Source of the DNA: Patescibacteria group bacterium
GTDB taxonomy: Bacteria; Patescibacteriota; Patescibacteriia; Patescibacteriales; CAYMCJ01
Assembly: GCA_043815345.1 (NCBI GenBank)
Contig: JBDRJA010000009.1
Coordinates: 1 to 43,724 of the forward strand
DNA length: 43,724 nt
Direction: 5' to 3'
The translations under genes and the position numbers were made by a program. The notes under the pieces were generated by a model. The model saw nothing but the letters and a program-made list of their open reading frames with translations. It ran no database searches and had not been told where the DNA came from. Below are positions 1-43,724 of this stretch, in pieces. Positions within the stretch are counted from its first letter, which is position 1; every line of letters begins with the position of its first letter.

Positions 1-896
1 TTTACTGCCACTAAACTAGCTAAAATATTGATAATCGCTATACCTGCGAACTGAATACCAAAAATTTTAATAAAATTGTCATTAAAATAAGAAGCTACAT
101 TCACGTCAAAACCAATAAAAAATGCTTCTAAGTATGGCTGCAATAAACCTAGGAAAGGATAAAAAATAACAACTATAACTACTAAGCCGACAAGTGTATA
201 AAATAGGCTAGAAAATAAAAATGGCATATAGATAAAAGAGTTTGACGCTCCCACCAATCTTTTAATGGCAATCTCTCTCCGATGGGTATAAATTGACAGC
301 CTGATTGAATAAAACACAATAGTTAAAGCGATAGACGTAAAAATTAAACTTACAAATAATCCAACCTCGCTTACTTTCTTAGTAATGTTATTGATTTTAT
401 TTAGCATTAATTTGTGATCTGAAAAATTTCTTGATTCAATAATACCGCTTTCAATTTTATTTAGTTCCTTAGTAAGCTCGTTTATTGATTCAGTGTCTTT
501 AGGCTTTATTACTAGGCTAGGGCTTAGTGGATTTCTGCCTAGTTCTCGAAGGGCCTGCAATATTTCTGGATTATCGCTGTTTTTTTCTCTGAAAAATTCA
601 AGCGCTTCTGACTTTGAAATATAATCAACAGCGCTGACCTGGGATAAATTGCCTACTTCAGCTTTTAAAGACATAATCTCGTCTTCTTCTGCCTCTGCTT
701 TAAGATACAAACTTACATCAACTTTCTCTTTGATTGCATTTATAGCTGTATTGCCAATCTCCTTAACCACCAAAAGCATATTTATAGAAAACAAAGCTAA
801 TATTAAAATAGTAATGGTTACAATAGACAGCCATATATTACGCCCAATGTCCTGCAGGCTAAATTTTATAATCCTCATTAAAGAAAGTAAAAACAT
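1..896 (-). CDS. ftsX: Cell-division ABC permease FtsX; the 3' end runs off the window, and the gene is absent from the supplied ORF track
   Basis: Own minus-strand translation. ATG at 896-894 gives MFLLSLMRIIKFSLQDIGRNIWLSIVTITILILAL (N-terminal TM). Positions 300-241 read ..REIAIKRLVGASN (FtsX family motif). Positions 60-1 read GIQFAGIAIINILASLVAV (last TM). It lies immediately downstream of ftsE. Frame continuity across the whole span was not checked codon by codon. Confidence 0.75.
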   Translation of the reverse strand, partial: MFLLSLMRIIKFSLQDIGRNIWLSIVTITILILALFSINMLLVVKEIGNTAINAIKEKVDVSLYLKAEAEEDEIMSLKAEVGNLSQVSAVDYISKSEALEFFREKNSDNPEILQALRELGRNPLSPSLVIKPKDTESINELTKELNKIESGIIESRNFSDHKLMLNKINNITKKVSEVGLFVSLIFTSIALTIVFYSIRLSIYTHRREIAIKRLVGASNSFIYMPFLFSSLFYTLVGLVVIVVIFYPFLGLLQPYLEAFFIGFDVNVASYFNDNFIKIFGIQFAGIAIINILASLVAV

Positions 897-915
897 ATGT
901 CAAAAAAAATAAAAA

Positions 916-999
916 CTTATAACTCATAACCTATAACTAATAACTGGTGTTTAATGCTTCTTCCTTGAGTTATAAGTTATGGGTTATTAGTAATATAAA
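916..999. repeat. Heptad-periodic palindromic spacer element, TTATAAC family, copy 1
   Basis: The left arm runs in 7-nt register: cttataa/ctcataa/cctataa/ctaataa. 916-925 (cttataactc) is the exact reverse complement of 967-976 (gagttataag). Homologous to 16959-17040 and 24547-24630. Confidence 0.7.
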
Positions 1000-1680
1000 C
1001 TACAAAATATACTTTCCTACTGCCTGGTCGCTAACTATCATGCCATCATCAATGGTAATAACTCTTTTTTTAAGATTATTGACAATTTCCCGATTATGGG
1101 TTACCAGTACAACAGTAGTGCCAAACTTATTTATCCTTAAAAGTAAATCAATAATTTCATTGGCGTTAATAGAGTCAAGATTGCCGGTTGGCTCATCAGC
1201 TAATAGTATTTTTGGCCGATGAACTAAAGCCCTGGCTATCGCCGCTCTCTGCTGTTCACCTCCAGAAACTTCATGAGGGTAACGCTGCTGCTTATCCTCC
1301 AGACCGACTATTTTCATTACTTGGGGCACAATAGCTTTAATTTTTTTAGGAGGCTGGCCACAGACCTGCAAGGCGAAAGCTACATTTTCTAACAAAGTTT
1401 TTTTAGGAAGAAGCTTGAAGTCTTGAAAAATAACCCCAGTTTGACGCCGTAAATATGGCACCTCTCTCTGGCCAATATTAGTAATATCCCAGCCCCCGAC
1501 TAATACCTTGCCCTTGTCTACTTTTTCTTCCCCGATTAGTACTTTGACAATTGTTGTTTTACCGGTTCCGGATTGGCCAACAATTGAGACAAATTCGCTT
1601 GGTTTAATATGTAAGTTAACATTATATAAAGCTCTTATGTCTGGTTTATAAATTCTAGAAATATTTAATAATTTAATCAT
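1000..1680 (-). CDS. ftsE: Cell-division ABC transporter ATP-binding protein FtsE
   Basis: Walker A GQSGTGKTT, ABC signature SGGEQQR, Walker B LLADEPTGNLD. About 226 aa, followed by ftsX. Confidence 0.93.
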   Translation of the reverse strand: MIKLLNISRIYKPDIRALYNVNLHIKPSEFVSIVGQSGTGKTTIVKVLIGEEKVDKGKVLVGGWDITNIGQREVPYLRRQTGVIFQDFKLLPKKTLLENVAFALQVCGQPPKKIKAIVPQVMKIVGLEDKQQRYPHEVSGGEQQRAAIARALVHRPKILLADEPTGNLDSINANEIIDLLLRINKFGTTVVLVTHNREIVNNLKKRVITIDDGMIVSDQAVGKYIL

Positions 1681-1693
1681 AAAAATTATAATT

Positions 1694-3292
1694 TTATTCT
1701 AATTTTCTCAATCCATATTTTATTAAATCCTCTGTCTCCATGTAACTAATTTCCTTATTCTCGGATCCAAAAGTAATTATAATTAAACGATTTTCATTTG
1801 CTTCAACTCTAGTCATTAAACAATATCCGGCCTCATCAAGATATCCTGTTTTTGAACCAATTATATTATAATTATTGGTTTTTATTAATCTATTAGTATT
1901 TCTTAGCTTATGCTTTATCTTCGTATTAATAGTGTAAAATTCATACTCCGGCATGGTACTTGCTTTCTGGATAATAGGATTAATAAACACATTCTTAGTT
2001 ATTATAGCATAATCCAGGGGAGAACTCACGTTTTCGGGCGCTAAGCCAGTAGGTTCAATAAAGTGGGTTGAAACAGCCCCCCAAGATACTACCGTATCAT
2101 TCATCTCTTTAATAAAGTTATCCCTAGATAAACCGCTAATCCGTACTAAGGTCTCAATAGTATTATTGGCCGAGCCGACTAATGATGAATAGATTAAATC
2201 TTCAATAGTTATTGTGTCGCCATCGTTTAGATTTAGCCGCGCTGATTCCCATTTATTGACATATTGATAATTATATTCCTCATCTTTAACGCTATAAGCT
2301 ATTACCCTGTCTAAACTTGGTTTAGTATCTATAAAAACTTCTACAGCGACTAATTTAGTTAAACTTGCTAAGGGTAGAGTTGTAGTAGCATTCTTTTCCC
2401 ATATTATTTCCTCATCTTTTTCTCTCATAATTATAGCCGATTTTGAGGTAATAACTGGCTCAAAGGTTGCCCCTTTCTCGGTTGTTCCTAAAACTCTTCC
2501 CTGGTTATCTGGCGCAATGTATAATGGCTCAATTCTAACGTCAGCAACACCGGCCTCTAAAGAAGCAATTTTTATAAATGCCGCCTTGTCTAAATCCACC
2601 GCCCGGTTTGGATGTAGTTTTCTATCAGGGCCGTAATCATTGACTTCTACATCAACAAATTTATTATTAGCAATATTATAAACTCGCAACCTAGATTCTT
2701 TTGGAAAATCCGGAGATGCCGTAAAATTACCTCCTTTATATGCATACCAACTGGCCTTGCCAATCGTTAAAATATCTGGATTTGATAAAACTACTATTCT
2801 AGCAAAAGGCAGATGAATTAAAGAGCGGACAAATTTCTCATTATTATAATCTTTGGTAGGCAGCGGCCTCCAAGATGAATAATTTTTATCATAAAAATAA
2901 ACCTGTTTATAATTGTTTGTAGCTTGGTTATAAGAAAATTGGATATAAAACGGCTTATGGTTATCATGGGCAATTTTATTCTTAAATTCAAACTGATATA
3001 CTTTGCTAATTTTATCCATCTGCCAAGGCATCTCCATCTCCTCATTGATTTCCAGTACCTCAACCCCCGTAGACTCGCTTAATACTCCGGGTGATAATGA
3101 TAGCTTTAAAGCACTGTCAAAAGCGCTAACTGTGTACCCTTTATTGATAGTTTCTTGATCTAAATTAATACTGTATTCACGATTAGGATTATTAGCTTTA
3201 TTAATATCTTCACTTGCAAAAACAAAATTACCGGCCAACACCAGTAATAGAAACAATAACGTTTTTAAAAATATTTGACTTAGTCTTGCCAT
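1694..3292 (-). CDS. Secreted peptidoglycan enzyme: RlpA-like DPBB domain fused to an S11-type D-alanyl-D-alanine carboxypeptidase
   Basis: N-terminal signal-like segment LLFLLLVLAGNFVFA. DPBB-like block GKASWYAYKGGNFTAS...VDVEVNDYGPDRKLHPNRAVDLDKAAF. Penicillin-binding motifs SxxK (ASLTK), SxN (GSAN) and KTG (SKTGY) lie in the C-terminal half. Confidence 0.8.
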   Translation of the reverse strand: MARLSQIFLKTLLFLLLVLAGNFVFASEDINKANNPNREYSINLDQETINKGYTVSAFDSALKLSLSPGVLSESTGVEVLEINEEMEMPWQMDKISKVYQFEFKNKIAHDNHKPFYIQFSYNQATNNYKQVYFYDKNYSSWRPLPTKDYNNEKFVRSLIHLPFARIVVLSNPDILTIGKASWYAYKGGNFTASPDFPKESRLRVYNIANNKFVDVEVNDYGPDRKLHPNRAVDLDKAAFIKIASLEAGVADVRIEPLYIAPDNQGRVLGTTEKGATFEPVITSKSAIIMREKDEEIIWEKNATTTLPLASLTKLVAVEVFIDTKPSLDRVIAYSVKDEEYNYQYVNKWESARLNLNDGDTITIEDLIYSSLVGSANNTIETLVRISGLSRDNFIKEMNDTVVSWGAVSTHFIEPTGLAPENVSSPLDYAIITKNVFINPIIQKASTMPEYEFYTINTKIKHKLRNTNRLIKTNNYNIIGSKTGYLDEAGYCLMTRVEANENRLIIITFGSENKEISYMETEDLIKYGLRKLE

Positions 3293-3331
3293 AACAATAT
3301 AATTATAACATAAAACTAAATTTCATAAAAC

Positions 3332-3402
3332 GCGGGATTAGTACAATGGTAGTACATCTGCTTCCCAAGCAGAAGACGCGAGTCCGATTCTCGTATCCCG
3401 CT
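3332..3402 (+). tRNA. tRNA-Gly (anticodon CCC)
   Basis: Hand-folded cloverleaf: acceptor GCGGGAT/ATCCCGC, D arm GTAC-AATGGTA-GTAC, anticodon arm TCTGC-TTCCCAA-GCAGA, 4-nt variable loop, T arm GCGAG-TCCGATT-CTCGT. The T-loop has C where the near-universal U55 is expected. Confidence 0.85.
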
Positions 3403-3405
3403 CAA

Positions 3406-3564
3406 TCACCATAAATAGCACAGATTTGAGTCTGGCTCACGTGCGAGTGCCTGCCCGCCTTTGCAGGCTGTCTGGAGGGAACCGCCCGTACTGAGTAGAC
3501 GAGGAGGCGGGGCGATTCTCGCCTGCCCGCCCGAAGTTCCGAGCTTAGCGAGGAACGAAGGAGG
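3406..3564. other. G+C-rich structured insert between two tRNA genes; candidate ncRNA or integration remnant
   Basis: Flanked by the exact 13-nt direct repeat gtatcccgctcaa (3393-3405 and 3565-3577), which is the 3' end of tRNA-Gly. Hairpins seen: gcctgc-N8-gcaggc (3449-3468), ccgcc..ggcgg, ggcga-ttc-tcgcc, gttcc-N11-ggaac. gcctgcccgcc occurs twice. Confidence 0.4.
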
Positions 3565-3581
3565 GTATCCCGCTCAAAAGT

Positions 3582-3654
3582 GCCGATATAGCTCAATTGG
3601 CAGAGCAATTCCTTCGTAAGGAAGAGGTTGTCGGTTCAACTCCGACTATCGGCT
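3582..3654 (+). tRNA. tRNA-Thr (anticodon CGU)
   Basis: Acceptor GCCGATA/TATCGGC, D arm GCTC-AATTGGCA-GAGC, anticodon loop TTCGTAA, T arm GTCGG-TTCAACT-CCGAC. Confidence 0.9.
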
Positions 3655-3857
3655 CACTATATGTTTGGCTTATGTTTGCTTGCCATGTTGTGTAGCGGAA
3701 TATTCGCCATCTAGGGTCTTTTGCAGTAAAGAATCTTAAAGCCCGATAGATGATCTAAAGAACTTCCTATACGGGTATTTCTTGTCTTACATTACAAGGC
3801 TCACTCGCCTTTTCCCATTAAAACGAACTCCTTTACATGCAATCAACCATAATCTAC

Positions 3858-4481
3858 TTAACATAGGTATAATATTAAATATAAAATAAATAAAACGCAG
3901 GTTATATAAATAAATATTTTAAATATTTTTAAAATATTTTTTTTATTTACCTTTCTAATAGATTTATTTCGCTTTATCTCTTTATTTAATTTTTTCTTTA
4001 TTATCTTCTTTTTGTTTTTAATATTCTTCTCTACTTTTTTAACTTCACTTTTTTTAATTATTTCTTGTTCTTTAGCTATTGCATCAACCTCTTCTTTCTC
4101 TTCCTTTTCTATTATTTCTTTCCTTTGTATTTCTTCGTTTTCTTTAAGATAATTAATACTTCTCATCTGGTTATTAAATTCCTTGGTTTTCTCTTCTGAT
4201 TTTTTTTGTTCCTTAACTGGCTCATCTTTGCCTTTTTTTTCTTTATCACTAAGAAAGGCCAGGCTAGCCAGCGATTTCTCTCTTTCGGCGTCAGATATAT
4301 AAGGCTTTCCAGTATCTTCTTTGTCCAATCGTATATCGTTTTCTGCCTGTGGAATAAACGGTATAACCTCTTCTTCTTTTTTTCTTTCCTTTTCACCTAT
4401 ATAATCTAAAACAATCTTTCTTGATCGCTTTAATTCTCCTCCGCTTAATTTTTTATTATCATTATTATTTTCTTTGACCAT
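3858..4481 (-). CDS. Hypothetical Lys/Glu-rich protein with a C-terminal transmembrane anchor
   Basis: Long ORF with an extremely charged K/E-rich body. It has a single hydrophobic tail, IFKIFIYITCVLFILYLILYLC, and follows the FtsB-like gene on the same strand. No recognisable family. Confidence 0.55.
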   Translation of the reverse strand: MVKENNNDNKKLSGGELKRSRKIVLDYIGEKERKKEEEVIPFIPQAENDIRLDKEDTGKPYISDAEREKSLASLAFLSDKEKKGKDEPVKEQKKSEEKTKEFNNQMRSINYLKENEEIQRKEIIEKEEKEEVDAIAKEQEIIKKSEVKKVEKNIKNKKKIIKKKLNKEIKRNKSIRKVNKKNILKIFKIFIYITCVLFILYLILYLC

Positions 4482-4514
4482 TTTATTTTATTATTAAAAA
4501 TATTATAACAATGA

Positions 4515-4937
4515 TTATTTTCTAAAAAAATAATCCAGCCATCTTTGTGAATTTGCCCCTTCCTTTGAATTAGCTTCATTATTTATCTTGTTTTTAGCTT
4601 CCTGGCCGCCAGTTATTAAATTTAAAGAATTATCTTTTATTACGGCTACTTCCTCTCCTGGTTTTTTTAATCCCAAATTTAATCTCGCCTGCTCTTCAAC
4701 GAACTGGTCTGATTCTAAGTAAGTAACCAATCTCTTTAAATCCTTATTATTCGTCTCTAGCCCCACTATCTCATCCTCTAATTCTTTAATCTCTTTATTA
4801 ACATTATATCTTTTACTAATATTTTTAGCCAAGGGAATGCTAATCAATACAATAATAACTAAACCCAATATAGCCAAAAACTTTTGGTTATAGATAATTC
4901 TTAAAAAAATATTTCCTCTTTTTCTTTTTTTAATCAT
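4515..4937 (-). CDS. Septum formation initiator, FtsB/DivIC-like
   Basis: Short cytoplasmic N-terminus, one TM (LAILGLVIIVLISIPL), then a leucine-zipper-like coil (EIKELEDEIVGLETNNKDLKRLVTYL) and the family-typical block ESDQFVEEQARLNLGLKKPGEEV. Confidence 0.75.
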   Translation of the reverse strand: MIKKRKRGNIFLRIIYNQKFLAILGLVIIVLISIPLAKNISKRYNVNKEIKELEDEIVGLETNNKDLKRLVTYLESDQFVEEQARLNLGLKKPGEEVAVIKDNSLNLITGGQEAKNKINNEANSKEGANSQRWLDYFFRK

Positions 4938-5036
4938 AATAATAAATAATAATATATACTACTTTCTAATTGTGCGGTTCCGCCACTTTACAAATAATTA
5001 CAATATTGTTATCCATTTATATTTAATTGTTTCATC

Positions 5037-7724
5037 TCATTTCTTTAATCTGACTACATAATAATATTTTATCACTTCTATCATTATTATACTTAATAAT
5101 CCGGTAGAAAAAATTAGTAACCAACTATTTATCCCTAACGGCGTGGTAGACAATATGGACTGTAAAGGCGGCCAATATATTGCCGCAAAAAGGAAAATGA
5201 AACTAATAATAACCGCCCCTATTAAATATATATTGGAAAAAGGATTCATCCTCCAAATTGACTGGCGCAAACTACGCAAGCTAAAAATATACATTAAAGA
5301 ATCAACGCCCACAGCCGCAAATACAACCGTTCTGATATAATTTATCTCAAAATAATTCTTTAGTAAATAATAGAATATTCCAAATACAAAAAAATCGCGA
5401 ATAAGGCCGGCCGCAAAAATTATAATTTTCATTTCCTTATTAATAATAGGCTCTCCTTTTTTTATCGGCTTACTATTCATAATATCTTTCTCGCCTTTTT
5501 CAAAGGCTAAAGAAAAGTGAGGCAGCCCGTCGTTAACAATATTTATCCATAAAATCTGTACAGGCAGAATCGCTAAGGGTAAACCGAGAAGTATTGAACC
5601 TACTATTAGAATAACTTCAGAAAAACTATCTGAGACTAAATAGGTAATTACTTTGCGAATATTTGAAAAAATAATTCTTCCTTGGCTTACGGCCGCTACG
5701 ATTGTTTTAAAATTATTGTCTAGAAGTACTATATCTGATGTTTCTTTAGCTATATCCGTCCCAGTGCCTAAAGATATGCCGATATCGGCGGCTTTCAAGG
5801 CCGGGGAATCGTTAATGCCGTCGCCGGTCATTGCCACTACCTCTCCTCTGGCCTGCAGAGCTCTAATTATCCTTAATTTATGATGGGGACTAACTCTGGC
5901 ATAAATATCAATTTTACTAACTAATTCCTTTAATTTTTTATCATCAGTTTTGTCTAAAATATTGCCAGTAATTATGTTTTCCGATCTAATATCCATTCCT
6001 ACCTCTTCGGCAATAGCCCGGGCTGTTAATTGATGATCGCCAGTAATGATTATTGGCCGAATGCCTGCCTGGCGGCAGACTTTAATAGTTTCTTTTGCTT
6101 CTGGCCGTAAAGGATCTTTTAAGGCAATAAAGCCGACAAAAGTTAAACTCTTATCAATAATTTTCCAATCAACTTCTTTTTCATTTTTATCATTTTCCTT
6201 TTTAAAAATTGACTTTGTGTTTAGCTGGCGAATGGCAACTCCTATAACTCTTAGGCCTTTTTTAGTTAAGTTCTCGTAGGCCTTGCTTAATTTCTCAATA
6301 TCTTTTAATGTTAATCTTTTAATTTTTCCAAGATGATAAAATGTGGCTGACTTTTCTAATAGAATCTCTACCGCTCCTTTTTCATAAATTATATAATTAT
6401 CGCCTTTTTTCTTGTGGACTGTTACCATGAATTTGCTCTCACTAGAAAAAGGCAACTTTTCTATTTCCGGCTCAATTTTTAATAATTTTTCTTTATCTAA
6501 TCCGGATTGCCAGGCCGCGGAAAGCAAAGCCGCTTCTGTGGGCGTACCAATTATTTTCTGCATTTTTAATTCATCTTTAGGATTTTCAATAACTGCTTCG
6601 TTGCACATCATACCAATCTGTAAAGCTAAGCTAACGTTTTTAGCTTCTTTCTCATCTTGCCTTGAACCTAAAGTATCCATTTCAAATTCTTTTTCTCCAA
6701 TTACAATATGAGCAACGCTCATCTTGCCTTCAGTTAAAGTACCGGTTTTATCAGCACAGATTACCGTAGTAGACCCCAGAGTTTCAGCCGCTACCAACTT
6801 TCTAGTTAAAGCTTTTTGTTTTAAAATTTGCTGCATTCCTAGAACTAAAATAACGGTTACAGCCACTGCTAATCCTTCGGGAATAGCGGCTACGGCAATA
6901 GCTACCCCGGTAATAAACATCTCAAAAAAACTCCTGCCTTGCCATACCCCAATTGCGACAATAAAAACGCATATTATAGCAATGGCTATGCCAATTATTT
7001 TTGATAAACGAGTTAAGCGCAATTGCAAAGGAGTTTTTTCTTCTTTAGTGGCTTTAACTAATTTAGCGATTTTTCCTATTTCTGTCTCGCCTCCGATTGC
7101 GGTTACTATGGCTTTACCCGATCCATTTACCACTACTGTGCTAGCATAAACCATATTTTCTCTATCAGCTAAAGACACTTCTTTGGTTATTTTCTCTGTA
7201 TTTTTCTGCGAAGGAATTGATTCGCCGGTTAAATTCGCTTCATTAACCTGTAAATCTTTTGATTCAATTATTCTAGCGTCAGCCGGCATTCGGTTTCCGA
7301 CTTTAAGAATAATTAAATCGCCGATGGTAACTTGTTGGCTATCAATTTCAAATTCTTGCCCATCTCTTAATACCAAAGCTTTATGCTCAACCATTTTCTT
7401 TAATTTACTTAGAGCCTTATTAGCTTTATTTTCCTGGAAAAAACCTATAAAGGTATTTATTACAACCGAGCCAAGTATCACGCCTGCATCAACAAACTCC
7501 CGCAAAACAAAAGCGATTGAGCCCGCCACTAGTAAAATATAAATCAAAGGGCTCTTAAATTGCTCTAAAAAAATAGTTATAGCGCCAAGCGGCTTTTCCT
7601 TTTCTAATTCGTTTAAGCCATGCTTTTTTAGCCTTTTCTTTACCTCGTCTTTAGTAAGGCCATTTTTAGAAGTTTTCAACTCCCGCAAGCAAGATTCAAT
7701 TGTTAAACTATGAAAATTGGACAT
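5037..7724 (-). CDS. P2-type cation-transporting ATPase, Ca2+-ATPase-like
   Basis: Cation_ATPase_N-like start, TGES actuator motif (LTGESIP), PEGL (AIPEGLAV), phosphorylation site CADKTGTLT, TGDHQLTA, hinge TGDGINDSPALKAADIGI. Confidence 0.93.
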   Translation of the reverse strand: MSNFHSLTIESCLRELKTSKNGLTKDEVKKRLKKHGLNELEKEKPLGAITIFLEQFKSPLIYILLVAGSIAFVLREFVDAGVILGSVVINTFIGFFQENKANKALSKLKKMVEHKALVLRDGQEFEIDSQQVTIGDLIILKVGNRMPADARIIESKDLQVNEANLTGESIPSQKNTEKITKEVSLADRENMVYASTVVVNGSGKAIVTAIGGETEIGKIAKLVKATKEEKTPLQLRLTRLSKIIGIAIAIICVFIVAIGVWQGRSFFEMFITGVAIAVAAIPEGLAVAVTVILVLGMQQILKQKALTRKLVAAETLGSTTVICADKTGTLTEGKMSVAHIVIGEKEFEMDTLGSRQDEKEAKNVSLALQIGMMCNEAVIENPKDELKMQKIIGTPTEAALLSAAWQSGLDKEKLLKIEPEIEKLPFSSESKFMVTVHKKKGDNYIIYEKGAVEILLEKSATFYHLGKIKRLTLKDIEKLSKAYENLTKKGLRVIGVAIRQLNTKSIFKKENDKNEKEVDWKIIDKSLTFVGFIALKDPLRPEAKETIKVCRQAGIRPIIITGDHQLTARAIAEEVGMDIRSENIITGNILDKTDDKKLKELVSKIDIYARVSPHHKLRIIRALQARGEVVAMTGDGINDSPALKAADIGISLGTGTDIAKETSDIVLLDNNFKTIVAAVSQGRIIFSNIRKVITYLVSDSFSEVILIVGSILLGLPLAILPVQILWINIVNDGLPHFSLAFEKGEKDIMNSKPIKKGEPIINKEMKIIIFAAGLIRDFFVFGIFYYLLKNYFEINYIRTVVFAAVGVDSLMYIFSLRSLRQSIWRMNPFSNIYLIGAVIISFIFLFAAIYWPPLQSILSTTPLGINSWLLIFSTGLLSIIMIEVIKYYYVVRLKK

Positions 7725-7832
7725 ATTAGTTTTAGATAGCTAATAACAGTCCTGAATATTCAAGAGCCTGCTATCTGTTACTTATTATATATAATTATAC
7801 CACAAAATTAACTAAAACTTAAAAACCCAAAT

Positions 7833-7880
7833 AAAAACACCCGCTAGAACGAGTAAAATCGTTACAGTGGGTGTTTTTTT
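7833..7880. terminator. Bidirectional intrinsic-terminator-like hairpin
   Basis: Stem acacccgct...agtgggtgt with an inner stem aacga/tcgtt. Preceded by an A-run and followed by tttttt, so it is T-tailed on both strands. Confidence 0.55.
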
Positions 7881-8118
7881 ATCAAGTTTTAATTTGTTTT
7901 TTTTCTTATTTAATTTTATTTTTTAAAGCAAAATTATGTTCAAATTCCGCCACTCCTGATACAAACCAGTAGCGGCGGGTTTGAATGTAAATTTGCAAAC
8001 ATTTCGGCTGACATAATGTTAAATAACTTAATTCAGCCAGTTAAATGTTAACTATTAAATATAGCATATTTTATGAAATATGTCAACTATTTTTAATTAA
8101 AAATACCTAAAATAAGCT

Positions 8119-8290
8119 AATTTTAGGCTTAAGGGAGTATTTTGGAGGTTGTAATCACCATATTTCTACTACAATAAGCCAATAATTAGGTTAAATTTAC
8201 AGTTAATTGTAAATGTTTGCACTATGTACCCTTATGTTAGCCTTAAAATTGAATTTTTATCCTCCAAAATATTAACTTAAGCCTAATTTT
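8119..8290. repeat. Long imperfect inverted repeat enclosing about 112 nt; MITE-like or structured-RNA candidate
   Basis: 8119-8148 aattttaggcttaagggagtattttggagg against 8261-8290 cctccaaaatattaacttaagcctaatttt: two 11-bp perfectly complementary blocks around a 4-nt mismatch. Inner hairpin atttaca-gttaat-tgtaaat at 8195-8214. Confidence 0.6.
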
Positions 8291-8382
8291 ATAAACAAAA
8301 AACTGTCATTCTAAATAACAGTCTTAATTATAAATATATTATTTTCAAACACCAAATACCCCGCTACCTAACACCCTACTGC

Positions 8383-9969
8383 CTACTTTCTAATCTTCGG
8401 AGTTACCCAAAATCCCATATACTTACCGAACATTAATCTAGTTTGTGCTTCAAGGCCGGGAATAGCTCCAAATATGATAATGCTAATAGGTAATATTAAC
8501 CACTGGGCAATCATAATAATATTTTTACTAAACCCATAATTGCTTGGCTTTTTTGGCAATAATAAGGTTGACATAATGGCTGCGATTACTAAGCCAATCA
8601 TTGCAAAAGACATTAAGGTGCGAGTTACTAAAGGCAAATTACCGGATAATACAGTAATATTAAAGCGGTCCCCGCCAAGTATCATCGGCAGCCAACTTAT
8701 TATCCCAATAATTATAGCGTTTGTAGCCCATGAATGAAATCCATGAATCTGTACAAAAATTTTACTGATTATTTTTCTCTTTGGCAATTGGTTCCATCTT
8801 TTTATAGTATTGAAAATTAAATAGGGTACATTTTCTACTCCCCAACCCCAGCGCCTCTGCTGTTTATATAAACTTTTAGCAGAAAGCCTAATTGATTTGT
8901 CCATAGTAACATCCATGGAAATAGGAAAGTTTAGTGGTTCTACCCGATAATCACCATTATAATATAAATAGCAATGCCAAAAAATACGAGAATCTTCTGA
9001 AACCATATTAGTAGACCAAAAATCTATATCAATTAAGGCTTTAAAGGTCATTGAATGAGAAGAGTAAGTGGCTAATTTTTCATGCCTGATTTGCTGCATC
9101 ATTTGCCAAAAAGTATTTGAAGAAGCTGCTACTCGAGCAAAAAATGGAGCCTCCCAGACATTATTATGGAAAACTGGGATCGGCTGATAACTTGCTCGGT
9201 AAGGATCTCTAGAAGTAATAAATTTGTAAGTTAAAAGAGAGAAATAACCCTTCTCAACTACCGTGTCAATATCAAAAACGCTAACAATTATATTACCATA
9301 ATCTAGATTCTCTTGATCAATTATCATCTTCTTGGCCATTCTTCCCGCCCATGCCTGGTTTGCTCCCTTGCCTTTTAGTTCACCTATAATGTTACCAGGA
9401 TGATTAGTAATTAAAAAATGTCCAAATTTATTGCCAAATTCATTCTCAATAAACTTTGCTTTTTCCTTTGCCTCTACCCCAGCTCTTTCTTCAATGGCAA
9501 ATACTACAATCATTTTTTCTAATGGAAAACCATCATTAACTAAAGATTCAAAGCATGATCTAACTACTTTAAGGTCTTCATTGTAAGTGGGAAGCAATAT
9601 TAAATGAATAATATCATTCCAATTTTTACCCTGTCTTGCTAAAGAATCTGGCGGCAGCTTATCCAAGCCCTCTTTCTTTTCTAAATTCTTTAGGGCTAAT
9701 AGCCAGTCAACTTTAAGATTTTTTTTCAATCTTCTATATGCCGCAATTAAATGTAGGCTTAAATATAATACTAATAAAAGCCAATAAACATCAAAGGCGA
9801 TAATAAAATAAGCAACCCAGGTTGGCCTAAAGTAAGATAAAATTATCAAGGAAAGCAAAAGAAACCAGGACAAGAAACCAGGTAAAAACTCTAAAACCCG
9901 ATATAATTTTTTATCTTTACCGCTCAACTCTGTAGCTTTGCTAATTTTTAAATAATTCATATTACGCAA
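8383..9969 (-). CDS. Membrane-embedded processive family-2 glycosyltransferase, cellulose/chitin-synthase-like
   Basis: N- and C-terminal TM segments flank a cytoplasmic GT-A-like core with FDIDT, SEDSRIFW and the processive-synthase motif QQRRWGWG (Q-x-x-R-W). Confidence 0.8.
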   Translation of the reverse strand: MRNMNYLKISKATELSGKDKKLYRVLEFLPGFLSWFLLLSLIILSYFRPTWVAYFIIAFDVYWLLLVLYLSLHLIAAYRRLKKNLKVDWLLALKNLEKKEGLDKLPPDSLARQGKNWNDIIHLILLPTYNEDLKVVRSCFESLVNDGFPLEKMIVVFAIEERAGVEAKEKAKFIENEFGNKFGHFLITNHPGNIIGELKGKGANQAWAGRMAKKMIIDQENLDYGNIIVSVFDIDTVVEKGYFSLLTYKFITSRDPYRASYQPIPVFHNNVWEAPFFARVAASSNTFWQMMQQIRHEKLATYSSHSMTFKALIDIDFWSTNMVSEDSRIFWHCYLYYNGDYRVEPLNFPISMDVTMDKSIRLSAKSLYKQQRRWGWGVENVPYLIFNTIKRWNQLPKRKIISKIFVQIHGFHSWATNAIIIGIISWLPMILGGDRFNITVLSGNLPLVTRTLMSFAMIGLVIAAIMSTLLLPKKPSNYGFSKNIIMIAQWLILPISIIIFGAIPGLEAQTRLMFGKYMGFWVTPKIRK

Positions 9970-10009
9970 TTTGTTCCAAGTGCTTTGGATAAAACTAAAA
10001 AAATTCTAA

Positions 10010-10672
10010 CTATCTATTTATCTTTCGGCTAAATAACCAATCTCCTCCATGATACAAAATATATAATCCAATCGTAAAAACTACCCAATTTCTAAAATAA
10101 ATAACATTGTTAACATACATTAACAAACTTTTAAAAATTAATATAGGATGAAGAAAAAAATCCCAACTATTCCAACGGTCAACTAGGCCGATCAATACTC
10201 CAAGGGAAATTAAAGGAATTAATAGCCAAATAAAAATATTACTAATTTTTTTTCCCCAAATTCTTTCTATAAATTCTTTCATCTGATTTAATAATATAAC
10301 AAAAGCTACCCAGCCGATGGATGAATAAGTAAAAAACAACATTATCATCCAAGCCCCTTCGGGGCAAATTGCGTTTGAAAATTCTAATGGGCAATAATTT
10401 ATTAAATGCCTTATATCAGTAATAAGATAGGCTGTGTTAGGAATAAAAAGTAGCCATAAAAACCCAAGCATTACCGCTACTATTTTTTGGGAATGCCTTT
10501 TAAATTTATTTACGCGCCAATATTTATATAAAAACATAAACAAGTAAAAAGGAATTGCTAACAATAATAAATTCCACACCATAACTAAGGCCGGATAGTC
10601 GTTAATAAATAAGCTTTCTGGCCAAAAATCACTATGAAAAAATTTATTGAAACTTTGTGATGAAATATTCAT
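10010..10672 (-). CDS. Polytopic membrane protein, DUF1361-like
   Basis: Multiple TM helices. WNLLLLAIPFYLF and FIPNTAYLITDIRHL resemble the conserved DUF1361 blocks, recalled from memory rather than searched. Confidence 0.6.
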   Translation of the reverse strand: MNISSQSFNKFFHSDFWPESLFINDYPALVMVWNLLLLAIPFYLFMFLYKYWRVNKFKRHSQKIVAVMLGFLWLLFIPNTAYLITDIRHLINYCPLEFSNAICPEGAWMIMLFFTYSSIGWVAFVILLNQMKEFIERIWGKKISNIFIWLLIPLISLGVLIGLVDRWNSWDFFLHPILIFKSLLMYVNNVIYFRNWVVFTIGLYILYHGGDWLFSRKINR

Positions 10673-10857
10673 ATATTATAAAATATCCCGATTTTCGGGA
10701 CAAATATCAAAGCTATGATTTACTTTTAATTAATGGGCCTGTTGCCTAATGCCCGATTCCTTCCTGCTCCTAGAAAGGGTGGCTATAGTTTAAATCCTTT
10801 CCGACAAGCTTCGCGTGCAGTAAATAAGCGAATCGGCAAATTATATAAAAACAAAAA

Positions 10858-12783
10858 TTATAAAGCTACTTCGTCTCCTTCGTGGAATTCCTGTTCGTCT
10901 TGTGTTTGAGTTGAATCAACTTTATTTTCAATTTTATTGCTCTCTTTTATAATTTTGCTCCCCGGATCTTTGTTTTGCTTAAAATCAATTGGCTCCATTT
11001 TCAATGCCTTGTTAAGCGATAGGCCTTCTTTATTAATATCAATCTCTTCTTTATTGCCTTGCTTGTCGGGCCTGTTTGTGGTATTAAACGGCGGATTGTC
11101 TATTCTAAGCTTTCCTAGTTCCTCTACTTTTGCTTTCTTTCTTCTCTCAATTTCTTCTCTCCTTTCTTGGCGCAATATGGATAAGCACTCCTTGCAAAAT
11201 ACCGGACGTACTCCGTCTGGCTTAAAAGATGTTTGCGTTTCTTTATTGCAACGTGAGCAAACCGTCTCAAACTTATATACACCGCTATCAATGGGCCTAG
11301 CTTGCGATTCCCGCCCTTCTCTTATCTTTTTCTCTTCTATTTTTAAATTAGAAAAATTTTTTTTAATAGTTTTGTTTTGATTAAATTTACTGTCTCGATC
11401 CTTGGCGGGAAGAACCTTGTTATTGTTGATATTATTGTCACTTCTCACTGTCTGTTTTACAATTTTATTAGTAGATACTTTATCTTTTGTACTAATATCC
11501 TCATCAATATTAGTATGCCACCTTATTATTTTGTCTTCCACCACCTCTTTCTTTTTTGCATATCTTTCTCGGGAAACCTTAACAACTTTTTCAATATTAC
11601 CGGTTTTTTCCTCCTCACTTAAAGGCGGCAATCCTCGGGCAGAAAAAGGATCAGAGGCAATCCCGTCAATCATTAATTTTAAATAGAGTTCATACTTAGG
11701 CAGATTCACTATGTCTTCCTCGGTAAAAGTCGGGGTAAATTCCTTTACTAACTCTTCCGCATCAGTAGCCCCCACCCTAAAAACTAATAGTGTTCCGACA
11801 TTGCCAAAAACGGCTGGTCTAACAATCTCGCCCAGTTGTTCAATGTATTGGTTAGCCATAATTAAATTAAGGCGATATTTTCTAGCTTCTGATAAGATAT
11901 TAGCAAAGCTATCAGTTGTAAAATTTTGAAATTCATCAATATAAAGATAAAAATCCCTCCTCTCGTTCTCCGGAACATCGACTCTGCTCATAGCTGCTAA
12001 TTGAATTTTAGTAATCATCATAGAACCTAGCAATGAGGAATTATCTTCCCCAATCCTGCCTTTGCTTAAATTCATAATTAGGATTTTACCTTCGTCCATG
12101 ATTTGCCGCATATCAATTGAGGATTTAACTTGGCCAACTATATTTCTAATTAAAGAACTAGATAAAAATTGGCCTACCTTATTCTGGATAGGAGAAACCG
12201 CTTCAGAGGCAAACTTATCAGCATAGCCAGCAAATTCATTTACCCAAAAAGCCTTAACTACCGGATCCTGTATTTTAGAAATTACCCTTTTTCTAAAAGG
12301 CTTATCTGACAGCATGCGGGTTACCGCCAAAAGAGTTGAGCCTGGGTAATCTAAAATAGCCAATATTGAATTGCGCAAAATATATTCAAGGCGCGGCCCC
12401 CATGAATCCGCCCAAAGTTTCTTAAATACCCCGATCAAACCCGAGGCTACCAAGTGTCTAAGATGGGGCTCTACTTGCTCAACAACGTTAAAAGCAATCG
12501 GATATTCCATGTCCGCGGGATTAAAATAAATAACATCATTGACTCTTTCAGTAGGAATATATTCAATAACCTTTTCTGCTAAATCACCATGAGGGTCTAC
12601 TACCGCCACTCCTCTGCCGGCCCGAATATCTTCAATAATCATATTTTCCTGAACCGTTGATTTCCCCATGCCGGTTTTTCCAATTAAATACATATGGCGG
12701 CGACGGTCATCTACTTTTATTCCGAATTTACGCATTTGATTGCGAAAAGTCGTTAAAGCAAAAATTGTAACTAAGTCATCCAT
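10858..12783 (-). CDS. TraD/VirD4 (type IV coupling protein)-like P-loop ATPase without a TM anchor, with a low-complexity tail and a CxxC-x17-CxxC zinc ribbon
   Basis: Walker A GKTGMGKST at about residue 35, Walker B FYLYIDEFQNF, TraG/TraD C-terminal-like block SEARKYRLNLIMANQYIEQL...GTLLVFRVG. K/N/E-rich C-terminal 200+ aa containing CSRCNKETQTSFKPDGVRPVFCKEC (11185-11259). Confidence 0.8.
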   Translation of the reverse strand: MDDLVTIFALTTFRNQMRKFGIKVDDRRRHMYLIGKTGMGKSTVQENMIIEDIRAGRGVAVVDPHGDLAEKVIEYIPTERVNDVIYFNPADMEYPIAFNVVEQVEPHLRHLVASGLIGVFKKLWADSWGPRLEYILRNSILAILDYPGSTLLAVTRMLSDKPFRKRVISKIQDPVVKAFWVNEFAGYADKFASEAVSPIQNKVGQFLSSSLIRNIVGQVKSSIDMRQIMDEGKILIMNLSKGRIGEDNSSLLGSMMITKIQLAAMSRVDVPENERRDFYLYIDEFQNFTTDSFANILSEARKYRLNLIMANQYIEQLGEIVRPAVFGNVGTLLVFRVGATDAEELVKEFTPTFTEEDIVNLPKYELYLKLMIDGIASDPFSARGLPPLSEEEKTGNIEKVVKVSRERYAKKKEVVEDKIIRWHTNIDEDISTKDKVSTNKIVKQTVRSDNNINNNKVLPAKDRDSKFNQNKTIKKNFSNLKIEEKKIREGRESQARPIDSGVYKFETVCSRCNKETQTSFKPDGVRPVFCKECLSILRQERREEIERRKKAKVEELGKLRIDNPPFNTTNRPDKQGNKEEIDINKEGLSLNKALKMEPIDFKQNKDPGSKIIKESNKIENKVDSTQTQDEQEFHEGDEVAL

Positions 12784-12861
12784 AAATTATATTTATAGAT
12801 TGTTATATTATTTAAAAATATGATCTAAAAAAATCATACTGCTATATGACAATATTATTTT

Positions 12862-14298
12862 TTACCCAATTGGCAAATTAGCCGGTGGGGTTCCTTTAAT
12901 TATTGGCGCACTGCTTGCTTTATCACTCTTTTTGCTTTTATCTTCAAATATCGGTTCTAGCATTTGTTCGCTAACTATTTCCTCTCCAACTGGCAGATGG
13001 ATTGGAGGTACTGCTTTTCTTCCCGGCGCCTTCTGGATTAGGGGGGCTCTAACTACACTTTCAACCGGAAAATGCCAAAGGCTGGCTAACTCTTCAACAT
13101 TAAAAATACCTGGAAGTTTACCGGCCCAATCATCACGGTTAATATAATTTCTCATAATCCTATTTTTCTTTATATTAAGCCGCGCCTCTTTAAAAAAATA
13201 AGATGTTCTAGTTGATGTTTTTTTAAGATCTGGCCCTAAATTATTTAAGTCACTATAAAAAAATTGTTTCATAAAACCAACAAAGCCCCCAGCTACTTTA
13301 TTTTTATTCATCACCTCTCTCTTGGCTATATATACCATTCTTATTTTAAATTTAAAACCTAGTTTAGATATTTTTTCTTGGATAGCTTCAACTTGCTTTT
13401 TCTCCTTAGGTTTTAAATTCATCATTTTAAAGCGATTTTCTTCGGCCTCTTCTTTTTCTTTAATGTCCCCCCAAAGTTGATAAATTAACTCGCTAAAATC
13501 ACCTAACCATTTCACTGTTGAATTACTAATTTTATCAAGAATATTATCATCTGATTTAATTTTTTCTCCTAAAATTTTGCTTATCTCCCTTTCTCCCTCT
13601 TCGGGCCACTCAAAACCTATTGGAATTACAATTAGCTGATACCAAAAATTTTCACCTCCTCGTAAACTACTGCACATATCCATCAAAGAAGCTAAAGGAT
13701 CTTTATACATGGCTTCGGTTTCTCCTATTTGATCTTCAAAATCTTTGTAGGTTTTAATTGGGTAAGCAAAATGATTTTTTTGTATAAATTCCCAGCCGTA
13801 AACATCATATTCATCATCGGGGAATTTTGTTGGAAAACCTTTCGTGTAATCATCAACTTCAGTAATTTCTGCATCTGGATATTGAGCATATATTCCTGAC
13901 TCTACTAAATCCTTAAATTTTGTTGGCGTACGGACTAAAAATTGGGTATAACCTTCCATGCTAACAACTTCAAAGCTAAAAGATAATTGAAATTTACCCT
14001 CCCAATAAGTCTCAATTAAATTTAGAGTACCATGAGCGCCACCTAAATATGCAAAAAAATTTTCAACAGCTTTAGGGGTTTGTTCATTTCCTCGAGGAAT
14101 ATCAATAGCCAGTAATAAAAATTTTTGAGTTGGCCCCCACTTAGACCTAATATAATAAATCCAAACTTCTTTTGCTCCCCAAAGAAAAGCTAACGCAATC
14201 GGTATCCACCCAAATAATAAAAATGTCCGCCATAACATCATATCTATCGGCTGATTAAAAAAGTCTGTTATAGATGTAAAATCAATTACAATATCCAT
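12862..14298 (-). CDS. Uncharacterised membrane-anchored protein; upstream partner of the TraD-like ATPase
   Basis: 478-aa ORF with an N-terminal hydrophobic segment WRTFLLFGWIPIALAFLWGA. Blocks LLLAIDIPRGNEQTPKAVENFFAYLGGAHG and C-terminal FNVEELASLWHFP. 78-nt gap to the ATPase gene on the same strand. Confidence 0.7.
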   Translation of the reverse strand: MDIVIDFTSITDFFNQPIDMMLWRTFLLFGWIPIALAFLWGAKEVWIYYIRSKWGPTQKFLLLAIDIPRGNEQTPKAVENFFAYLGGAHGTLNLIETYWEGKFQLSFSFEVVSMEGYTQFLVRTPTKFKDLVESGIYAQYPDAEITEVDDYTKGFPTKFPDDEYDVYGWEFIQKNHFAYPIKTYKDFEDQIGETEAMYKDPLASLMDMCSSLRGGENFWYQLIVIPIGFEWPEEGEREISKILGEKIKSDDNILDKISNSTVKWLGDFSELIYQLWGDIKEKEEAEENRFKMMNLKPKEKKQVEAIQEKISKLGFKFKIRMVYIAKREVMNKNKVAGGFVGFMKQFFYSDLNNLGPDLKKTSTRTSYFFKEARLNIKKNRIMRNYINRDDWAGKLPGIFNVEELASLWHFPVESVVRAPLIQKAPGRKAVPPIHLPVGEEIVSEQMLEPIFEDKSKKSDKASSAPIIKGTPPANLPIG

Positions 14299-14424
14299 AA
14301 TTAAATATGAGCTATAAAATTAAAAAGGCTTAAAAAGGATAAATGCATTATATTCTCTCTTATGGACCTTATTAATCCTATTTGCCCTTTCACATATTTT
14401 ACCACATTAAACCATTTTACACCA

Positions 14425-14455
14425 AATAAAAATCGCCCACTTAGAGCGATTTTTC
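14425..14455 (-). terminator. Intrinsic terminator downstream of the sigma-r4/HARE-HTH gene
   Basis: aatcgc-ccacttaga-gcgatt hairpin (14431-14451). On the minus strand it is followed by tttttatttgg. Confidence 0.6.
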
Positions 14456-14506
14456 ATTTCATTAATATTATATAATACTTATTATCCAATGTTTGATGTA
14501 AATTAT

Positions 14507-15754
14507 TTATTCCAAGTTTTTTTTCTCATTTTCTCCTTGCTCCCCATTTTCTTTCTTTAAACTATATTTACCATTCGCCTTTACAAATATATCTTTATTT
14601 AATAATGAGAGTATTATGGTTGTTTTCTTAACTAATCGCTTAGCTAAAACTTTATCAATAATTTCATCACGTTTCATTGGTTCATTTTCAGCTGACAAAA
14701 TTTCTCTAATGACATCAGCTACAGTGCCACGCTTAAACCCCCAGTCCATAAGCCCGTAAATTCCCCTGCCAACCAAAACATATTTCTTGTCTAAAATAAG
14801 CTCATTATGAACCGTTGCGGCATTAGCTTTCTTTTTATCAAAATTTATCTGGTTAATCCGATCAGCAATTTGGATGAAATGCATAGGCTTTCCAAAATGC
14901 TTTAATATTAAATAAATCTTATCATTTATTGTCTTTGGCTTTATTTCTCTCCAATTATTGATTCCCCAATGGCCAAATTTATTTTGCTCAATATTTCTTG
15001 CCGCCCTTAAAAGAGAATATAATATTTTATTATTATTAATAATCTCTTCGTTTTCCTCAAATAAATCCCTTGCCAGAATTTTTGATATATTAATATTATT
15101 TGGAGTTTCTAATTTTTCCCTATATTTAGTGTAGCTATCCAGTTTAATTAGAATATCAATTAATTCCATGGTAGTAAAAGTCTTCTTAAGCTCTTCTATT
15201 TTTAAAGTCAATTCGTTAACTATTTCCTCTAAATGGCTTAATGTTTGATATTTTATTTTATATATTCCTTTAAATTTATCTAAATTGTTTACTTCCTCGC
15301 ATTCATCATGCAATAATTTAGATATTAAGAAATCCAAATGATTTTTATGAATAGTTTCATCTTTCTGCCTGTCTCCACTACCTTCAATTGAAAAGCTAAC
15401 AAGTAATTCAAATAAATATTCTCTTTCTAATAAACCGCCGTGCTCTTCTAGCAATTGGTTAATTACTTTTTTTAATACATCAATATAATTCGCTATTTTC
15501 TCAAGCTGGCGCAACTTTTTTATGCTTGATACTTCAATTTGTCTTACTCTTTCTCTAGTCAATTGATGAGCCCTTCCAACAGTTTCTAAAGTTTCCCTGT
15601 CATTTCCCTTTAAACCAAAACGACGAGTTAAAATGTCTCGTTCTCTAGAAGTTAGCTCGCTAAATATGTTATTAACAATTTCAATAGTATTTAATTTAGC
15701 TACCTCTTCTGCTTTTTGATTATTAATAATTTGGTCTAAGATAGATCTTTCCAT
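14507..15754 (-). CDS. Sigma-70 region-4-like HTH protein with a C-terminal HARE-HTH (RpoE-delta-like) domain
   Basis: N-terminal block LTSRERDILTRRFGL...ETLETVGRAHQLTRERVRQIEVSSIKKLR matches sigma region 4.2. The C-terminal block MHFIQIADRINQ...TVHNELILDKKYVLVGRGIYGL is HARE-HTH-like. No sigma region 2 is visible. Confidence 0.75.
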   Translation of the reverse strand: MERSILDQIINNQKAEEVAKLNTIEIVNNIFSELTSRERDILTRRFGLKGNDRETLETVGRAHQLTRERVRQIEVSSIKKLRQLEKIANYIDVLKKVINQLLEEHGGLLEREYLFELLVSFSIEGSGDRQKDETIHKNHLDFLISKLLHDECEEVNNLDKFKGIYKIKYQTLSHLEEIVNELTLKIEELKKTFTTMELIDILIKLDSYTKYREKLETPNNINISKILARDLFEENEEIINNNKILYSLLRAARNIEQNKFGHWGINNWREIKPKTINDKIYLILKHFGKPMHFIQIADRINQINFDKKKANAATVHNELILDKKYVLVGRGIYGLMDWGFKRGTVADVIREILSAENEPMKRDEIIDKVLAKRLVKKTTIILSLLNKDIFVKANGKYSLKKENGEQGENEKKNLE

Positions 15755-15990
15755 ATTCTAAAGCATTCCAAGAGCATGGGAAGCTTGATTTAAAAAATAA
15801 ATTTCTAATGTAAGTAAAATATTACATAATATACGTATTTCTATATATATGTAATTTACGTATGTTTTACTAATATAGCATAAATTATTATATGTGTCAA
15901 ATTTAAAAATAAAAAAAGCCCTATTTCACTAAGAAACAAAGCTTTCGAAGGTCATTACTTAATTATTAAAAAATACAGTAACATTACTCC

Positions 15991-16938
15991 TTAGTACCCC
16001 AAATACTGCACTTCTTCTTGAAGCTGTACTTTAAATCTATTTCTAACTCTCTGTTTTATATAGCTAATTAAAGTAACTACATCGCCGGCCGTAGCTTTTC
16101 CAGTATTAATAATAAAATTAGCATGTTCTAAACTTACTTTTGCCCCGCCAATAGTTTTTCCCTTTAAGTCTGCTAATTCAATAAGCCAACCCGCACCAAT
16201 TTTTCCTCTCTTAACCCTACCCTCATCTTCGGCTAAATCCGCTAAATTAGTATTAAATTCGCGTAAATTCGCGACTGACAAATTCTTAAACACACTCCCA
16301 GCGCTAGGTAGTTTTGGCTGTTTTTTATTTCTAAATCCCATACACTCATCAATCTTTTTGTTAATCTCACTGGCTTTAACTCTGCTCATTTTTAAAACTA
16401 CCGCCCAGATTATAAAATTATCATTTTCTTTAAAAATACTTTCCCGATAATTTAACTTACAGTCTTTATTGCTGAATATTTCGAACTTCTTCCTTTTTAA
16501 ATTAAATACTTCAACAGTCTCTATTATTTCTGACATAGAAGTGCCAAAAGCCCCGGCATTCCCTCTAACCGCGCCCCCTATTGTAGCTCGCGGTATCCCA
16601 GAAGCCCATTCTAGGCCTGCTAAACTATTGCTAGCCGCCATTGTAACTGCTCTTGCTAAACTTGCTCCTGCCCCGCAATCTAACCTATCTCCTCTTACTA
16701 TTATTTGATCATTGTTCATCTTTAAAACTAATCCATCTATTCCTTTATCATTTACTATAATATTACTGCCCCCGGCTAAAATAAAAACCTTTTGCTTTTC
16801 TTTTTTAGCCCATTGAAAAGCATCTGCCAATTCTTCTTTTGACTTCAGCTCAATTAAAAACTTAGCCGGCCCTCCGATCTTAAATGTGGTAAACGGCGCT
16901 AAAGGAATATTCTTTTGTATTTTAGATTCAATAGACAT
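15991..16938 (-). CDS. murB: UDP-N-acetylenolpyruvoylglucosamine reductase
   Basis: Family-typical N-terminus PLAPFTTFKIGGPAKFL, FAD-binding region ILAGGSNIIV, C-terminal MurB domain. dcw context. Confidence 0.93.
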   Translation of the reverse strand: MSIESKIQKNIPLAPFTTFKIGGPAKFLIELKSKEELADAFQWAKKEKQKVFILAGGSNIIVNDKGIDGLVLKMNNDQIIVRGDRLDCGAGASLARAVTMAASNSLAGLEWASGIPRATIGGAVRGNAGAFGTSMSEIIETVEVFNLKRKKFEIFSNKDCKLNYRESIFKENDNFIIWAVVLKMSRVKASEINKKIDECMGFRNKKQPKLPSAGSVFKNLSVANLREFNTNLADLAEDEGRVKRGKIGAGWLIELADLKGKTIGGAKVSLEHANFIINTGKATAGDVVTLISYIKQRVRNRFKVQLQEEVQYLGY

Positions 16939-16958
16939 CTTGGTTATTCACTTTAAAT

Positions 16959-17040
16959 ATAACATATAACCCATAACTTATAATTGGTGAACAGTGATTT
17001 TAACACGAGTTATAAGTTATGGGTTATAAGTTATTTAAAC
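16959..17040. repeat. Heptad-periodic palindromic spacer element, TTATAAC family, copy 2
   Basis: Perfect 18-bp stem: 16966-16983 ataacccataacttataa against 17010-17027 ttataagttatgggttat, with a 26-nt loop. Sits between the murB start and the mazF stop. Confidence 0.8.
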
Positions 17041-17041
17041 A

Positions 17042-17377
17042 TCAAAATATAAACTTCAGTTGGCTTTTTATTTTTAAAATTTCATCTTGTCCTAAATTAG
17101 TAATCTTCTTTTGCAATCTTCCTTTATCTAAGGTGCGCATTTGAAATAATAATACAACTGAATCTTGGTTAAGCTTAGAAATATTTTTTGGCAGAAAATG
17201 GGTTGTTAATTTTCCCTGCGCTGATAGATTAGAAGTTATTGGAGCAATAATGGCCGTGCTTAAATTTTCGTTTAAAAGATTATTCTGCATTATTAATACT
17301 GGCCGAAAACCAGATTGTTCATGGCCTTTGGCTGGATTTAAATCAGCTAAATATATATCTCCCTGCTTAATACTCAT
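17042..17377 (-). CDS. mazF: MazF/PemK-family endoribonuclease toxin
   Basis: GDIYLADLNPAKGHEQSGFRPVLIMQNN is the canonical PemK/MazF N-terminal block. 111 aa. Confidence 0.88.
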   Translation of the reverse strand: MSIKQGDIYLADLNPAKGHEQSGFRPVLIMQNNLLNENLSTAIIAPITSNLSAQGKLTTHFLPKNISKLNQDSVVLLFQMRTLDKGRLQKKITNLGQDEILKIKSQLKFIF

Positions 17378-17382
17378 AATAA

Positions 17383-17616
17383 TTATTTAATTTGAGGTTG
17401 AATTAAATTCCATTCATCTTCAGAAGGCAGGTCATTAAAACTTATTTTAGCTAATTCTTTAGTGTCTTGGCGAAGTTTATTTTTAATCCAAAATTCTAAA
17501 GCATTTTTTATTATTGAACTTTGCGTTTGATCCTGGTTAAAAGATGCTTTTTTAACTTCTTCAACCAAGGAAGAAGGTAATATTGCTGAAATACGAGTTG
17601 TTTTTGTATTGCTCAT
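17383..17616 (-). CDS. Ribbon-helix-helix (CopG/MazE-like) antitoxin
   Basis: TRISAILPSSLVEEVKKAS...QSSIIKNALEFWIKN fits a strand-helix-helix pattern. 77 aa, ending 6 nt upstream of mazF. Confidence 0.7.
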   Translation of the reverse strand: MSNTKTTRISAILPSSLVEEVKKASFNQDQTQSSIIKNALEFWIKNKLRQDTKELAKISFNDLPSEDEWNLIQPQIK

Positions 17617-17617
17617 A

Positions 17618-17926
17618 TTAAATAGTAATAGTATGTAAGCTTATTTCCTGTGGATGATAATTTTTTATTGTAATTTGAGCTTCTTTTTTTTCTAAAATTA
17701 ACTCAATTACCTCACGAATATTTTTTAAAGCTTCATCTAAAGTTTTTCCTTGACTGTAACAACCTTCTAAAACTGGGCATTCAACAATATAAAAACCATC
17801 CTCGTCTTTCTCAACGAAAAGAGGAAATTGTTTTCCTTTAAATTTTTTTGACATAGCTTTTCTCATAATTTTATCGTTACATAATAAATAACTTTGGTCA
17901 AGAAAAAAAATTATTTCCTTCATCAT
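17618..17926 (-). CDS. HicB-fold (UPF0150) antitoxin-like protein without a DNA-binding extension
   Basis: FPLFVEKDEDGFYIVECPVLEGCYSQGKTLDEALKNIREVIELIL is the HicB N-terminal fold signature. The real start is probably the ATG at 17866 or 17854. Its stop is 1 nt from the RHH gene start. Confidence 0.78.
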   Translation of the reverse strand: MMKEIIFFLDQSYLLCNDKIMRKAMSKKFKGKQFPLFVEKDEDGFYIVECPVLEGCYSQGKTLDEALKNIREVIELILEKKEAQITIKNYHPQEISLHTITI

Positions 17927-17959
17927 TCTTCATTCTAAAATCTTCATCCTTAATTTCTT

Positions 17960-17987
17960 TAATCGGCAATCGAAAATCGTCAATCAC
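17960..17987. repeat. Heptamer array (sense reading CGATTGN) overlapping and following the ABC-exporter stop codon
   Basis: Plus-strand units taatcgg/caatcga/aaatcgt/caatcac. Read in the gene sense it gives gTGAttgacgattttcgattgccgatt. Confidence 0.7.
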
Positions 17988-19771
17988 CCCACGTCTCCCA
18001 CCTTCTGCAATTTCAATAATTTAGCGTACAACCCGCCGCGAGCTTGAGCTAGTTCATAATGGCTCCCCTGTTCTGCAACTTTGCCGTCTTCTAAAACAAT
18101 AATTTTATCAGCTCTTTTAATCGTACTTAAACGATGGGCGATAATTATCATTGTTCGGCCTTTTCTGATTTTTTCAATCGCTTCTTGAATTAATTTCTCG
18201 CTATAACTATCCAGATTAGAAGTTGCTTCGTCAAAAATTAAAATCCTAGGGTTAGCTAATACTGCCCGAGCTATTCCTACTCTCTGCCTTTGTCCACCAG
18301 ACAACTTAATCCCCCGTTCACCTACTAAAGTATTATAACCATGGGCTAGCTTATCGATAAACTCTTCAGCATTAGCGATCCGAGCCGCGGCTTCAATTTC
18401 AGCTTGACTGGCCCGAGGATTAGCGTAAGAAATATTATCACGAACACTAGTATTAAAAATTTCAACTTCTTGCGGAACAATAGCGATAAATTTCCTAAAT
18501 CCGTACAAATCATAATCTTTCACATTTCTATCATCTAATAATACAGACCCTGCTTGCGGATCATAATGCCGGTAAACCATCCTAGCGACAGTAGTTTTAC
18601 CCCCACCGGAAGGACCGACTAAGGCGGTTACGCAACCGGAATTAATTTTTAAACTGACTTTATCCAAAGCTTTGTTAATACTGTCTTTATAAGTAAAGTC
18701 CACTTTCTTAAATTCAATTTGGCCGATAATATTTTTTGGCTTTAGGCCCTTTTCCGGATTAATAATCTGTTCTTTTCTATTCATTAATTTAAGTAAGCGA
18801 TTGACGGCCTCCGCTCCCTCCTCTACCCGGTCGTAAAATCGTGAAAGGCGCCAAAGAGAAAAATATGATTTTTCTGATAAGGTAATTACAAAAACTAAAG
18901 TACCGATGGTAATATTGCCACTATAGATTAAATAAGCTCCTAATACTAAAATCGTAAATCTTCCCAGGTTAATAATCGTGCTCCTACCAAAACTAAATTT
19001 TAGCATACTAAAAAATTCTATAAATTCATTTTTTCTAATCTCATTTTTTATTTTTCCAAATCTCTTTATTTCCTTTTCTTCTTGGGAAAAAGATTGTACG
19101 GCGTTAATATTAATAATTGACTCGGCCATTTTTCCAGAAGCTACTTCATAATCTTCGTGCCTTTTTTTTCTTAAAGGCTGTAGATCTTTATTTATTTTAT
19201 AAGTAATAAAAATAAATACAGGCGCGAAAATAAGCAAAGACAAACCAAATCTCCATTCCACGAAGAATAACACTACTAAAGTTACGACTAACTGAATTAG
19301 AGTCGGAGCCACCTCCCAAAAAGTATTAGCCAGTAAATCATTAATCCTATTTAAACCTCTTTCGATTTTAATAATTTTATTACCGGTATCCTCTCCTTCA
19401 TGGTATCCAAGGGATAAATACATTAGCTTTTTATGAGCCTCTATTGGCAAATAATAGCCAATTGCAATTAAAATCTTAAAAATAGACTTATCTAAAAAAT
19501 AATCTATAAAAGCTACGGCCTGTTCTGTTAAAAGCATTAAGATAACTAAATATATTACAATTATTAATTCTTCTTGATTAAAATTCGTTAATTTGTCAAT
19601 TATTAGCTTAAGAATGTAGGGCGCGATTAATCGCGAAGATTCAAAAAACAATATTAAAACCAGCAGTTTTTTAATCTGCTTTTGACTAGGAGCAATCATT
19701 TTCCATAATCTTAGCCAAAATTTTCTAATATCGTCTCCTTTATTCTTATTTATTCTTCTGTGCTTTTTCAT
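17984..19771 (-). CDS. ABC exporter, fused permease/ATPase (type I exporter, MsbA/Sav1866-like)
   Basis: Six-TM N-terminal half, Walker A GPSGGGKTT, signature LSGGQRQR, Walker B ILIFDEATS, H-loop IIIAHRL. Confidence 0.92.
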   Translation of the reverse strand: MKKHRRINKNKGDDIRKFWLRLWKMIAPSQKQIKKLLVLILFFESSRLIAPYILKLIIDKLTNFNQEELIIVIYLVILMLLTEQAVAFIDYFLDKSIFKILIAIGYYLPIEAHKKLMYLSLGYHEGEDTGNKIIKIERGLNRINDLLANTFWEVAPTLIQLVVTLVVLFFVEWRFGLSLLIFAPVFIFITYKINKDLQPLRKKRHEDYEVASGKMAESIININAVQSFSQEEKEIKRFGKIKNEIRKNEFIEFFSMLKFSFGRSTIINLGRFTILVLGAYLIYSGNITIGTLVFVITLSEKSYFSLWRLSRFYDRVEEGAEAVNRLLKLMNRKEQIINPEKGLKPKNIIGQIEFKKVDFTYKDSINKALDKVSLKINSGCVTALVGPSGGGKTTVARMVYRHYDPQAGSVLLDDRNVKDYDLYGFRKFIAIVPQEVEIFNTSVRDNISYANPRASQAEIEAAARIANAEEFIDKLAHGYNTLVGERGIKLSGGQRQRVGIARAVLANPRILIFDEATSNLDSYSEKLIQEAIEKIRKGRTMIIIAHRLSTIKRADKIIVLEDGKVAEQGSHYELAQARGGLYAKLLKLQKVGDVG

Positions 19772-19844
19772 ATTTTCCTAAAACAAAAAAAGGAAATTTA
19801 ATATCCCCTTATTAATTATACGTAATATAAGCTTAAATATTACA

Positions 19845-21353
19845 CTAGTTAACTAATTTCTCTCCAATCCTAAAAACATCTCCGGCTCCCATAAGTAAAA
19901 TCACGTCTCCCCTTTCCACCTTTTCTCTTAAATATTTCTCACACTTATCTAGGTTTGGAATATATTTAACTCTCTGTTGTTTTCGTGTTTTCGTGTTTTC
20001 GTGTTTTATTAAGCTTACTAAATCCCTACTATGCACTCCACCTTGCATTTCTCTAGCCGATCCATATATATCCAACACCACCACCTCGTCAGCTTCAAAA
20101 AAACTTTTAGAAAAATCATCTAATAAAGCCTTAGTACGAGTAAAAGTATGGGGATGAAAAACTACTTTCAATTTTCTGTCTGGATACAATTCTCGCACCG
20201 CAGCTATAGTTGCTTTAATTTCTGTAGGATGATGGGCATAATCGTCTATAATAATTGCACCTTGAAATTCCCCCAATACTTCCATCCGCCTAACTGTACC
20301 TTTGAAATCTTCTAAGTATTTCCTAATATCTACTAATTCCACTTCTAGCTCAATACAAGTAGCAATCACGGCTAAAGCATTTGAGATATTGTGTTTGCCA
20401 GCTAATTGAATGCAAAAATCACCTAACAAATTTTCCTGAAGGCGAGAATCCGGATTCTCGCCTTCAGGAAAATCTTCGTCCACTCCAAACTTCACCTTAA
20501 AAAACTGCTTACCTCCTTGCTGTTTTATATCATATGCAACATAATCTGCCGCCTCTTTAATTCCATAACTAATTGTTTTTCCTTTACAGTTTACCCTGGC
20601 CACACTTCTAATTATCGGATCATCCCAATTGGCTACTAAAAAACCTTTGCCAGAAATTTTCTTAATAAATTCTATGAATACTTGTTTATACTCAACTTCT
20701 GAAAGAAAAAAATCCGGATGATCATATTCGATATTATTAAGAAGCACTGCCTTGGGCTGAAAATATTTTAGTTTATTTTGGTATTCATCAAGCTCTGCCA
20801 CTAAATAGTCTGACGAACCGATTAAAGAAGCGCTTTCAAATTGTGGAACCCTAGCGCCGACCATCACATTAGGTTTAAATCCGGCCTTTTCTAAAACATA
20901 ACCTAACCAGGCTGTAGTAGTTGTCTTGCCATGCGAGCCAACAATAGCAATGCCATTCTTCTGATTAAAAATTTCACCCAAAGCTTGGGCATAGGTCATT
21001 GCTTTTTTCTTACCTGACAAAACCTTAGCAACCTCGACGTTCGTGTCAGAATTATAAGCAGTAGAATATACAATTAAATCAGCATCTTTGGGAATATTTT
21101 TCTCATCAAACCCTTCAATTACTTTAATTCCAGACTTTTTTAAAACCTCATCAGTCATAAATTTTTCTTCAGTGTCAGAACCGCTAACCTCATAGCCATT
21201 TCCAGCTAAATACTGCGCCAGCATTGTCATGCCTACGCCCTTAATGCCAATCATGTATATTTTTTTGATTTTAGATAAGTCCATATTACTATTGTTGTTG
21301 TTGGCGTCCTCGCCTACGACCCTACGGCGGTTTTTAAACGGACTGATTTTCAT
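19845..21353 (-). CDS. murC: UDP-N-acetylmuramate--L-alanine ligase
   Basis: IYMIGIKGVGMTMLAQ (N-terminal Rossmann), GSHGKTTTT (Mur ligase P-loop), DDYAHHPTE. The true start is probably the ATG at 21284 (MDLSKIKK...). The 23-codon upstream extension reads through a repeat. Confidence 0.92.
   Translation of the reverse strand: MKISPFKNRRRVVGEDANNNNSNMDLSKIKKIYMIGIKGVGMTMLAQYLAGNGYEVSGSDTEEKFMTDEVLKKSGIKVIEGFDEKNIPKDADLIVYSTAYNSDTNVEVAKVLSGKKKAMTYAQALGEIFNQKNGIAIVGSHGKTTTTAWLGYVLEKAGFKPNVMVGARVPQFESASLIGSSDYLVAELDEYQNKLKYFQPKAVLLNNIEYDHPDFFLSEVEYKQVFIEFIKKISGKGFLVANWDDPIIRSVARVNCKGKTISYGIKEAADYVAYDIKQQGGKQFFKVKFGVDEDFPEGENPDSRLQENLLGDFCIQLAGKHNISNALAVIATCIELEVELVDIRKYLEDFKGTVRRMEVLGEFQGAIIIDDYAHHPTEIKATIAAVRELYPDRKLKVVFHPHTFTRTKALLDDFSKSFFEADEVVVLDIYGSAREMQGGVHSRDLVSLIKHENTKTRKQQRVKYIPNLDKCEKYLREKVERGDVILLMGAGDVFRIGEKLVN
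19979..20007. repeat. 8-nt tandem repeat (gttttcgt x3 plus a partial copy) inside murC
   Basis: Three perfect units at 19979-20002. In the coding sense this is acgaaaac x3, encoding KHENTKTRK. Confidence 0.85.
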
Positions 21354-21419
21354 AGGCCAGGAGGCCGATTCAAACTGTTGTCGTTGGCGTCCTCGACGAC
21401 CCTACGGCGGTTTTTAAAC
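21301..21419. repeat. Two G+C-rich direct repeats (39 and 36 nt) on one side of the transposase gene
   Basis: 21301-21339 ttggcgtcctcgcctacgaccctacggcggtttttaaac. 21384-21419 is the same sequence lacking cct. Confidence 0.85.
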
Positions 21420-21422
21420 AAG

Positions 21423-21971
21423 CTAAAACAACTCTTTAATATCATCAATCTCTAAAACTACTTCATGATTACAATAATGATTGTGATAACTAGTATATAA
21501 GTAATTTTCAATATCTTTAACAACGTAGTGTTCCATCGCATTTAAATTTATGTATTTTCCTTTTTGTCTTATAAACCTTTTAGATAATAATATTTCTGGC
21601 CAACAGCTTTTACGCCATATCTTATTATCCCTATCCTTAGTTCTATAAGCCGACATCCTCATTTCATCCAAAATATCATACTGCTTATCCTCTCTTAAAA
21701 GCTTTAAAATTTTATGAGCTGTAAAACTTTTAAAATCACTAACTGTTTCTAGTAAGCTAAAATTATCTTTCACTTTTAACATTATATGAAGGTGATTTAT
21801 TAGAATTGTATAGGCATACACTTTCCAACCTTTATTTTCACGACAATATTTTAAACTATCTAATATTACTTGATAATATTTATTATTTCTTAAAATCGGT
21901 AATCCGTTTATTGCTTTTATGGTAAGAAAAAATAAACTGCCATCTTTTTCTGTTTGTTTTAGTGTGGGCAT
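21423..21971 (-). CDS. HUH/Y1 tyrosine transposase-like protein (IS200/RAYT, COG1943-like)
   Basis: HUH motif in ILINHLHIMLKV. C-terminal block KYINLNAMEHYVVKDIENYLYTSY resembles the YI..NP...GLV....Y.YSS region that carries the catalytic Tyr. 182 aa. Confidence 0.78.
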   Translation of the reverse strand: MPTLKQTEKDGSLFFLTIKAINGLPILRNNKYYQVILDSLKYCRENKGWKVYAYTILINHLHIMLKVKDNFSLLETVSDFKSFTAHKILKLLREDKQYDILDEMRMSAYRTKDRDNKIWRKSCWPEILLSKRFIRQKGKYINLNAMEHYVVKDIENYLYTSYHNHYCNHEVVLEIDDIKELF

Positions 21972-22003
21972 ATTTGCTTAAACCTATATTATAAAAACCA
22001 CTA

Positions 22004-22068
22004 CAGCATAGTCATGCCAACGCCTTAATACCAATCATATAAATTTTATTTACTTTACTTAAGCCCAT
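22004..22068 (-). pseudogene. Frameshifted remnant of a murC 5' end
   Basis: Own translation from the ATG at 22068: MGLSKVNKIYMIGIKALA*. Restoring one G gives ..KGVGMTML, identical to the intact MurC N-terminus MDLSKIKKIYMIGIKGVGMTML. Confidence 0.65.
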
Positions 22069-22080
22069 ATCCAGTAGTTG

Positions 22081-23388
22081 TTAATTATCAATATTAAATT
22101 GATTAGCTTCTTTTATAACTTTTTCCTCATCAATCGTCTTAACTTCCCTATTCCTCATTAACACTTTTCCATTAACAATTACATCGTTCACGTCTTCTCC
22201 ATTAACACAGTAAACTAAATGAGAATACGGATTATAAATAGGGACTAAATGCGGTTTGTCTAAATTAATGGTAATCATATCCGCCTGCTTGCCAACTTCC
22301 AATGACCCAATTTTATCTTCCATTCCCAGAGATCGCGCTCCGTCAATTGTAGCCATTTTCATTACTTCTTGGGCATTAGTAATGGTGGGATCTAGTTTAT
22401 TTACTTTATGAAGTAGTGCACATGTCCTAATGTCAGAAAACAGATCTAAAGTATTGTTGCTAGCCACACTGTCTGTACCTAGGCTCACTGTTATGCCCAT
22501 TTTTAACATCTCTGGAATCGGGGCAATACCGGAAGCTAGCTTTTTATTACTCATAGGACAATGACTAACTTTTACTCCTTTTTTCTGATAAATCTCTAAA
22601 TCTTTTTTATCTAACCAAACATTATGAGCGGCTATTACTTTATCAGACAAAAAACCAATCTCATCTAAATAGGCTACTGGCGACTTGCCATGTTCTTTTT
22701 GGCAGTCTTCTATTTCCTTTTTAGTTTCACTTATATGAATATGCAGTAATAAATTATACTTATCAGCTAATTCTTTAGCTCTAAGTAAAATTTCTTTATC
22801 GCAGGTATAAATACTATGCGGAGCAACTGTCACAGTAATCAGTTCGTTTGTTTTGAATTTCTCTATTAAATCAACGGTTTTATTAATTGTTTCTTGAGGT
22901 GTTTTGCAGCTAGGCGTAGAAAAATTTAATATTCCTTCCCCGATCATAGCTCTTATGCCCGCTTTCACGGCCACCCGGGCTGTTTCCTCTTGAAAAAAAT
23001 ACATATCGTTAAAACAGGTTGTTCCAGATTTAATCATCTCTAAACAGGCGAGTTCTGAAGACTTGCGAACAAATTCAGAATTCATGTATTTAGCCTCAGC
23101 CGGCCAAATATGCTCTTTTAACCAAATGTCCAGAGGTAAATCATCCGCTAACCCCCGGAAATACGTCATCGCCGCATGCGTATGCGTATTAATGAGCCCT
23201 GGCATTACTATACAATTACCTGCATCAATAACTTCTTTAGCTTCATATTTATCTTCTATTTCACTTTGCTTGCCAATATTTTTTATTAAATTACCTTCGA
23301 CCACCACTATTCCATCCTTAATAATATCCAAACCAGAGTTCATTGGTAAAACATATTTTCCCCTGATTATCAAATCACACTTTTCCAT
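22081..23388 (-). CDS. mtaD: Amidohydrolase, 5-methylthioadenosine/S-adenosylhomocysteine deaminase-like
   Basis: MPGLINTHTHAAMTYFRGLADDLPLDIWLKEHIWPAE (metal-binding HxH plus the family block), HISE, and a conserved Asp region near GTDS. Confidence 0.85.
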   Translation of the reverse strand: MEKCDLIIRGKYVLPMNSGLDIIKDGIVVVEGNLIKNIGKQSEIEDKYEAKEVIDAGNCIVMPGLINTHTHAAMTYFRGLADDLPLDIWLKEHIWPAEAKYMNSEFVRKSSELACLEMIKSGTTCFNDMYFFQEETARVAVKAGIRAMIGEGILNFSTPSCKTPQETINKTVDLIEKFKTNELITVTVAPHSIYTCDKEILLRAKELADKYNLLLHIHISETKKEIEDCQKEHGKSPVAYLDEIGFLSDKVIAAHNVWLDKKDLEIYQKKGVKVSHCPMSNKKLASGIAPIPEMLKMGITVSLGTDSVASNNTLDLFSDIRTCALLHKVNKLDPTITNAQEVMKMATIDGARSLGMEDKIGSLEVGKQADMITINLDKPHLVPIYNPYSHLVYCVNGEDVNDVIVNGKVLMRNREVKTIDEEKVIKEANQFNIDN

Positions 23389-23398
23389 ATGTCTCCCT

Positions 23399-23433
23399 GG
23401 AGCAAAGCGATGGTGCCCTGTCGTTTTCGCTCC
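23399..23433 (-). promoter_or_regulatory. G+C-rich intercistronic stem-loop between murG and mtaD
   Basis: ggagc-aaagcga...tcgttttc-gctcc forms an imperfect hairpin. Its 5' arm overlaps the GGAG upstream of the mtaD ATG. Confidence 0.35.
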
Positions 23434-23435
23434 AA

Positions 23436-24557
23436 TTATTTATTAACTAAATGCTCCACGATTTTCACCATCCTCTCATTCGCCTCCTTTTTCATAACAT
23501 CACTTATATTTTTTCCTAATAACTCCCTTAATATCTTGTCATTTAATAATTTTTTTATATTATCAATAAATTCTTCTGCCGTCAATTCGCTTTGATCTAA
23601 AACAATCGCCGCTTCCTTTTCTTTAAAAATTTTAGCATTATCCTCTTGGTGTGTATCCGGCATAGGAATTAATATTGAAGGCTTTCCTAGATATGATAAC
23701 TCAGTTAATAATCCTAGCCCGCACCTTGAAACAACCACATCAGCGACCCTTAAAGCTCCCGCCATTTTCTGCGCATCCAAAAATTCATATGTATAGTAAT
23801 TTGTTTTTGTGTTTTTGTGTTTTTGTATTTTCTTGTTCTTCCCAGTTACATGAACCACCTGACAAAACTTAACTAATTCATCCAGGCTCTGATAAATTAA
23901 CTCATTAATCGCCTTAGCTCCTGTGCCGCCACCAACCATCAAGACAACTGGCATGCCTTTATCCAAATTGAAATACTTTTTTATCTTCTCAATCGTCAAT
24001 CGACAATCGTCAATCGACAATCGAACAGGGTTTCCAATCCAAGTTGCTTTCTTTCCATAATGCATTAAAGAATCCTTAAAAGTCACGGTAATTTTATCTG
24101 CAAACGGCGCCATTAGCTTATTAGCCAGACCGGGCCGTGCATCCTGCTGATGGATTAAAACTTTCACTCTTAATAGCCAGGCCGCCCAGATAACCGGCAC
24201 GCTAATAAAACTACCAGCGCTCATTACTAAACCAGGTTTCCATTTTAAAATAATGAAGATTGCCTGAAAAAAACCAATCTTTACTTTAAAAACATCAATA
24301 AAATTTTTCCAGCTGAAATACCTTCTCAATTTACCACCAGCAATAGTTTTAAACTCAATGCCAACTTTCTTAACCATCTCTCTCTCAGGCCCATCCTTTG
24401 TGCCTAACCACAAAAAATCATACTGACACTCAGTGTCCCCTTTAACACTAAGTGTCTTGGCGTTTTGTATTTCATCAACAATAGCCAAAAGCGGTGACAC
24501 TGAACCGCCAGTCCCACCACCAGTCAATAGTATTTTCTTTACTTTATTATAACTCAT
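23436..24557 (-). CDS. murG: Undecaprenyldiphospho-muramoylpentapeptide beta-N-acetylglucosaminyltransferase
   Basis: LLTGGGTGGSVSPLLAI (G-loop), MVGGGTGA, C-terminal GT28 domain. dcw context next to ftsW. Confidence 0.92.
   Translation of the reverse strand: MSYNKVKKILLTGGGTGGSVSPLLAIVDEIQNAKTLSVKGDTECQYDFLWLGTKDGPEREMVKKVGIEFKTIAGGKLRRYFSWKNFIDVFKVKIGFFQAIFIILKWKPGLVMSAGSFISVPVIWAAWLLRVKVLIHQQDARPGLANKLMAPFADKITVTFKDSLMHYGKKATWIGNPVRLSIDDCRLTIEKIKKYFNLDKGMPVVLMVGGGTGAKAINELIYQSLDELVKFCQVVHVTGKNKKIQKHKNTKTNYYTYEFLDAQKMAGALRVADVVVSRCGLGLLTELSYLGKPSILIPMPDTHQEDNAKIFKEKEAAIVLDQSELTAEEFIDNIKKLLNDKILRELLGKNISDVMKKEANERMVKIVEHLVNK
23803..23826. repeat. 8-nt tandem repeat (gtttttgt x3) inside murG
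   Basis: Three perfect units, with degenerate units to about 23840. The coding sense acaaaaac x3 encodes QKHKNTKTN. The unit differs by 1 nt from the murC repeat. Confidence 0.85.
23990..24024. repeat. Heptamer array (caatcgt/caatcga x5) inside murG
   Basis: The coding sense reads tcgattg tcgattg acgattg tcgattg acgattg and encodes RLSIDDCRLTIE. Confidence 0.85.
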
Positions 24558-24630
24558 AACTTATAACTTATAACTCGTGATTGTTGCTTATAATTTTAGT
24601 TATAGGTTATAGGTTATAAGTTATTTAACA
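24547..24630. repeat. Heptad-periodic palindromic spacer element, TTATAAC family, copy 3
   Basis: Arms ttataac/tcataac/ttataac/ttataac ... tataggt/tataggt/tataagt. The left arm includes the murG start codon (cat at 24555-24557). Confidence 0.75.
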
Positions 24631-24638
24631 GTTAATTC

Positions 24639-25775
24639 TCATCGCGTCTGTTTACTTATATTAACCAATATCCCCATTGCAATCAAGGCTGAAATTATAG
24701 CCGAACCGCCATAGCTAATAAAGGGCAAGGGTACACCAGTCATAGGCAGTAAATTTACCATTCCCCCGATATTAATAAGAGCCTGCAGAGTAATCCAGCT
24801 AACAATACCAATCGCTAAAATTCGGCCAAAACCGTCTGGAGCGTATTTAGATATTAGATAACCACGATAAAAGATATAAATATATAAAACCACTAATAAG
24901 CCGCTAAAAATTAATCCAGTTTCTTCAGCAATAATAGAAAAAATTGAATCACCTTGAATTTCCGGTAAATACATAAATTTCTGCCTGCTTTCCCCCAATC
25001 CTCTGCCTAGCCAACCGCCGGAACCGATGGCAATTAGCGACTGGTTAACCTGATAGCAGACGTCATTAGTGCTAAATTCAGGGTTTAGCATGCATTGAAA
25101 TCGATCCATCTGATAAGGTTTAAAATTGACCATAAGAGCAAAAGATAGAATGCTTAAAATAATCATTATTATAATATGGCCAATTTTTCCTCCTCCAACA
25201 AAATAAACAATTAAAGAGGTAATAGATATAATAGATAAAGTCCCAATATCCGGTTGAAGAATCATTAATAGCCCGATAAAACCTAAAATCATCACAAATG
25301 GCCCTGAACCTTGATAAAAATCTGTTATCTTTTTACCGCGAGACTCTAGCCAAGCAGCTAAATAAAATAGAAAAGTCAATTTTACAAATTCAGAAGGTTG
25401 GAGAGAAAAACCAAATACATTTATCCAACTCTTCGCCTTTCCCCAGCCGGCTTTAAGTCCCGGGATAAAAACTAGAACAAGCAGGATAATGGAAAAAATT
25501 AAAAAAGGAAGAGCATATTTCTTCCATCTATGATAATCTACTCGAGATACAAACCAACCTGCCACTAAACCTAATAATAGGCCAAACAATTGGTGCTTAA
25601 AATAATAATAGCTATCACCAAACTTAGCGTAAGCAACTACTGAAGAAACACTAGAAAGCATAACTAGCCCAAAAGAGATAATAATCCCGACTACTACAAT
25701 TAAGCTTTTATCGGGCTCATGTTCATTCACTCGATGTTCTAATAATTTATAAACTATTTGTTTTAAAGTCGACAT
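24639..25775 (-). CDS. ftsW: SEDS-family peptidoglycan glycosyltransferase FtsW/RodA
   Basis: About 10 TM segments. Blocks QPSEFVKL, LQPDIGT, LPEIQGDSIFSIIAEETG and TGVPLPFISYGGSA. Confidence 0.9.
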   Translation of the reverse strand: MSTLKQIVYKLLEHRVNEHEPDKSLIVVVGIIISFGLVMLSSVSSVVAYAKFGDSYYYFKHQLFGLLLGLVAGWFVSRVDYHRWKKYALPFLIFSIILLVLVFIPGLKAGWGKAKSWINVFGFSLQPSEFVKLTFLFYLAAWLESRGKKITDFYQGSGPFVMILGFIGLLMILQPDIGTLSIISITSLIVYFVGGGKIGHIIIMIILSILSFALMVNFKPYQMDRFQCMLNPEFSTNDVCYQVNQSLIAIGSGGWLGRGLGESRQKFMYLPEIQGDSIFSIIAEETGLIFSGLLVVLYIYIFYRGYLISKYAPDGFGRILAIGIVSWITLQALINIGGMVNLLPMTGVPLPFISYGGSAIISALIAMGILVNISKQTR

Positions 25776-25795
25776 AAGTGATTTATAATTGATGC

Positions 25796-25809
25796 CTGCC
25801 TATAGGCAG
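25796..25809. repeat. Perfect 14-nt G+C-rich palindrome CTGCCTATAGGCAG
   Basis: Lies 21-34 nt upstream of the ftsW start. A member of the CTGCC-N4-GGCAG / GCCTGC..GCAGGC motif set also seen at 3449-3468, 28706-28717, 30864-30883 and 40470-40484. Confidence 0.7.
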
Positions 25810-25842
25810 ATAGACAAAATTTTCTTGTTAGCTAAATCAAGC

Positions 25843-26937
25843 TTAGGATAAAATTTGGACATCGCCAGAGATTGTAAGCTTATCACTGGCTAAACTCAAA
25901 GGCTTGTTAATCTTATAAACGGTAGCCTTTTGGCCTGATACAAGTGTGCTATATTCTCTAATAATTCTCAATTCATCTGAAAATTTTCTTAAAACTTTTT
26001 CAAATAATTCTTTTTGAGAAATTAAAATCACTATAATTCCCCCCATTCTTAAAATACGATTAAATTCTTTAAGCATGTTTAGATAAAAATTATCAAGATC
26101 CATATTTTTAAAATGAAGCCCCCATGGCGGATCTGTCACGATTTTATCAATCTCATTATCTTCAATTTCTTTCAGGTAAACGGCATCCCAATATTTAATT
26201 AACAGCTTATCTTTTATCCTCGCATTATTAATATTTTTTACTTTTAACCGTAAATTATCAATAATTTTTGAATTATTGTCGCTAGCAATTACATACTTAC
26301 AAGGATATGACAATACTCTTTCAATGGGTATTGCGCCAGAACCGCAAAAAGGATCTAGACATATTTCTTTAGAGCTAGGCTCTGAAATTAAACATAAAAT
26401 ATGGGCTAACTCAGATCTTAGCTCGCCTTTAGCCAAATATTTTTCTTGATCGTGGTTCTGAGTAAAACGCATACCAAAAAATCCAACCCCTTCCCTTCTC
26501 AACATAAGCCAAAATTCTATATCAGGTTTGCTTCGGCTAACTTTAAGTGTTGTAATTTTAGAAAATTTTTTTTCCAGATCTGAAATTAAACTTCTGCTCG
26601 TAGGAATCATTCTATTTTCTTTTGAAATAATTACTCTAAAAAAACACTTTTTGGCCGGAAGATTTTTTAAAATAAGTCTTGGTAATTTCTGATCATTATT
26701 TATTTTTTTTATCAATTGATTTAATGATTCATTCTCAGTTCTTTTAAATAATTTTAATAAAACAAAACTATTATTAAAAAAGCGAATTTCTTTAATATTC
26801 TCTAAGTTGGAGCTTGTTCGGTAGATTATTAAACCATCAAAAATATTAATTATATCTGCATCTCTAATTTTTTGTCTTAAGGATTCCTTAATTAAACTAT
26901 TGAAACCTGTAATAAAAGTTGAAAAATATGTAATCAT
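25843..26937 (-). CDS. Class I SAM-dependent RNA (guanine-N2-type) methyltransferase with a THUMP-like N-terminal domain
   Basis: SAM motif I DPFCGSGAIPIE, catalytic motif IV VTDPPWG, N-terminal about 150 aa typical of the UPF0020/THUMP-type family. Confidence 0.72.
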   Translation of the reverse strand: MITYFSTFITGFNSLIKESLRQKIRDADIINIFDGLIIYRTSSNLENIKEIRFFNNSFVLLKLFKRTENESLNQLIKKINNDQKLPRLILKNLPAKKCFFRVIISKENRMIPTSRSLISDLEKKFSKITTLKVSRSKPDIEFWLMLRREGVGFFGMRFTQNHDQEKYLAKGELRSELAHILCLISEPSSKEICLDPFCGSGAIPIERVLSYPCKYVIASDNNSKIIDNLRLKVKNINNARIKDKLLIKYWDAVYLKEIEDNEIDKIVTDPPWGLHFKNMDLDNFYLNMLKEFNRILRMGGIIVILISQKELFEKVLRKFSDELRIIREYSTLVSGQKATVYKINKPLSLASDKLTISGDVQILS

Positions 26938-26962
26938 AAATTAAAAATCGTTAATCAATAAT

Positions 26963-28018
26963 TTATAGCGTTTTATCCAACAAGAATAATATTAAACCTA
27001 TGGTGGCGGTTATTCCGGCAATTACCCAAAAACGCATAACAATTTTCGGCTCTGACCATCCTTTAGCTTCAAGATGGTGATGGATGGGAGCGGATAAAAA
27101 GACTTTTTTATTAAACCATTTTTTTGAATTAACTTGAATTAAGAAAGACATAGCCTCAACAACAAACAAAAAACCTATAATAGGCAAAAGTAAAGCATAG
27201 TTGGTAAGCATAGCAATAATACCCAAAGTAACTCCAAGGCTCATTGCTCCGGTATCACCCATAATAAAACGAGCTGGTATAATATTAAACCACAAAAAAG
27301 CCAATAAAGCCCCAACAATTACGCCGCAAAAAGTAGCTAAATCGTAACGGCCCAAGGAAAAAGCTATCACTCCGAATGCCGCATAAGAGATTAATAAAGT
27401 GCCGCCAGCTAATCCATCTAAGCCGTCAATTTCATTTACAGAAAAAGCTGTGCCAACAATAACAAAAATAAAAAAGGGAATATACCACCAGCTAATTTCA
27501 AAATTTCCTAAAAAAGGAATGTGAAGCACTGTCCAATCTAATTTAAAGTAAAACCACCAAGCGCCCACCAAAGCGATTATAGTATAAATAAATAATCTAT
27601 GTTTCATTTTTAGTCCTCCTCCCCCTAATATTCCTTTTTTCCGTACATCTAGCCAATCGTCAAATAAACCGACTAAAGCAGTAGCTACTAAAGCTCCTAA
27701 AGGCAAAAGGGTTTCACTGCGTGTTAAAAAATTCAAACTTTTGAAAAAATCCCATGGTAATATTTTTGCTAAATAAAAAAAGAGCAAACTAAATATCAAA
27801 ACAGTTATCCAGATAAGTAAGCCCCCCATAGTCGGAGTTCCGGCTTTATGAGCATGCAATTTCGAATACAAAGGCGTTGCGCCATTATTCCTAATCTGCT
27901 TGCCCATCTTATATTTGTATAAAAAATGAGTCAGCAGTGGCGTCCAAGAAAGGGCGAAAACAAAGGCCATGGTAGTTAGTAAAAGAATTTTTATAATATA
28001 AAAATCAATCATAAACAA
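26963..28018 (-). CDS. mraY: Phospho-N-acetylmuramoyl-pentapeptide transferase
   Basis: PTMGG, DDWLDV, NEIDGLDGLAGG, MGDTGAMSLG and APIHHHLE blocks. 10-TM topology. Confidence 0.94.
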   Translation of the reverse strand: MFMIDFYIIKILLLTTMAFVFALSWTPLLTHFLYKYKMGKQIRNNGATPLYSKLHAHKAGTPTMGGLLIWITVLIFSLLFFYLAKILPWDFFKSLNFLTRSETLLPLGALVATALVGLFDDWLDVRKKGILGGGGLKMKHRLFIYTIIALVGAWWFYFKLDWTVLHIPFLGNFEISWWYIPFFIFVIVGTAFSVNEIDGLDGLAGGTLLISYAAFGVIAFSLGRYDLATFCGVIVGALLAFLWFNIIPARFIMGDTGAMSLGVTLGIIAMLTNYALLLPIIGFLFVVEAMSFLIQVNSKKWFNKKVFLSAPIHHHLEAKGWSEPKIVMRFWVIAGITATIGLILFLLDKTL

Positions 28019-28025
28019 TTCTACT

Positions 28026-28124
28026 AATTACGAATAAATTACGAATTTACTAATAGTTCTATGATTATAGACTAATTTAATAAATATTTTATTTGTAAAT
28101 TTGTATAAAATTTGTAATTTGTAG
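28026..28124. repeat. Heptad-periodic inverted repeat (AATTACG / ATTTGTA arms)
   Basis: 28026-28050 aattacgaataaattacgaatttac against 28095-28124 gtaaatttgtataaaatttgtaatttgtag. Two blocks of about 10 bp are complementary if G:T pairs are allowed. Confidence 0.6.
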
Positions 28125-28125
28125 G

Positions 28126-28542
28126 CTATCTAAAATTAATTAAATAAATTGAAGCTAAATTTATAAGTAAAAATATATTAACTACTGCTCCGGTAGCTAA
28201 TAATAAATTAGAGATGAATTTAAAGTTATCATGGCGCGAAAAGCTAAATAATAAAATAATGTTAATTGTAATTATAATAAGTCCTAAAAATGGTATAGTA
28301 TATATTTTCTCAACACCGCCTATAAAATCAACCCCAAAATCAACATTATAATGCAAAACAATTAAATCTTGGCTAACATTTATCTTAATTAAATAGGAAG
28401 CTAACCACAAAAAAAGATTTAGTCCTATTGATATAATTAGATAAATACGTATATAGAAAAAACTAATTAAATAAAAAACAGAACTAAAAAATTTTTGATA
28501 TCCTAAAGTAAAAATATTATAATATCTTGATATATCAAACAT
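28126..28542 (-). CDS. Hypothetical small polytopic membrane protein
   Basis: 138-aa ORF with about 4 hydrophobic helices at the head of the mraY-side operon. No recognisable family. Confidence 0.5.
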   Translation of the reverse strand: MFDISRYYNIFTLGYQKFFSSVFYLISFFYIRIYLIISIGLNLFLWLASYLIKINVSQDLIVLHYNVDFGVDFIGGVEKIYTIPFLGLIIITINIILLFSFSRHDNFKFISNLLLATGAVVNIFLLINLASIYLINFR

Positions 28543-28890
28543 AAAACTATTTTAAGATTCTGCAAAATAATTTAGAATCATCTTAAACTAAAAAACCTAA
28601 AACCTTTATTGCTTTTTTCTAGTTATTTTCAATACACTTTTTTAATAAAATAATAGCCCTTTTACTATATAAAAATTTACCGTAGTCTAAAAGATATATC
28701 CACTCGCCTGCGCAGGCTAGAATCAAGCATTCGGAGACAGCCTCTTTTAACTTATATTCTTAAAATAGAAGATGTATAGTATCTCCTTCGGCTTCTTGAA
28801 CGATTTACAGATACTTTACTTTTCTTTTAATTTTAGAGTCGCTTGTATTTACTTTAGCATATCTTGGCTAAAATATAAAGACCCTTAAAC

Positions 28891-28920
28891 TTGTTCATTA
28901 TTATTATAATGTGTTATAAT
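28891..28920 (+). promoter_or_regulatory. Candidate sigma-70-type promoter for pilB
   Basis: TTGTTC (28891-28896), 18 nt, TATAAT (28915-28920), about 65 nt upstream of the pilB ATG. AT-rich DNA gives many chance matches. Confidence 0.3.
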
Positions 28921-28985
28921 ATTGATAGTTAACATATAAATTAAAAGATGAATGGAAATAATAACATAATAAACACCTTAAAAAT

Positions 28986-30737
28986 ATGCTAAATAAAAAA
29001 CAAATAAAAATAGTCTTAGAAAAAGCAGAAATTTTATCTAGTAATGATTATAAAAAATTTGCTAAAGAAGCAGAAGAAAGCGGTAAAAAAATTGAAGATT
29101 ACCTTATTGAGAAAAAAATTATTACTCCTCTCTCTTTGTATGAAAGCGCCGCTCAATATTTTAAAATTCCTTTTATAAATCTTAAGGGCCAAAATATACG
29201 CAAAGATATTTTATTTAGCGTTCCTGAACCAATTGCTACCGCTCATAATTTAATTACTTTTGATAGCGACAATAAAACAATAAAAATAGCAACTTCTAAC
29301 CCTGGCAACTTGGAAATATTTGAATTTATTAAAAAGAAGACCGGACTTGAGCCAAGTATATATTTAACAACGCCAGACAGCATTAAAGAGGGACTCAAAC
29401 AATACCACAAAAGCTTAAAAGCTGAGTTTAGCTATTTAACAAAAAGCTCAGGCAAAAAAGACGACCAAGCCTTGCCAGACATGATCGGGGGAAAGAAGGA
29501 ATTAAAAAAACTAGCGCAAGACTTGCCGGTAGTTAGGATAGTTGACACTCTATTAGAATATGCAATTTTTCAAGAGGCAAGCGATATCCATATTGAACCG
29601 GAAGAAAAAGATATGATTGTCCGCTACCGGATAGATGGAATACTCCACAATGTTATGACCTTGCCTAAAAGCGTGCAGGCAGGCATAATTGCCAGAATAA
29701 AAATATTAGCCAACCTTAAAGTTGACGAGCATCGGCTCCCGCAAGACGGACGCTTTAAAATTTCAAATGAAGAGTATAAAATTTCTTTCAGAGTCTCTAT
29801 AATCCCTACTATTGAGGGTGAAAAAATTGTTATGCGTCTCCTGAATGAAAAAGCTCAAATTCTAAATTTAGAACAACTCGGGTTCCAGCCAAAAAGTTTT
29901 GAAATTATTAAAAGAAATGTGAAAAAACCGCACGGTATGGTATTAGTTACCGGCCCAACAGGATCTGGTAAAACCACTACCCTATACACTATCTTAAACA
30001 TTCTAAATAAGCCAGAAGTAAATATTTCCACCGTTGAAGATCCGATTGAATATCGAATGCCAAGAATAAACCAATCGCAGATAAACCCTAGAATTGGTTT
30101 TACATTTGCGATCGGACTAAGATCAATTTTGCGCCAAGATCCTGACATAATTATGGTGGGGGAAATTCGTGATGAAGAAACTGCTGAAATTGCTGTCCAC
30201 GCCGCCATGACGGGCCATCTAGTCCTTTCCACTCTGCATACTAATGATGCTGTCACCACTCTCCCCCGCTTAAGCGATATGGGAATACCTTCATTTCTAA
30301 TCGCCACAACTACTAACGTTATTATTGCTCAACGTCTAGTTAGAAAAATTTGCCCCAACTGTATTCAGAGCTATAATTTAGATAAACAAACCGTGGAAGA
30401 ATTAAATAAACAGCTTAATGTTACTAACCTATTAAAAACATTAGAAGAAGAAAAAGCTATCCTTCATTCAAAGGGCGGTATCGAATCCTTGCTTTTTTAC
30501 CGCGGTAAAGGATGTAAAAAATGCAATGATTCTGGTTATAAAGGACGCATAGGAATTTATGAGACATTGGAAATAACTAGGGAAATTTCAGATCTTATTC
30601 TAAAAAAAGCCGGATCTAACGAGATTAAAGAAACATCTGAAAAACAAGGGATGCTAACAATTGTAGAAGACGGTTTTATTAAAGCTAAAAACGGTATTAC
30701 AACCATTGAAGAGATAATGAGAGTTTCTAAGGAATGA
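28986..30737 (+). CDS. pilB: Type IV pilus / T2SS assembly ATPase (GspE/PilB family)
   Basis: N-terminal GspE_N-like domain, Walker A GPTGSGKTTTLY, Walker B DPDIIMVGEIRD, His box TGHLVLSTLHTND, tetracysteine CPNC...CKKC. Confidence 0.92.
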   Translation: MLNKKQIKIVLEKAEILSSNDYKKFAKEAEESGKKIEDYLIEKKIITPLSLYESAAQYFKIPFINLKGQNIRKDILFSVPEPIATAHNLITFDSDNKTIKIATSNPGNLEIFEFIKKKTGLEPSIYLTTPDSIKEGLKQYHKSLKAEFSYLTKSSGKKDDQALPDMIGGKKELKKLAQDLPVVRIVDTLLEYAIFQEASDIHIEPEEKDMIVRYRIDGILHNVMTLPKSVQAGIIARIKILANLKVDEHRLPQDGRFKISNEEYKISFRVSIIPTIEGEKIVMRLLNEKAQILNLEQLGFQPKSFEIIKRNVKKPHGMVLVTGPTGSGKTTTLYTILNILNKPEVNISTVEDPIEYRMPRINQSQINPRIGFTFAIGLRSILRQDPDIIMVGEIRDEETAEIAVHAAMTGHLVLSTLHTNDAVTTLPRLSDMGIPSFLIATTTNVIIAQRLVRKICPNCIQSYNLDKQTVEELNKQLNVTNLLKTLEEEKAILHSKGGIESLLFYRGKGCKKCNDSGYKGRIGIYETLEITREISDLILKKAGSNEIKETSEKQGMLTIVEDGFIKAKNGITTIEEIMRVSKE

Positions 30738-30771
30738 CGATTTTCGATTGACGATTTGTGATTATCAATTT
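30737..30771. repeat. Heptamer array (NNCGATT x5) starting at the pilB stop codon
   Basis: Units gacgatt/ttcgatt/gacgatt/tgtgatt/atcaatt. Shares the 21-mer GACGATTTTCGATTG(A/C)CGATT with the array after the ABC exporter stop. Confidence 0.75.
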
Positions 30772-30909
30772 ATTGTATTATTGTTATACCAAACGAATTT
30801 ATAAATTTTTTATGCATTTACTAAATACCGACTTAAATATTATCAATTCGCATCATTTGCATTCCTGTCTGCCGACAGGCAGGTATTCGCGGATTAGCAT
30901 CATACTCAT

Positions 30910-31572
30910 ATGAATATCTTTTGCATAATCCCTGCTTATAACGAAGAAAAGACCATTGAAGAAGTTATAAATAAAGTTAAGCCATTAGTTGATAAAGTGG
31001 TGGTAGTTGATGATGCTTCAACAGACAAAACCTATCAACTTGCTAAAAAGCATACTATTACAGTTTTAAGGCATATTATTAATAGAGGCCAGGGCGCCGC
31101 TTTGCAAACCGGTAATGAATATGCTATAAACAAGGGAGCAGACATTATTGTCCACTTTGACGCTGATGGTCAATTTTTGGCCCAAGATTTAAAAGATATT
31201 ATTGCCCCTATTAAATTCGGGGAAGCGGATATTGTTTTTGGTTCAAGGTTTTTAGAAAAAAAATCAAATATGCCTTGGTTTAAGAGATATGTTATTATGC
31301 CCCTGGCAAAACTTGTGAATAATTTAACTATTAAGGCTCCCCTAACTGATCCACAGAATGGTTTTCGCGCCTTGGCCGCAAACGCATCTAAAAAAATAAT
31401 TATTGAGCAGGATGGCATGGCACATTGCACGGAAATAATTATGAAAGCCCTGCGATATAAATTAAAGATAAAGGAAGTGCCGGTTACAATTATTTATCAT
31501 TCCTTTGGGCAGAAATTTTCAGGCGGTATAAAAATTATTAAAGATTTAATAATTTCAAAATTATTAAATTAA
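30910..31572 (+). CDS. Family-2 glycosyltransferase (polyprenyl-phosphate sugar synthase-like)
   Basis: IIPAYNEEKTIEEVI, VVVDDASTDKT and HFDADGQ blocks. About 220 aa, soluble GT-A. Confidence 0.87.
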   Translation: MNIFCIIPAYNEEKTIEEVINKVKPLVDKVVVVDDASTDKTYQLAKKHTITVLRHIINRGQGAALQTGNEYAINKGADIIVHFDADGQFLAQDLKDIIAPIKFGEADIVFGSRFLEKKSNMPWFKRYVIMPLAKLVNNLTIKAPLTDPQNGFRALAANASKKIIIEQDGMAHCTEIIMKALRYKLKIKEVPVTIIYHSFGQKFSGGIKIIKDLIISKLLN

Positions 31573-31585
31573 ATTAAAGCTAATT

Positions 31586-31912
31586 ATGATTCAACAAGTT
31601 CTTGCCTTAATTATTATTGCCTACTTTTTAGCTCGCCTTTTTTGGCAGAAACAAAAAAATCAAATTGGAGCTAATGAATTTTTATTTTGGTTATTTTTTT
31701 GGCTATTAGCGGCTGGAGCAATTATAAGTTTAAAGTGGATTGACGATTTAGTAGCTGGCCTAGGATTTTCCGGATCGGGTATAGAAGTTCTTATTTATGT
31801 CGCAATCGCCATGCTTTTTTACCTAGTTTTTAAATTACGCTTACGGCTTGAAAAAATTGAAAGAGATATTACGAAAATAGTAAGAGCCATTTCTTTAAAA
31901 AATAAGAAATGA
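31586..31912 (+). CDS. Small membrane protein, DUF2304-like
   Basis: Three hydrophobic helices followed by a charged tail, LRLEKIERDITKIVRAI. The position after a GT2 gene is typical of DUF2304. The family call is from memory. Confidence 0.6.
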   Translation: MIQQVLALIIIAYFLARLFWQKQKNQIGANEFLFWLFFWLLAAGAIISLKWIDDLVAGLGFSGSGIEVLIYVAIAMLFYLVFKLRLRLEKIERDITKIVRAISLKNKK

Positions 31913-31916
31913 TATT

Positions 31917-33026
31917 ATGAAAATTGCTCAAATAGTATGCGCCTATCCTCCCTATAAAGGAGGAATTGGCAATGTAGCTTTAAAGCATGCGGAAATTTTA
32001 TTTAACCAAGGTCATGAAATTACAACTTTTACACCTGGTTATAAAAACGAAAAAAATAATGAAAATGTAATTAGACTAAGGTCTTGGTTGAAATATGGGA
32101 AAGGGGCTTTTTTGCCCCAGCTTTTTTTTATATTAAAAAATTTCGATATTATTTATCTGCATTACCCTTTTTTTGGAACCGCTGAAATTGTTTGGCTTTT
32201 TAAAATTTTTCACCCTGGAAAAAAATTGATAATCCATTATCATATGGATGTTACCGGGCTCTCACTATCTGCTAAAATATTAAGTATACCAAACAGGTTA
32301 ATCCGTAATTCATTATTTAAGAAAGCAGATATAATTACTTGTGCCAGTTTAGACTACATTAAAAATAGTGAAATTGCTATTATCTATAAAAAATACATAA
32401 GCAAATTTAAAGAAATTCCTTTCGGAGTTGACATTAATAAATTTACACCCCGAAATATCCCGACCCCTAATAAGGGGGGGGTATTAAATATCCTTTTTGT
32501 GGGCGGTCTTGATAAAGCGCATTATTTTAAAGGTGTAGATATTTTACTAAAATCGGCTGCTAAGTTAAAAACAAAAAATTGGCAACTGTTAATAGTCGGC
32601 AATGGAGAATTAAAAATCCAATATCAAAAACAAGCCCAAGGATTAAGAATTCATGATAAAGTAAAATTTTTAGAAAATATTAAAAGTGATGAACTGCCAA
32701 GGATATACCAGGAAGCTGATCTTTTTGTCCTGCCTTCTATAAATAAAAACGAAGCTTTTGGTCTTGTTTTATTAGAATCTATGGCCTCTGGTGTGCCGGT
32801 TATTGCCAGTAACTTACCAGGAGTAAGAAGTGTTTTTCAAAACGGAATTCATGGATTTTTAACAAAGCCAGGCAACTCTGATGATTTAAGAAATAAAATT
32901 GAATTAATTCTTAAAGATAAAAATTTGAGAAAAAAAATGAGCCAAACAAGTAGAAAACTGGCGGAAGAAAGATACGGATGGGAAAAAATAGATAAGAGAT
33001 TAAATAGAATATTCGTAAATTCATAA
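31917..33026 (+). CDS. Family-4 (GT-B) glycosyltransferase
   Basis: C-terminal EAFGLVLLESMASGVPVIASNLPG (E-x7-E region) and an N-terminal GT4 acceptor domain. Confidence 0.87.
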   Translation: MKIAQIVCAYPPYKGGIGNVALKHAEILFNQGHEITTFTPGYKNEKNNENVIRLRSWLKYGKGAFLPQLFFILKNFDIIYLHYPFFGTAEIVWLFKIFHPGKKLIIHYHMDVTGLSLSAKILSIPNRLIRNSLFKKADIITCASLDYIKNSEIAIIYKKYISKFKEIPFGVDINKFTPRNIPTPNKGGVLNILFVGGLDKAHYFKGVDILLKSAAKLKTKNWQLLIVGNGELKIQYQKQAQGLRIHDKVKFLENIKSDELPRIYQEADLFVLPSINKNEAFGLVLLESMASGVPVIASNLPGVRSVFQNGIHGFLTKPGNSDDLRNKIELILKDKNLRKKMSQTSRKLAEERYGWEKIDKRLNRIFVNS

Positions 33027-33047
33027 TTACTTAGTAATTTATAGGAT

Positions 33048-34259
33048 ATGAAAATCTGCCTAATAAACAATTTATATAAGCCTTATGACCGTGGTGGAGC
33101 AGTTCGTATTTTAGATATGATCGCCCATGGCTTAAAACAAGCTCATCATGATGTTTTTATTATTTCTAGCAGACCTTTCACTAATGCTAAGAAAAAACAG
33201 GAAAAAGAAAACGATATAAAAACTTACTATTTTCGAACTTTTAATATAACCTCTTATTATAACCTTGGTTACATTCCAATAATTTTTAGAATCTTTTGGC
33301 ATTTGCTGGATATGTTTGATATTGGCAGTTATTTAAAAATAAAAAAAATTCTAAAAAAAGAAAAACCCGAGATCGTAAATACTCACAACTTAAAAGGAGT
33401 TGGCTTTTTAATACCGAAATTAATAAAAAAGTTAAATATCAAACATGTTCACACTCTTCACGATATTCAATTGCTCCATCCATCGGGATTAATGCTCTGC
33501 GGCAAAGAAAAAAGACTAAATAATATTTTAAGCAAAATCTATTCTTATTTTTGTCGCTATTTATTTAGTTCGCCGGATATAATAATCTCTCCTTCAAAAT
33601 GGCTGGCTAATTTGCATCTTGATAAAGGATTTTTTAAAAACTCTAAATTATTTATTTTGCCTAATCCTATTGAAGAAAATAATCTGCATAAAAAACTTCA
33701 GATTAAGCGGTCTAAAAAATTTAGATTTTTATATGTTGGTCAAATTGAAGAACATAAAGGCATACTTTTTTTAATTAAAACTCTTAAATTGCTTAGCGAC
33801 GATTCAAATAATGATAATTTTGAGTTGGTAATAGTTGGCGTAGGGTCAAAAATAAAAAAAGCTAGAAAACTAGCTAGAAATGACATAAATATTATTTTTA
33901 AAAAATGGGAAAATAAAGATGATGGGATAAAAGAAATGTTAAAGTCAGACTGTTTAATTGTTCCCTCTCTTTGTTATGAAAATTCACCAACCGTAATTTA
34001 TGAAGCCGCTTCGGTTGGACTGCCAGTTATTGCCTCACGAATCGGAGGTATTGCAGAATTAATTCATGAATTCGGAGGATTTTTATTTAAACCTGGAAAT
34101 GAAAGTGATTTAATGTACCAGATGGGATGGGTAATGGAAAATTCAAAAGATTTAGAAAAAATCAGGGAAATGGAAATAAAAAAAATAAAAAAATTTTCAA
34201 TAGAAAACTACCTTGAGAAAATATTATTCTTTTTAAAAAATAATCTACTAACTAAATAA
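33048..34259 (+). CDS. Family-4 (GT-B) glycosyltransferase
   Basis: ENSPTVIYEAASVGLPVIASRIGGIAELI block and an N-terminal GT4 domain. Confidence 0.85.
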   Translation: MKICLINNLYKPYDRGGAVRILDMIAHGLKQAHHDVFIISSRPFTNAKKKQEKENDIKTYYFRTFNITSYYNLGYIPIIFRIFWHLLDMFDIGSYLKIKKILKKEKPEIVNTHNLKGVGFLIPKLIKKLNIKHVHTLHDIQLLHPSGLMLCGKEKRLNNILSKIYSYFCRYLFSSPDIIISPSKWLANLHLDKGFFKNSKLFILPNPIEENNLHKKLQIKRSKKFRFLYVGQIEEHKGILFLIKTLKLLSDDSNNDNFELVIVGVGSKIKKARKLARNDINIIFKKWENKDDGIKEMLKSDCLIVPSLCYENSPTVIYEAASVGLPVIASRIGGIAELIHEFGGFLFKPGNESDLMYQMGWVMENSKDLEKIREMEIKKIKKFSIENYLEKILFFLKNNLLTK

Positions 34260-34346
34260 TTAGTGGGTTTTCTTTATATACCCGGTTTCTCTCTGCACAC
34301 ATTAAAAATATTTCCATTACTTCTTTTCTTCCAGAGAGCATCTTGA

Positions 34347-34610
34347 TTAAAACCTAATGAAAACATCCAAGCTTCGCGGCTTGGTTTTTTCTTTGTATTC
34401 TTTAGTGATTTTCTCAAATTTATCCATATCTATATCGTCCAAGGCCACTTCCCGGCGTAAAGTTATTATTTCTTCAGATTGAGTAATGGTCATGTAAAAA
34501 TTCTTGTATAAAAATAAAAAAACTAATACAAAAATAATAAGACTGATAAAAATAATTAAACTATAAAAATAAAAAAATATTTTGCTGCTAGAAATTTTTA
34601 ATTTAATCAT
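34347..34610 (-). CDS. Hypothetical single-pass membrane protein, last gene of the pilMNO operon
   Basis: 87 aa with one N-terminal TM (FFYFYSLIIFISLIIFVLVFLFL). Lies downstream of the pilO-like gene on the same strand. Confidence 0.45.
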   Translation of the reverse strand: MIKLKISSSKIFFYFYSLIIFISLIIFVLVFLFLYKNFYMTITQSEEIITLRREVALDDIDMDKFEKITKEYKEKTKPRSLDVFIRF

Positions 34611-34716
34611 ACTTAATACTTATTATTTCTAATTCTATTATAATAATGTTAATCAATATTCATAACCCATTAAGCTAATGCTTACTATTTACAAATGATT
34701 TCCGTTTCTAAAATTA

Positions 34717-35298
34717 TTATTGTTTCCAGTAAGTATTAGCTTGAATTAATAGACTTACAATGTTTCGGCCATCTCCTTCACTAGTAGTTGATACTTGCTG
34801 TGAACCAGACTTTATATCTATAGATTTAATATTAATATAATAACCTAAAGCCTCTAGATCTGTTAAATATTTCAACTGATTAGAAAAATCTCCTTGGGTT
34901 AGTAATTGAACTGGGACTTCCTTATAGCGACCTTCGTACTCTTCCGACGATGATAATAAATTTATTTTTTGTATTATGCTATTCTTGCCCGCAATGCCCT
35001 CTAGGGTGGTAATAAAATCTAAGCTGCTAGCTTGATTAATAAATATTTGATCAAATATTTTTATGCTCGCTTCAATTTTATTTAACTTTTCTGAAAGTGC
35101 CTTTAGATTTTGCCCTTTAAAATATTTTTGCTCTAATTCTAATCTTTGGAATTCAATTTCCTCTTTAATGCTTTTTATATCGCGAATCGCGGGAAAAACT
35201 ATAAAATAAATAATACTTATAATAAACAAAAAAAGGGTAATAATACTTACTATTATTTTATTTTTTAAATTCAATTTTATTAAATCTTTTGATGGCAT
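34717..35298 (-). CDS. pilO: PilO-like pilus assembly protein
   Basis: N-terminal TM, then a coiled coil (IKSIKEEIEFQRLELEQKYF). The size and the position after pilN are typical. Confidence 0.62.
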   Translation of the reverse strand: MPSKDLIKLNLKNKIIVSIITLFLFIISIIYFIVFPAIRDIKSIKEEIEFQRLELEQKYFKGQNLKALSEKLNKIEASIKIFDQIFINQASSLDFITTLEGIAGKNSIIQKINLLSSSEEYEGRYKEVPVQLLTQGDFSNQLKYLTDLEALGYYINIKSIDIKSGSQQVSTTSEGDGRNIVSLLIQANTYWKQ

Positions 35299-35377
35299 AA
35301 AAAGCTAAATTTTTTTTATCCTCTTCCTATCGAGGTATTCAAATAATTATATAAATATTTATCCATAATCTAATAAT

Positions 35378-35914
35378 TTATTTATATTCACTTAAATCTA
35401 ACCCTGCTTTAATTTCAAAATTAATATTTTCCTTTTCTAGAATATTTTGAATAGGAAAATCTATATTAATAAACACTTTTGAACTCTCAAGTCCTTTCTT
35501 TAAGTTCAGTAAACCATCCCTTGTTTTAGCTATGCCCTTAAATATTGCTTCATTTCTCTCTTTATTAACTTCAATAAAGTTAAAAGAGACATCATCGTTA
35601 ACATTTTCTGCGATATCTTCAAATAAAAACGACCAGGCAATAAAATCATTTTGCACTTTATCTATATAATCAATTTTTGCAATTACTTCTTTTACTCTTG
35701 TATTGCGAGCTTGGCTACTCTTAGTTATTAAAGTTGTTTGCTCTACAATTTCATTAAAGTTATTTTGCATTATTATCTTGGCCGTTAAAATAACGATTGC
35801 AACAAAAAAAGTTACGGCAATTAATATATAATTAGCCTTCTTCAGCATTTCATAAATATGCCTTAATTTTATTTCATTTTTTAATTCTTGGGAAACTAAA
35901 TTAAGTTTTAACAT
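35378..35914 (-). CDS. pilN: PilN-like pilus assembly protein
   Basis: MLKLNLVSQE.. N-terminus, single TM (ILIAVTFFVAIVILTA). Lies immediately after pilM. Confidence 0.68.
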   Translation of the reverse strand: MLKLNLVSQELKNEIKLRHIYEMLKKANYILIAVTFFVAIVILTAKIIMQNNFNEIVEQTTLITKSSQARNTRVKEVIAKIDYIDKVQNDFIAWSFLFEDIAENVNDDVSFNFIEVNKERNEAIFKGIAKTRDGLLNLKKGLESSKVFINIDFPIQNILEKENINFEIKAGLDLSEYK

Positions 35915-35923
35915 AGTATTTTT

Positions 35924-37105
35924 TTATATTCTATCAATAAAAATTCTGCGTAAAGCTAGGCCAATTGCCGTAGTAAAAATCAAACTTGAATTCTGGCGAA
36001 TTGATATATTTTTTTCCTTTTCAATTTTCTTGTTTTTATCAGTCTTTAGTATTAGTTTACTGCCTTTATTTTTAATATTTAAATCATAATTATCTGCTAA
36101 AATCTCAATAAATTTTTCTTTCTCCTTGCCTAGATTTATTAACGGATCTCCTTTTTTAACCAGAGTTGAGACTGATTGTCTAATTATTTCATCAATGCCT
36201 TCAATATTAGAACCGCCTCCGCAAAGCAATATACAATCGATTGGACCGCGGTCAGAAAAACCATTATTATAAAATTCAAGCGCTTTACTCACTTTGTTAT
36301 TCAAATCATTAATCATTCCTGATAATATTTTATAAACTACCCCATTTGCTTTGCTTTTATCTAATCCGCATACGATTTTTGCTTTCTCGGCCTGATCTAT
36401 TTCAATCTCTAGGCTATCGGCAATATTCTTTGTTATCTCATCTCCTGAAATAGGCATGCTAACTGTGAACAGGATCGTATTCTTTGAATAAACAACCATG
36501 CTAGTTCGAGTAGCTCCCATGTCAATAATCGCGTAGTTTTTATTATAAGGACCTTTGAAATCAAGAGATTCTTCACTTAAAAGACTACGGCATAAAGATA
36601 TTGGCTCAATCTCTAATCCTTCTACTGATAGCCCGGCTCTATCTAATGATTCAGTATATTGATTAACAATATTTTTCGGGGAAGCTCCAATTAAAACTTG
36701 CTGGACATCTTCTTTGTCACTAATAACCTGCCAATCATAATATATTTCATCAATCAGCATAGGCACATGTTTCTCGATTTCCGACTCAATAATATCTGAT
36801 AAATTATTTGGTGTCTTTTTAATTTCTATTAGCTTAATAAAAGTCTTCTTCTCTGGCAAACATGCTACTACATTATCAGAAGTAATTCTGCCATACCTTG
36901 GTTTATCTATTAATTTTCTTATCATTTTAACTATTTCCTCTTGATTTTTTATTTCTCCATTGACAATTAAACCGCTAGGCAAGCTAACCTTGCTTATACA
37001 TTGAATTTTAATTTTATTTCCCTTTTTTTGAAGCTGAACTAACTTTAAAGACAACTCCGATATATCTAAACCAACTGAAAATTGGGAATTATTTAAGAAA
37101 AGCAT
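35924..37105 (-). CDS. pilM: PilM, actin-like pilus assembly ATPase
   Basis: VGLDISELSLKLVQL start, IIDMGATRTSMVV phosphate-binding block, LLCGGGSNIEGI. Operon context with pilN and pilO. Confidence 0.87.
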   Translation of the reverse strand: MLFLNNSQFSVGLDISELSLKLVQLQKKGNKIKIQCISKVSLPSGLIVNGEIKNQEEIVKMIRKLIDKPRYGRITSDNVVACLPEKKTFIKLIEIKKTPNNLSDIIESEIEKHVPMLIDEIYYDWQVISDKEDVQQVLIGASPKNIVNQYTESLDRAGLSVEGLEIEPISLCRSLLSEESLDFKGPYNKNYAIIDMGATRTSMVVYSKNTILFTVSMPISGDEITKNIADSLEIEIDQAEKAKIVCGLDKSKANGVVYKILSGMINDLNNKVSKALEFYNNGFSDRGPIDCILLCGGGSNIEGIDEIIRQSVSTLVKKGDPLINLGKEKEKFIEILADNYDLNIKNKGSKLILKTDKNKKIEKEKNISIRQNSSLIFTTAIGLALRRIFIDRI

Positions 37106-37113
37106 AATATTTG

Positions 37114-37177
37114 AATTTCTAAATTATAATTTCTAATGCCTAATCTATTAGAAATTAAAAATTGTAATTTAGAAATT
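37114..37177. repeat. Heptad-periodic palindrome (AATTTCT arms) directly upstream of pilM
   Basis: 37114-37137 aatttctaaattataatttctaat. 37147-37177 is its exact reverse complement except for one inserted heptad, aaaattg. 9-nt loop. Confidence 0.8.
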
Positions 37178-37251
37178 TTCCAATCTTTAATACAGATAAC
37201 AACTATTTATATTATATCATAAGACAAAAACCAATAATACTCTATAAACTT

Positions 37252-38481
37252 CTAATATTCTTCTTCCCAGTGTTCAAAGGTTATAATTGGTGAAAATTCA
37301 GCTGAACTAAATATGCCAGCGATCGTTTCGGTGTTATAATAAATATTAACTGTGCGAGGAGTACTCTCAATTTTTGCATCATGACCACCGACTGCGGCAC
37401 CGTAAATATTAAAATCATACCCTGTAGTTACATTATTCGTTACTACATCATGGCTAGCATAAATTAACCCGTTTATATTTACATCGCCAGTATATTCCTT
37501 AAAATCAATATCGTGTTTAACTAAAATTCCCGATGGTTTTCCAGGAGTATTGTTAACTGTAAGTGTGTTATAGCCGCATCTATCATTCCAACATTCATTT
37601 TCACCTACTTTAAAATCATGTTCTACAACAAGTATGCCATTAATAATTAAAGTTTGCCCCCCCCTTAATTCTATATCTTTATCCACGTAAGTAATATCAT
37701 CATTTAATGTTAAAGTTTGGTTAGACCACATTAAATCTTCAAAATCATCATCATCGTAAACAACATTAGCTCTATTTTTATATGAATTAGGATCGCTTGA
37801 ATAAAAATCAATGGCTGGTATATCTATTTCTATTGATGTAGGTACATCTATAACTCCTCCAACAGTCGTAGAGGCTTGTGAATCAACATCAAAGCTATGC
37901 CCAACCATTACATCATGTTCAAAAAAAACGTCGCTAGAACTACCATCAATATTAATATCGTGATTAGAAAAAGTATCGCCACCGTAAAAATATACAGCAC
38001 TATTATTAATATTTATATCGTGATTGCCATAAGCTGCTACATCTCCTTCCAATCCCCCCACCAAAGCTTTATATATCTTAGCTCTAACAATCCTTCGGCT
38101 AACCTTACCATCCCCTACGTCTATTGCTCCCTCGGATACTATTTCACCGTTAGCAAAGCCAGAATTAGCAATAGCTACTGTGTATGAACCACTACCTGCT
38201 CCAAAGGGATTATCTCTATCAAACTCTTCAGCCCAGCCTGAATTTGTTTCAAAGTTATTTTTATAAACAGTATCATTTTTTAATTTCCATACCATTTCAT
38301 TAAAGCCGGCTTCAGCTAAATAATAAGTTTTTGCTCCCAAAGCTTGATTATGAGCAATTTGTTTTTCAGTTAAAGAAAAGCTTAAAAAATAGATAGCCAA
38401 AAACAAAATCAAGGTCATTAGTAATATGGTAATAATTAAAGCAACTCCTTTCCTATTTTTTGTAGAATATATATATTTCAT
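37252..38481 (-). CDS. PilX/GspK-like large minor pilin with a repeat-rich C-terminal domain
   Basis: PilX_N-like start KGVALIITILLMTLILFLAI...AKTYYLAEAGFNE, with no Glu at +5. Seven x-H-D-[IVFA]-x-[IVF] motifs: NHDININ, NHDINID, EHDVMVG, EHDFKVG, KHDIDFK, SHDVVTN, GHDAKIE. Confidence 0.7.
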   Translation of the reverse strand: MKYIYSTKNRKGVALIITILLMTLILFLAIYFLSFSLTEKQIAHNQALGAKTYYLAEAGFNEMVWKLKNDTVYKNNFETNSGWAEEFDRDNPFGAGSGSYTVAIANSGFANGEIVSEGAIDVGDGKVSRRIVRAKIYKALVGGLEGDVAAYGNHDININNSAVYFYGGDTFSNHDINIDGSSSDVFFEHDVMVGHSFDVDSQASTTVGGVIDVPTSIEIDIPAIDFYSSDPNSYKNRANVVYDDDDFEDLMWSNQTLTLNDDITYVDKDIELRGGQTLIINGILVVEHDFKVGENECWNDRCGYNTLTVNNTPGKPSGILVKHDIDFKEYTGDVNINGLIYASHDVVTNNVTTGYDFNIYGAAVGGHDAKIESTPRTVNIYYNTETIAGIFSSAEFSPIITFEHWEEEY

Positions 38482-38564
38482 CTTAATGGTTAATTACTCA
38501 GTTAGCCAGTTACGTGGTTTTTAGTTTCATTTAAAGCGAATGTCACAACTAAATTGCCAATGAA

Positions 38565-39119
38565 CTAATTACGAGTAAAAATGCTTGAATTTATATTAAA
38601 AGCCTCTTGAGCTTTAGCTAATTCCAAGGATACGTTAATCAACCCTCCTGATCCCCAAAAATCTAAATCACTAAAATATTCTCCAACTATTAAATCGCCT
38701 AGATCTATTACTTCAGGCTCACCACCAAACTCATCTCGGCTATAATAGCTTACATAAGTATCTTCATCTGGCTCAAAATAATAAGCAGTGTACGCTCGAT
38801 ACAAGTCAGTTCCGTTTAAATGATAACGTAAATAAGTTATTTGATTTACATCATGTCCATCCTGAAAAAAAATTTCCGCCACCGCACTCCCTTCGGTTTC
38901 GGGTAAATTAGTAATAATATCAACTGATTGGCGCAACTCTCTTGATATTCTATCTAATGATACTCGAGCATTCTGAACTAATTCACTCTTATTAGAGCCT
39001 TTGTTATATGAAAACTGTGACAGTGAATACATTGAATTAACAAGTAAAATAACAATAGTAAATAAAGAAATACTAACTAAAATTTCTAATACTGTAAAAC
39101 CATTTTTTATTCCTTTCAT
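38565..39119 (-). CDS. PilW/GspJ-like minor pilin
   Basis: Prepilin signal KNG/FTVLEILVSISLFTIVILL with Glu+5, then ELVQNARVSLDRISRELRQS, typical of GspJ/PilW. Confidence 0.8.
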   Translation of the reverse strand: MKGIKNGFTVLEILVSISLFTIVILLVNSMYSLSQFSYNKGSNKSELVQNARVSLDRISRELRQSVDIITNLPETEGSAVAEIFFQDGHDVNQITYLRYHLNGTDLYRAYTAYYFEPDEDTYVSYYSRDEFGGEPEVIDLGDLIVGEYFSDLDFWGSGGLINVSLELAKAQEAFNINSSIFTRN

Positions 39120-39372
39120 AACTTTCTTGTCATTTATTGTTATTATTTAATATTATAGTGATAAATTGTTCTTATTATTTAGGGCTTACAGGTTTCGTTA
39201 GATGAAAGATTGGGATTTCTTATTCGCTCTTTTGTGAAAAATGAATTTAATACCAAACTAAATTAATTCATTCCACATAAATCCTCTCTTAAGAGGGAAT
39301 TAAAGGGGGGTGTTACATTATATAAATAGCGCAAATTAGTTTCGTTTAGTATAGCCCTTAATCCTGTATCTC

Positions 39373-39828
39373 TTATTGCTCGCTTATTAAAGTTTTTATA
39401 CTATAACTTTTTTCTGTTTTTGATATGGCATTATTATAATAAATCGTAGAAGAAATCTTTTTCATGCCCATGCCCCCAACAACTTCATTTAAATCTCCGT
39501 CTACGTAGCTTACTTCTGTTTGTCTTTGAAAAAAATATAAATAGCTTGAAGAATCGTTAGATAAACGATGTTTCTCTTCTATTATACCAACACTGATATT
39601 GGCATACCCCAAAGAAACTAGTTCTTCTATCTTATCTTGAGCTAAATAAGAAGCAGTGGTTGTGTTTTCTCCTTCTTTAGTAATTGATAAACCAAAAGGA
39701 AATGAAAAAACTAAACCGACAAAAGCTACTGTTAAAATAGTTAAAGCGACCATAATCTCTATTAGAGATAAACCTTGTTGAAATTTTAAAATATTTCTAT
39801 AAGTCATAAACTTGTTGAGTGAACTCAT
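39373..39828 (-). CDS. PilV/GspI-like minor pilin
   Basis: Prepilin signal QQG/LSLIEIMVALTILTVAFVGL with Glu+5, then ASYLAQDKIEEL, typical of GspI/PilV. Confidence 0.78.
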   Translation of the reverse strand: MSSLNKFMTYRNILKFQQGLSLIEIMVALTILTVAFVGLVFSFPFGLSITKEGENTTTASYLAQDKIEELVSLGYANISVGIIEEKHRLSNDSSSYLYFFQRQTEVSYVDGDLNEVVGGMGMKKISSTIYYNNAISKTEKSYSIKTLISEQ

Positions 39829-39859
39829 CTAAGATATAAGAATATTGCGCTAAAAATCG

Positions 39860-40318
39860 CTATTCTAACTTTATATAACCAGAAGGTTTAATATTTACAG
39901 TAGCAGTTACGTTATTTGTATTAACTAAAAAAATCTCTCCGGCCTGGCTTACTCCTCCATAGTAATTAAAAATTACTCTATGACCGCTTAATCCTGTGAT
40001 GTCTTGAAAATTAATATTTGAATCAAACTCAACGGTTTTAATTGTAGTAGTAGCCACGTCAAGTTTAAAAATCTGGTAAAGACCATTATTTATATCAAAA
40101 TTAACCGAATGGGGTATCTGTTCGGTAATAGTTAATTGCTGGGCATAGCGTAAGTCGCTTACTAAATCCCTAGCAGTAGCGCTAAGCTTTAAATTGGGTT
40201 GGTATTTTCTTAGATAAGGAATGGAAATAGTGGTTAGCAATACTATTACTCCAATAGAGACAAGTAAATTAAATAGAGAATAACCCGATTGCTCTTTTCT
40301 TAGATTATATTTATACAT
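39860..40318 (-). CDS. FimT/GspH-like minor pilin
   Basis: Signal-like EQSG/YSLFNLLVSIGVIVLL (Asn rather than Glu at +5), then a GspH-type block LKLSATARDLVSDLRYAQQLTITEQ. Confidence 0.68.
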   Translation of the reverse strand: MYKYNLRKEQSGYSLFNLLVSIGVIVLLTTISIPYLRKYQPNLKLSATARDLVSDLRYAQQLTITEQIPHSVNFDINNGLYQIFKLDVATTTIKTVEFDSNINFQDITGLSGHRVIFNYYGGVSQAGEIFLVNTNNVTATVNIKPSGYIKLE

Positions 40319-40571
40319 GATTTCGAAATATATTAATATTTTAGGACCTGCGAGTTTGAACTATTTTCCCTTTAGTGATATTCATTTGCATTTTTATAAA
40401 CCACGTTTTTAATAAACAGTAAATAGTAATCAGTAATTAATAAAATAGCTAAGATTAAAATTCTATTTACCTGCCTGTCGCAGGCTGGCTGTTTACTTCA
40501 CGGTAACATCAATAATAGATATAGAAACAAAAATTTTATTAAAAGAATCAAACGCGTAAGTCCTGATTTTA

Positions 40572-41774
40572 TTACATATTTGAAGTTAATGAATACATAG
40601 GCATAACTATGGCCGCGGCCATAACACCAATTCCGCTACCTAACACAAGAATAAGTAATGGCTCAATGATGGAAGGTAAACTTTCCATAATTTCGTTAAC
40701 TTCACCCTCATAAAAATCAGCTAATTCCGACAACATATTGTCAAGCTCTCCTGTTTCTTCTCCCACTGACACAATTTGGCAAACTACAGGAGGAAATAAC
40801 GAGGGGTAAATATTAATCACTTCATTGATCTGGCTTCCCTTTTTAATTCTCTCTGACATGTCATTAACCGCTTTTCTATAATGAAGATTGCCTAAAACAC
40901 TGGCTGTTATCTCAAAAGTTTTTATAATCATAATATCTGTTTTAAGTAAACTGCTAATTATTCTAGAAAAACGAGCTAAATTAATTTTCTTAACAATGGG
41001 AGATATAATTGGAAATTTTAAAAGTATAGCCTGAAAATAATACTTTCCTCTATATGTTCTTAAAATTTGAATAATTGATATCACAAAAATAATAAAAGCA
41101 ACGGAAGCAAATATTCCATTATTTACAATGGCGTCGCTAACAGCAATTAGTATTTTAGTAATTACTGGCAACTCTGCATCAAATTCCTTTAGCATTCCTG
41201 TTAATTTTGGCACTACTACAACCATCATAAAAACACCTATCCCTCCCATAGCAAAAACGATCACCGCGGGATAAGTTAAAGCGCTTCTAACTTTAGAAAT
41301 TAGTTCATGTTGTTTCTTGAGCTGGATATAAAGCTGAGACAGAATATCTTCAAGTTTCCCGGATACTTCGCCAGCTTCAATCATGCTAATAAATAACTCA
41401 CCAAATACTTTCTTGTGTGAGCTTAAGCTTTCAGTAAGGCTCATCCCTTTTTCTACTTTTTGTTCAACATCTTTGATAACTTTAGAGAAAAATTTGTTGG
41501 GTGTTTGCTTGGATAATGTTTCTAAGCCAGCCGATAATGAAATACCTGACTTAAGCATTATGGCTAAATATTGAACAAAAAAAAGCTTCTCTTTTAAAGG
41601 CACCCGAGAAAAACGATAAAGAAAATTATTAATCTTCTCCATAAAAGGAAGAGAATCTTTATTTTTTTCCTTCTCAAAACTACTATCTTCTTTTGAACCA
41701 GTTTCTTTTGTTAAATCATCATTAACAGAGCCTTCTTCTGTATTATTTATCTTTTTAGGTAAATTAATTGGCAT
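40572..41774 (-). CDS. pilC: Type IV pilus / T2SS platform protein (GspF/PilC family)
   Basis: Two T2SSF repeats (LAIMLKSGISLSAGLETL.. and SSLLKTDIMIIKTFEITA..), three TM segments, about 400 aa. Confidence 0.92.
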   Translation of the reverse strand: MPINLPKKINNTEEGSVNDDLTKETGSKEDSSFEKEKNKDSLPFMEKINNFLYRFSRVPLKEKLFFVQYLAIMLKSGISLSAGLETLSKQTPNKFFSKVIKDVEQKVEKGMSLTESLSSHKKVFGELFISMIEAGEVSGKLEDILSQLYIQLKKQHELISKVRSALTYPAVIVFAMGGIGVFMMVVVVPKLTGMLKEFDAELPVITKILIAVSDAIVNNGIFASVAFIIFVISIIQILRTYRGKYYFQAILLKFPIISPIVKKINLARFSRIISSLLKTDIMIIKTFEITASVLGNLHYRKAVNDMSERIKKGSQINEVINIYPSLFPPVVCQIVSVGEETGELDNMLSELADFYEGEVNEIMESLPSIIEPLLILVLGSGIGVMAAAIVMPMYSLTSNM

Positions 41775-41886
41775 AATAGAAATTTATTAATTTATAATAA
41801 ATATTTAATAACAATAGCGCTTTTGTGCTAACTAATAAACTACGGCCACAAATTAAAATGTTTACAAAACTATCTTGTCAAATAAA

Positions 41887-42906
41887 TTAGAAATTTTTAA
41901 CGCCTTTTAAACCTTTATTTGCCCTTAAATCATCTATTGTTTTGTTAAGTCCTTTTTCTAATGTAATAATTGGCATCCAGCCCAATTCATTGCGAGCTTT
42001 ACTAATATCGGGTAATCTCAAGGGGGTCATGAATAAATTCTCTTTTGCGTAAGTTATATTTGATTTTGATCCAACTATCTCAATAATATTTTTCGCTAAA
42101 TCGGTTATGTTAACATCAAGGTCTGAGCCTATATTTATCGGCCCTTTAAAATCGGTTTCCATCATCTTTAAGCAGCCGTCTAAGCAATCATTAACGTAGC
42201 AAAAAGCTGAAGAAAAATCCTTATCGCCAAGAATAACCAAATCTTTGTTGTCTAAAGCATCTCTTATAAAATCAGGCACCATCTGATCATCATTAAGCTT
42301 CATCCTGGGACCGTAGATTCTAAATAAGCGTACGATTTTAGCGTCAATATTATAAACATCTCTATAATTTATAGTTAATGTTTCAGCAAACCTTTTGCCC
42401 TCGTCATAAGAACTTCTTTTTGATAGCATGTCAACTGCGCCCATATTTTCTTCTTTAATTCTTTTGTTGTCTTCTTGCCTGGGGCCGTAAACTACAGAAG
42501 ATGAAAAATGCATAAACTTAGCTTTATACTTAATGACTAAATCAAGAATATTTTTTATGCCATATGAATTAGCTAATAAAGTAGCCATTTTATTTTTCTC
42601 AAAATCCTTAGGAGACATTGGGCAGGCTAAATTGTATATTTCTTGAACCCCCTGGAATTGAATCTTGAATTTCTGTAATCCCGGCAAGCTTTCTAAGTCA
42701 ATAGGTTCTGTAATATCATGCCTTATAAACGAAAAATTAGGCTCAGCCAATAGATGATCAATATTCTTTTCATCACCTGTGGAAAAATTATCTACGCAAA
42801 TCACTTTACTTGTTTTTATTAATTCATCACAAAGGTGCGATCCTATAAAACCCGCTCCTCCTGTTACTAAAACATTTTTTTTATCAAAAATTGCGTGTTT
42901 AGTCAT
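41887..42906 (-). CDS. NAD-dependent UDP-glucuronate decarboxylase (UDP-xylose synthase)-like SDR
   Basis: VLVTGGAGFIGSHLCDEL Rossmann motif and catalytic YDEGKRFAE (YxxxK in the UXS-typical context). Confidence 0.85.
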   Translation of the reverse strand: MTKHAIFDKKNVLVTGGAGFIGSHLCDELIKTSKVICVDNFSTGDEKNIDHLLAEPNFSFIRHDITEPIDLESLPGLQKFKIQFQGVQEIYNLACPMSPKDFEKNKMATLLANSYGIKNILDLVIKYKAKFMHFSSSVVYGPRQEDNKRIKEENMGAVDMLSKRSSYDEGKRFAETLTINYRDVYNIDAKIVRLFRIYGPRMKLNDDQMVPDFIRDALDNKDLVILGDKDFSSAFCYVNDCLDGCLKMMETDFKGPINIGSDLDVNITDLAKNIIEIVGSKSNITYAKENLFMTPLRLPDISKARNELGWMPIITLEKGLNKTIDDLRANKGLKGVKNF

Positions 42907-43020
42907 ATTGTTTTAAGATACTTTAAAATTTTAATTTTTTATTAACTATATAGTTATTATACCATAAATACCTTAAACTACTCAAATATACTGCTTCTAA
43001 TAACTTATTATATTCTTTAT

Positions 43021-43617
43021 CTAATATAGACATGCATCGGATATTTCAAACTTTAAACGGCGGAGAACTTCTAGGGCGTTGACGGCATCCCCTAGAAAAT
43101 ATCTCTTACCATCTTTTTGGCTGATATACCAAGCTTCTCCGCTATTTTCTATTTGCAAGAATACTTTTCCTTTTTGATTATTTGAAAAATCTTTATCAAT
43201 TGGTAATTTTATTGGGTACTGATTAATTGGATCATATCCACTTTCTAATTCAACTTTATCATCATAACCATCACTATCAGTATCAATGCTATTCTTGTCA
43301 GTGCCAATCGCATCTTCAAATAAATCCGGTAAATTATCACCGTCCACATCAGCGCCATACAAATAATCAAATTCAATAGGTATTTTATTCAAATCTTTAT
43401 TAGAAATACCTACGCTTTCATTAAGTAAATCCCTATATAGAATATCAGGTCTTACACAATCTTCTACTTTTGGCTTCACTGATTGGTTATCAATCAATTT
43501 ATGAGTTGATTCGGATTCATGCTTTAACAAATAAATATAACCCATGTTAAATAACAATTTTCTGAAGGCATATTTTTTTATTAAACTTTGAATTACGAAA
43601 CGAAGTTTCGTAAACAT
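43021..43617 (-). CDS. Hypothetical protein with thrombospondin-type-3-like Asp-rich Ca-binding repeats
   Basis: GADVDGDNLPDLFEDAIGTDKNSIDTDSDGYDDKVE, plus a C-terminal block VFLQIENSGEAWYISQKDGKRYFLGDAVNALEVL. The annotated ATG lies inside a perfect hairpin, so the true start is uncertain. Confidence 0.55.
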   Translation of the reverse strand: MFTKLRFVIQSLIKKYAFRKLLFNMGYIYLLKHESESTHKLIDNQSVKPKVEDCVRPDILYRDLLNESVGISNKDLNKIPIEFDYLYGADVDGDNLPDLFEDAIGTDKNSIDTDSDGYDDKVELESGYDPINQYPIKLPIDKDFSNNQKGKVFLQIENSGEAWYISQKDGKRYFLGDAVNALEVLRRLKFEISDACLY

Positions 43618-43724
43618 AATCGCGAAGCGATTAAGAATATCTAATGAATAAGTCTAGGCGATGCAAAATCAACTTGGATTGTCCAAATTTGTTCATTAGC
43701 ATGGGTGATTGTAATATTTTTCTC

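Follow-up and report, generated by a model that had tools for sequence, protein, structure and literature searches.

A candidate gene-less insertion element with a host-derived tail between tRNA-Gly(CCC) and tRNA-Thr(CGT) in a Patescibacteria genome

We propose that positions 3406-3577 of a Patescibacteria contig represent a non-autonomous insertion element of 172 nt, in which a 21-nt segment of the host is duplicated and a hairpin plug is optional, a reading to which we assign a probability of roughly 55%. The element belongs to a protein-less family that resides at tRNA genes of Falkowbacteria-like Patescibacteria, and it is probably co-transcribed with the adjacent tRNAs and then trimmed off. 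The window, by which we mean the whole stretch of DNA that was analysed, comprises 43,724 nt of contig JBDRJA010000009.1 (assembly GCA_043815345.1, forward strand) and contains ftsEX, a DD-carboxypeptidase gene and divIC as gene neighbours of the tRNA pair, which mark the host as a bacterium. The assembly of this genome amounts to 1.2 Mb in 135 contigs and is 69% complete.

Results

Anatomy of the tRNA-Gly/tRNA-Thr junction

The features of the junction are listed in Table 1. In the 3' direction, the intact tRNA-Gly is followed by a 107-nt body (3406-3512), the first piece of a tail copy, the plug M2, the second piece of the tail copy, the residual AAGT and tRNA-Thr. A preliminary description of this DNA had reported an exact 13-nt repeat, and GTATCCCGCTCAA is indeed found at both 3393-3405 and 3565-3577, a recurrence within a few hundred bases for which we estimate a chance expectation of about 3e-5 at the local composition. 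The duplication itself is longer than was then recognized. Specifically, CGATTCTCG occurs at 3385-3393 and again at 3513-3521, showing that the true extent is 21 nt rather than 13; the duplicated tRNA-Gly segment ends three bases beyond the discriminator, and all 21 of its 21 nt recur as 3513-3521 plus 3565-3577, the second copy being broken into 9 + 12/13 nt by the sequence at 3522-3564.

Table 1. Features of the tRNA-Gly/tRNA-Thr junction in the window
Feature	Position	Strand	Basis
Promoter-like site TTGACT-17-TATAAT, 5' of tRNA-Gly	3275-3303	+	consensus match only (11 of 12)
tRNA-Gly(CCC), intact	3332-3402 (3' end 3402/3)	+	ARAGORN; Rfam tRNA, 67.6 bits
Left copy of duplicated segment, 21 nt, T-loop position 56 to discriminator plus CAA	3385-3405	+	direct repeats, alignment A2
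Element body part 1, A-rich linker and first hairpin region (CTCACG...GAGTG)	3406-3449	+	co-linearity with cores of other units
Hairpin module M1: CCTGCCCGCC, inner hairpin, GGAGGG	3450-3479	+	pattern match
Hairpin H2, CCGCC (3482-3486) pairing with GGCGG (3506-3510); adjoins tail copy	3480-3512	+	sequence
Right copy, piece 1, tRNA positions 56-64, CGATTCTCG	3513-3521	+	direct repeat of 3385-3393
Hairpin plug M2, 43 nt, interrupting right copy at tRNA 64/65	3522-3564	+	comparison with plugs of other genomes
Right copy, piece 2, tRNA positions 64/65-73 plus CAA	3565-3577	+	direct repeat; second 13-mer of the preliminary description
Residual spacer AAGT, likely the original Gly-Thr spacer	3578-3581	+	3-10-nt spacers at this junction in relatives
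tRNA-Thr(CGT), intact	3582-3654 (3' end 3654/5)	+	ARAGORN; Rfam

The 159 nt between the two 13-mer copies form, as had been described, a G+C-rich insert in an A+T-rich genome (about 60% G+C, 59-61%, compared with 32-34% for the locus and the genome), and this block is the longest G+C island of the assembly when an island is defined as 40 nt with at least 65% G+C. The four hairpins named in the preliminary description can all be found in the insert sequence, as can its 11-nt internal repeat, GCCTGCCCGCC, which lies at 3449-3459 and 3521-3531. The sole inverted repeat in the block connects 3443-3460 with 3505-3522 (72%), and the insert contains no ORF. Within the body, 3406-3449 aligns co-linearly with unit cores found behind tRNA-Gly(CCC) and tRNA-Gly(UCC) in a relative, genome G003, and behind tRNA-Pro in the present genome. 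In alignment A2, M1 (3450-3479) is the counterpart of the core hairpin in the G003 and contig C111 units, and the position of H2 is also filled by a hairpin in other units, its sequence being variable.

An Rfam/Infernal scan at the gathering score returned no family besides the two flanking tRNAs. When 3250-3900 was searched with cmscan at E<=10, the matches were the two tRNAs, Plastid-ycf2 on the antisense strand of tRNA-Thr and a weak glmS. The glmS match lies inside the insert and scores 18.3 bits against a gathering score of 37, and we take both this match and that to Plastid-ycf2 to be due to chance. The RtT covariance model (RF00391) gave no match in 3250-3900, and neither ARAGORN nor the Rfam tRNA model found a tRNA or tmRNA between 3404 and 3581. 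Hence, the earlier exclusion of SRP RNA, tmRNA, RNase P RNA and a cloverleaf, which had been made by eye, held in the ARAGORN and Rfam scans. The insert had also been called packed with hairpins. The hairpins exist, but folding energy alone lends them no support, in that the insert does not fold better than dinucleotide shuffles (MFE z-scores of -0.5 on the + strand and -0.7 on the - strand); the support for the predicted hairpins is comparison with relatives, not folding energy.

The hairpin module and the plug

The sequence CCTGCCCGCC, with which M1 begins, occurs 11 times in this genome compared with 0.09 expected. The pattern consisting of CCTGCCCGCC, 3-33 nt and GGAGGG is present in 13 of the 41 genomes of the order, spanning several families, and the reversed control gave 0. 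The loop of the module extends from 3 nt up to a full inner hairpin and is >100 nt in one case, and where the module lies away from tRNAs it is often found in the loop of an ordinary hairpin. A search of the genome with the whole unit showed that only the short hairpin module recurs. The hairpin pattern was also seen at 120 loci in viral contigs with a median G+C of 63%; we dismiss these as mostly chance matches, two or three of them lying in A+T-rich contigs.

Among the matches listed, seven units carry a plug of 32-44 nt that interrupts the tail at 64|65, their hosts being Gly(CCC), Gly(UCC) and Leu tRNAs, and the tails of eight other units are unsplit. Every plug starts with an unpaired CYTG or CCTTG, which is followed by a hairpin. 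In subtype 1 the basal stem has a conserved G-A mismatch, whereas subtype 2 has a perfect stem and a GAGC-NNN-AGCGA apex, and the plug in the window joins the base of subtype 1 to the apex of subtype 2. The stems of subtype 2 are compensatory (CCCCGC/GCGGGG, CCCCGT/ACGGGG, TCCCGC/GCGGGA), as judged by inspection of the nine sequences in alignment A1, where the pairing registers of the two subtypes are one base apart.

Empty and filled junctions in relatives

By means of the adjacent peptidase gene, we gathered 33 distinct orthologous Gly(CCC)-Thr(CGT) junctions from Falkowbacteria-like relatives, the closest named ones being Candidatus Falkowbacteria and Parcubacteria-group MAGs; in the nearest relatives the neighbouring protein is 54-71% identical, a distance between genus and family level. 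The order of tRNA-Gly(CCC) followed by tRNA-Thr(CGT) is kept across the taxonomic order. The spacer between the two genes ranges from 3 to 590 nt and is 3-24 nt in 6 of the 33 junctions, so that the empty-site comparison suggested at the outset did uncover relatives with short spacers. One of these, L179, has a 6-nt spacer, a tRNA-Gly that is about 95% identical to that of the window (read by eye) and an identical tail, and this junction is the empty state. The filled junctions vary in copy number. That of L086 contains one G+C-rich unit ending in the tRNA-Gly tail and that of L115 contains two in tandem; the junction in G003 has two identical units plus a third, and those in G002 and G033 have two each. 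As even the nearest relatives share only 54-71% identity in that protein and no species-level pair of filled and empty sites was found, we infer insertion here rather than loss elsewhere from the distribution. Some relics, such as that in L086, resemble another tRNA-Gly allele more than they do a decayed copy of the resident gene, which is explained better by replacement or transfer than by simple duplication and points to such replacement or transfer also at this junction.

Several other features were seen at the tRNAs of this junction. In several relatives (L084, L089, L100, L148 and L168) a conserved ORF of about 110 aa with the C-terminal motif HPYEEPAIDI lies between both tRNAs; the 130-aa reading of this ORF in L084 matched no Pfam family, and the window has no such gene. 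In L007/L082 and L009, the initial 23 nt of tRNA-Thr, present once or twice, immediately precede the intact tRNA-Thr(CGT), and the 5' half of the hairpin module comes after each copy, an arrangement that is the 5'-side counterpart of the tail copy in the window. The T-loop of the tRNA-Gly in the window (3385-3391) reads TCCGATT, with C at position 55. As C55 is also present in tRNA-Gly(CCC) of L007, L009, L010 and L017 (other relatives have TTCGATT), it looks like a trait of the lineage and not a by-product of insertion.

A family of units at other tRNA genes

About 10 of the 43 tRNA genes of this genome have part-copies of themselves within 600 nt, accompanied by G+C hairpins. Behind tRNA-Pro(GGG) there is an 85-nt unit with an exact 19-nt tail. 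On contig C128 (525-779, - strand), two 136-nt units stand in tandem behind tRNA-Lys(CUU); they are near-complete copies of tRNA-Lys, including the anticodon arm and lacking the 5' acceptor strand, with G+C inserts in the D-loop and at the T-stem. Diverged 3' units are found at Ser(GGA), Val(GAC), Val(UAC) and Gly(GCC), and the genes for Met, Leu(UAG) and Ser(UGA) are preceded by 5' fragments in which the D-loop contains a G+C hairpin. Among the matches listed, the relatives add units at Gly(UCC), Leu, Gln and Thr, and one of them, G001, has two units behind tRNA-Gly(UCC).

The units range in size from 66 to 172 nt and their bodies vary widely from one to the next. The window unit, the tRNA-Pro unit of the same genome and the G003 tRNA-Gly(CCC) units have a common order of hairpin 1, core hairpin and T-loop remainder. 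In G003, the units at Gly(CCC) on contig C15 and at Gly(UCC) on contig C29 have an identical core of about 52 nt (alignment A2, by eye), yet wherever the two tRNAs differ each tail has the letters of its own host tRNA, and the tail on C29 is unplugged. We take the combination of identical cores, host-specific tails and an unplugged copy to point to tails that are copied from the host and to a plug that is optional. The strict core pattern, searched in 201 genomes of the order, matched in the present genome and G003 only, and this core subtype is therefore confined to the family, the build itself being wider. In some units, such as that on contig C99 of G001, the body is A+T-rich and the plug is the only hairpin, and such bodies make the true boundaries of the element uncertain.

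Candidate mobilizing enzymes

As the element has no gene, it would have to be moved in trans. Integrase matches (PF00589) in this 69%-complete genome number three, on contigs C36, C28 and C89, all of which are without a tRNA. The Y1 transposase-like domain (PF01797) gave five matches, none of which adjoins a unit, the distances being kilobases, and about 50 nt downstream of one of these, on contig C19, there is a similar hairpin. The genome also contains four mini GIY-YIG ORFs, three of which adjoin tRNAs. The GIY-YIG genes beside tRNA-Trp (contig C49) and tRNA-Asp (contig C40) encode 81-94 aa, and the third, on contig C90 between tRNA-Met and tRNA-Phe, is a broken gene with a 118-aa frame and an in-frame TAG. 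The fourth, on contig C127, is on a contig without a tRNA and lies beside another G+C palindrome.

The tRNA-Trp locus (C49:222-660, - strand) consists of a relic of the 5' half of a diverged tRNA-Trp, which reaches through the anticodon loop, a perfect G+C hairpin, a GIY-YIG ORF of about 81 aa and an intact tRNA-Trp. From this layout it follows that tRNA genes in this genome are targeted by nuclease cassettes that keep a working tRNA beside the relic. There is no relic of the tRNA tail at the GIY-YIG gene behind tRNA-Asp, and neither the tail of tRNA-Met nor the 5' end of tRNA-Phe is copied in the C90 cassette. A nuclease-bearing version of the 3'-type unit seen in the window was not found.

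Discussion

Proposed mechanism

We propose that a 172-nt unit would have inserted into a formerly compact tRNA-Gly(CCC)/tRNA-Thr(CGT) junction in such a way that a whole tRNA was left on the left side and a spare tail, a second copy of tRNA positions 56-76, on the right. The tail would be taken from the host gene upon insertion and not carried by the element. This could occur as a long target-site duplication, with cuts in the T-loop and just beyond the end of the tRNA, or by copy-choice repair. The plug would be an optional add-on from the same hairpin family that either followed or accompanied insertion, and it would make deletion of the element harder, since the 21-nt repeat is then left in pieces of 9 + 12 nt. 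The protein acting in trans might be one of the mini GIY-YIG nucleases whose genes lie beside other tRNAs, or one of the Y1 (HUH) transposase-like proteins.

The block has the same orientation as both tRNAs, and the stretch from 3275-3303, where the promoter-like site lies, to the end of tRNA-Thr contains no terminator-like site. The promoter-like site and the absent terminator are compatible with a co-transcribed structured RNA that would be released by tRNA processing. Specifically, we suggest that the block and both tRNAs would be transcribed from the 3275-3303 site and the block removed by normal tRNA processing, as in the case of the E. coli RtT.

It should be noted that no mobilizing enzyme is linked to the unit in the window, that gene conversion between nearby repeats could also yield host-like tails, and that the exact upkeep of split tails might reflect selection for a role as RNA, all of which weigh against an insertion element. 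We further suggest, tentatively and as something possible rather than probable, that these units might represent an undescribed class of gene-less mobile DNA that would enter tRNA genes at fixed positions (T-loop 55|56 here, and the D-loop, the anticodon loop and T-stem 64|65 in relatives), preserve the tRNA by duplicating what lies downstream in the gene, and be moved in trans by a small nuclease recognizing the conserved CYTG-hairpin.

Alternative explanations

The rivals to an insertion element are not all mutually exclusive. If the block were a functional small RNA of the RtT or tRNA-linked-repeat type, its tRNA-like tail would direct 3' processing and its hairpins would bind a protein or RNA partner. 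The shared orientation with the tRNAs, the promoter-like site and the lack of a terminator all agree with such an RNA, as do the conserved hairpin architecture with its compensatory stems and recurring GAGC-NNN-AGCGA apex, the split tails that stay exact copies of the host in several genomes, and the precedent of the E. coli tRNA-linked repeats, which are transcribed and processed and some of which bind Hfq and CsrA (PMC8144298). A co-transcribed RNA would not, however, explain a distribution that is patchy and variable in copy number. The units are missing from many close orthologous junctions (those with 3-24-nt spacers), they occur in variable numbers, as identical tandem copies and with widely differing bodies, and the insert folds no better than shuffles and has no Rfam match. 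A function would need to be dispensable and independent of the tRNA, and we consider this explanation unlikely. A decayed local tandem duplicate of tRNA-Gly, later colonized by G+C hairpins of a REP-like or GC-cluster-like kind so that the unit itself never moved, would account for the T-stem-5'-like GCGAGT at about 3443-3448 before the hairpins, which means that the relic may cover the entire T-arm. Near-complete tRNA copies bearing hairpin inserts do exist behind the C128 tRNA-Lys, and the hairpin module is also found away from tRNAs, in ordinary hairpin loops. Against a local duplicate, the body 5' of the hairpins is dissimilar to the 5' half of tRNA-Gly and is instead co-linear with the unit cores behind tRNA-Pro and other tRNA-Gly genes, and local duplication cannot account for both of the identical cores that lie behind different tRNAs in G003. 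We therefore regard it as improbable.

The preliminary description had offered, as one of its readings, a miniature integration remnant. The part of that proposal that concerns insertion and duplication of a tRNA end fits the comparative data, whereas classical att recombination by an integrase is disfavoured. Such a remnant would derive from an integrase-mobilized integrative element, or a cis-mobilizable mini-element, with attL and attR produced by a tyrosine-recombinase crossover in the T-loop region of tRNA-Gly. Direct repeats of the T-loop-to-3' part of the tRNA do flank the insert, and repeats of this extent are reportedly a known class of tRNA integration site, from work by Williams in 2002; moreover, the tRNA stays intact and tandem accretion is seen in relatives. 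Nevertheless, there is no integrase within or beside the insert, the three Phage_integrase contigs are without a tRNA, and we count the span of the duplication, from the T-loop to the tRNA end, on the same side. Units of 66-172 nt seem small for a circular intermediate, which is our assumption, and identical cores with host-specific tails would demand a separate attP for each host. The 5'-fragment versions upstream of tRNAs are likewise atypical for integrases, and overall we rate an integrase-mobilized remnant as the least probable of these rivals.

Relation to known systems

The closest published counterparts are the tRNA-linked repeats (TLRs) of E. coli, which include the RtT repeats of the tyrT operon (Egan and Landy 1978; Rudd 1999). 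First described in 1978 and still unexplained in origin and role, TLRs stand behind tRNA or rRNA genes, and each terminates with the last 18-19 nt of its gene (PMC8144298). The units described here resemble them (Stenum et al. 2021, PMC8144298; RF00391) in their length of about 100-180 nt, in their place immediately behind a tRNA (or rRNA) gene and presumably in one transcription unit with it, in having a terminal copy of the end of the gene (18-19 nt there, 21 nt here), and in being single or tandem. They differ in that the Rfam scan gave no match in sequence or structure, the host is a member of the Patescibacteria, and the G+C hairpin modules are common to tRNA species, genera and families. 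In addition, the tail copy here begins at T-loop position 56 and is often split at 64|65, and 5'-fragment versions also exist.

Tyrosine-integrase and cis-mobilizable elements at tRNAs are alike in that the insert is enclosed by repeats of the T-loop-to-3' part of the tRNA, which stays functional, and in that copies accumulate in tandem. In contrast to these elements, the units have no integrase, are far smaller and have tails that are apparently copied from each host. Short G+C hairpin repeats of A+T-rich genomes include REP/REPIN sequences, the IS200/IS605-derived PATEs, the Rickettsia palindromic elements and the GC clusters of yeast mitochondria. As in REP/REPIN-type repeats, the module is a dispersed, short, conserved imperfect hairpin with a fixed unpaired 5' tetranucleotide (CYTG here), it lies inside the loops of other hairpins, and the genome contains Y1 transposase-like genes. 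It departs from them in its low copy number (about 11 per 1.2 Mb) and its strong tie to part-copies of tRNAs and to fixed tRNA positions, and the Y1 genes here, of which the one on C19 has a similar hairpin nearby, appear not to be flanked by the module. Free-standing GIY-YIG homing cassettes in tRNA clusters, such as phage T4 SegB, are matched in this genome by the combination of an intact tRNA, a relic and a nuclease gene, whereas the unit in the window has no ORF and its relic is a 3' tail and not a 5' piece. In the literature covered, which is incomplete, we found no description of such elements in Patescibacteria.

A TLR-like layout is seen here across tRNA species, genera and families in bacteria with genomes of about 1 Mb, in which useless DNA is normally scarce. 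The natural variation is well suited to dissection of the system: sites may be empty or filled by one or two copies, tails may be plugged or not, and identical cores come with the tails of different hosts. If the units are mobile, they would represent a new way to invade essential genes without killing them, and if the gene-less class moved in trans is real, the tRNA-linked repeats of E. coli could have the same explanation. The units single out tRNA genes as hot spots at which Patescibacteria genomes change and, in terms of annotation, account for many G+C-rich 'orphan' blocks and tRNA fragments in Patescibacteria genomes.

Other repeat families in these genomes

A second family of G+C palindromes (CCTGCC...GGCAGG) is present in the spacers of L011 and L013 and, in this genome, on C107 downstream of tRNA-Val and at C127:3690-3760 (- strand), these palindromes lying inside tRNA relics and upstream of a mini GIY-YIG ORF. 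In G001 there are at least four copies (L039, L050, L057 and L062) of a repeat whose length we estimate at about 110 nt from copies read in part. It holds a 19-nt form of the hairpin module together with a CCCGAAGCTTCGGG hairpin, and its ends may be inverted (GTTATT...AATAAC). Possibly, the repeat is a MITE-like composite of these modules. The window itself has a Y1 gene, a 182-aa IS200/RAYT-like ORF with 26.9 bits to PF01797, whose flanking repeat is a different one. Just downstream of this ORF, which covers 21684-21878 (- strand), a 24-nt sequence is repeated exactly at 21316-21339 and 21396-21419 (- strand). The repeats and the ORF look like a REP/RAYT-type pair that is unrelated in sequence to the tRNA-linked hairpins.

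What the first reader, a model, noticed from the sequence alone, without database searches (positions are those of the whole stretch)
10858..14298. Two-gene module: uncharacterised membrane protein plus a TM-less TraD/VirD4-like ATPase, with no other T4SS or conjugation genes nearby
- **ATPase:** it has clear coupling-protein-type motifs (GKTGMGKST, FYLYIDEFQNF, SEARKYRLNLIMANQ). Its Walker A lies about 35 residues from the N-terminus, so it lacks the N-terminal TM anchor of canonical VirD4/TraD.
- **Partner:** the gene immediately upstream (78-nt gap, same strand) encodes a 478-aa protein with an N-terminal membrane segment and conserved-looking blocks (LLLAIDIPRGNEQTPKAVENFF; FNVEELASLWHFP). 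I know of no assigned function for it. It could supply the membrane anchor in trans.
- **Context:** no relaxase, VirB4, VirB6 or pilin-like conjugation genes are within the window, and the module sits among housekeeping genes.
- **Interpretation:** it looks like a stand-alone, possibly core, DNA or protein translocation or uptake device rather than a conjugative element. This is the best candidate here for an undescribed system.
Basis: partly seen in the sequence, partly recalled or inferred. Interest (0 to 1): 0.7.

Follow-up and report, generated by a model that had tools for sequence, protein, structure and literature searches.

The report
Split two-gene coupling-protein ATPase of Patescibacteria
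These two neighbouring genes are the two halves of one membrane-tethered, conjugation-type motor ATPase that related ultra-small bacteria and some Bacillus phages encode as a single protein; it is a conserved chromosomal gene pair, not a mobile element, and what it moves is still unknown.

Summary
On the minus strand, a 478-aa single-pass membrane protein (12862-14298) lies 78 nt upstream of a 641-aa VirD4/TrwB-type ATPase with no membrane segment (10858-12783). No T4SS, relaxase or integrase gene is in the window.

- **Partner:** it is Pfam DUF8128 (PF26449). Its predicted fold matches only the R388 VirB4 protein TrwK; the match probably falls on the VirB4 N-terminal domain, though the aligned residues were not shown.
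- **One protein in two pieces:** other Patescibacteria and Bacillus phages carry DUF8128 and this ATPase fused in one 725-1140-aa protein. A tree of ATPase domains places the split form inside the fused forms, so it is a gene fission.
- **Link to T4SS:** one fused subfamily sits beside the patescibacterial T4SS in 3 of 3 loci examined. No VirB4 lies near any of about 165 split-type loci.
- **Split form:** it carries an added C-terminal zinc ribbon. Its ATPase core is the most conserved gene in the neighbourhood (median 83% identity).

The anchor-in-trans idea is well supported. "Undescribed stand-alone system" is only partly supported: orphan coupling-protein homologues in Patescibacteria were reported in 2025. 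I rate it a new variant of a known kind. Its substrate and any dependence on a T4SS are unresolved.

The parts
12862..14298 (-). DUF8128 (PF26449) membrane subunit, 478 aa. It has an N-terminal TM helix, a cytoplasmic domain whose predicted fold matches VirB4 (probably its N-terminal domain), a disordered linker and a C-terminal PPxNLP motif.
   Evidence: - ORF.
- PF26449 annotation from precomputed Pfam hits.
- AF2 model: pLDDT 75, pTM 0.69.
- Foldseek against PDB: the top 11 hits are all TrwK/VirB4, ten of them at E 1e-4 to 2e-3.
- Foldseek against BFVD: the top hit is Bacillus phage G gp156, E 7e-16.
- Family size: 2346 clusters at 50% identity.
14161..14235 (-). Single TM helix of the DUF8128 subunit (aa 22-46). 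The N-terminal side is acidic and the C-terminal side is basic, so by the positive-inside rule the bulk of the protein is inferred to be cytoplasmic.
   Evidence: Hydropathy, AF2 helix at aa 31-57, coordinates. The topology is an inference.
12991..13008 (-). PPIHLP motif (aa 431-436; family consensus EPPMxLP). In fused relatives this motif lies just before the ATPase domain.
   Evidence: - Nearly invariant in alignment A1.
- Aligns to EPPANLP at residues about 301-307 of the fused protein P0484.
- The matching region of the fused model has pLDDT above 90.
12871..12888 (-). Second PPANLP motif at the extreme C-terminus (aa 471-476), after a variable disordered linker. I propose it tethers the subunit to the ATPase.
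   Evidence: P471, P472, N474, L475 and P476 are nearly invariant. The motif is disordered in the isolated model, pLDDT 44-48. The tether role is an inference.
12784..12861 (.). 78-nt AT-rich spacer between the two genes. No terminator-like site was found in it.
   Evidence: In other genomes the spacer ranges from overlapping to a few hundred nt.
10858..12783 (-). TM-less VirD4/TrwB-type P-loop ATPase, 641 aa. The core is aa 1-425. The C-terminal tail carries a zinc ribbon, a coiled coil and two short conserved motifs.
   Evidence: - Pfam TrwB_AAD_bind 3.2e-11, TraG-D_C and DUF87.
- Profile search of PDB sequences hits only TrwB, E 6.6e-6.
- hhalign against TrwB: probability 92.5%; against TrwK/VirB4: no match.
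- 54% identical to the ATPase half of the fused protein P0484.
12655..12681 (-). Walker A motif, GKTGMGKST (aa 35-43).
   Evidence: Invariant in alignment A2; coordinates.
11920..11952 (-). Walker B region, FYLYIDEFQNF (aa 278-288).
   Evidence: D283, F285, Q286 and N287 are invariant. The region aligns to the Walker B region of TrwB.
11185..11259 (-). CxxC-x17-CxxC treble-clef zinc ribbon (aa 509-533). Among the proteins I compared it occurs only in the split clade.
   Evidence: - Pfam zf_Tbcl_2 2.1e-10; NCBIfam TIGR04272 at 41.1 bits against a cut-off of 36.
- The four Cys residues are invariant.
- The pattern is absent from all fused relatives scanned.
- This domain type binds zinc in Methanosarcina mazei small proteins (PMC12704099).
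14347..14375 (-). Promoter-like site (TTAATA-17-TATAAT) upstream of the DUF8128 gene.
   Evidence: Consensus scan only.
14428..14454 (-). Terminator-like hairpin between the sigma-r4/HARE-HTH gene and the DUF8128 gene.
   Evidence: Consensus scan only.
10684..10702 (-). Terminator-like hairpin downstream of the ATPase gene. Together with the promoter-like site it suggests a two-gene transcription unit.
   Evidence: Consensus scan only.
14507..15754 (-). Conserved upstream neighbour: a protein with Sigma70 region 4 and HARE-HTH domains, 415 aa.
   Evidence: Pfam. It lies directly upstream of DUF8128 in 61 of 69 loci, including loci where the ATPase is elsewhere.
8383..10672 (-). Conserved downstream neighbours: DUF1361 membrane protein (10010-10672) and a multi-pass GT2 glycosyltransferase (8383-9969).
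   Evidence: Pfam. They follow the ATPase in most loci, and the GT2 does so even where DUF8128 is unlinked.

Best explanation
The two genes encode the two subunits of one membrane-tethered type IV coupling-protein (T4CP) motor. The motor belongs to a Patescibacteria-wide family in which a DUF8128 domain replaces the usual N-terminal two-helix membrane domain of VirD4/TrwB.

**Shown**
- DUF8128 and this ATPase are the N- and C-terminal halves of single polypeptides in other Patescibacteria and in Bacillus phages.
- The split form nests inside the fused forms in a tree of ATPase domains, so it arose by gene fission at the domain boundary.
- The ATPase is TrwB/VirD4-type and has intact Walker motifs.
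- The DUF8128 fold resembles VirB4. A fused relative matches full-length VirB4 over about 900 aligned columns.

**Inferred**
- The DUF8128 subunit sits in the membrane by its single helix, with its globular domain in the cytoplasm.
- It binds the membrane-facing side of the ATPase through the interface that is intramolecular in fused relatives. Its PPxxLP motifs help hold the two together.
- The ATPase forms a TrwB-like hexamer that uses NTP hydrolysis to recruit and push a substrate, DNA or protein.
- The clade-specific zinc-ribbon and coiled-coil tail acts as the receptor for a substrate or partner.

**Least certain**
- One TM helix per subunit cannot form a conduit. I therefore propose that the motor hands its substrate to the chromosomal MPF-FATA-like T4SS, which most Patescibacteria encode elsewhere in the genome.
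For: **Rosetta-stone fusion**
- PHROG phrog_5156 is an 824-position profile. The ATPase matches positions 408-820 (E 2.9e-67) and DUF8128 matches positions 76-289 (E 5.4e-15).
- A search with phage G gp156 returned dozens of patescibacterial proteins of 725-1142 aa annotated PF26449 plus PF10412.
- DUF8128 aa 61-445 aligns to P0484 residues 6-316 (E 3e-21), including the ELASLWH-P and PPxNLP motifs. The ATPase aligns to P0484 residues 319-722 at 54% identity (E 6e-156).
- The closest fused group (F1, which includes a Berkelbacteria protein) has an N-terminal TM helix and an ATPase domain 57-64% identical to the window's.
- The NJ tree puts the split clade as sister to F1 and inside the fused radiation.

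**Fold**
- The DUF8128 model hits only TrwK/VirB4 in PDB at E 1e-4 to 2e-3. In BFVD it hits gp156-like phage proteins (E 7e-16) and the VirB4-like gp155.
- The fused model (pLDDT 87) hits full-length VirB4 first (E 5e-16, about 900 aligned columns). It then hits TrwB with TM 0.61-0.64 when normalised to TrwB length.

**ATPase type**
- Searches place it with TrwB/VirD4.

**Gene linkage**
- The genes are adjacent in 43 of 57 and 29 of 70 loci, in at least three different genomic contexts.
- Both genes remain intact where they are unlinked.

**T4SS link at family level**
- The TM-less fused subfamily F2 lies divergently next to PrgI, TraC-like, VirB4 and T4SS pilin genes in 3 of 3 loci.
- Phage G gp155 (VirB4-like) is adjacent to gp156.
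- VirB4 is present in 2417 of 3035 Patescibacteria genomes, and coupling-protein genes usually lie far from it (PMC12102498).
Against: - No VirB4 or other T4SS gene lies within 6-10 kb of the window's pair or of about 165 split-type loci.
- Genomes carry several paralogues, so the split form need not be the one that serves the T4SS. L062 and L075 have an F3-type fused copy 7-8 kb from the split pair, and L173 has two fused copies in tandem.
- The literature counts coupling-protein homologues in more genomes (2918) than VirB4 (2417). It also reports that the homologue in Southlakia epibionticum is dispensable while the T4SS is essential.
- The split ATPase core is unusually conserved for a coupling protein (median 83% identity). 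It sits among cell-wall and cell-division genes.
- Physical interaction, hexamer formation and substrate were not tested.
- The VirB4 resemblance rests on fold search alone, with TM scores of only 0.25-0.34. Sequence profiles find no VirB4 relation.
Confidence: 0.45

Rival explanations
1. The complex is the same two-subunit, membrane-tethered motor, but it works without any T4SS. It would act as a housekeeping DNA (or nucleoprotein) motor at the membrane, anchored much as FtsK/SpoIIIE is. Possible roles are clearing or segregating DNA at division, or processing incoming DNA. The zinc ribbon would bind nucleic acid.
For: - The pair is syntenic with dcw, MreBC, DivIC and DacB-type genes in many genomes.
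- The ATPase core is the most conserved gene in the neighbourhood: 82.6% median identity against 52% for MurB.
- No T4SS genes lie nearby in about 165 loci.
- Coupling-protein homologues are reported in about 500 more genomes than VirB4, and exaptation has been suggested.
- A membrane anchor alone is enough for an FtsK-like pump.
Against: - Closely related fused paralogues are T4SS-adjacent.
- Genome incompleteness could explain the excess of coupling-protein homologues over VirB4.
- Saccharibacteria are reported to have FtsK, so a replacement is not obviously needed. FtsK was not checked in this lineage.
- No DNA-binding test was possible.
- Conserved synteny among fairly close relatives is weak evidence of function.
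Confidence: 0.3
2. The two genes are neighbours only through inherited gene order and do not act together. DUF8128 would work with the upstream sigma-r4/HARE-HTH protein, and the ATPase with the downstream GT2/DUF1361 envelope genes.
For: - The sigma-HARE gene is adjacent to DUF8128 more often (61 of 69) than DUF8128 is to the ATPase (29 of 70).
- The ATPase keeps the GT2 neighbour when DUF8128 is elsewhere.
Against: - The fusion of the two modules in many proteins across Patescibacteria and phages is direct evidence of a functional link.
- The pair persists in contexts that lack the sigma gene or the GT2 gene.
- A terminator-like site separates the sigma gene from DUF8128.
Confidence: 0.07
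3. The pair is a remnant or cargo of a mobile element (ICE, plasmid or prophage) or of an anti-phage defence system.
For: - The ATPase gives hits of modest score (no curated cut-off is listed for this library) to PADLOC mad8 (3.7e-14) and HerA (1e-10).
- It has homologues in Bacillus phages.
- A MazF/HicB-like gene pair and an IS200-like transposase lie 3-9 kb away.
Against: - No integrase, relaxase, flanking repeats or compositional island.
- Gene order is conserved among housekeeping genes in well over 100 genomes.
- No DUF8128 relative was found in IMG/VR viral contigs.
- The split clade has very short branches, which points to vertical descent under strong constraint.
Confidence: 0.03

Closest known systems
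VirD4/TrwB/TraD type IV coupling proteins (structural archetype: R388 TrwB)
   Same: - FtsK/HerA-superfamily P-loop domain with a helical insertion between Walker A and Walker B.
- Passes the Pfam TrwB_AAD_bind cut-off.
- The profile search of PDB sequences hits only TrwB.
- hhalign probability 92.5% over TrwB residues 118-394.
- Foldseek TM 0.61-0.64 for the 61%-identical domain of a fused relative.
   Different: - No N-terminal TM domain in the ATPase polypeptide.
- The membrane-proximal module is a VirB4-like DUF8128 domain with one TM helix, encoded by a separate gene.
- It has a C-terminal zinc ribbon.
- No relaxase or T4SS gene is nearby.
- It is chromosomal, core-like and slowly evolving.
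Fused DUF8128-T4CP proteins of Patescibacteria (for example Berkelbacteria US94_C0010G0005, P0422) and their T4SS-adjacent TM-less subfamily
   Same: Same two modules in the same order, with the same junction motifs. The ATPase domain is 53-64% identical and the DUF8128 domain 23-32% identical.
   Different: - They are one polypeptide.
- They lack the zinc-ribbon tail.
- One subfamily has no TM helix and lies beside VirB4, PrgI and pilin genes next to dnaA.
VirB4 (R388 TrwK)
   Same: Overall architecture: an N-terminal domain that docks at the membrane plus a C-terminal hexameric ATPase. TrwK is the only significant PDB fold match for DUF8128 and the top match for the fused relative.
   Different: - No sequence-level relation.
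- The ATPase half is VirD4-type, not VirB4-type. It gives no P-loop_TraG or AAA_10 hit.
- No VirB3, VirB6 or VirB8 genes are nearby.
pIP501 TraJ (TM-less coupling protein) with its proposed membrane anchor TraI
   Same: A coupling protein without a TM segment that is thought to be held at the membrane by a separately encoded membrane protein (review PMC12857230).
   Different: - TraI is a small two-TM protein. No homology with DUF8128 was tested and none is expected.
- The TraJ/TraI system is plasmid-borne and lies inside a complete conjugation operon.
Bacillus phage G gp155-gp156 and phage CP-51 gp91 (PHROG phrog_5156)
   Same: gp156 is a fused DUF8128-like domain plus a T4CP-like ATPase.
   Different: - They are phage-encoded and have no TM helix.
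- The ATPase is only about 30% identical.
- They sit next to a VirB4-like gene (phage G) or a Replic_Relax gene (CP-51).
- Their function is also unknown.

Membership tests
Type IV coupling protein (VirD4/TrwB/TraD) | FtsK/HerA-type P-loop nucleotide-binding domain with Walker A and Walker B motifs, related to TrwB | tested here: met
   - Pfam TrwB_AAD_bind: 43.2 bits against a cut-off of 20.5.
- PDB profile hit to TrwB, E 6.6e-6.
- hhalign probability 92.5%.
- Walker residues are invariant.
Type IV coupling protein (VirD4/TrwB/TraD) | All-alpha domain inserted within the nucleotide-binding domain | tested here: inconclusive
   About 235 residues lie between Walker A and Walker B. They align to TrwB residues 118-394 and are helical in the fused-relative model (helices 492-602). 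I could not superpose the insertion on its own.
Type IV coupling protein (VirD4/TrwB/TraD) | N-terminal transmembrane domain in the same polypeptide | tested here: not met
   The ATPase has no hydrophobic segment (highest Kyte-Doolittle score 1.32). The only TM helix is in the separately encoded DUF8128 protein.
Type IV coupling protein (VirD4/TrwB/TraD) | Genetic association with a relaxase and/or a T4SS (mating-pair formation genes) | tested here: not met
   None is present in the 43.7-kb window or in the flanks of about 165 split-type loci. The association is met only by the fused F2 paralogues. The rest of the genome was not available.
Type IV coupling protein (VirD4/TrwB/TraD) | Hexamer formation, DNA-stimulated ATPase activity, substrate or relaxosome recruitment | not testable with these tools
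   This needs biochemistry or multimer modelling.
VirB4 | CagE_TrbE_VirB N-terminal domain, recognisable by sequence | tested here: not met
   No Pfam hit for any of the 42 DUF8128 members, even at E up to 10. hhalign against TrwK finds nothing. Only fold-level similarity exists.
VirB4 | VirB4-type C-terminal ATPase (P-loop_TraG / AAA_10) | tested here: not met
   The window's ATPase hits neither family. hhalign against TrwK gives probability 1.6%. TrwK itself and phage G gp155 do hit these families.
DUF8128 (Pfam PF26449) | Match to the family model | tested here: met
   The precomputed PF26449.1 annotation covers the window's own protein and nearly all homologues. The family name appears. 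The local Pfam copy lacks this model.
FtsK/SpoIIIE | FtsK_SpoIIIE motor domain, gamma (winged-helix) domain, multi-pass N-terminal membrane domain | tested here: not met
   No FtsK_SpoIIIE or FtsK_gamma Pfam hit. The ATPase has no TM segment. TrwB and VirB4 outrank all other PDB folds.
HerA-NurA / defence HerA systems | HerA ATPase paired with a NurA nuclease or a defence effector | tested here: not met
   Only marginal DUF87 (24.1 bits against a cut-off of 23.2) and PADLOC HerA or mad8 hits. No nuclease or effector gene is nearby. The partner gives no PADLOC hit.
pIP501-type TM-less T4CP with anchor in trans (TraJ/TraI) | TM-less coupling protein held at the membrane by a separately encoded membrane protein | not tested
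   This is a functional analogy taken from the literature. The arrangement is supported here indirectly by the fused homologues. No interaction or localisation data exist.

The most novel reading that the evidence does not exclude
DUF8128-coupling proteins may be a T4CP lineage that kept a VirB4-type N-terminal domain, making them an evolutionary bridge between VirB4 and VirD4. In a large Patescibacteria clade the split, zinc-ribbon-bearing version would have been recruited as a core, T4SS-independent membrane motor. A possible role is moving DNA or nucleoprotein during division, or during acquisition of nucleic acid from the host. That would bear on the open question of how these bacteria, which cannot make nucleotides, obtain them when ComEC is dispensable.
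Probability: 0.2. Interest if true: 0.8.

Novelty: new variant of a known kind. Interest (0 to 1): 0.55.

Why it matters
- **A near-universal orphan:** Patescibacteria make up a large share of bacterial diversity. The 2025 survey found coupling-protein homologues in 2918 of 3035 genomes, almost all far from virB4, and their role is unknown.
- **What this adds to their description:** these homologues carry a domain with a VirB4-like fold (DUF8128) in place of the usual TM domain. They fall into several paralogous subfamilies, only one of which is T4SS-linked in the loci examined.
- **A marker for experiments:** one subfamily has been split into an anchor gene and a motor gene with an added zinc ribbon. 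That gives a concrete handle for co-occurrence analysis, Tn-seq re-analysis and co-folding.
- **Evolutionary interest:** a VirB4-like N-terminal domain joined to a VirD4-type motor bears on how the two T4SS ATPases diverged.
- **Phage link:** it also gives a first lead on a set of uncharacterised Bacillus phage proteins (phage G gp156, CP-51 gp91).

Tried and rejected
- **Mobile element:** rejected. No integrase, relaxase, flanking repeats or compositional island, and gene order is conserved.
- **Defence system:** rejected. The ATPase gives only modest PADLOC hits and the partner gives none.
- **Phage origin of the window's genes:** rejected. No DUF8128 relative was found in IMG/VR, and tblastn of DUF8128 against phage genomes found nothing. 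The phage link appeared only through profiles and folds.
- **VirB4 membership by sequence:** failed.
- **FtsK replacement:** neither supported nor excluded. Saccharibacteria are reported to have FtsK, a second literature search added nothing, and I could not check FtsK in this lineage.
- **Complex prediction:** I prepared concatenated DUF8128-linker-ATPase sequences but did not submit them. I modelled a natural fused relative instead.
- **Redundant look-ups:** two contig look-ups showed the same adjacent pair.
- **Not resolved:** in about 40 species where DUF8128 is not followed by the ATPase, I could not find where the ATPase lies.

Full report
**1. The observation**

Both ORFs exist as described and lie on the minus strand.
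- The 478-aa protein is at 12862-14298 and the 641-aa ATPase at 10858-12783. A 78-nt AT-rich gap separates them.
- The quoted motifs are all present.
- The ATPase has no TM-like segment. The upstream protein has one, at about aa 21-46.
- A terminator-like hairpin follows the upstream sigma-like gene, and a promoter-like site precedes the DUF8128 gene. No terminator-like site lies in the gap, and another follows the ATPase. This fits a two-gene transcription unit, but it rests on consensus matches only.

**2. The window**

The window looks like a low-GC (about 32%) Patescibacteria chromosome (organism names).
- It carries dcw-type genes: MraY, FtsW, MurG, a Mur ligase and MurB.
- It also carries glycosyltransferases, a P-type ATPase, ABC transporters, two tRNA genes and a type IV pilus cluster at 28986-41774.
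- There is no VirB4, VirB6, relaxase or integrase gene. The module has no compositional anomaly and no flanking repeats.

**3. The ATPase**

- It passes the Pfam cut-offs for TrwB_AAD_bind (3.2e-11, aa 22-344), TraG-D_C and DUF87.
- It carries a C-terminal CxxC-x17-CxxC treble-clef zinc ribbon at aa 505-535. This domain type binds zinc in Methanosarcina small proteins (PMC12704099).
- A profile of 32 homologues hits only TrwB among PDB sequences. It aligns to TrwB residues 118-394 with 92.5% probability and does not align to the R388 VirB4 protein TrwK.
- The Walker A and B residues and the four cysteines are invariant.

**4. The partner**

- The local Pfam and NCBIfam copies give no hit. The precomputed annotation calls it PF26449, DUF8128.
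- The family is large: 2346 clusters at 50% identity with E up to 1e-3.
- An AF2 model (pLDDT 75, pTM 0.69) shows an N-terminal helix, a mixed alpha/beta globular domain, a disordered linker and a conserved C-terminal PPxNLP motif.
- Foldseek against PDB returns TrwK/VirB4 chains as its top 11 hits, ten of them at E 1e-4 to 2e-3 with probability 0.99-1.0 and TM about 0.3.
- Against viral models the top hits are Bacillus phage G gp156 (7e-16), phage JL (6.5e-13) and phage Slash (3.6e-12). The VirB4-like gp155 also appears (6.6e-6).

**5. The two proteins are halves of one**

- PHROG phrog_5156 is a single 824-position family. The ATPase matches its positions 408-820 (2.9e-67) and DUF8128 matches its positions 76-289 (5.4e-15).
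- Phage G gp156 (825 aa) aligns to DUF8128 aa 63-240 through its residues 17-170 (hhalign probability 88.6%). It aligns to the ATPase through its C-terminal half (30% identity, 1e-42).
- A search with gp156 returned dozens of patescibacterial proteins of 725-1142 aa annotated PF26449 plus PF10412. They come from Berkelbacteria, Falkowbacteria, Saccharibacteria and Gottesmanbacteria.
- The window's DUF8128 aligns over aa 61-445 to residues 6-316 of the fused protein P0484, including the ELASLWH-P and PPxxLP motifs. The ATPase aligns to residues 319-722 at 54% identity.
- In the fused proteins the EPPANLP motif lies about 12 residues before the first strand of the ATPase domain.
- In the split DUF8128 the same motif (PPIHLP, aa 431-436) is followed by a variable linker and a second copy of the motif at the very C-terminus (aa 471-476).

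**6. Subfamilies and direction of change**

The fused proteins fall into groups:
- **F1:** about 930 aa, with a TM helix. ATPase 57-64% identical to the window's, DUF8128 about 32% identical.
- **F2:** about 728 aa, no TM helix. ATPase 53-56% identical.
- **F3:** about 830 aa, with a TM helix. ATPase 43-45% identical.
- **Phage clade:** ATPase about 30% identical, no TM helix.

An NJ tree of ATPase domains, rooted on TrwB, puts the split clade as a tight, short-branched sister of F1, nested inside the fused radiation. The split state is therefore derived, that is, a gene fission. The CxxC-x17-CxxC pattern was found only in the split clade.

**7. Structure of a fused relative**

The F1 protein P0422, modelled with a 69-sequence alignment, gives pLDDT 87 and pTM 0.74.
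- Its best PDB matches are full-length TrwK/VirB4 chains (E 5e-16 to 2.5e-14). The alignments span about 900 columns but the TM scores are low (0.25-0.30).
- Next come TrwB lacking its first 70 residues (TM 0.61-0.64 normalised to TrwB, rmsd about 5 A), HerA and Cag-beta.
- The overall architecture therefore resembles VirB4, while the motor domain is VirD4/TrwB-type.

**8. Gene neighbourhoods**

| View | Result |
|---|---|
| From DUF8128, 80 best species-representative loci | ATPase directly downstream in 29 of 70 informative loci; absent within 10 kb in 41 |
| From DUF8128, same loci | Sigma70-r4/HARE-HTH gene directly upstream in 61 of 69 |
| From the ATPase, 80 metagenome loci | DUF8128 directly upstream in 43 of 57, plus one locus with a 2.3-kb insertion |

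- The pair persists in different contexts: with YceG upstream and AlaRS downstream, or with a CAP-domain gene upstream.
- Where the genes are unlinked, both remain intact.
- No VirB4 lies in the flanks of any split-type locus.
- By contrast, F2 lies divergently next to PrgI, TraC-like, VirB4 and T4SS pilin genes beside dnaA-dnaN in 3 of 3 loci.
- Paralogues coexist in one genome. L062 and L075 have an F3-type gene 7-8 kb from the split pair. L173 has an F3-like and an F1 gene in tandem.

**9. Conservation**

Median identity to the window's proteins across species representatives:

| Protein | Median identity |
|---|---|
| ATPase core (aa 1-425) | 82.6% |
| ATPase, whole protein | 66.7% |
| GT2 | 62% |
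| Sigma-like protein | 56% |
| DUF8128, whole protein | 52.5% |
| MurB | 52.5% |

**10. Literature**

- Quinonero-Coronel et al. 2025 (PMC12102498) found 5713 VirD4-type homologues in 2918 of 3035 Patescibacteria genomes. Only 148 lay near virB4, and VirB4 itself was in 2417 genomes.
- They noted that the homologue in Southlakia epibionticum is not essential although the T4SS is, and they raised the possibility of exaptation.
- A full-text search for DUF8128 or PF26449 found no paper. I found no description of the domain, the split form or the zinc-ribbon tail.
- The pIP501 pair TraJ and TraI is a precedent for a TM-less coupling protein that is thought to be anchored in trans (PMC12857230).

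**11. Interpretation**

- **Shown:** the two genes encode a fission version of a DUF8128-type coupling protein.
- **Inferred:** the single-pass DUF8128 subunit holds a TrwB-like hexameric ATPase at the membrane through the former intramolecular interface, and the zinc-ribbon tail recruits a substrate or partner.
- **Unresolved:** whether the motor feeds the chromosomal T4SS (my preferred reading, about 0.45) or works on its own, for example as a DNA motor linked to division or uptake (about 0.3).
- **Verdict:** a new variant of a known kind, of moderate interest.

Noticed in passing
window 14507-15754 (-): A 415-aa protein with Sigma70 region 4 at its N-terminus and HARE-HTH (RNA polymerase delta-like) domains at its C-terminus. 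It lies directly upstream of DUF8128 in 61 of 69 genomes, even where the ATPase has moved away. In those genomes it is shorter (336 aa in L012). It may be functionally linked to DUF8128, or the adjacency may simply be inherited gene order.
   Followed up: partly
window 28986-41774: A type IV pilus gene cluster 15-27 kb from the module: PilB (+ strand), then PilO, PilM, a PilX-like gene, three prepilin-like genes and PilC on the minus strand.
   Followed up: partly
window 17042-17926 (-) and 16959-17034: A MazF/PemK-type toxin gene and a HicB-like antitoxin-domain gene sit between murB and an ABC transporter inside the cell-wall gene cluster. Just downstream of the mazF gene is a 31-nt inverted repeat, 90% complementary, with 14 nt between the arms.
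   Followed up: no
window 21423-21971 (-): An IS200/IS605-type Y1 transposase-like ORF (182 aa, weak Pfam hit) lies between a Mur ligase gene and an amidohydrolase gene in the dcw-like cluster. Similar Y1_Tnp ORFs sit near the T4SS-adjacent fused coupling proteins in L172 and L174.
   Followed up: no
L088 (Bacillus phage G, gp155-gp156) and L089 (phage CP-51, gp91-gp90): Large Bacillus phages encode a VirB4-like ATPase (gp155: P-loop_TraG, AAA_10) next to a fused DUF8128-like/T4CP-like protein (gp156). In CP-51 the fused protein is followed by a Replic_Relax family protein. This looks like a phage-borne module related to conjugative DNA processing. Its function is unknown.
   Followed up: partly
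L172, L174 and the DNA-less locus: The patescibacterial T4SS cluster (PrgI, TraC-like, VirB4, a large unknown protein, and four or more T4SS_pilin genes) lies directly beside dnaA-dnaN, with a TM-less DUF8128-coupling protein transcribed divergently. This matches the published note that these T4SS lie near the replication origin.
   Followed up: partly
L173 4899-10784: Two fused DUF8128-ATPase paralogues (831 aa and 927 aa) lie in tandem, separated by a 178-aa ORF with no Pfam hit, between a tRNA-guanine transglycosylase gene and secDF.
   Followed up: no
window 8383-9969 (-) and L106 8507-10102: A multi-pass GT2 glycosyltransferase (Glyco_trans_2_3) stays downstream of the ATPase even where DUF8128 is unlinked. 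In L106 the ATPase is instead preceded by nrdR, nrdD and nrdG and followed by a gene that I judged DnaQ-like (exonuclease) from its sequence alone; no domain search was run on it.
   Followed up: partly
window 25843-26937 (-): An RMKL-like (UPF0020) methyltransferase gene is inserted between mraY and ftsW in the dcw-like cluster.
   Followed up: no
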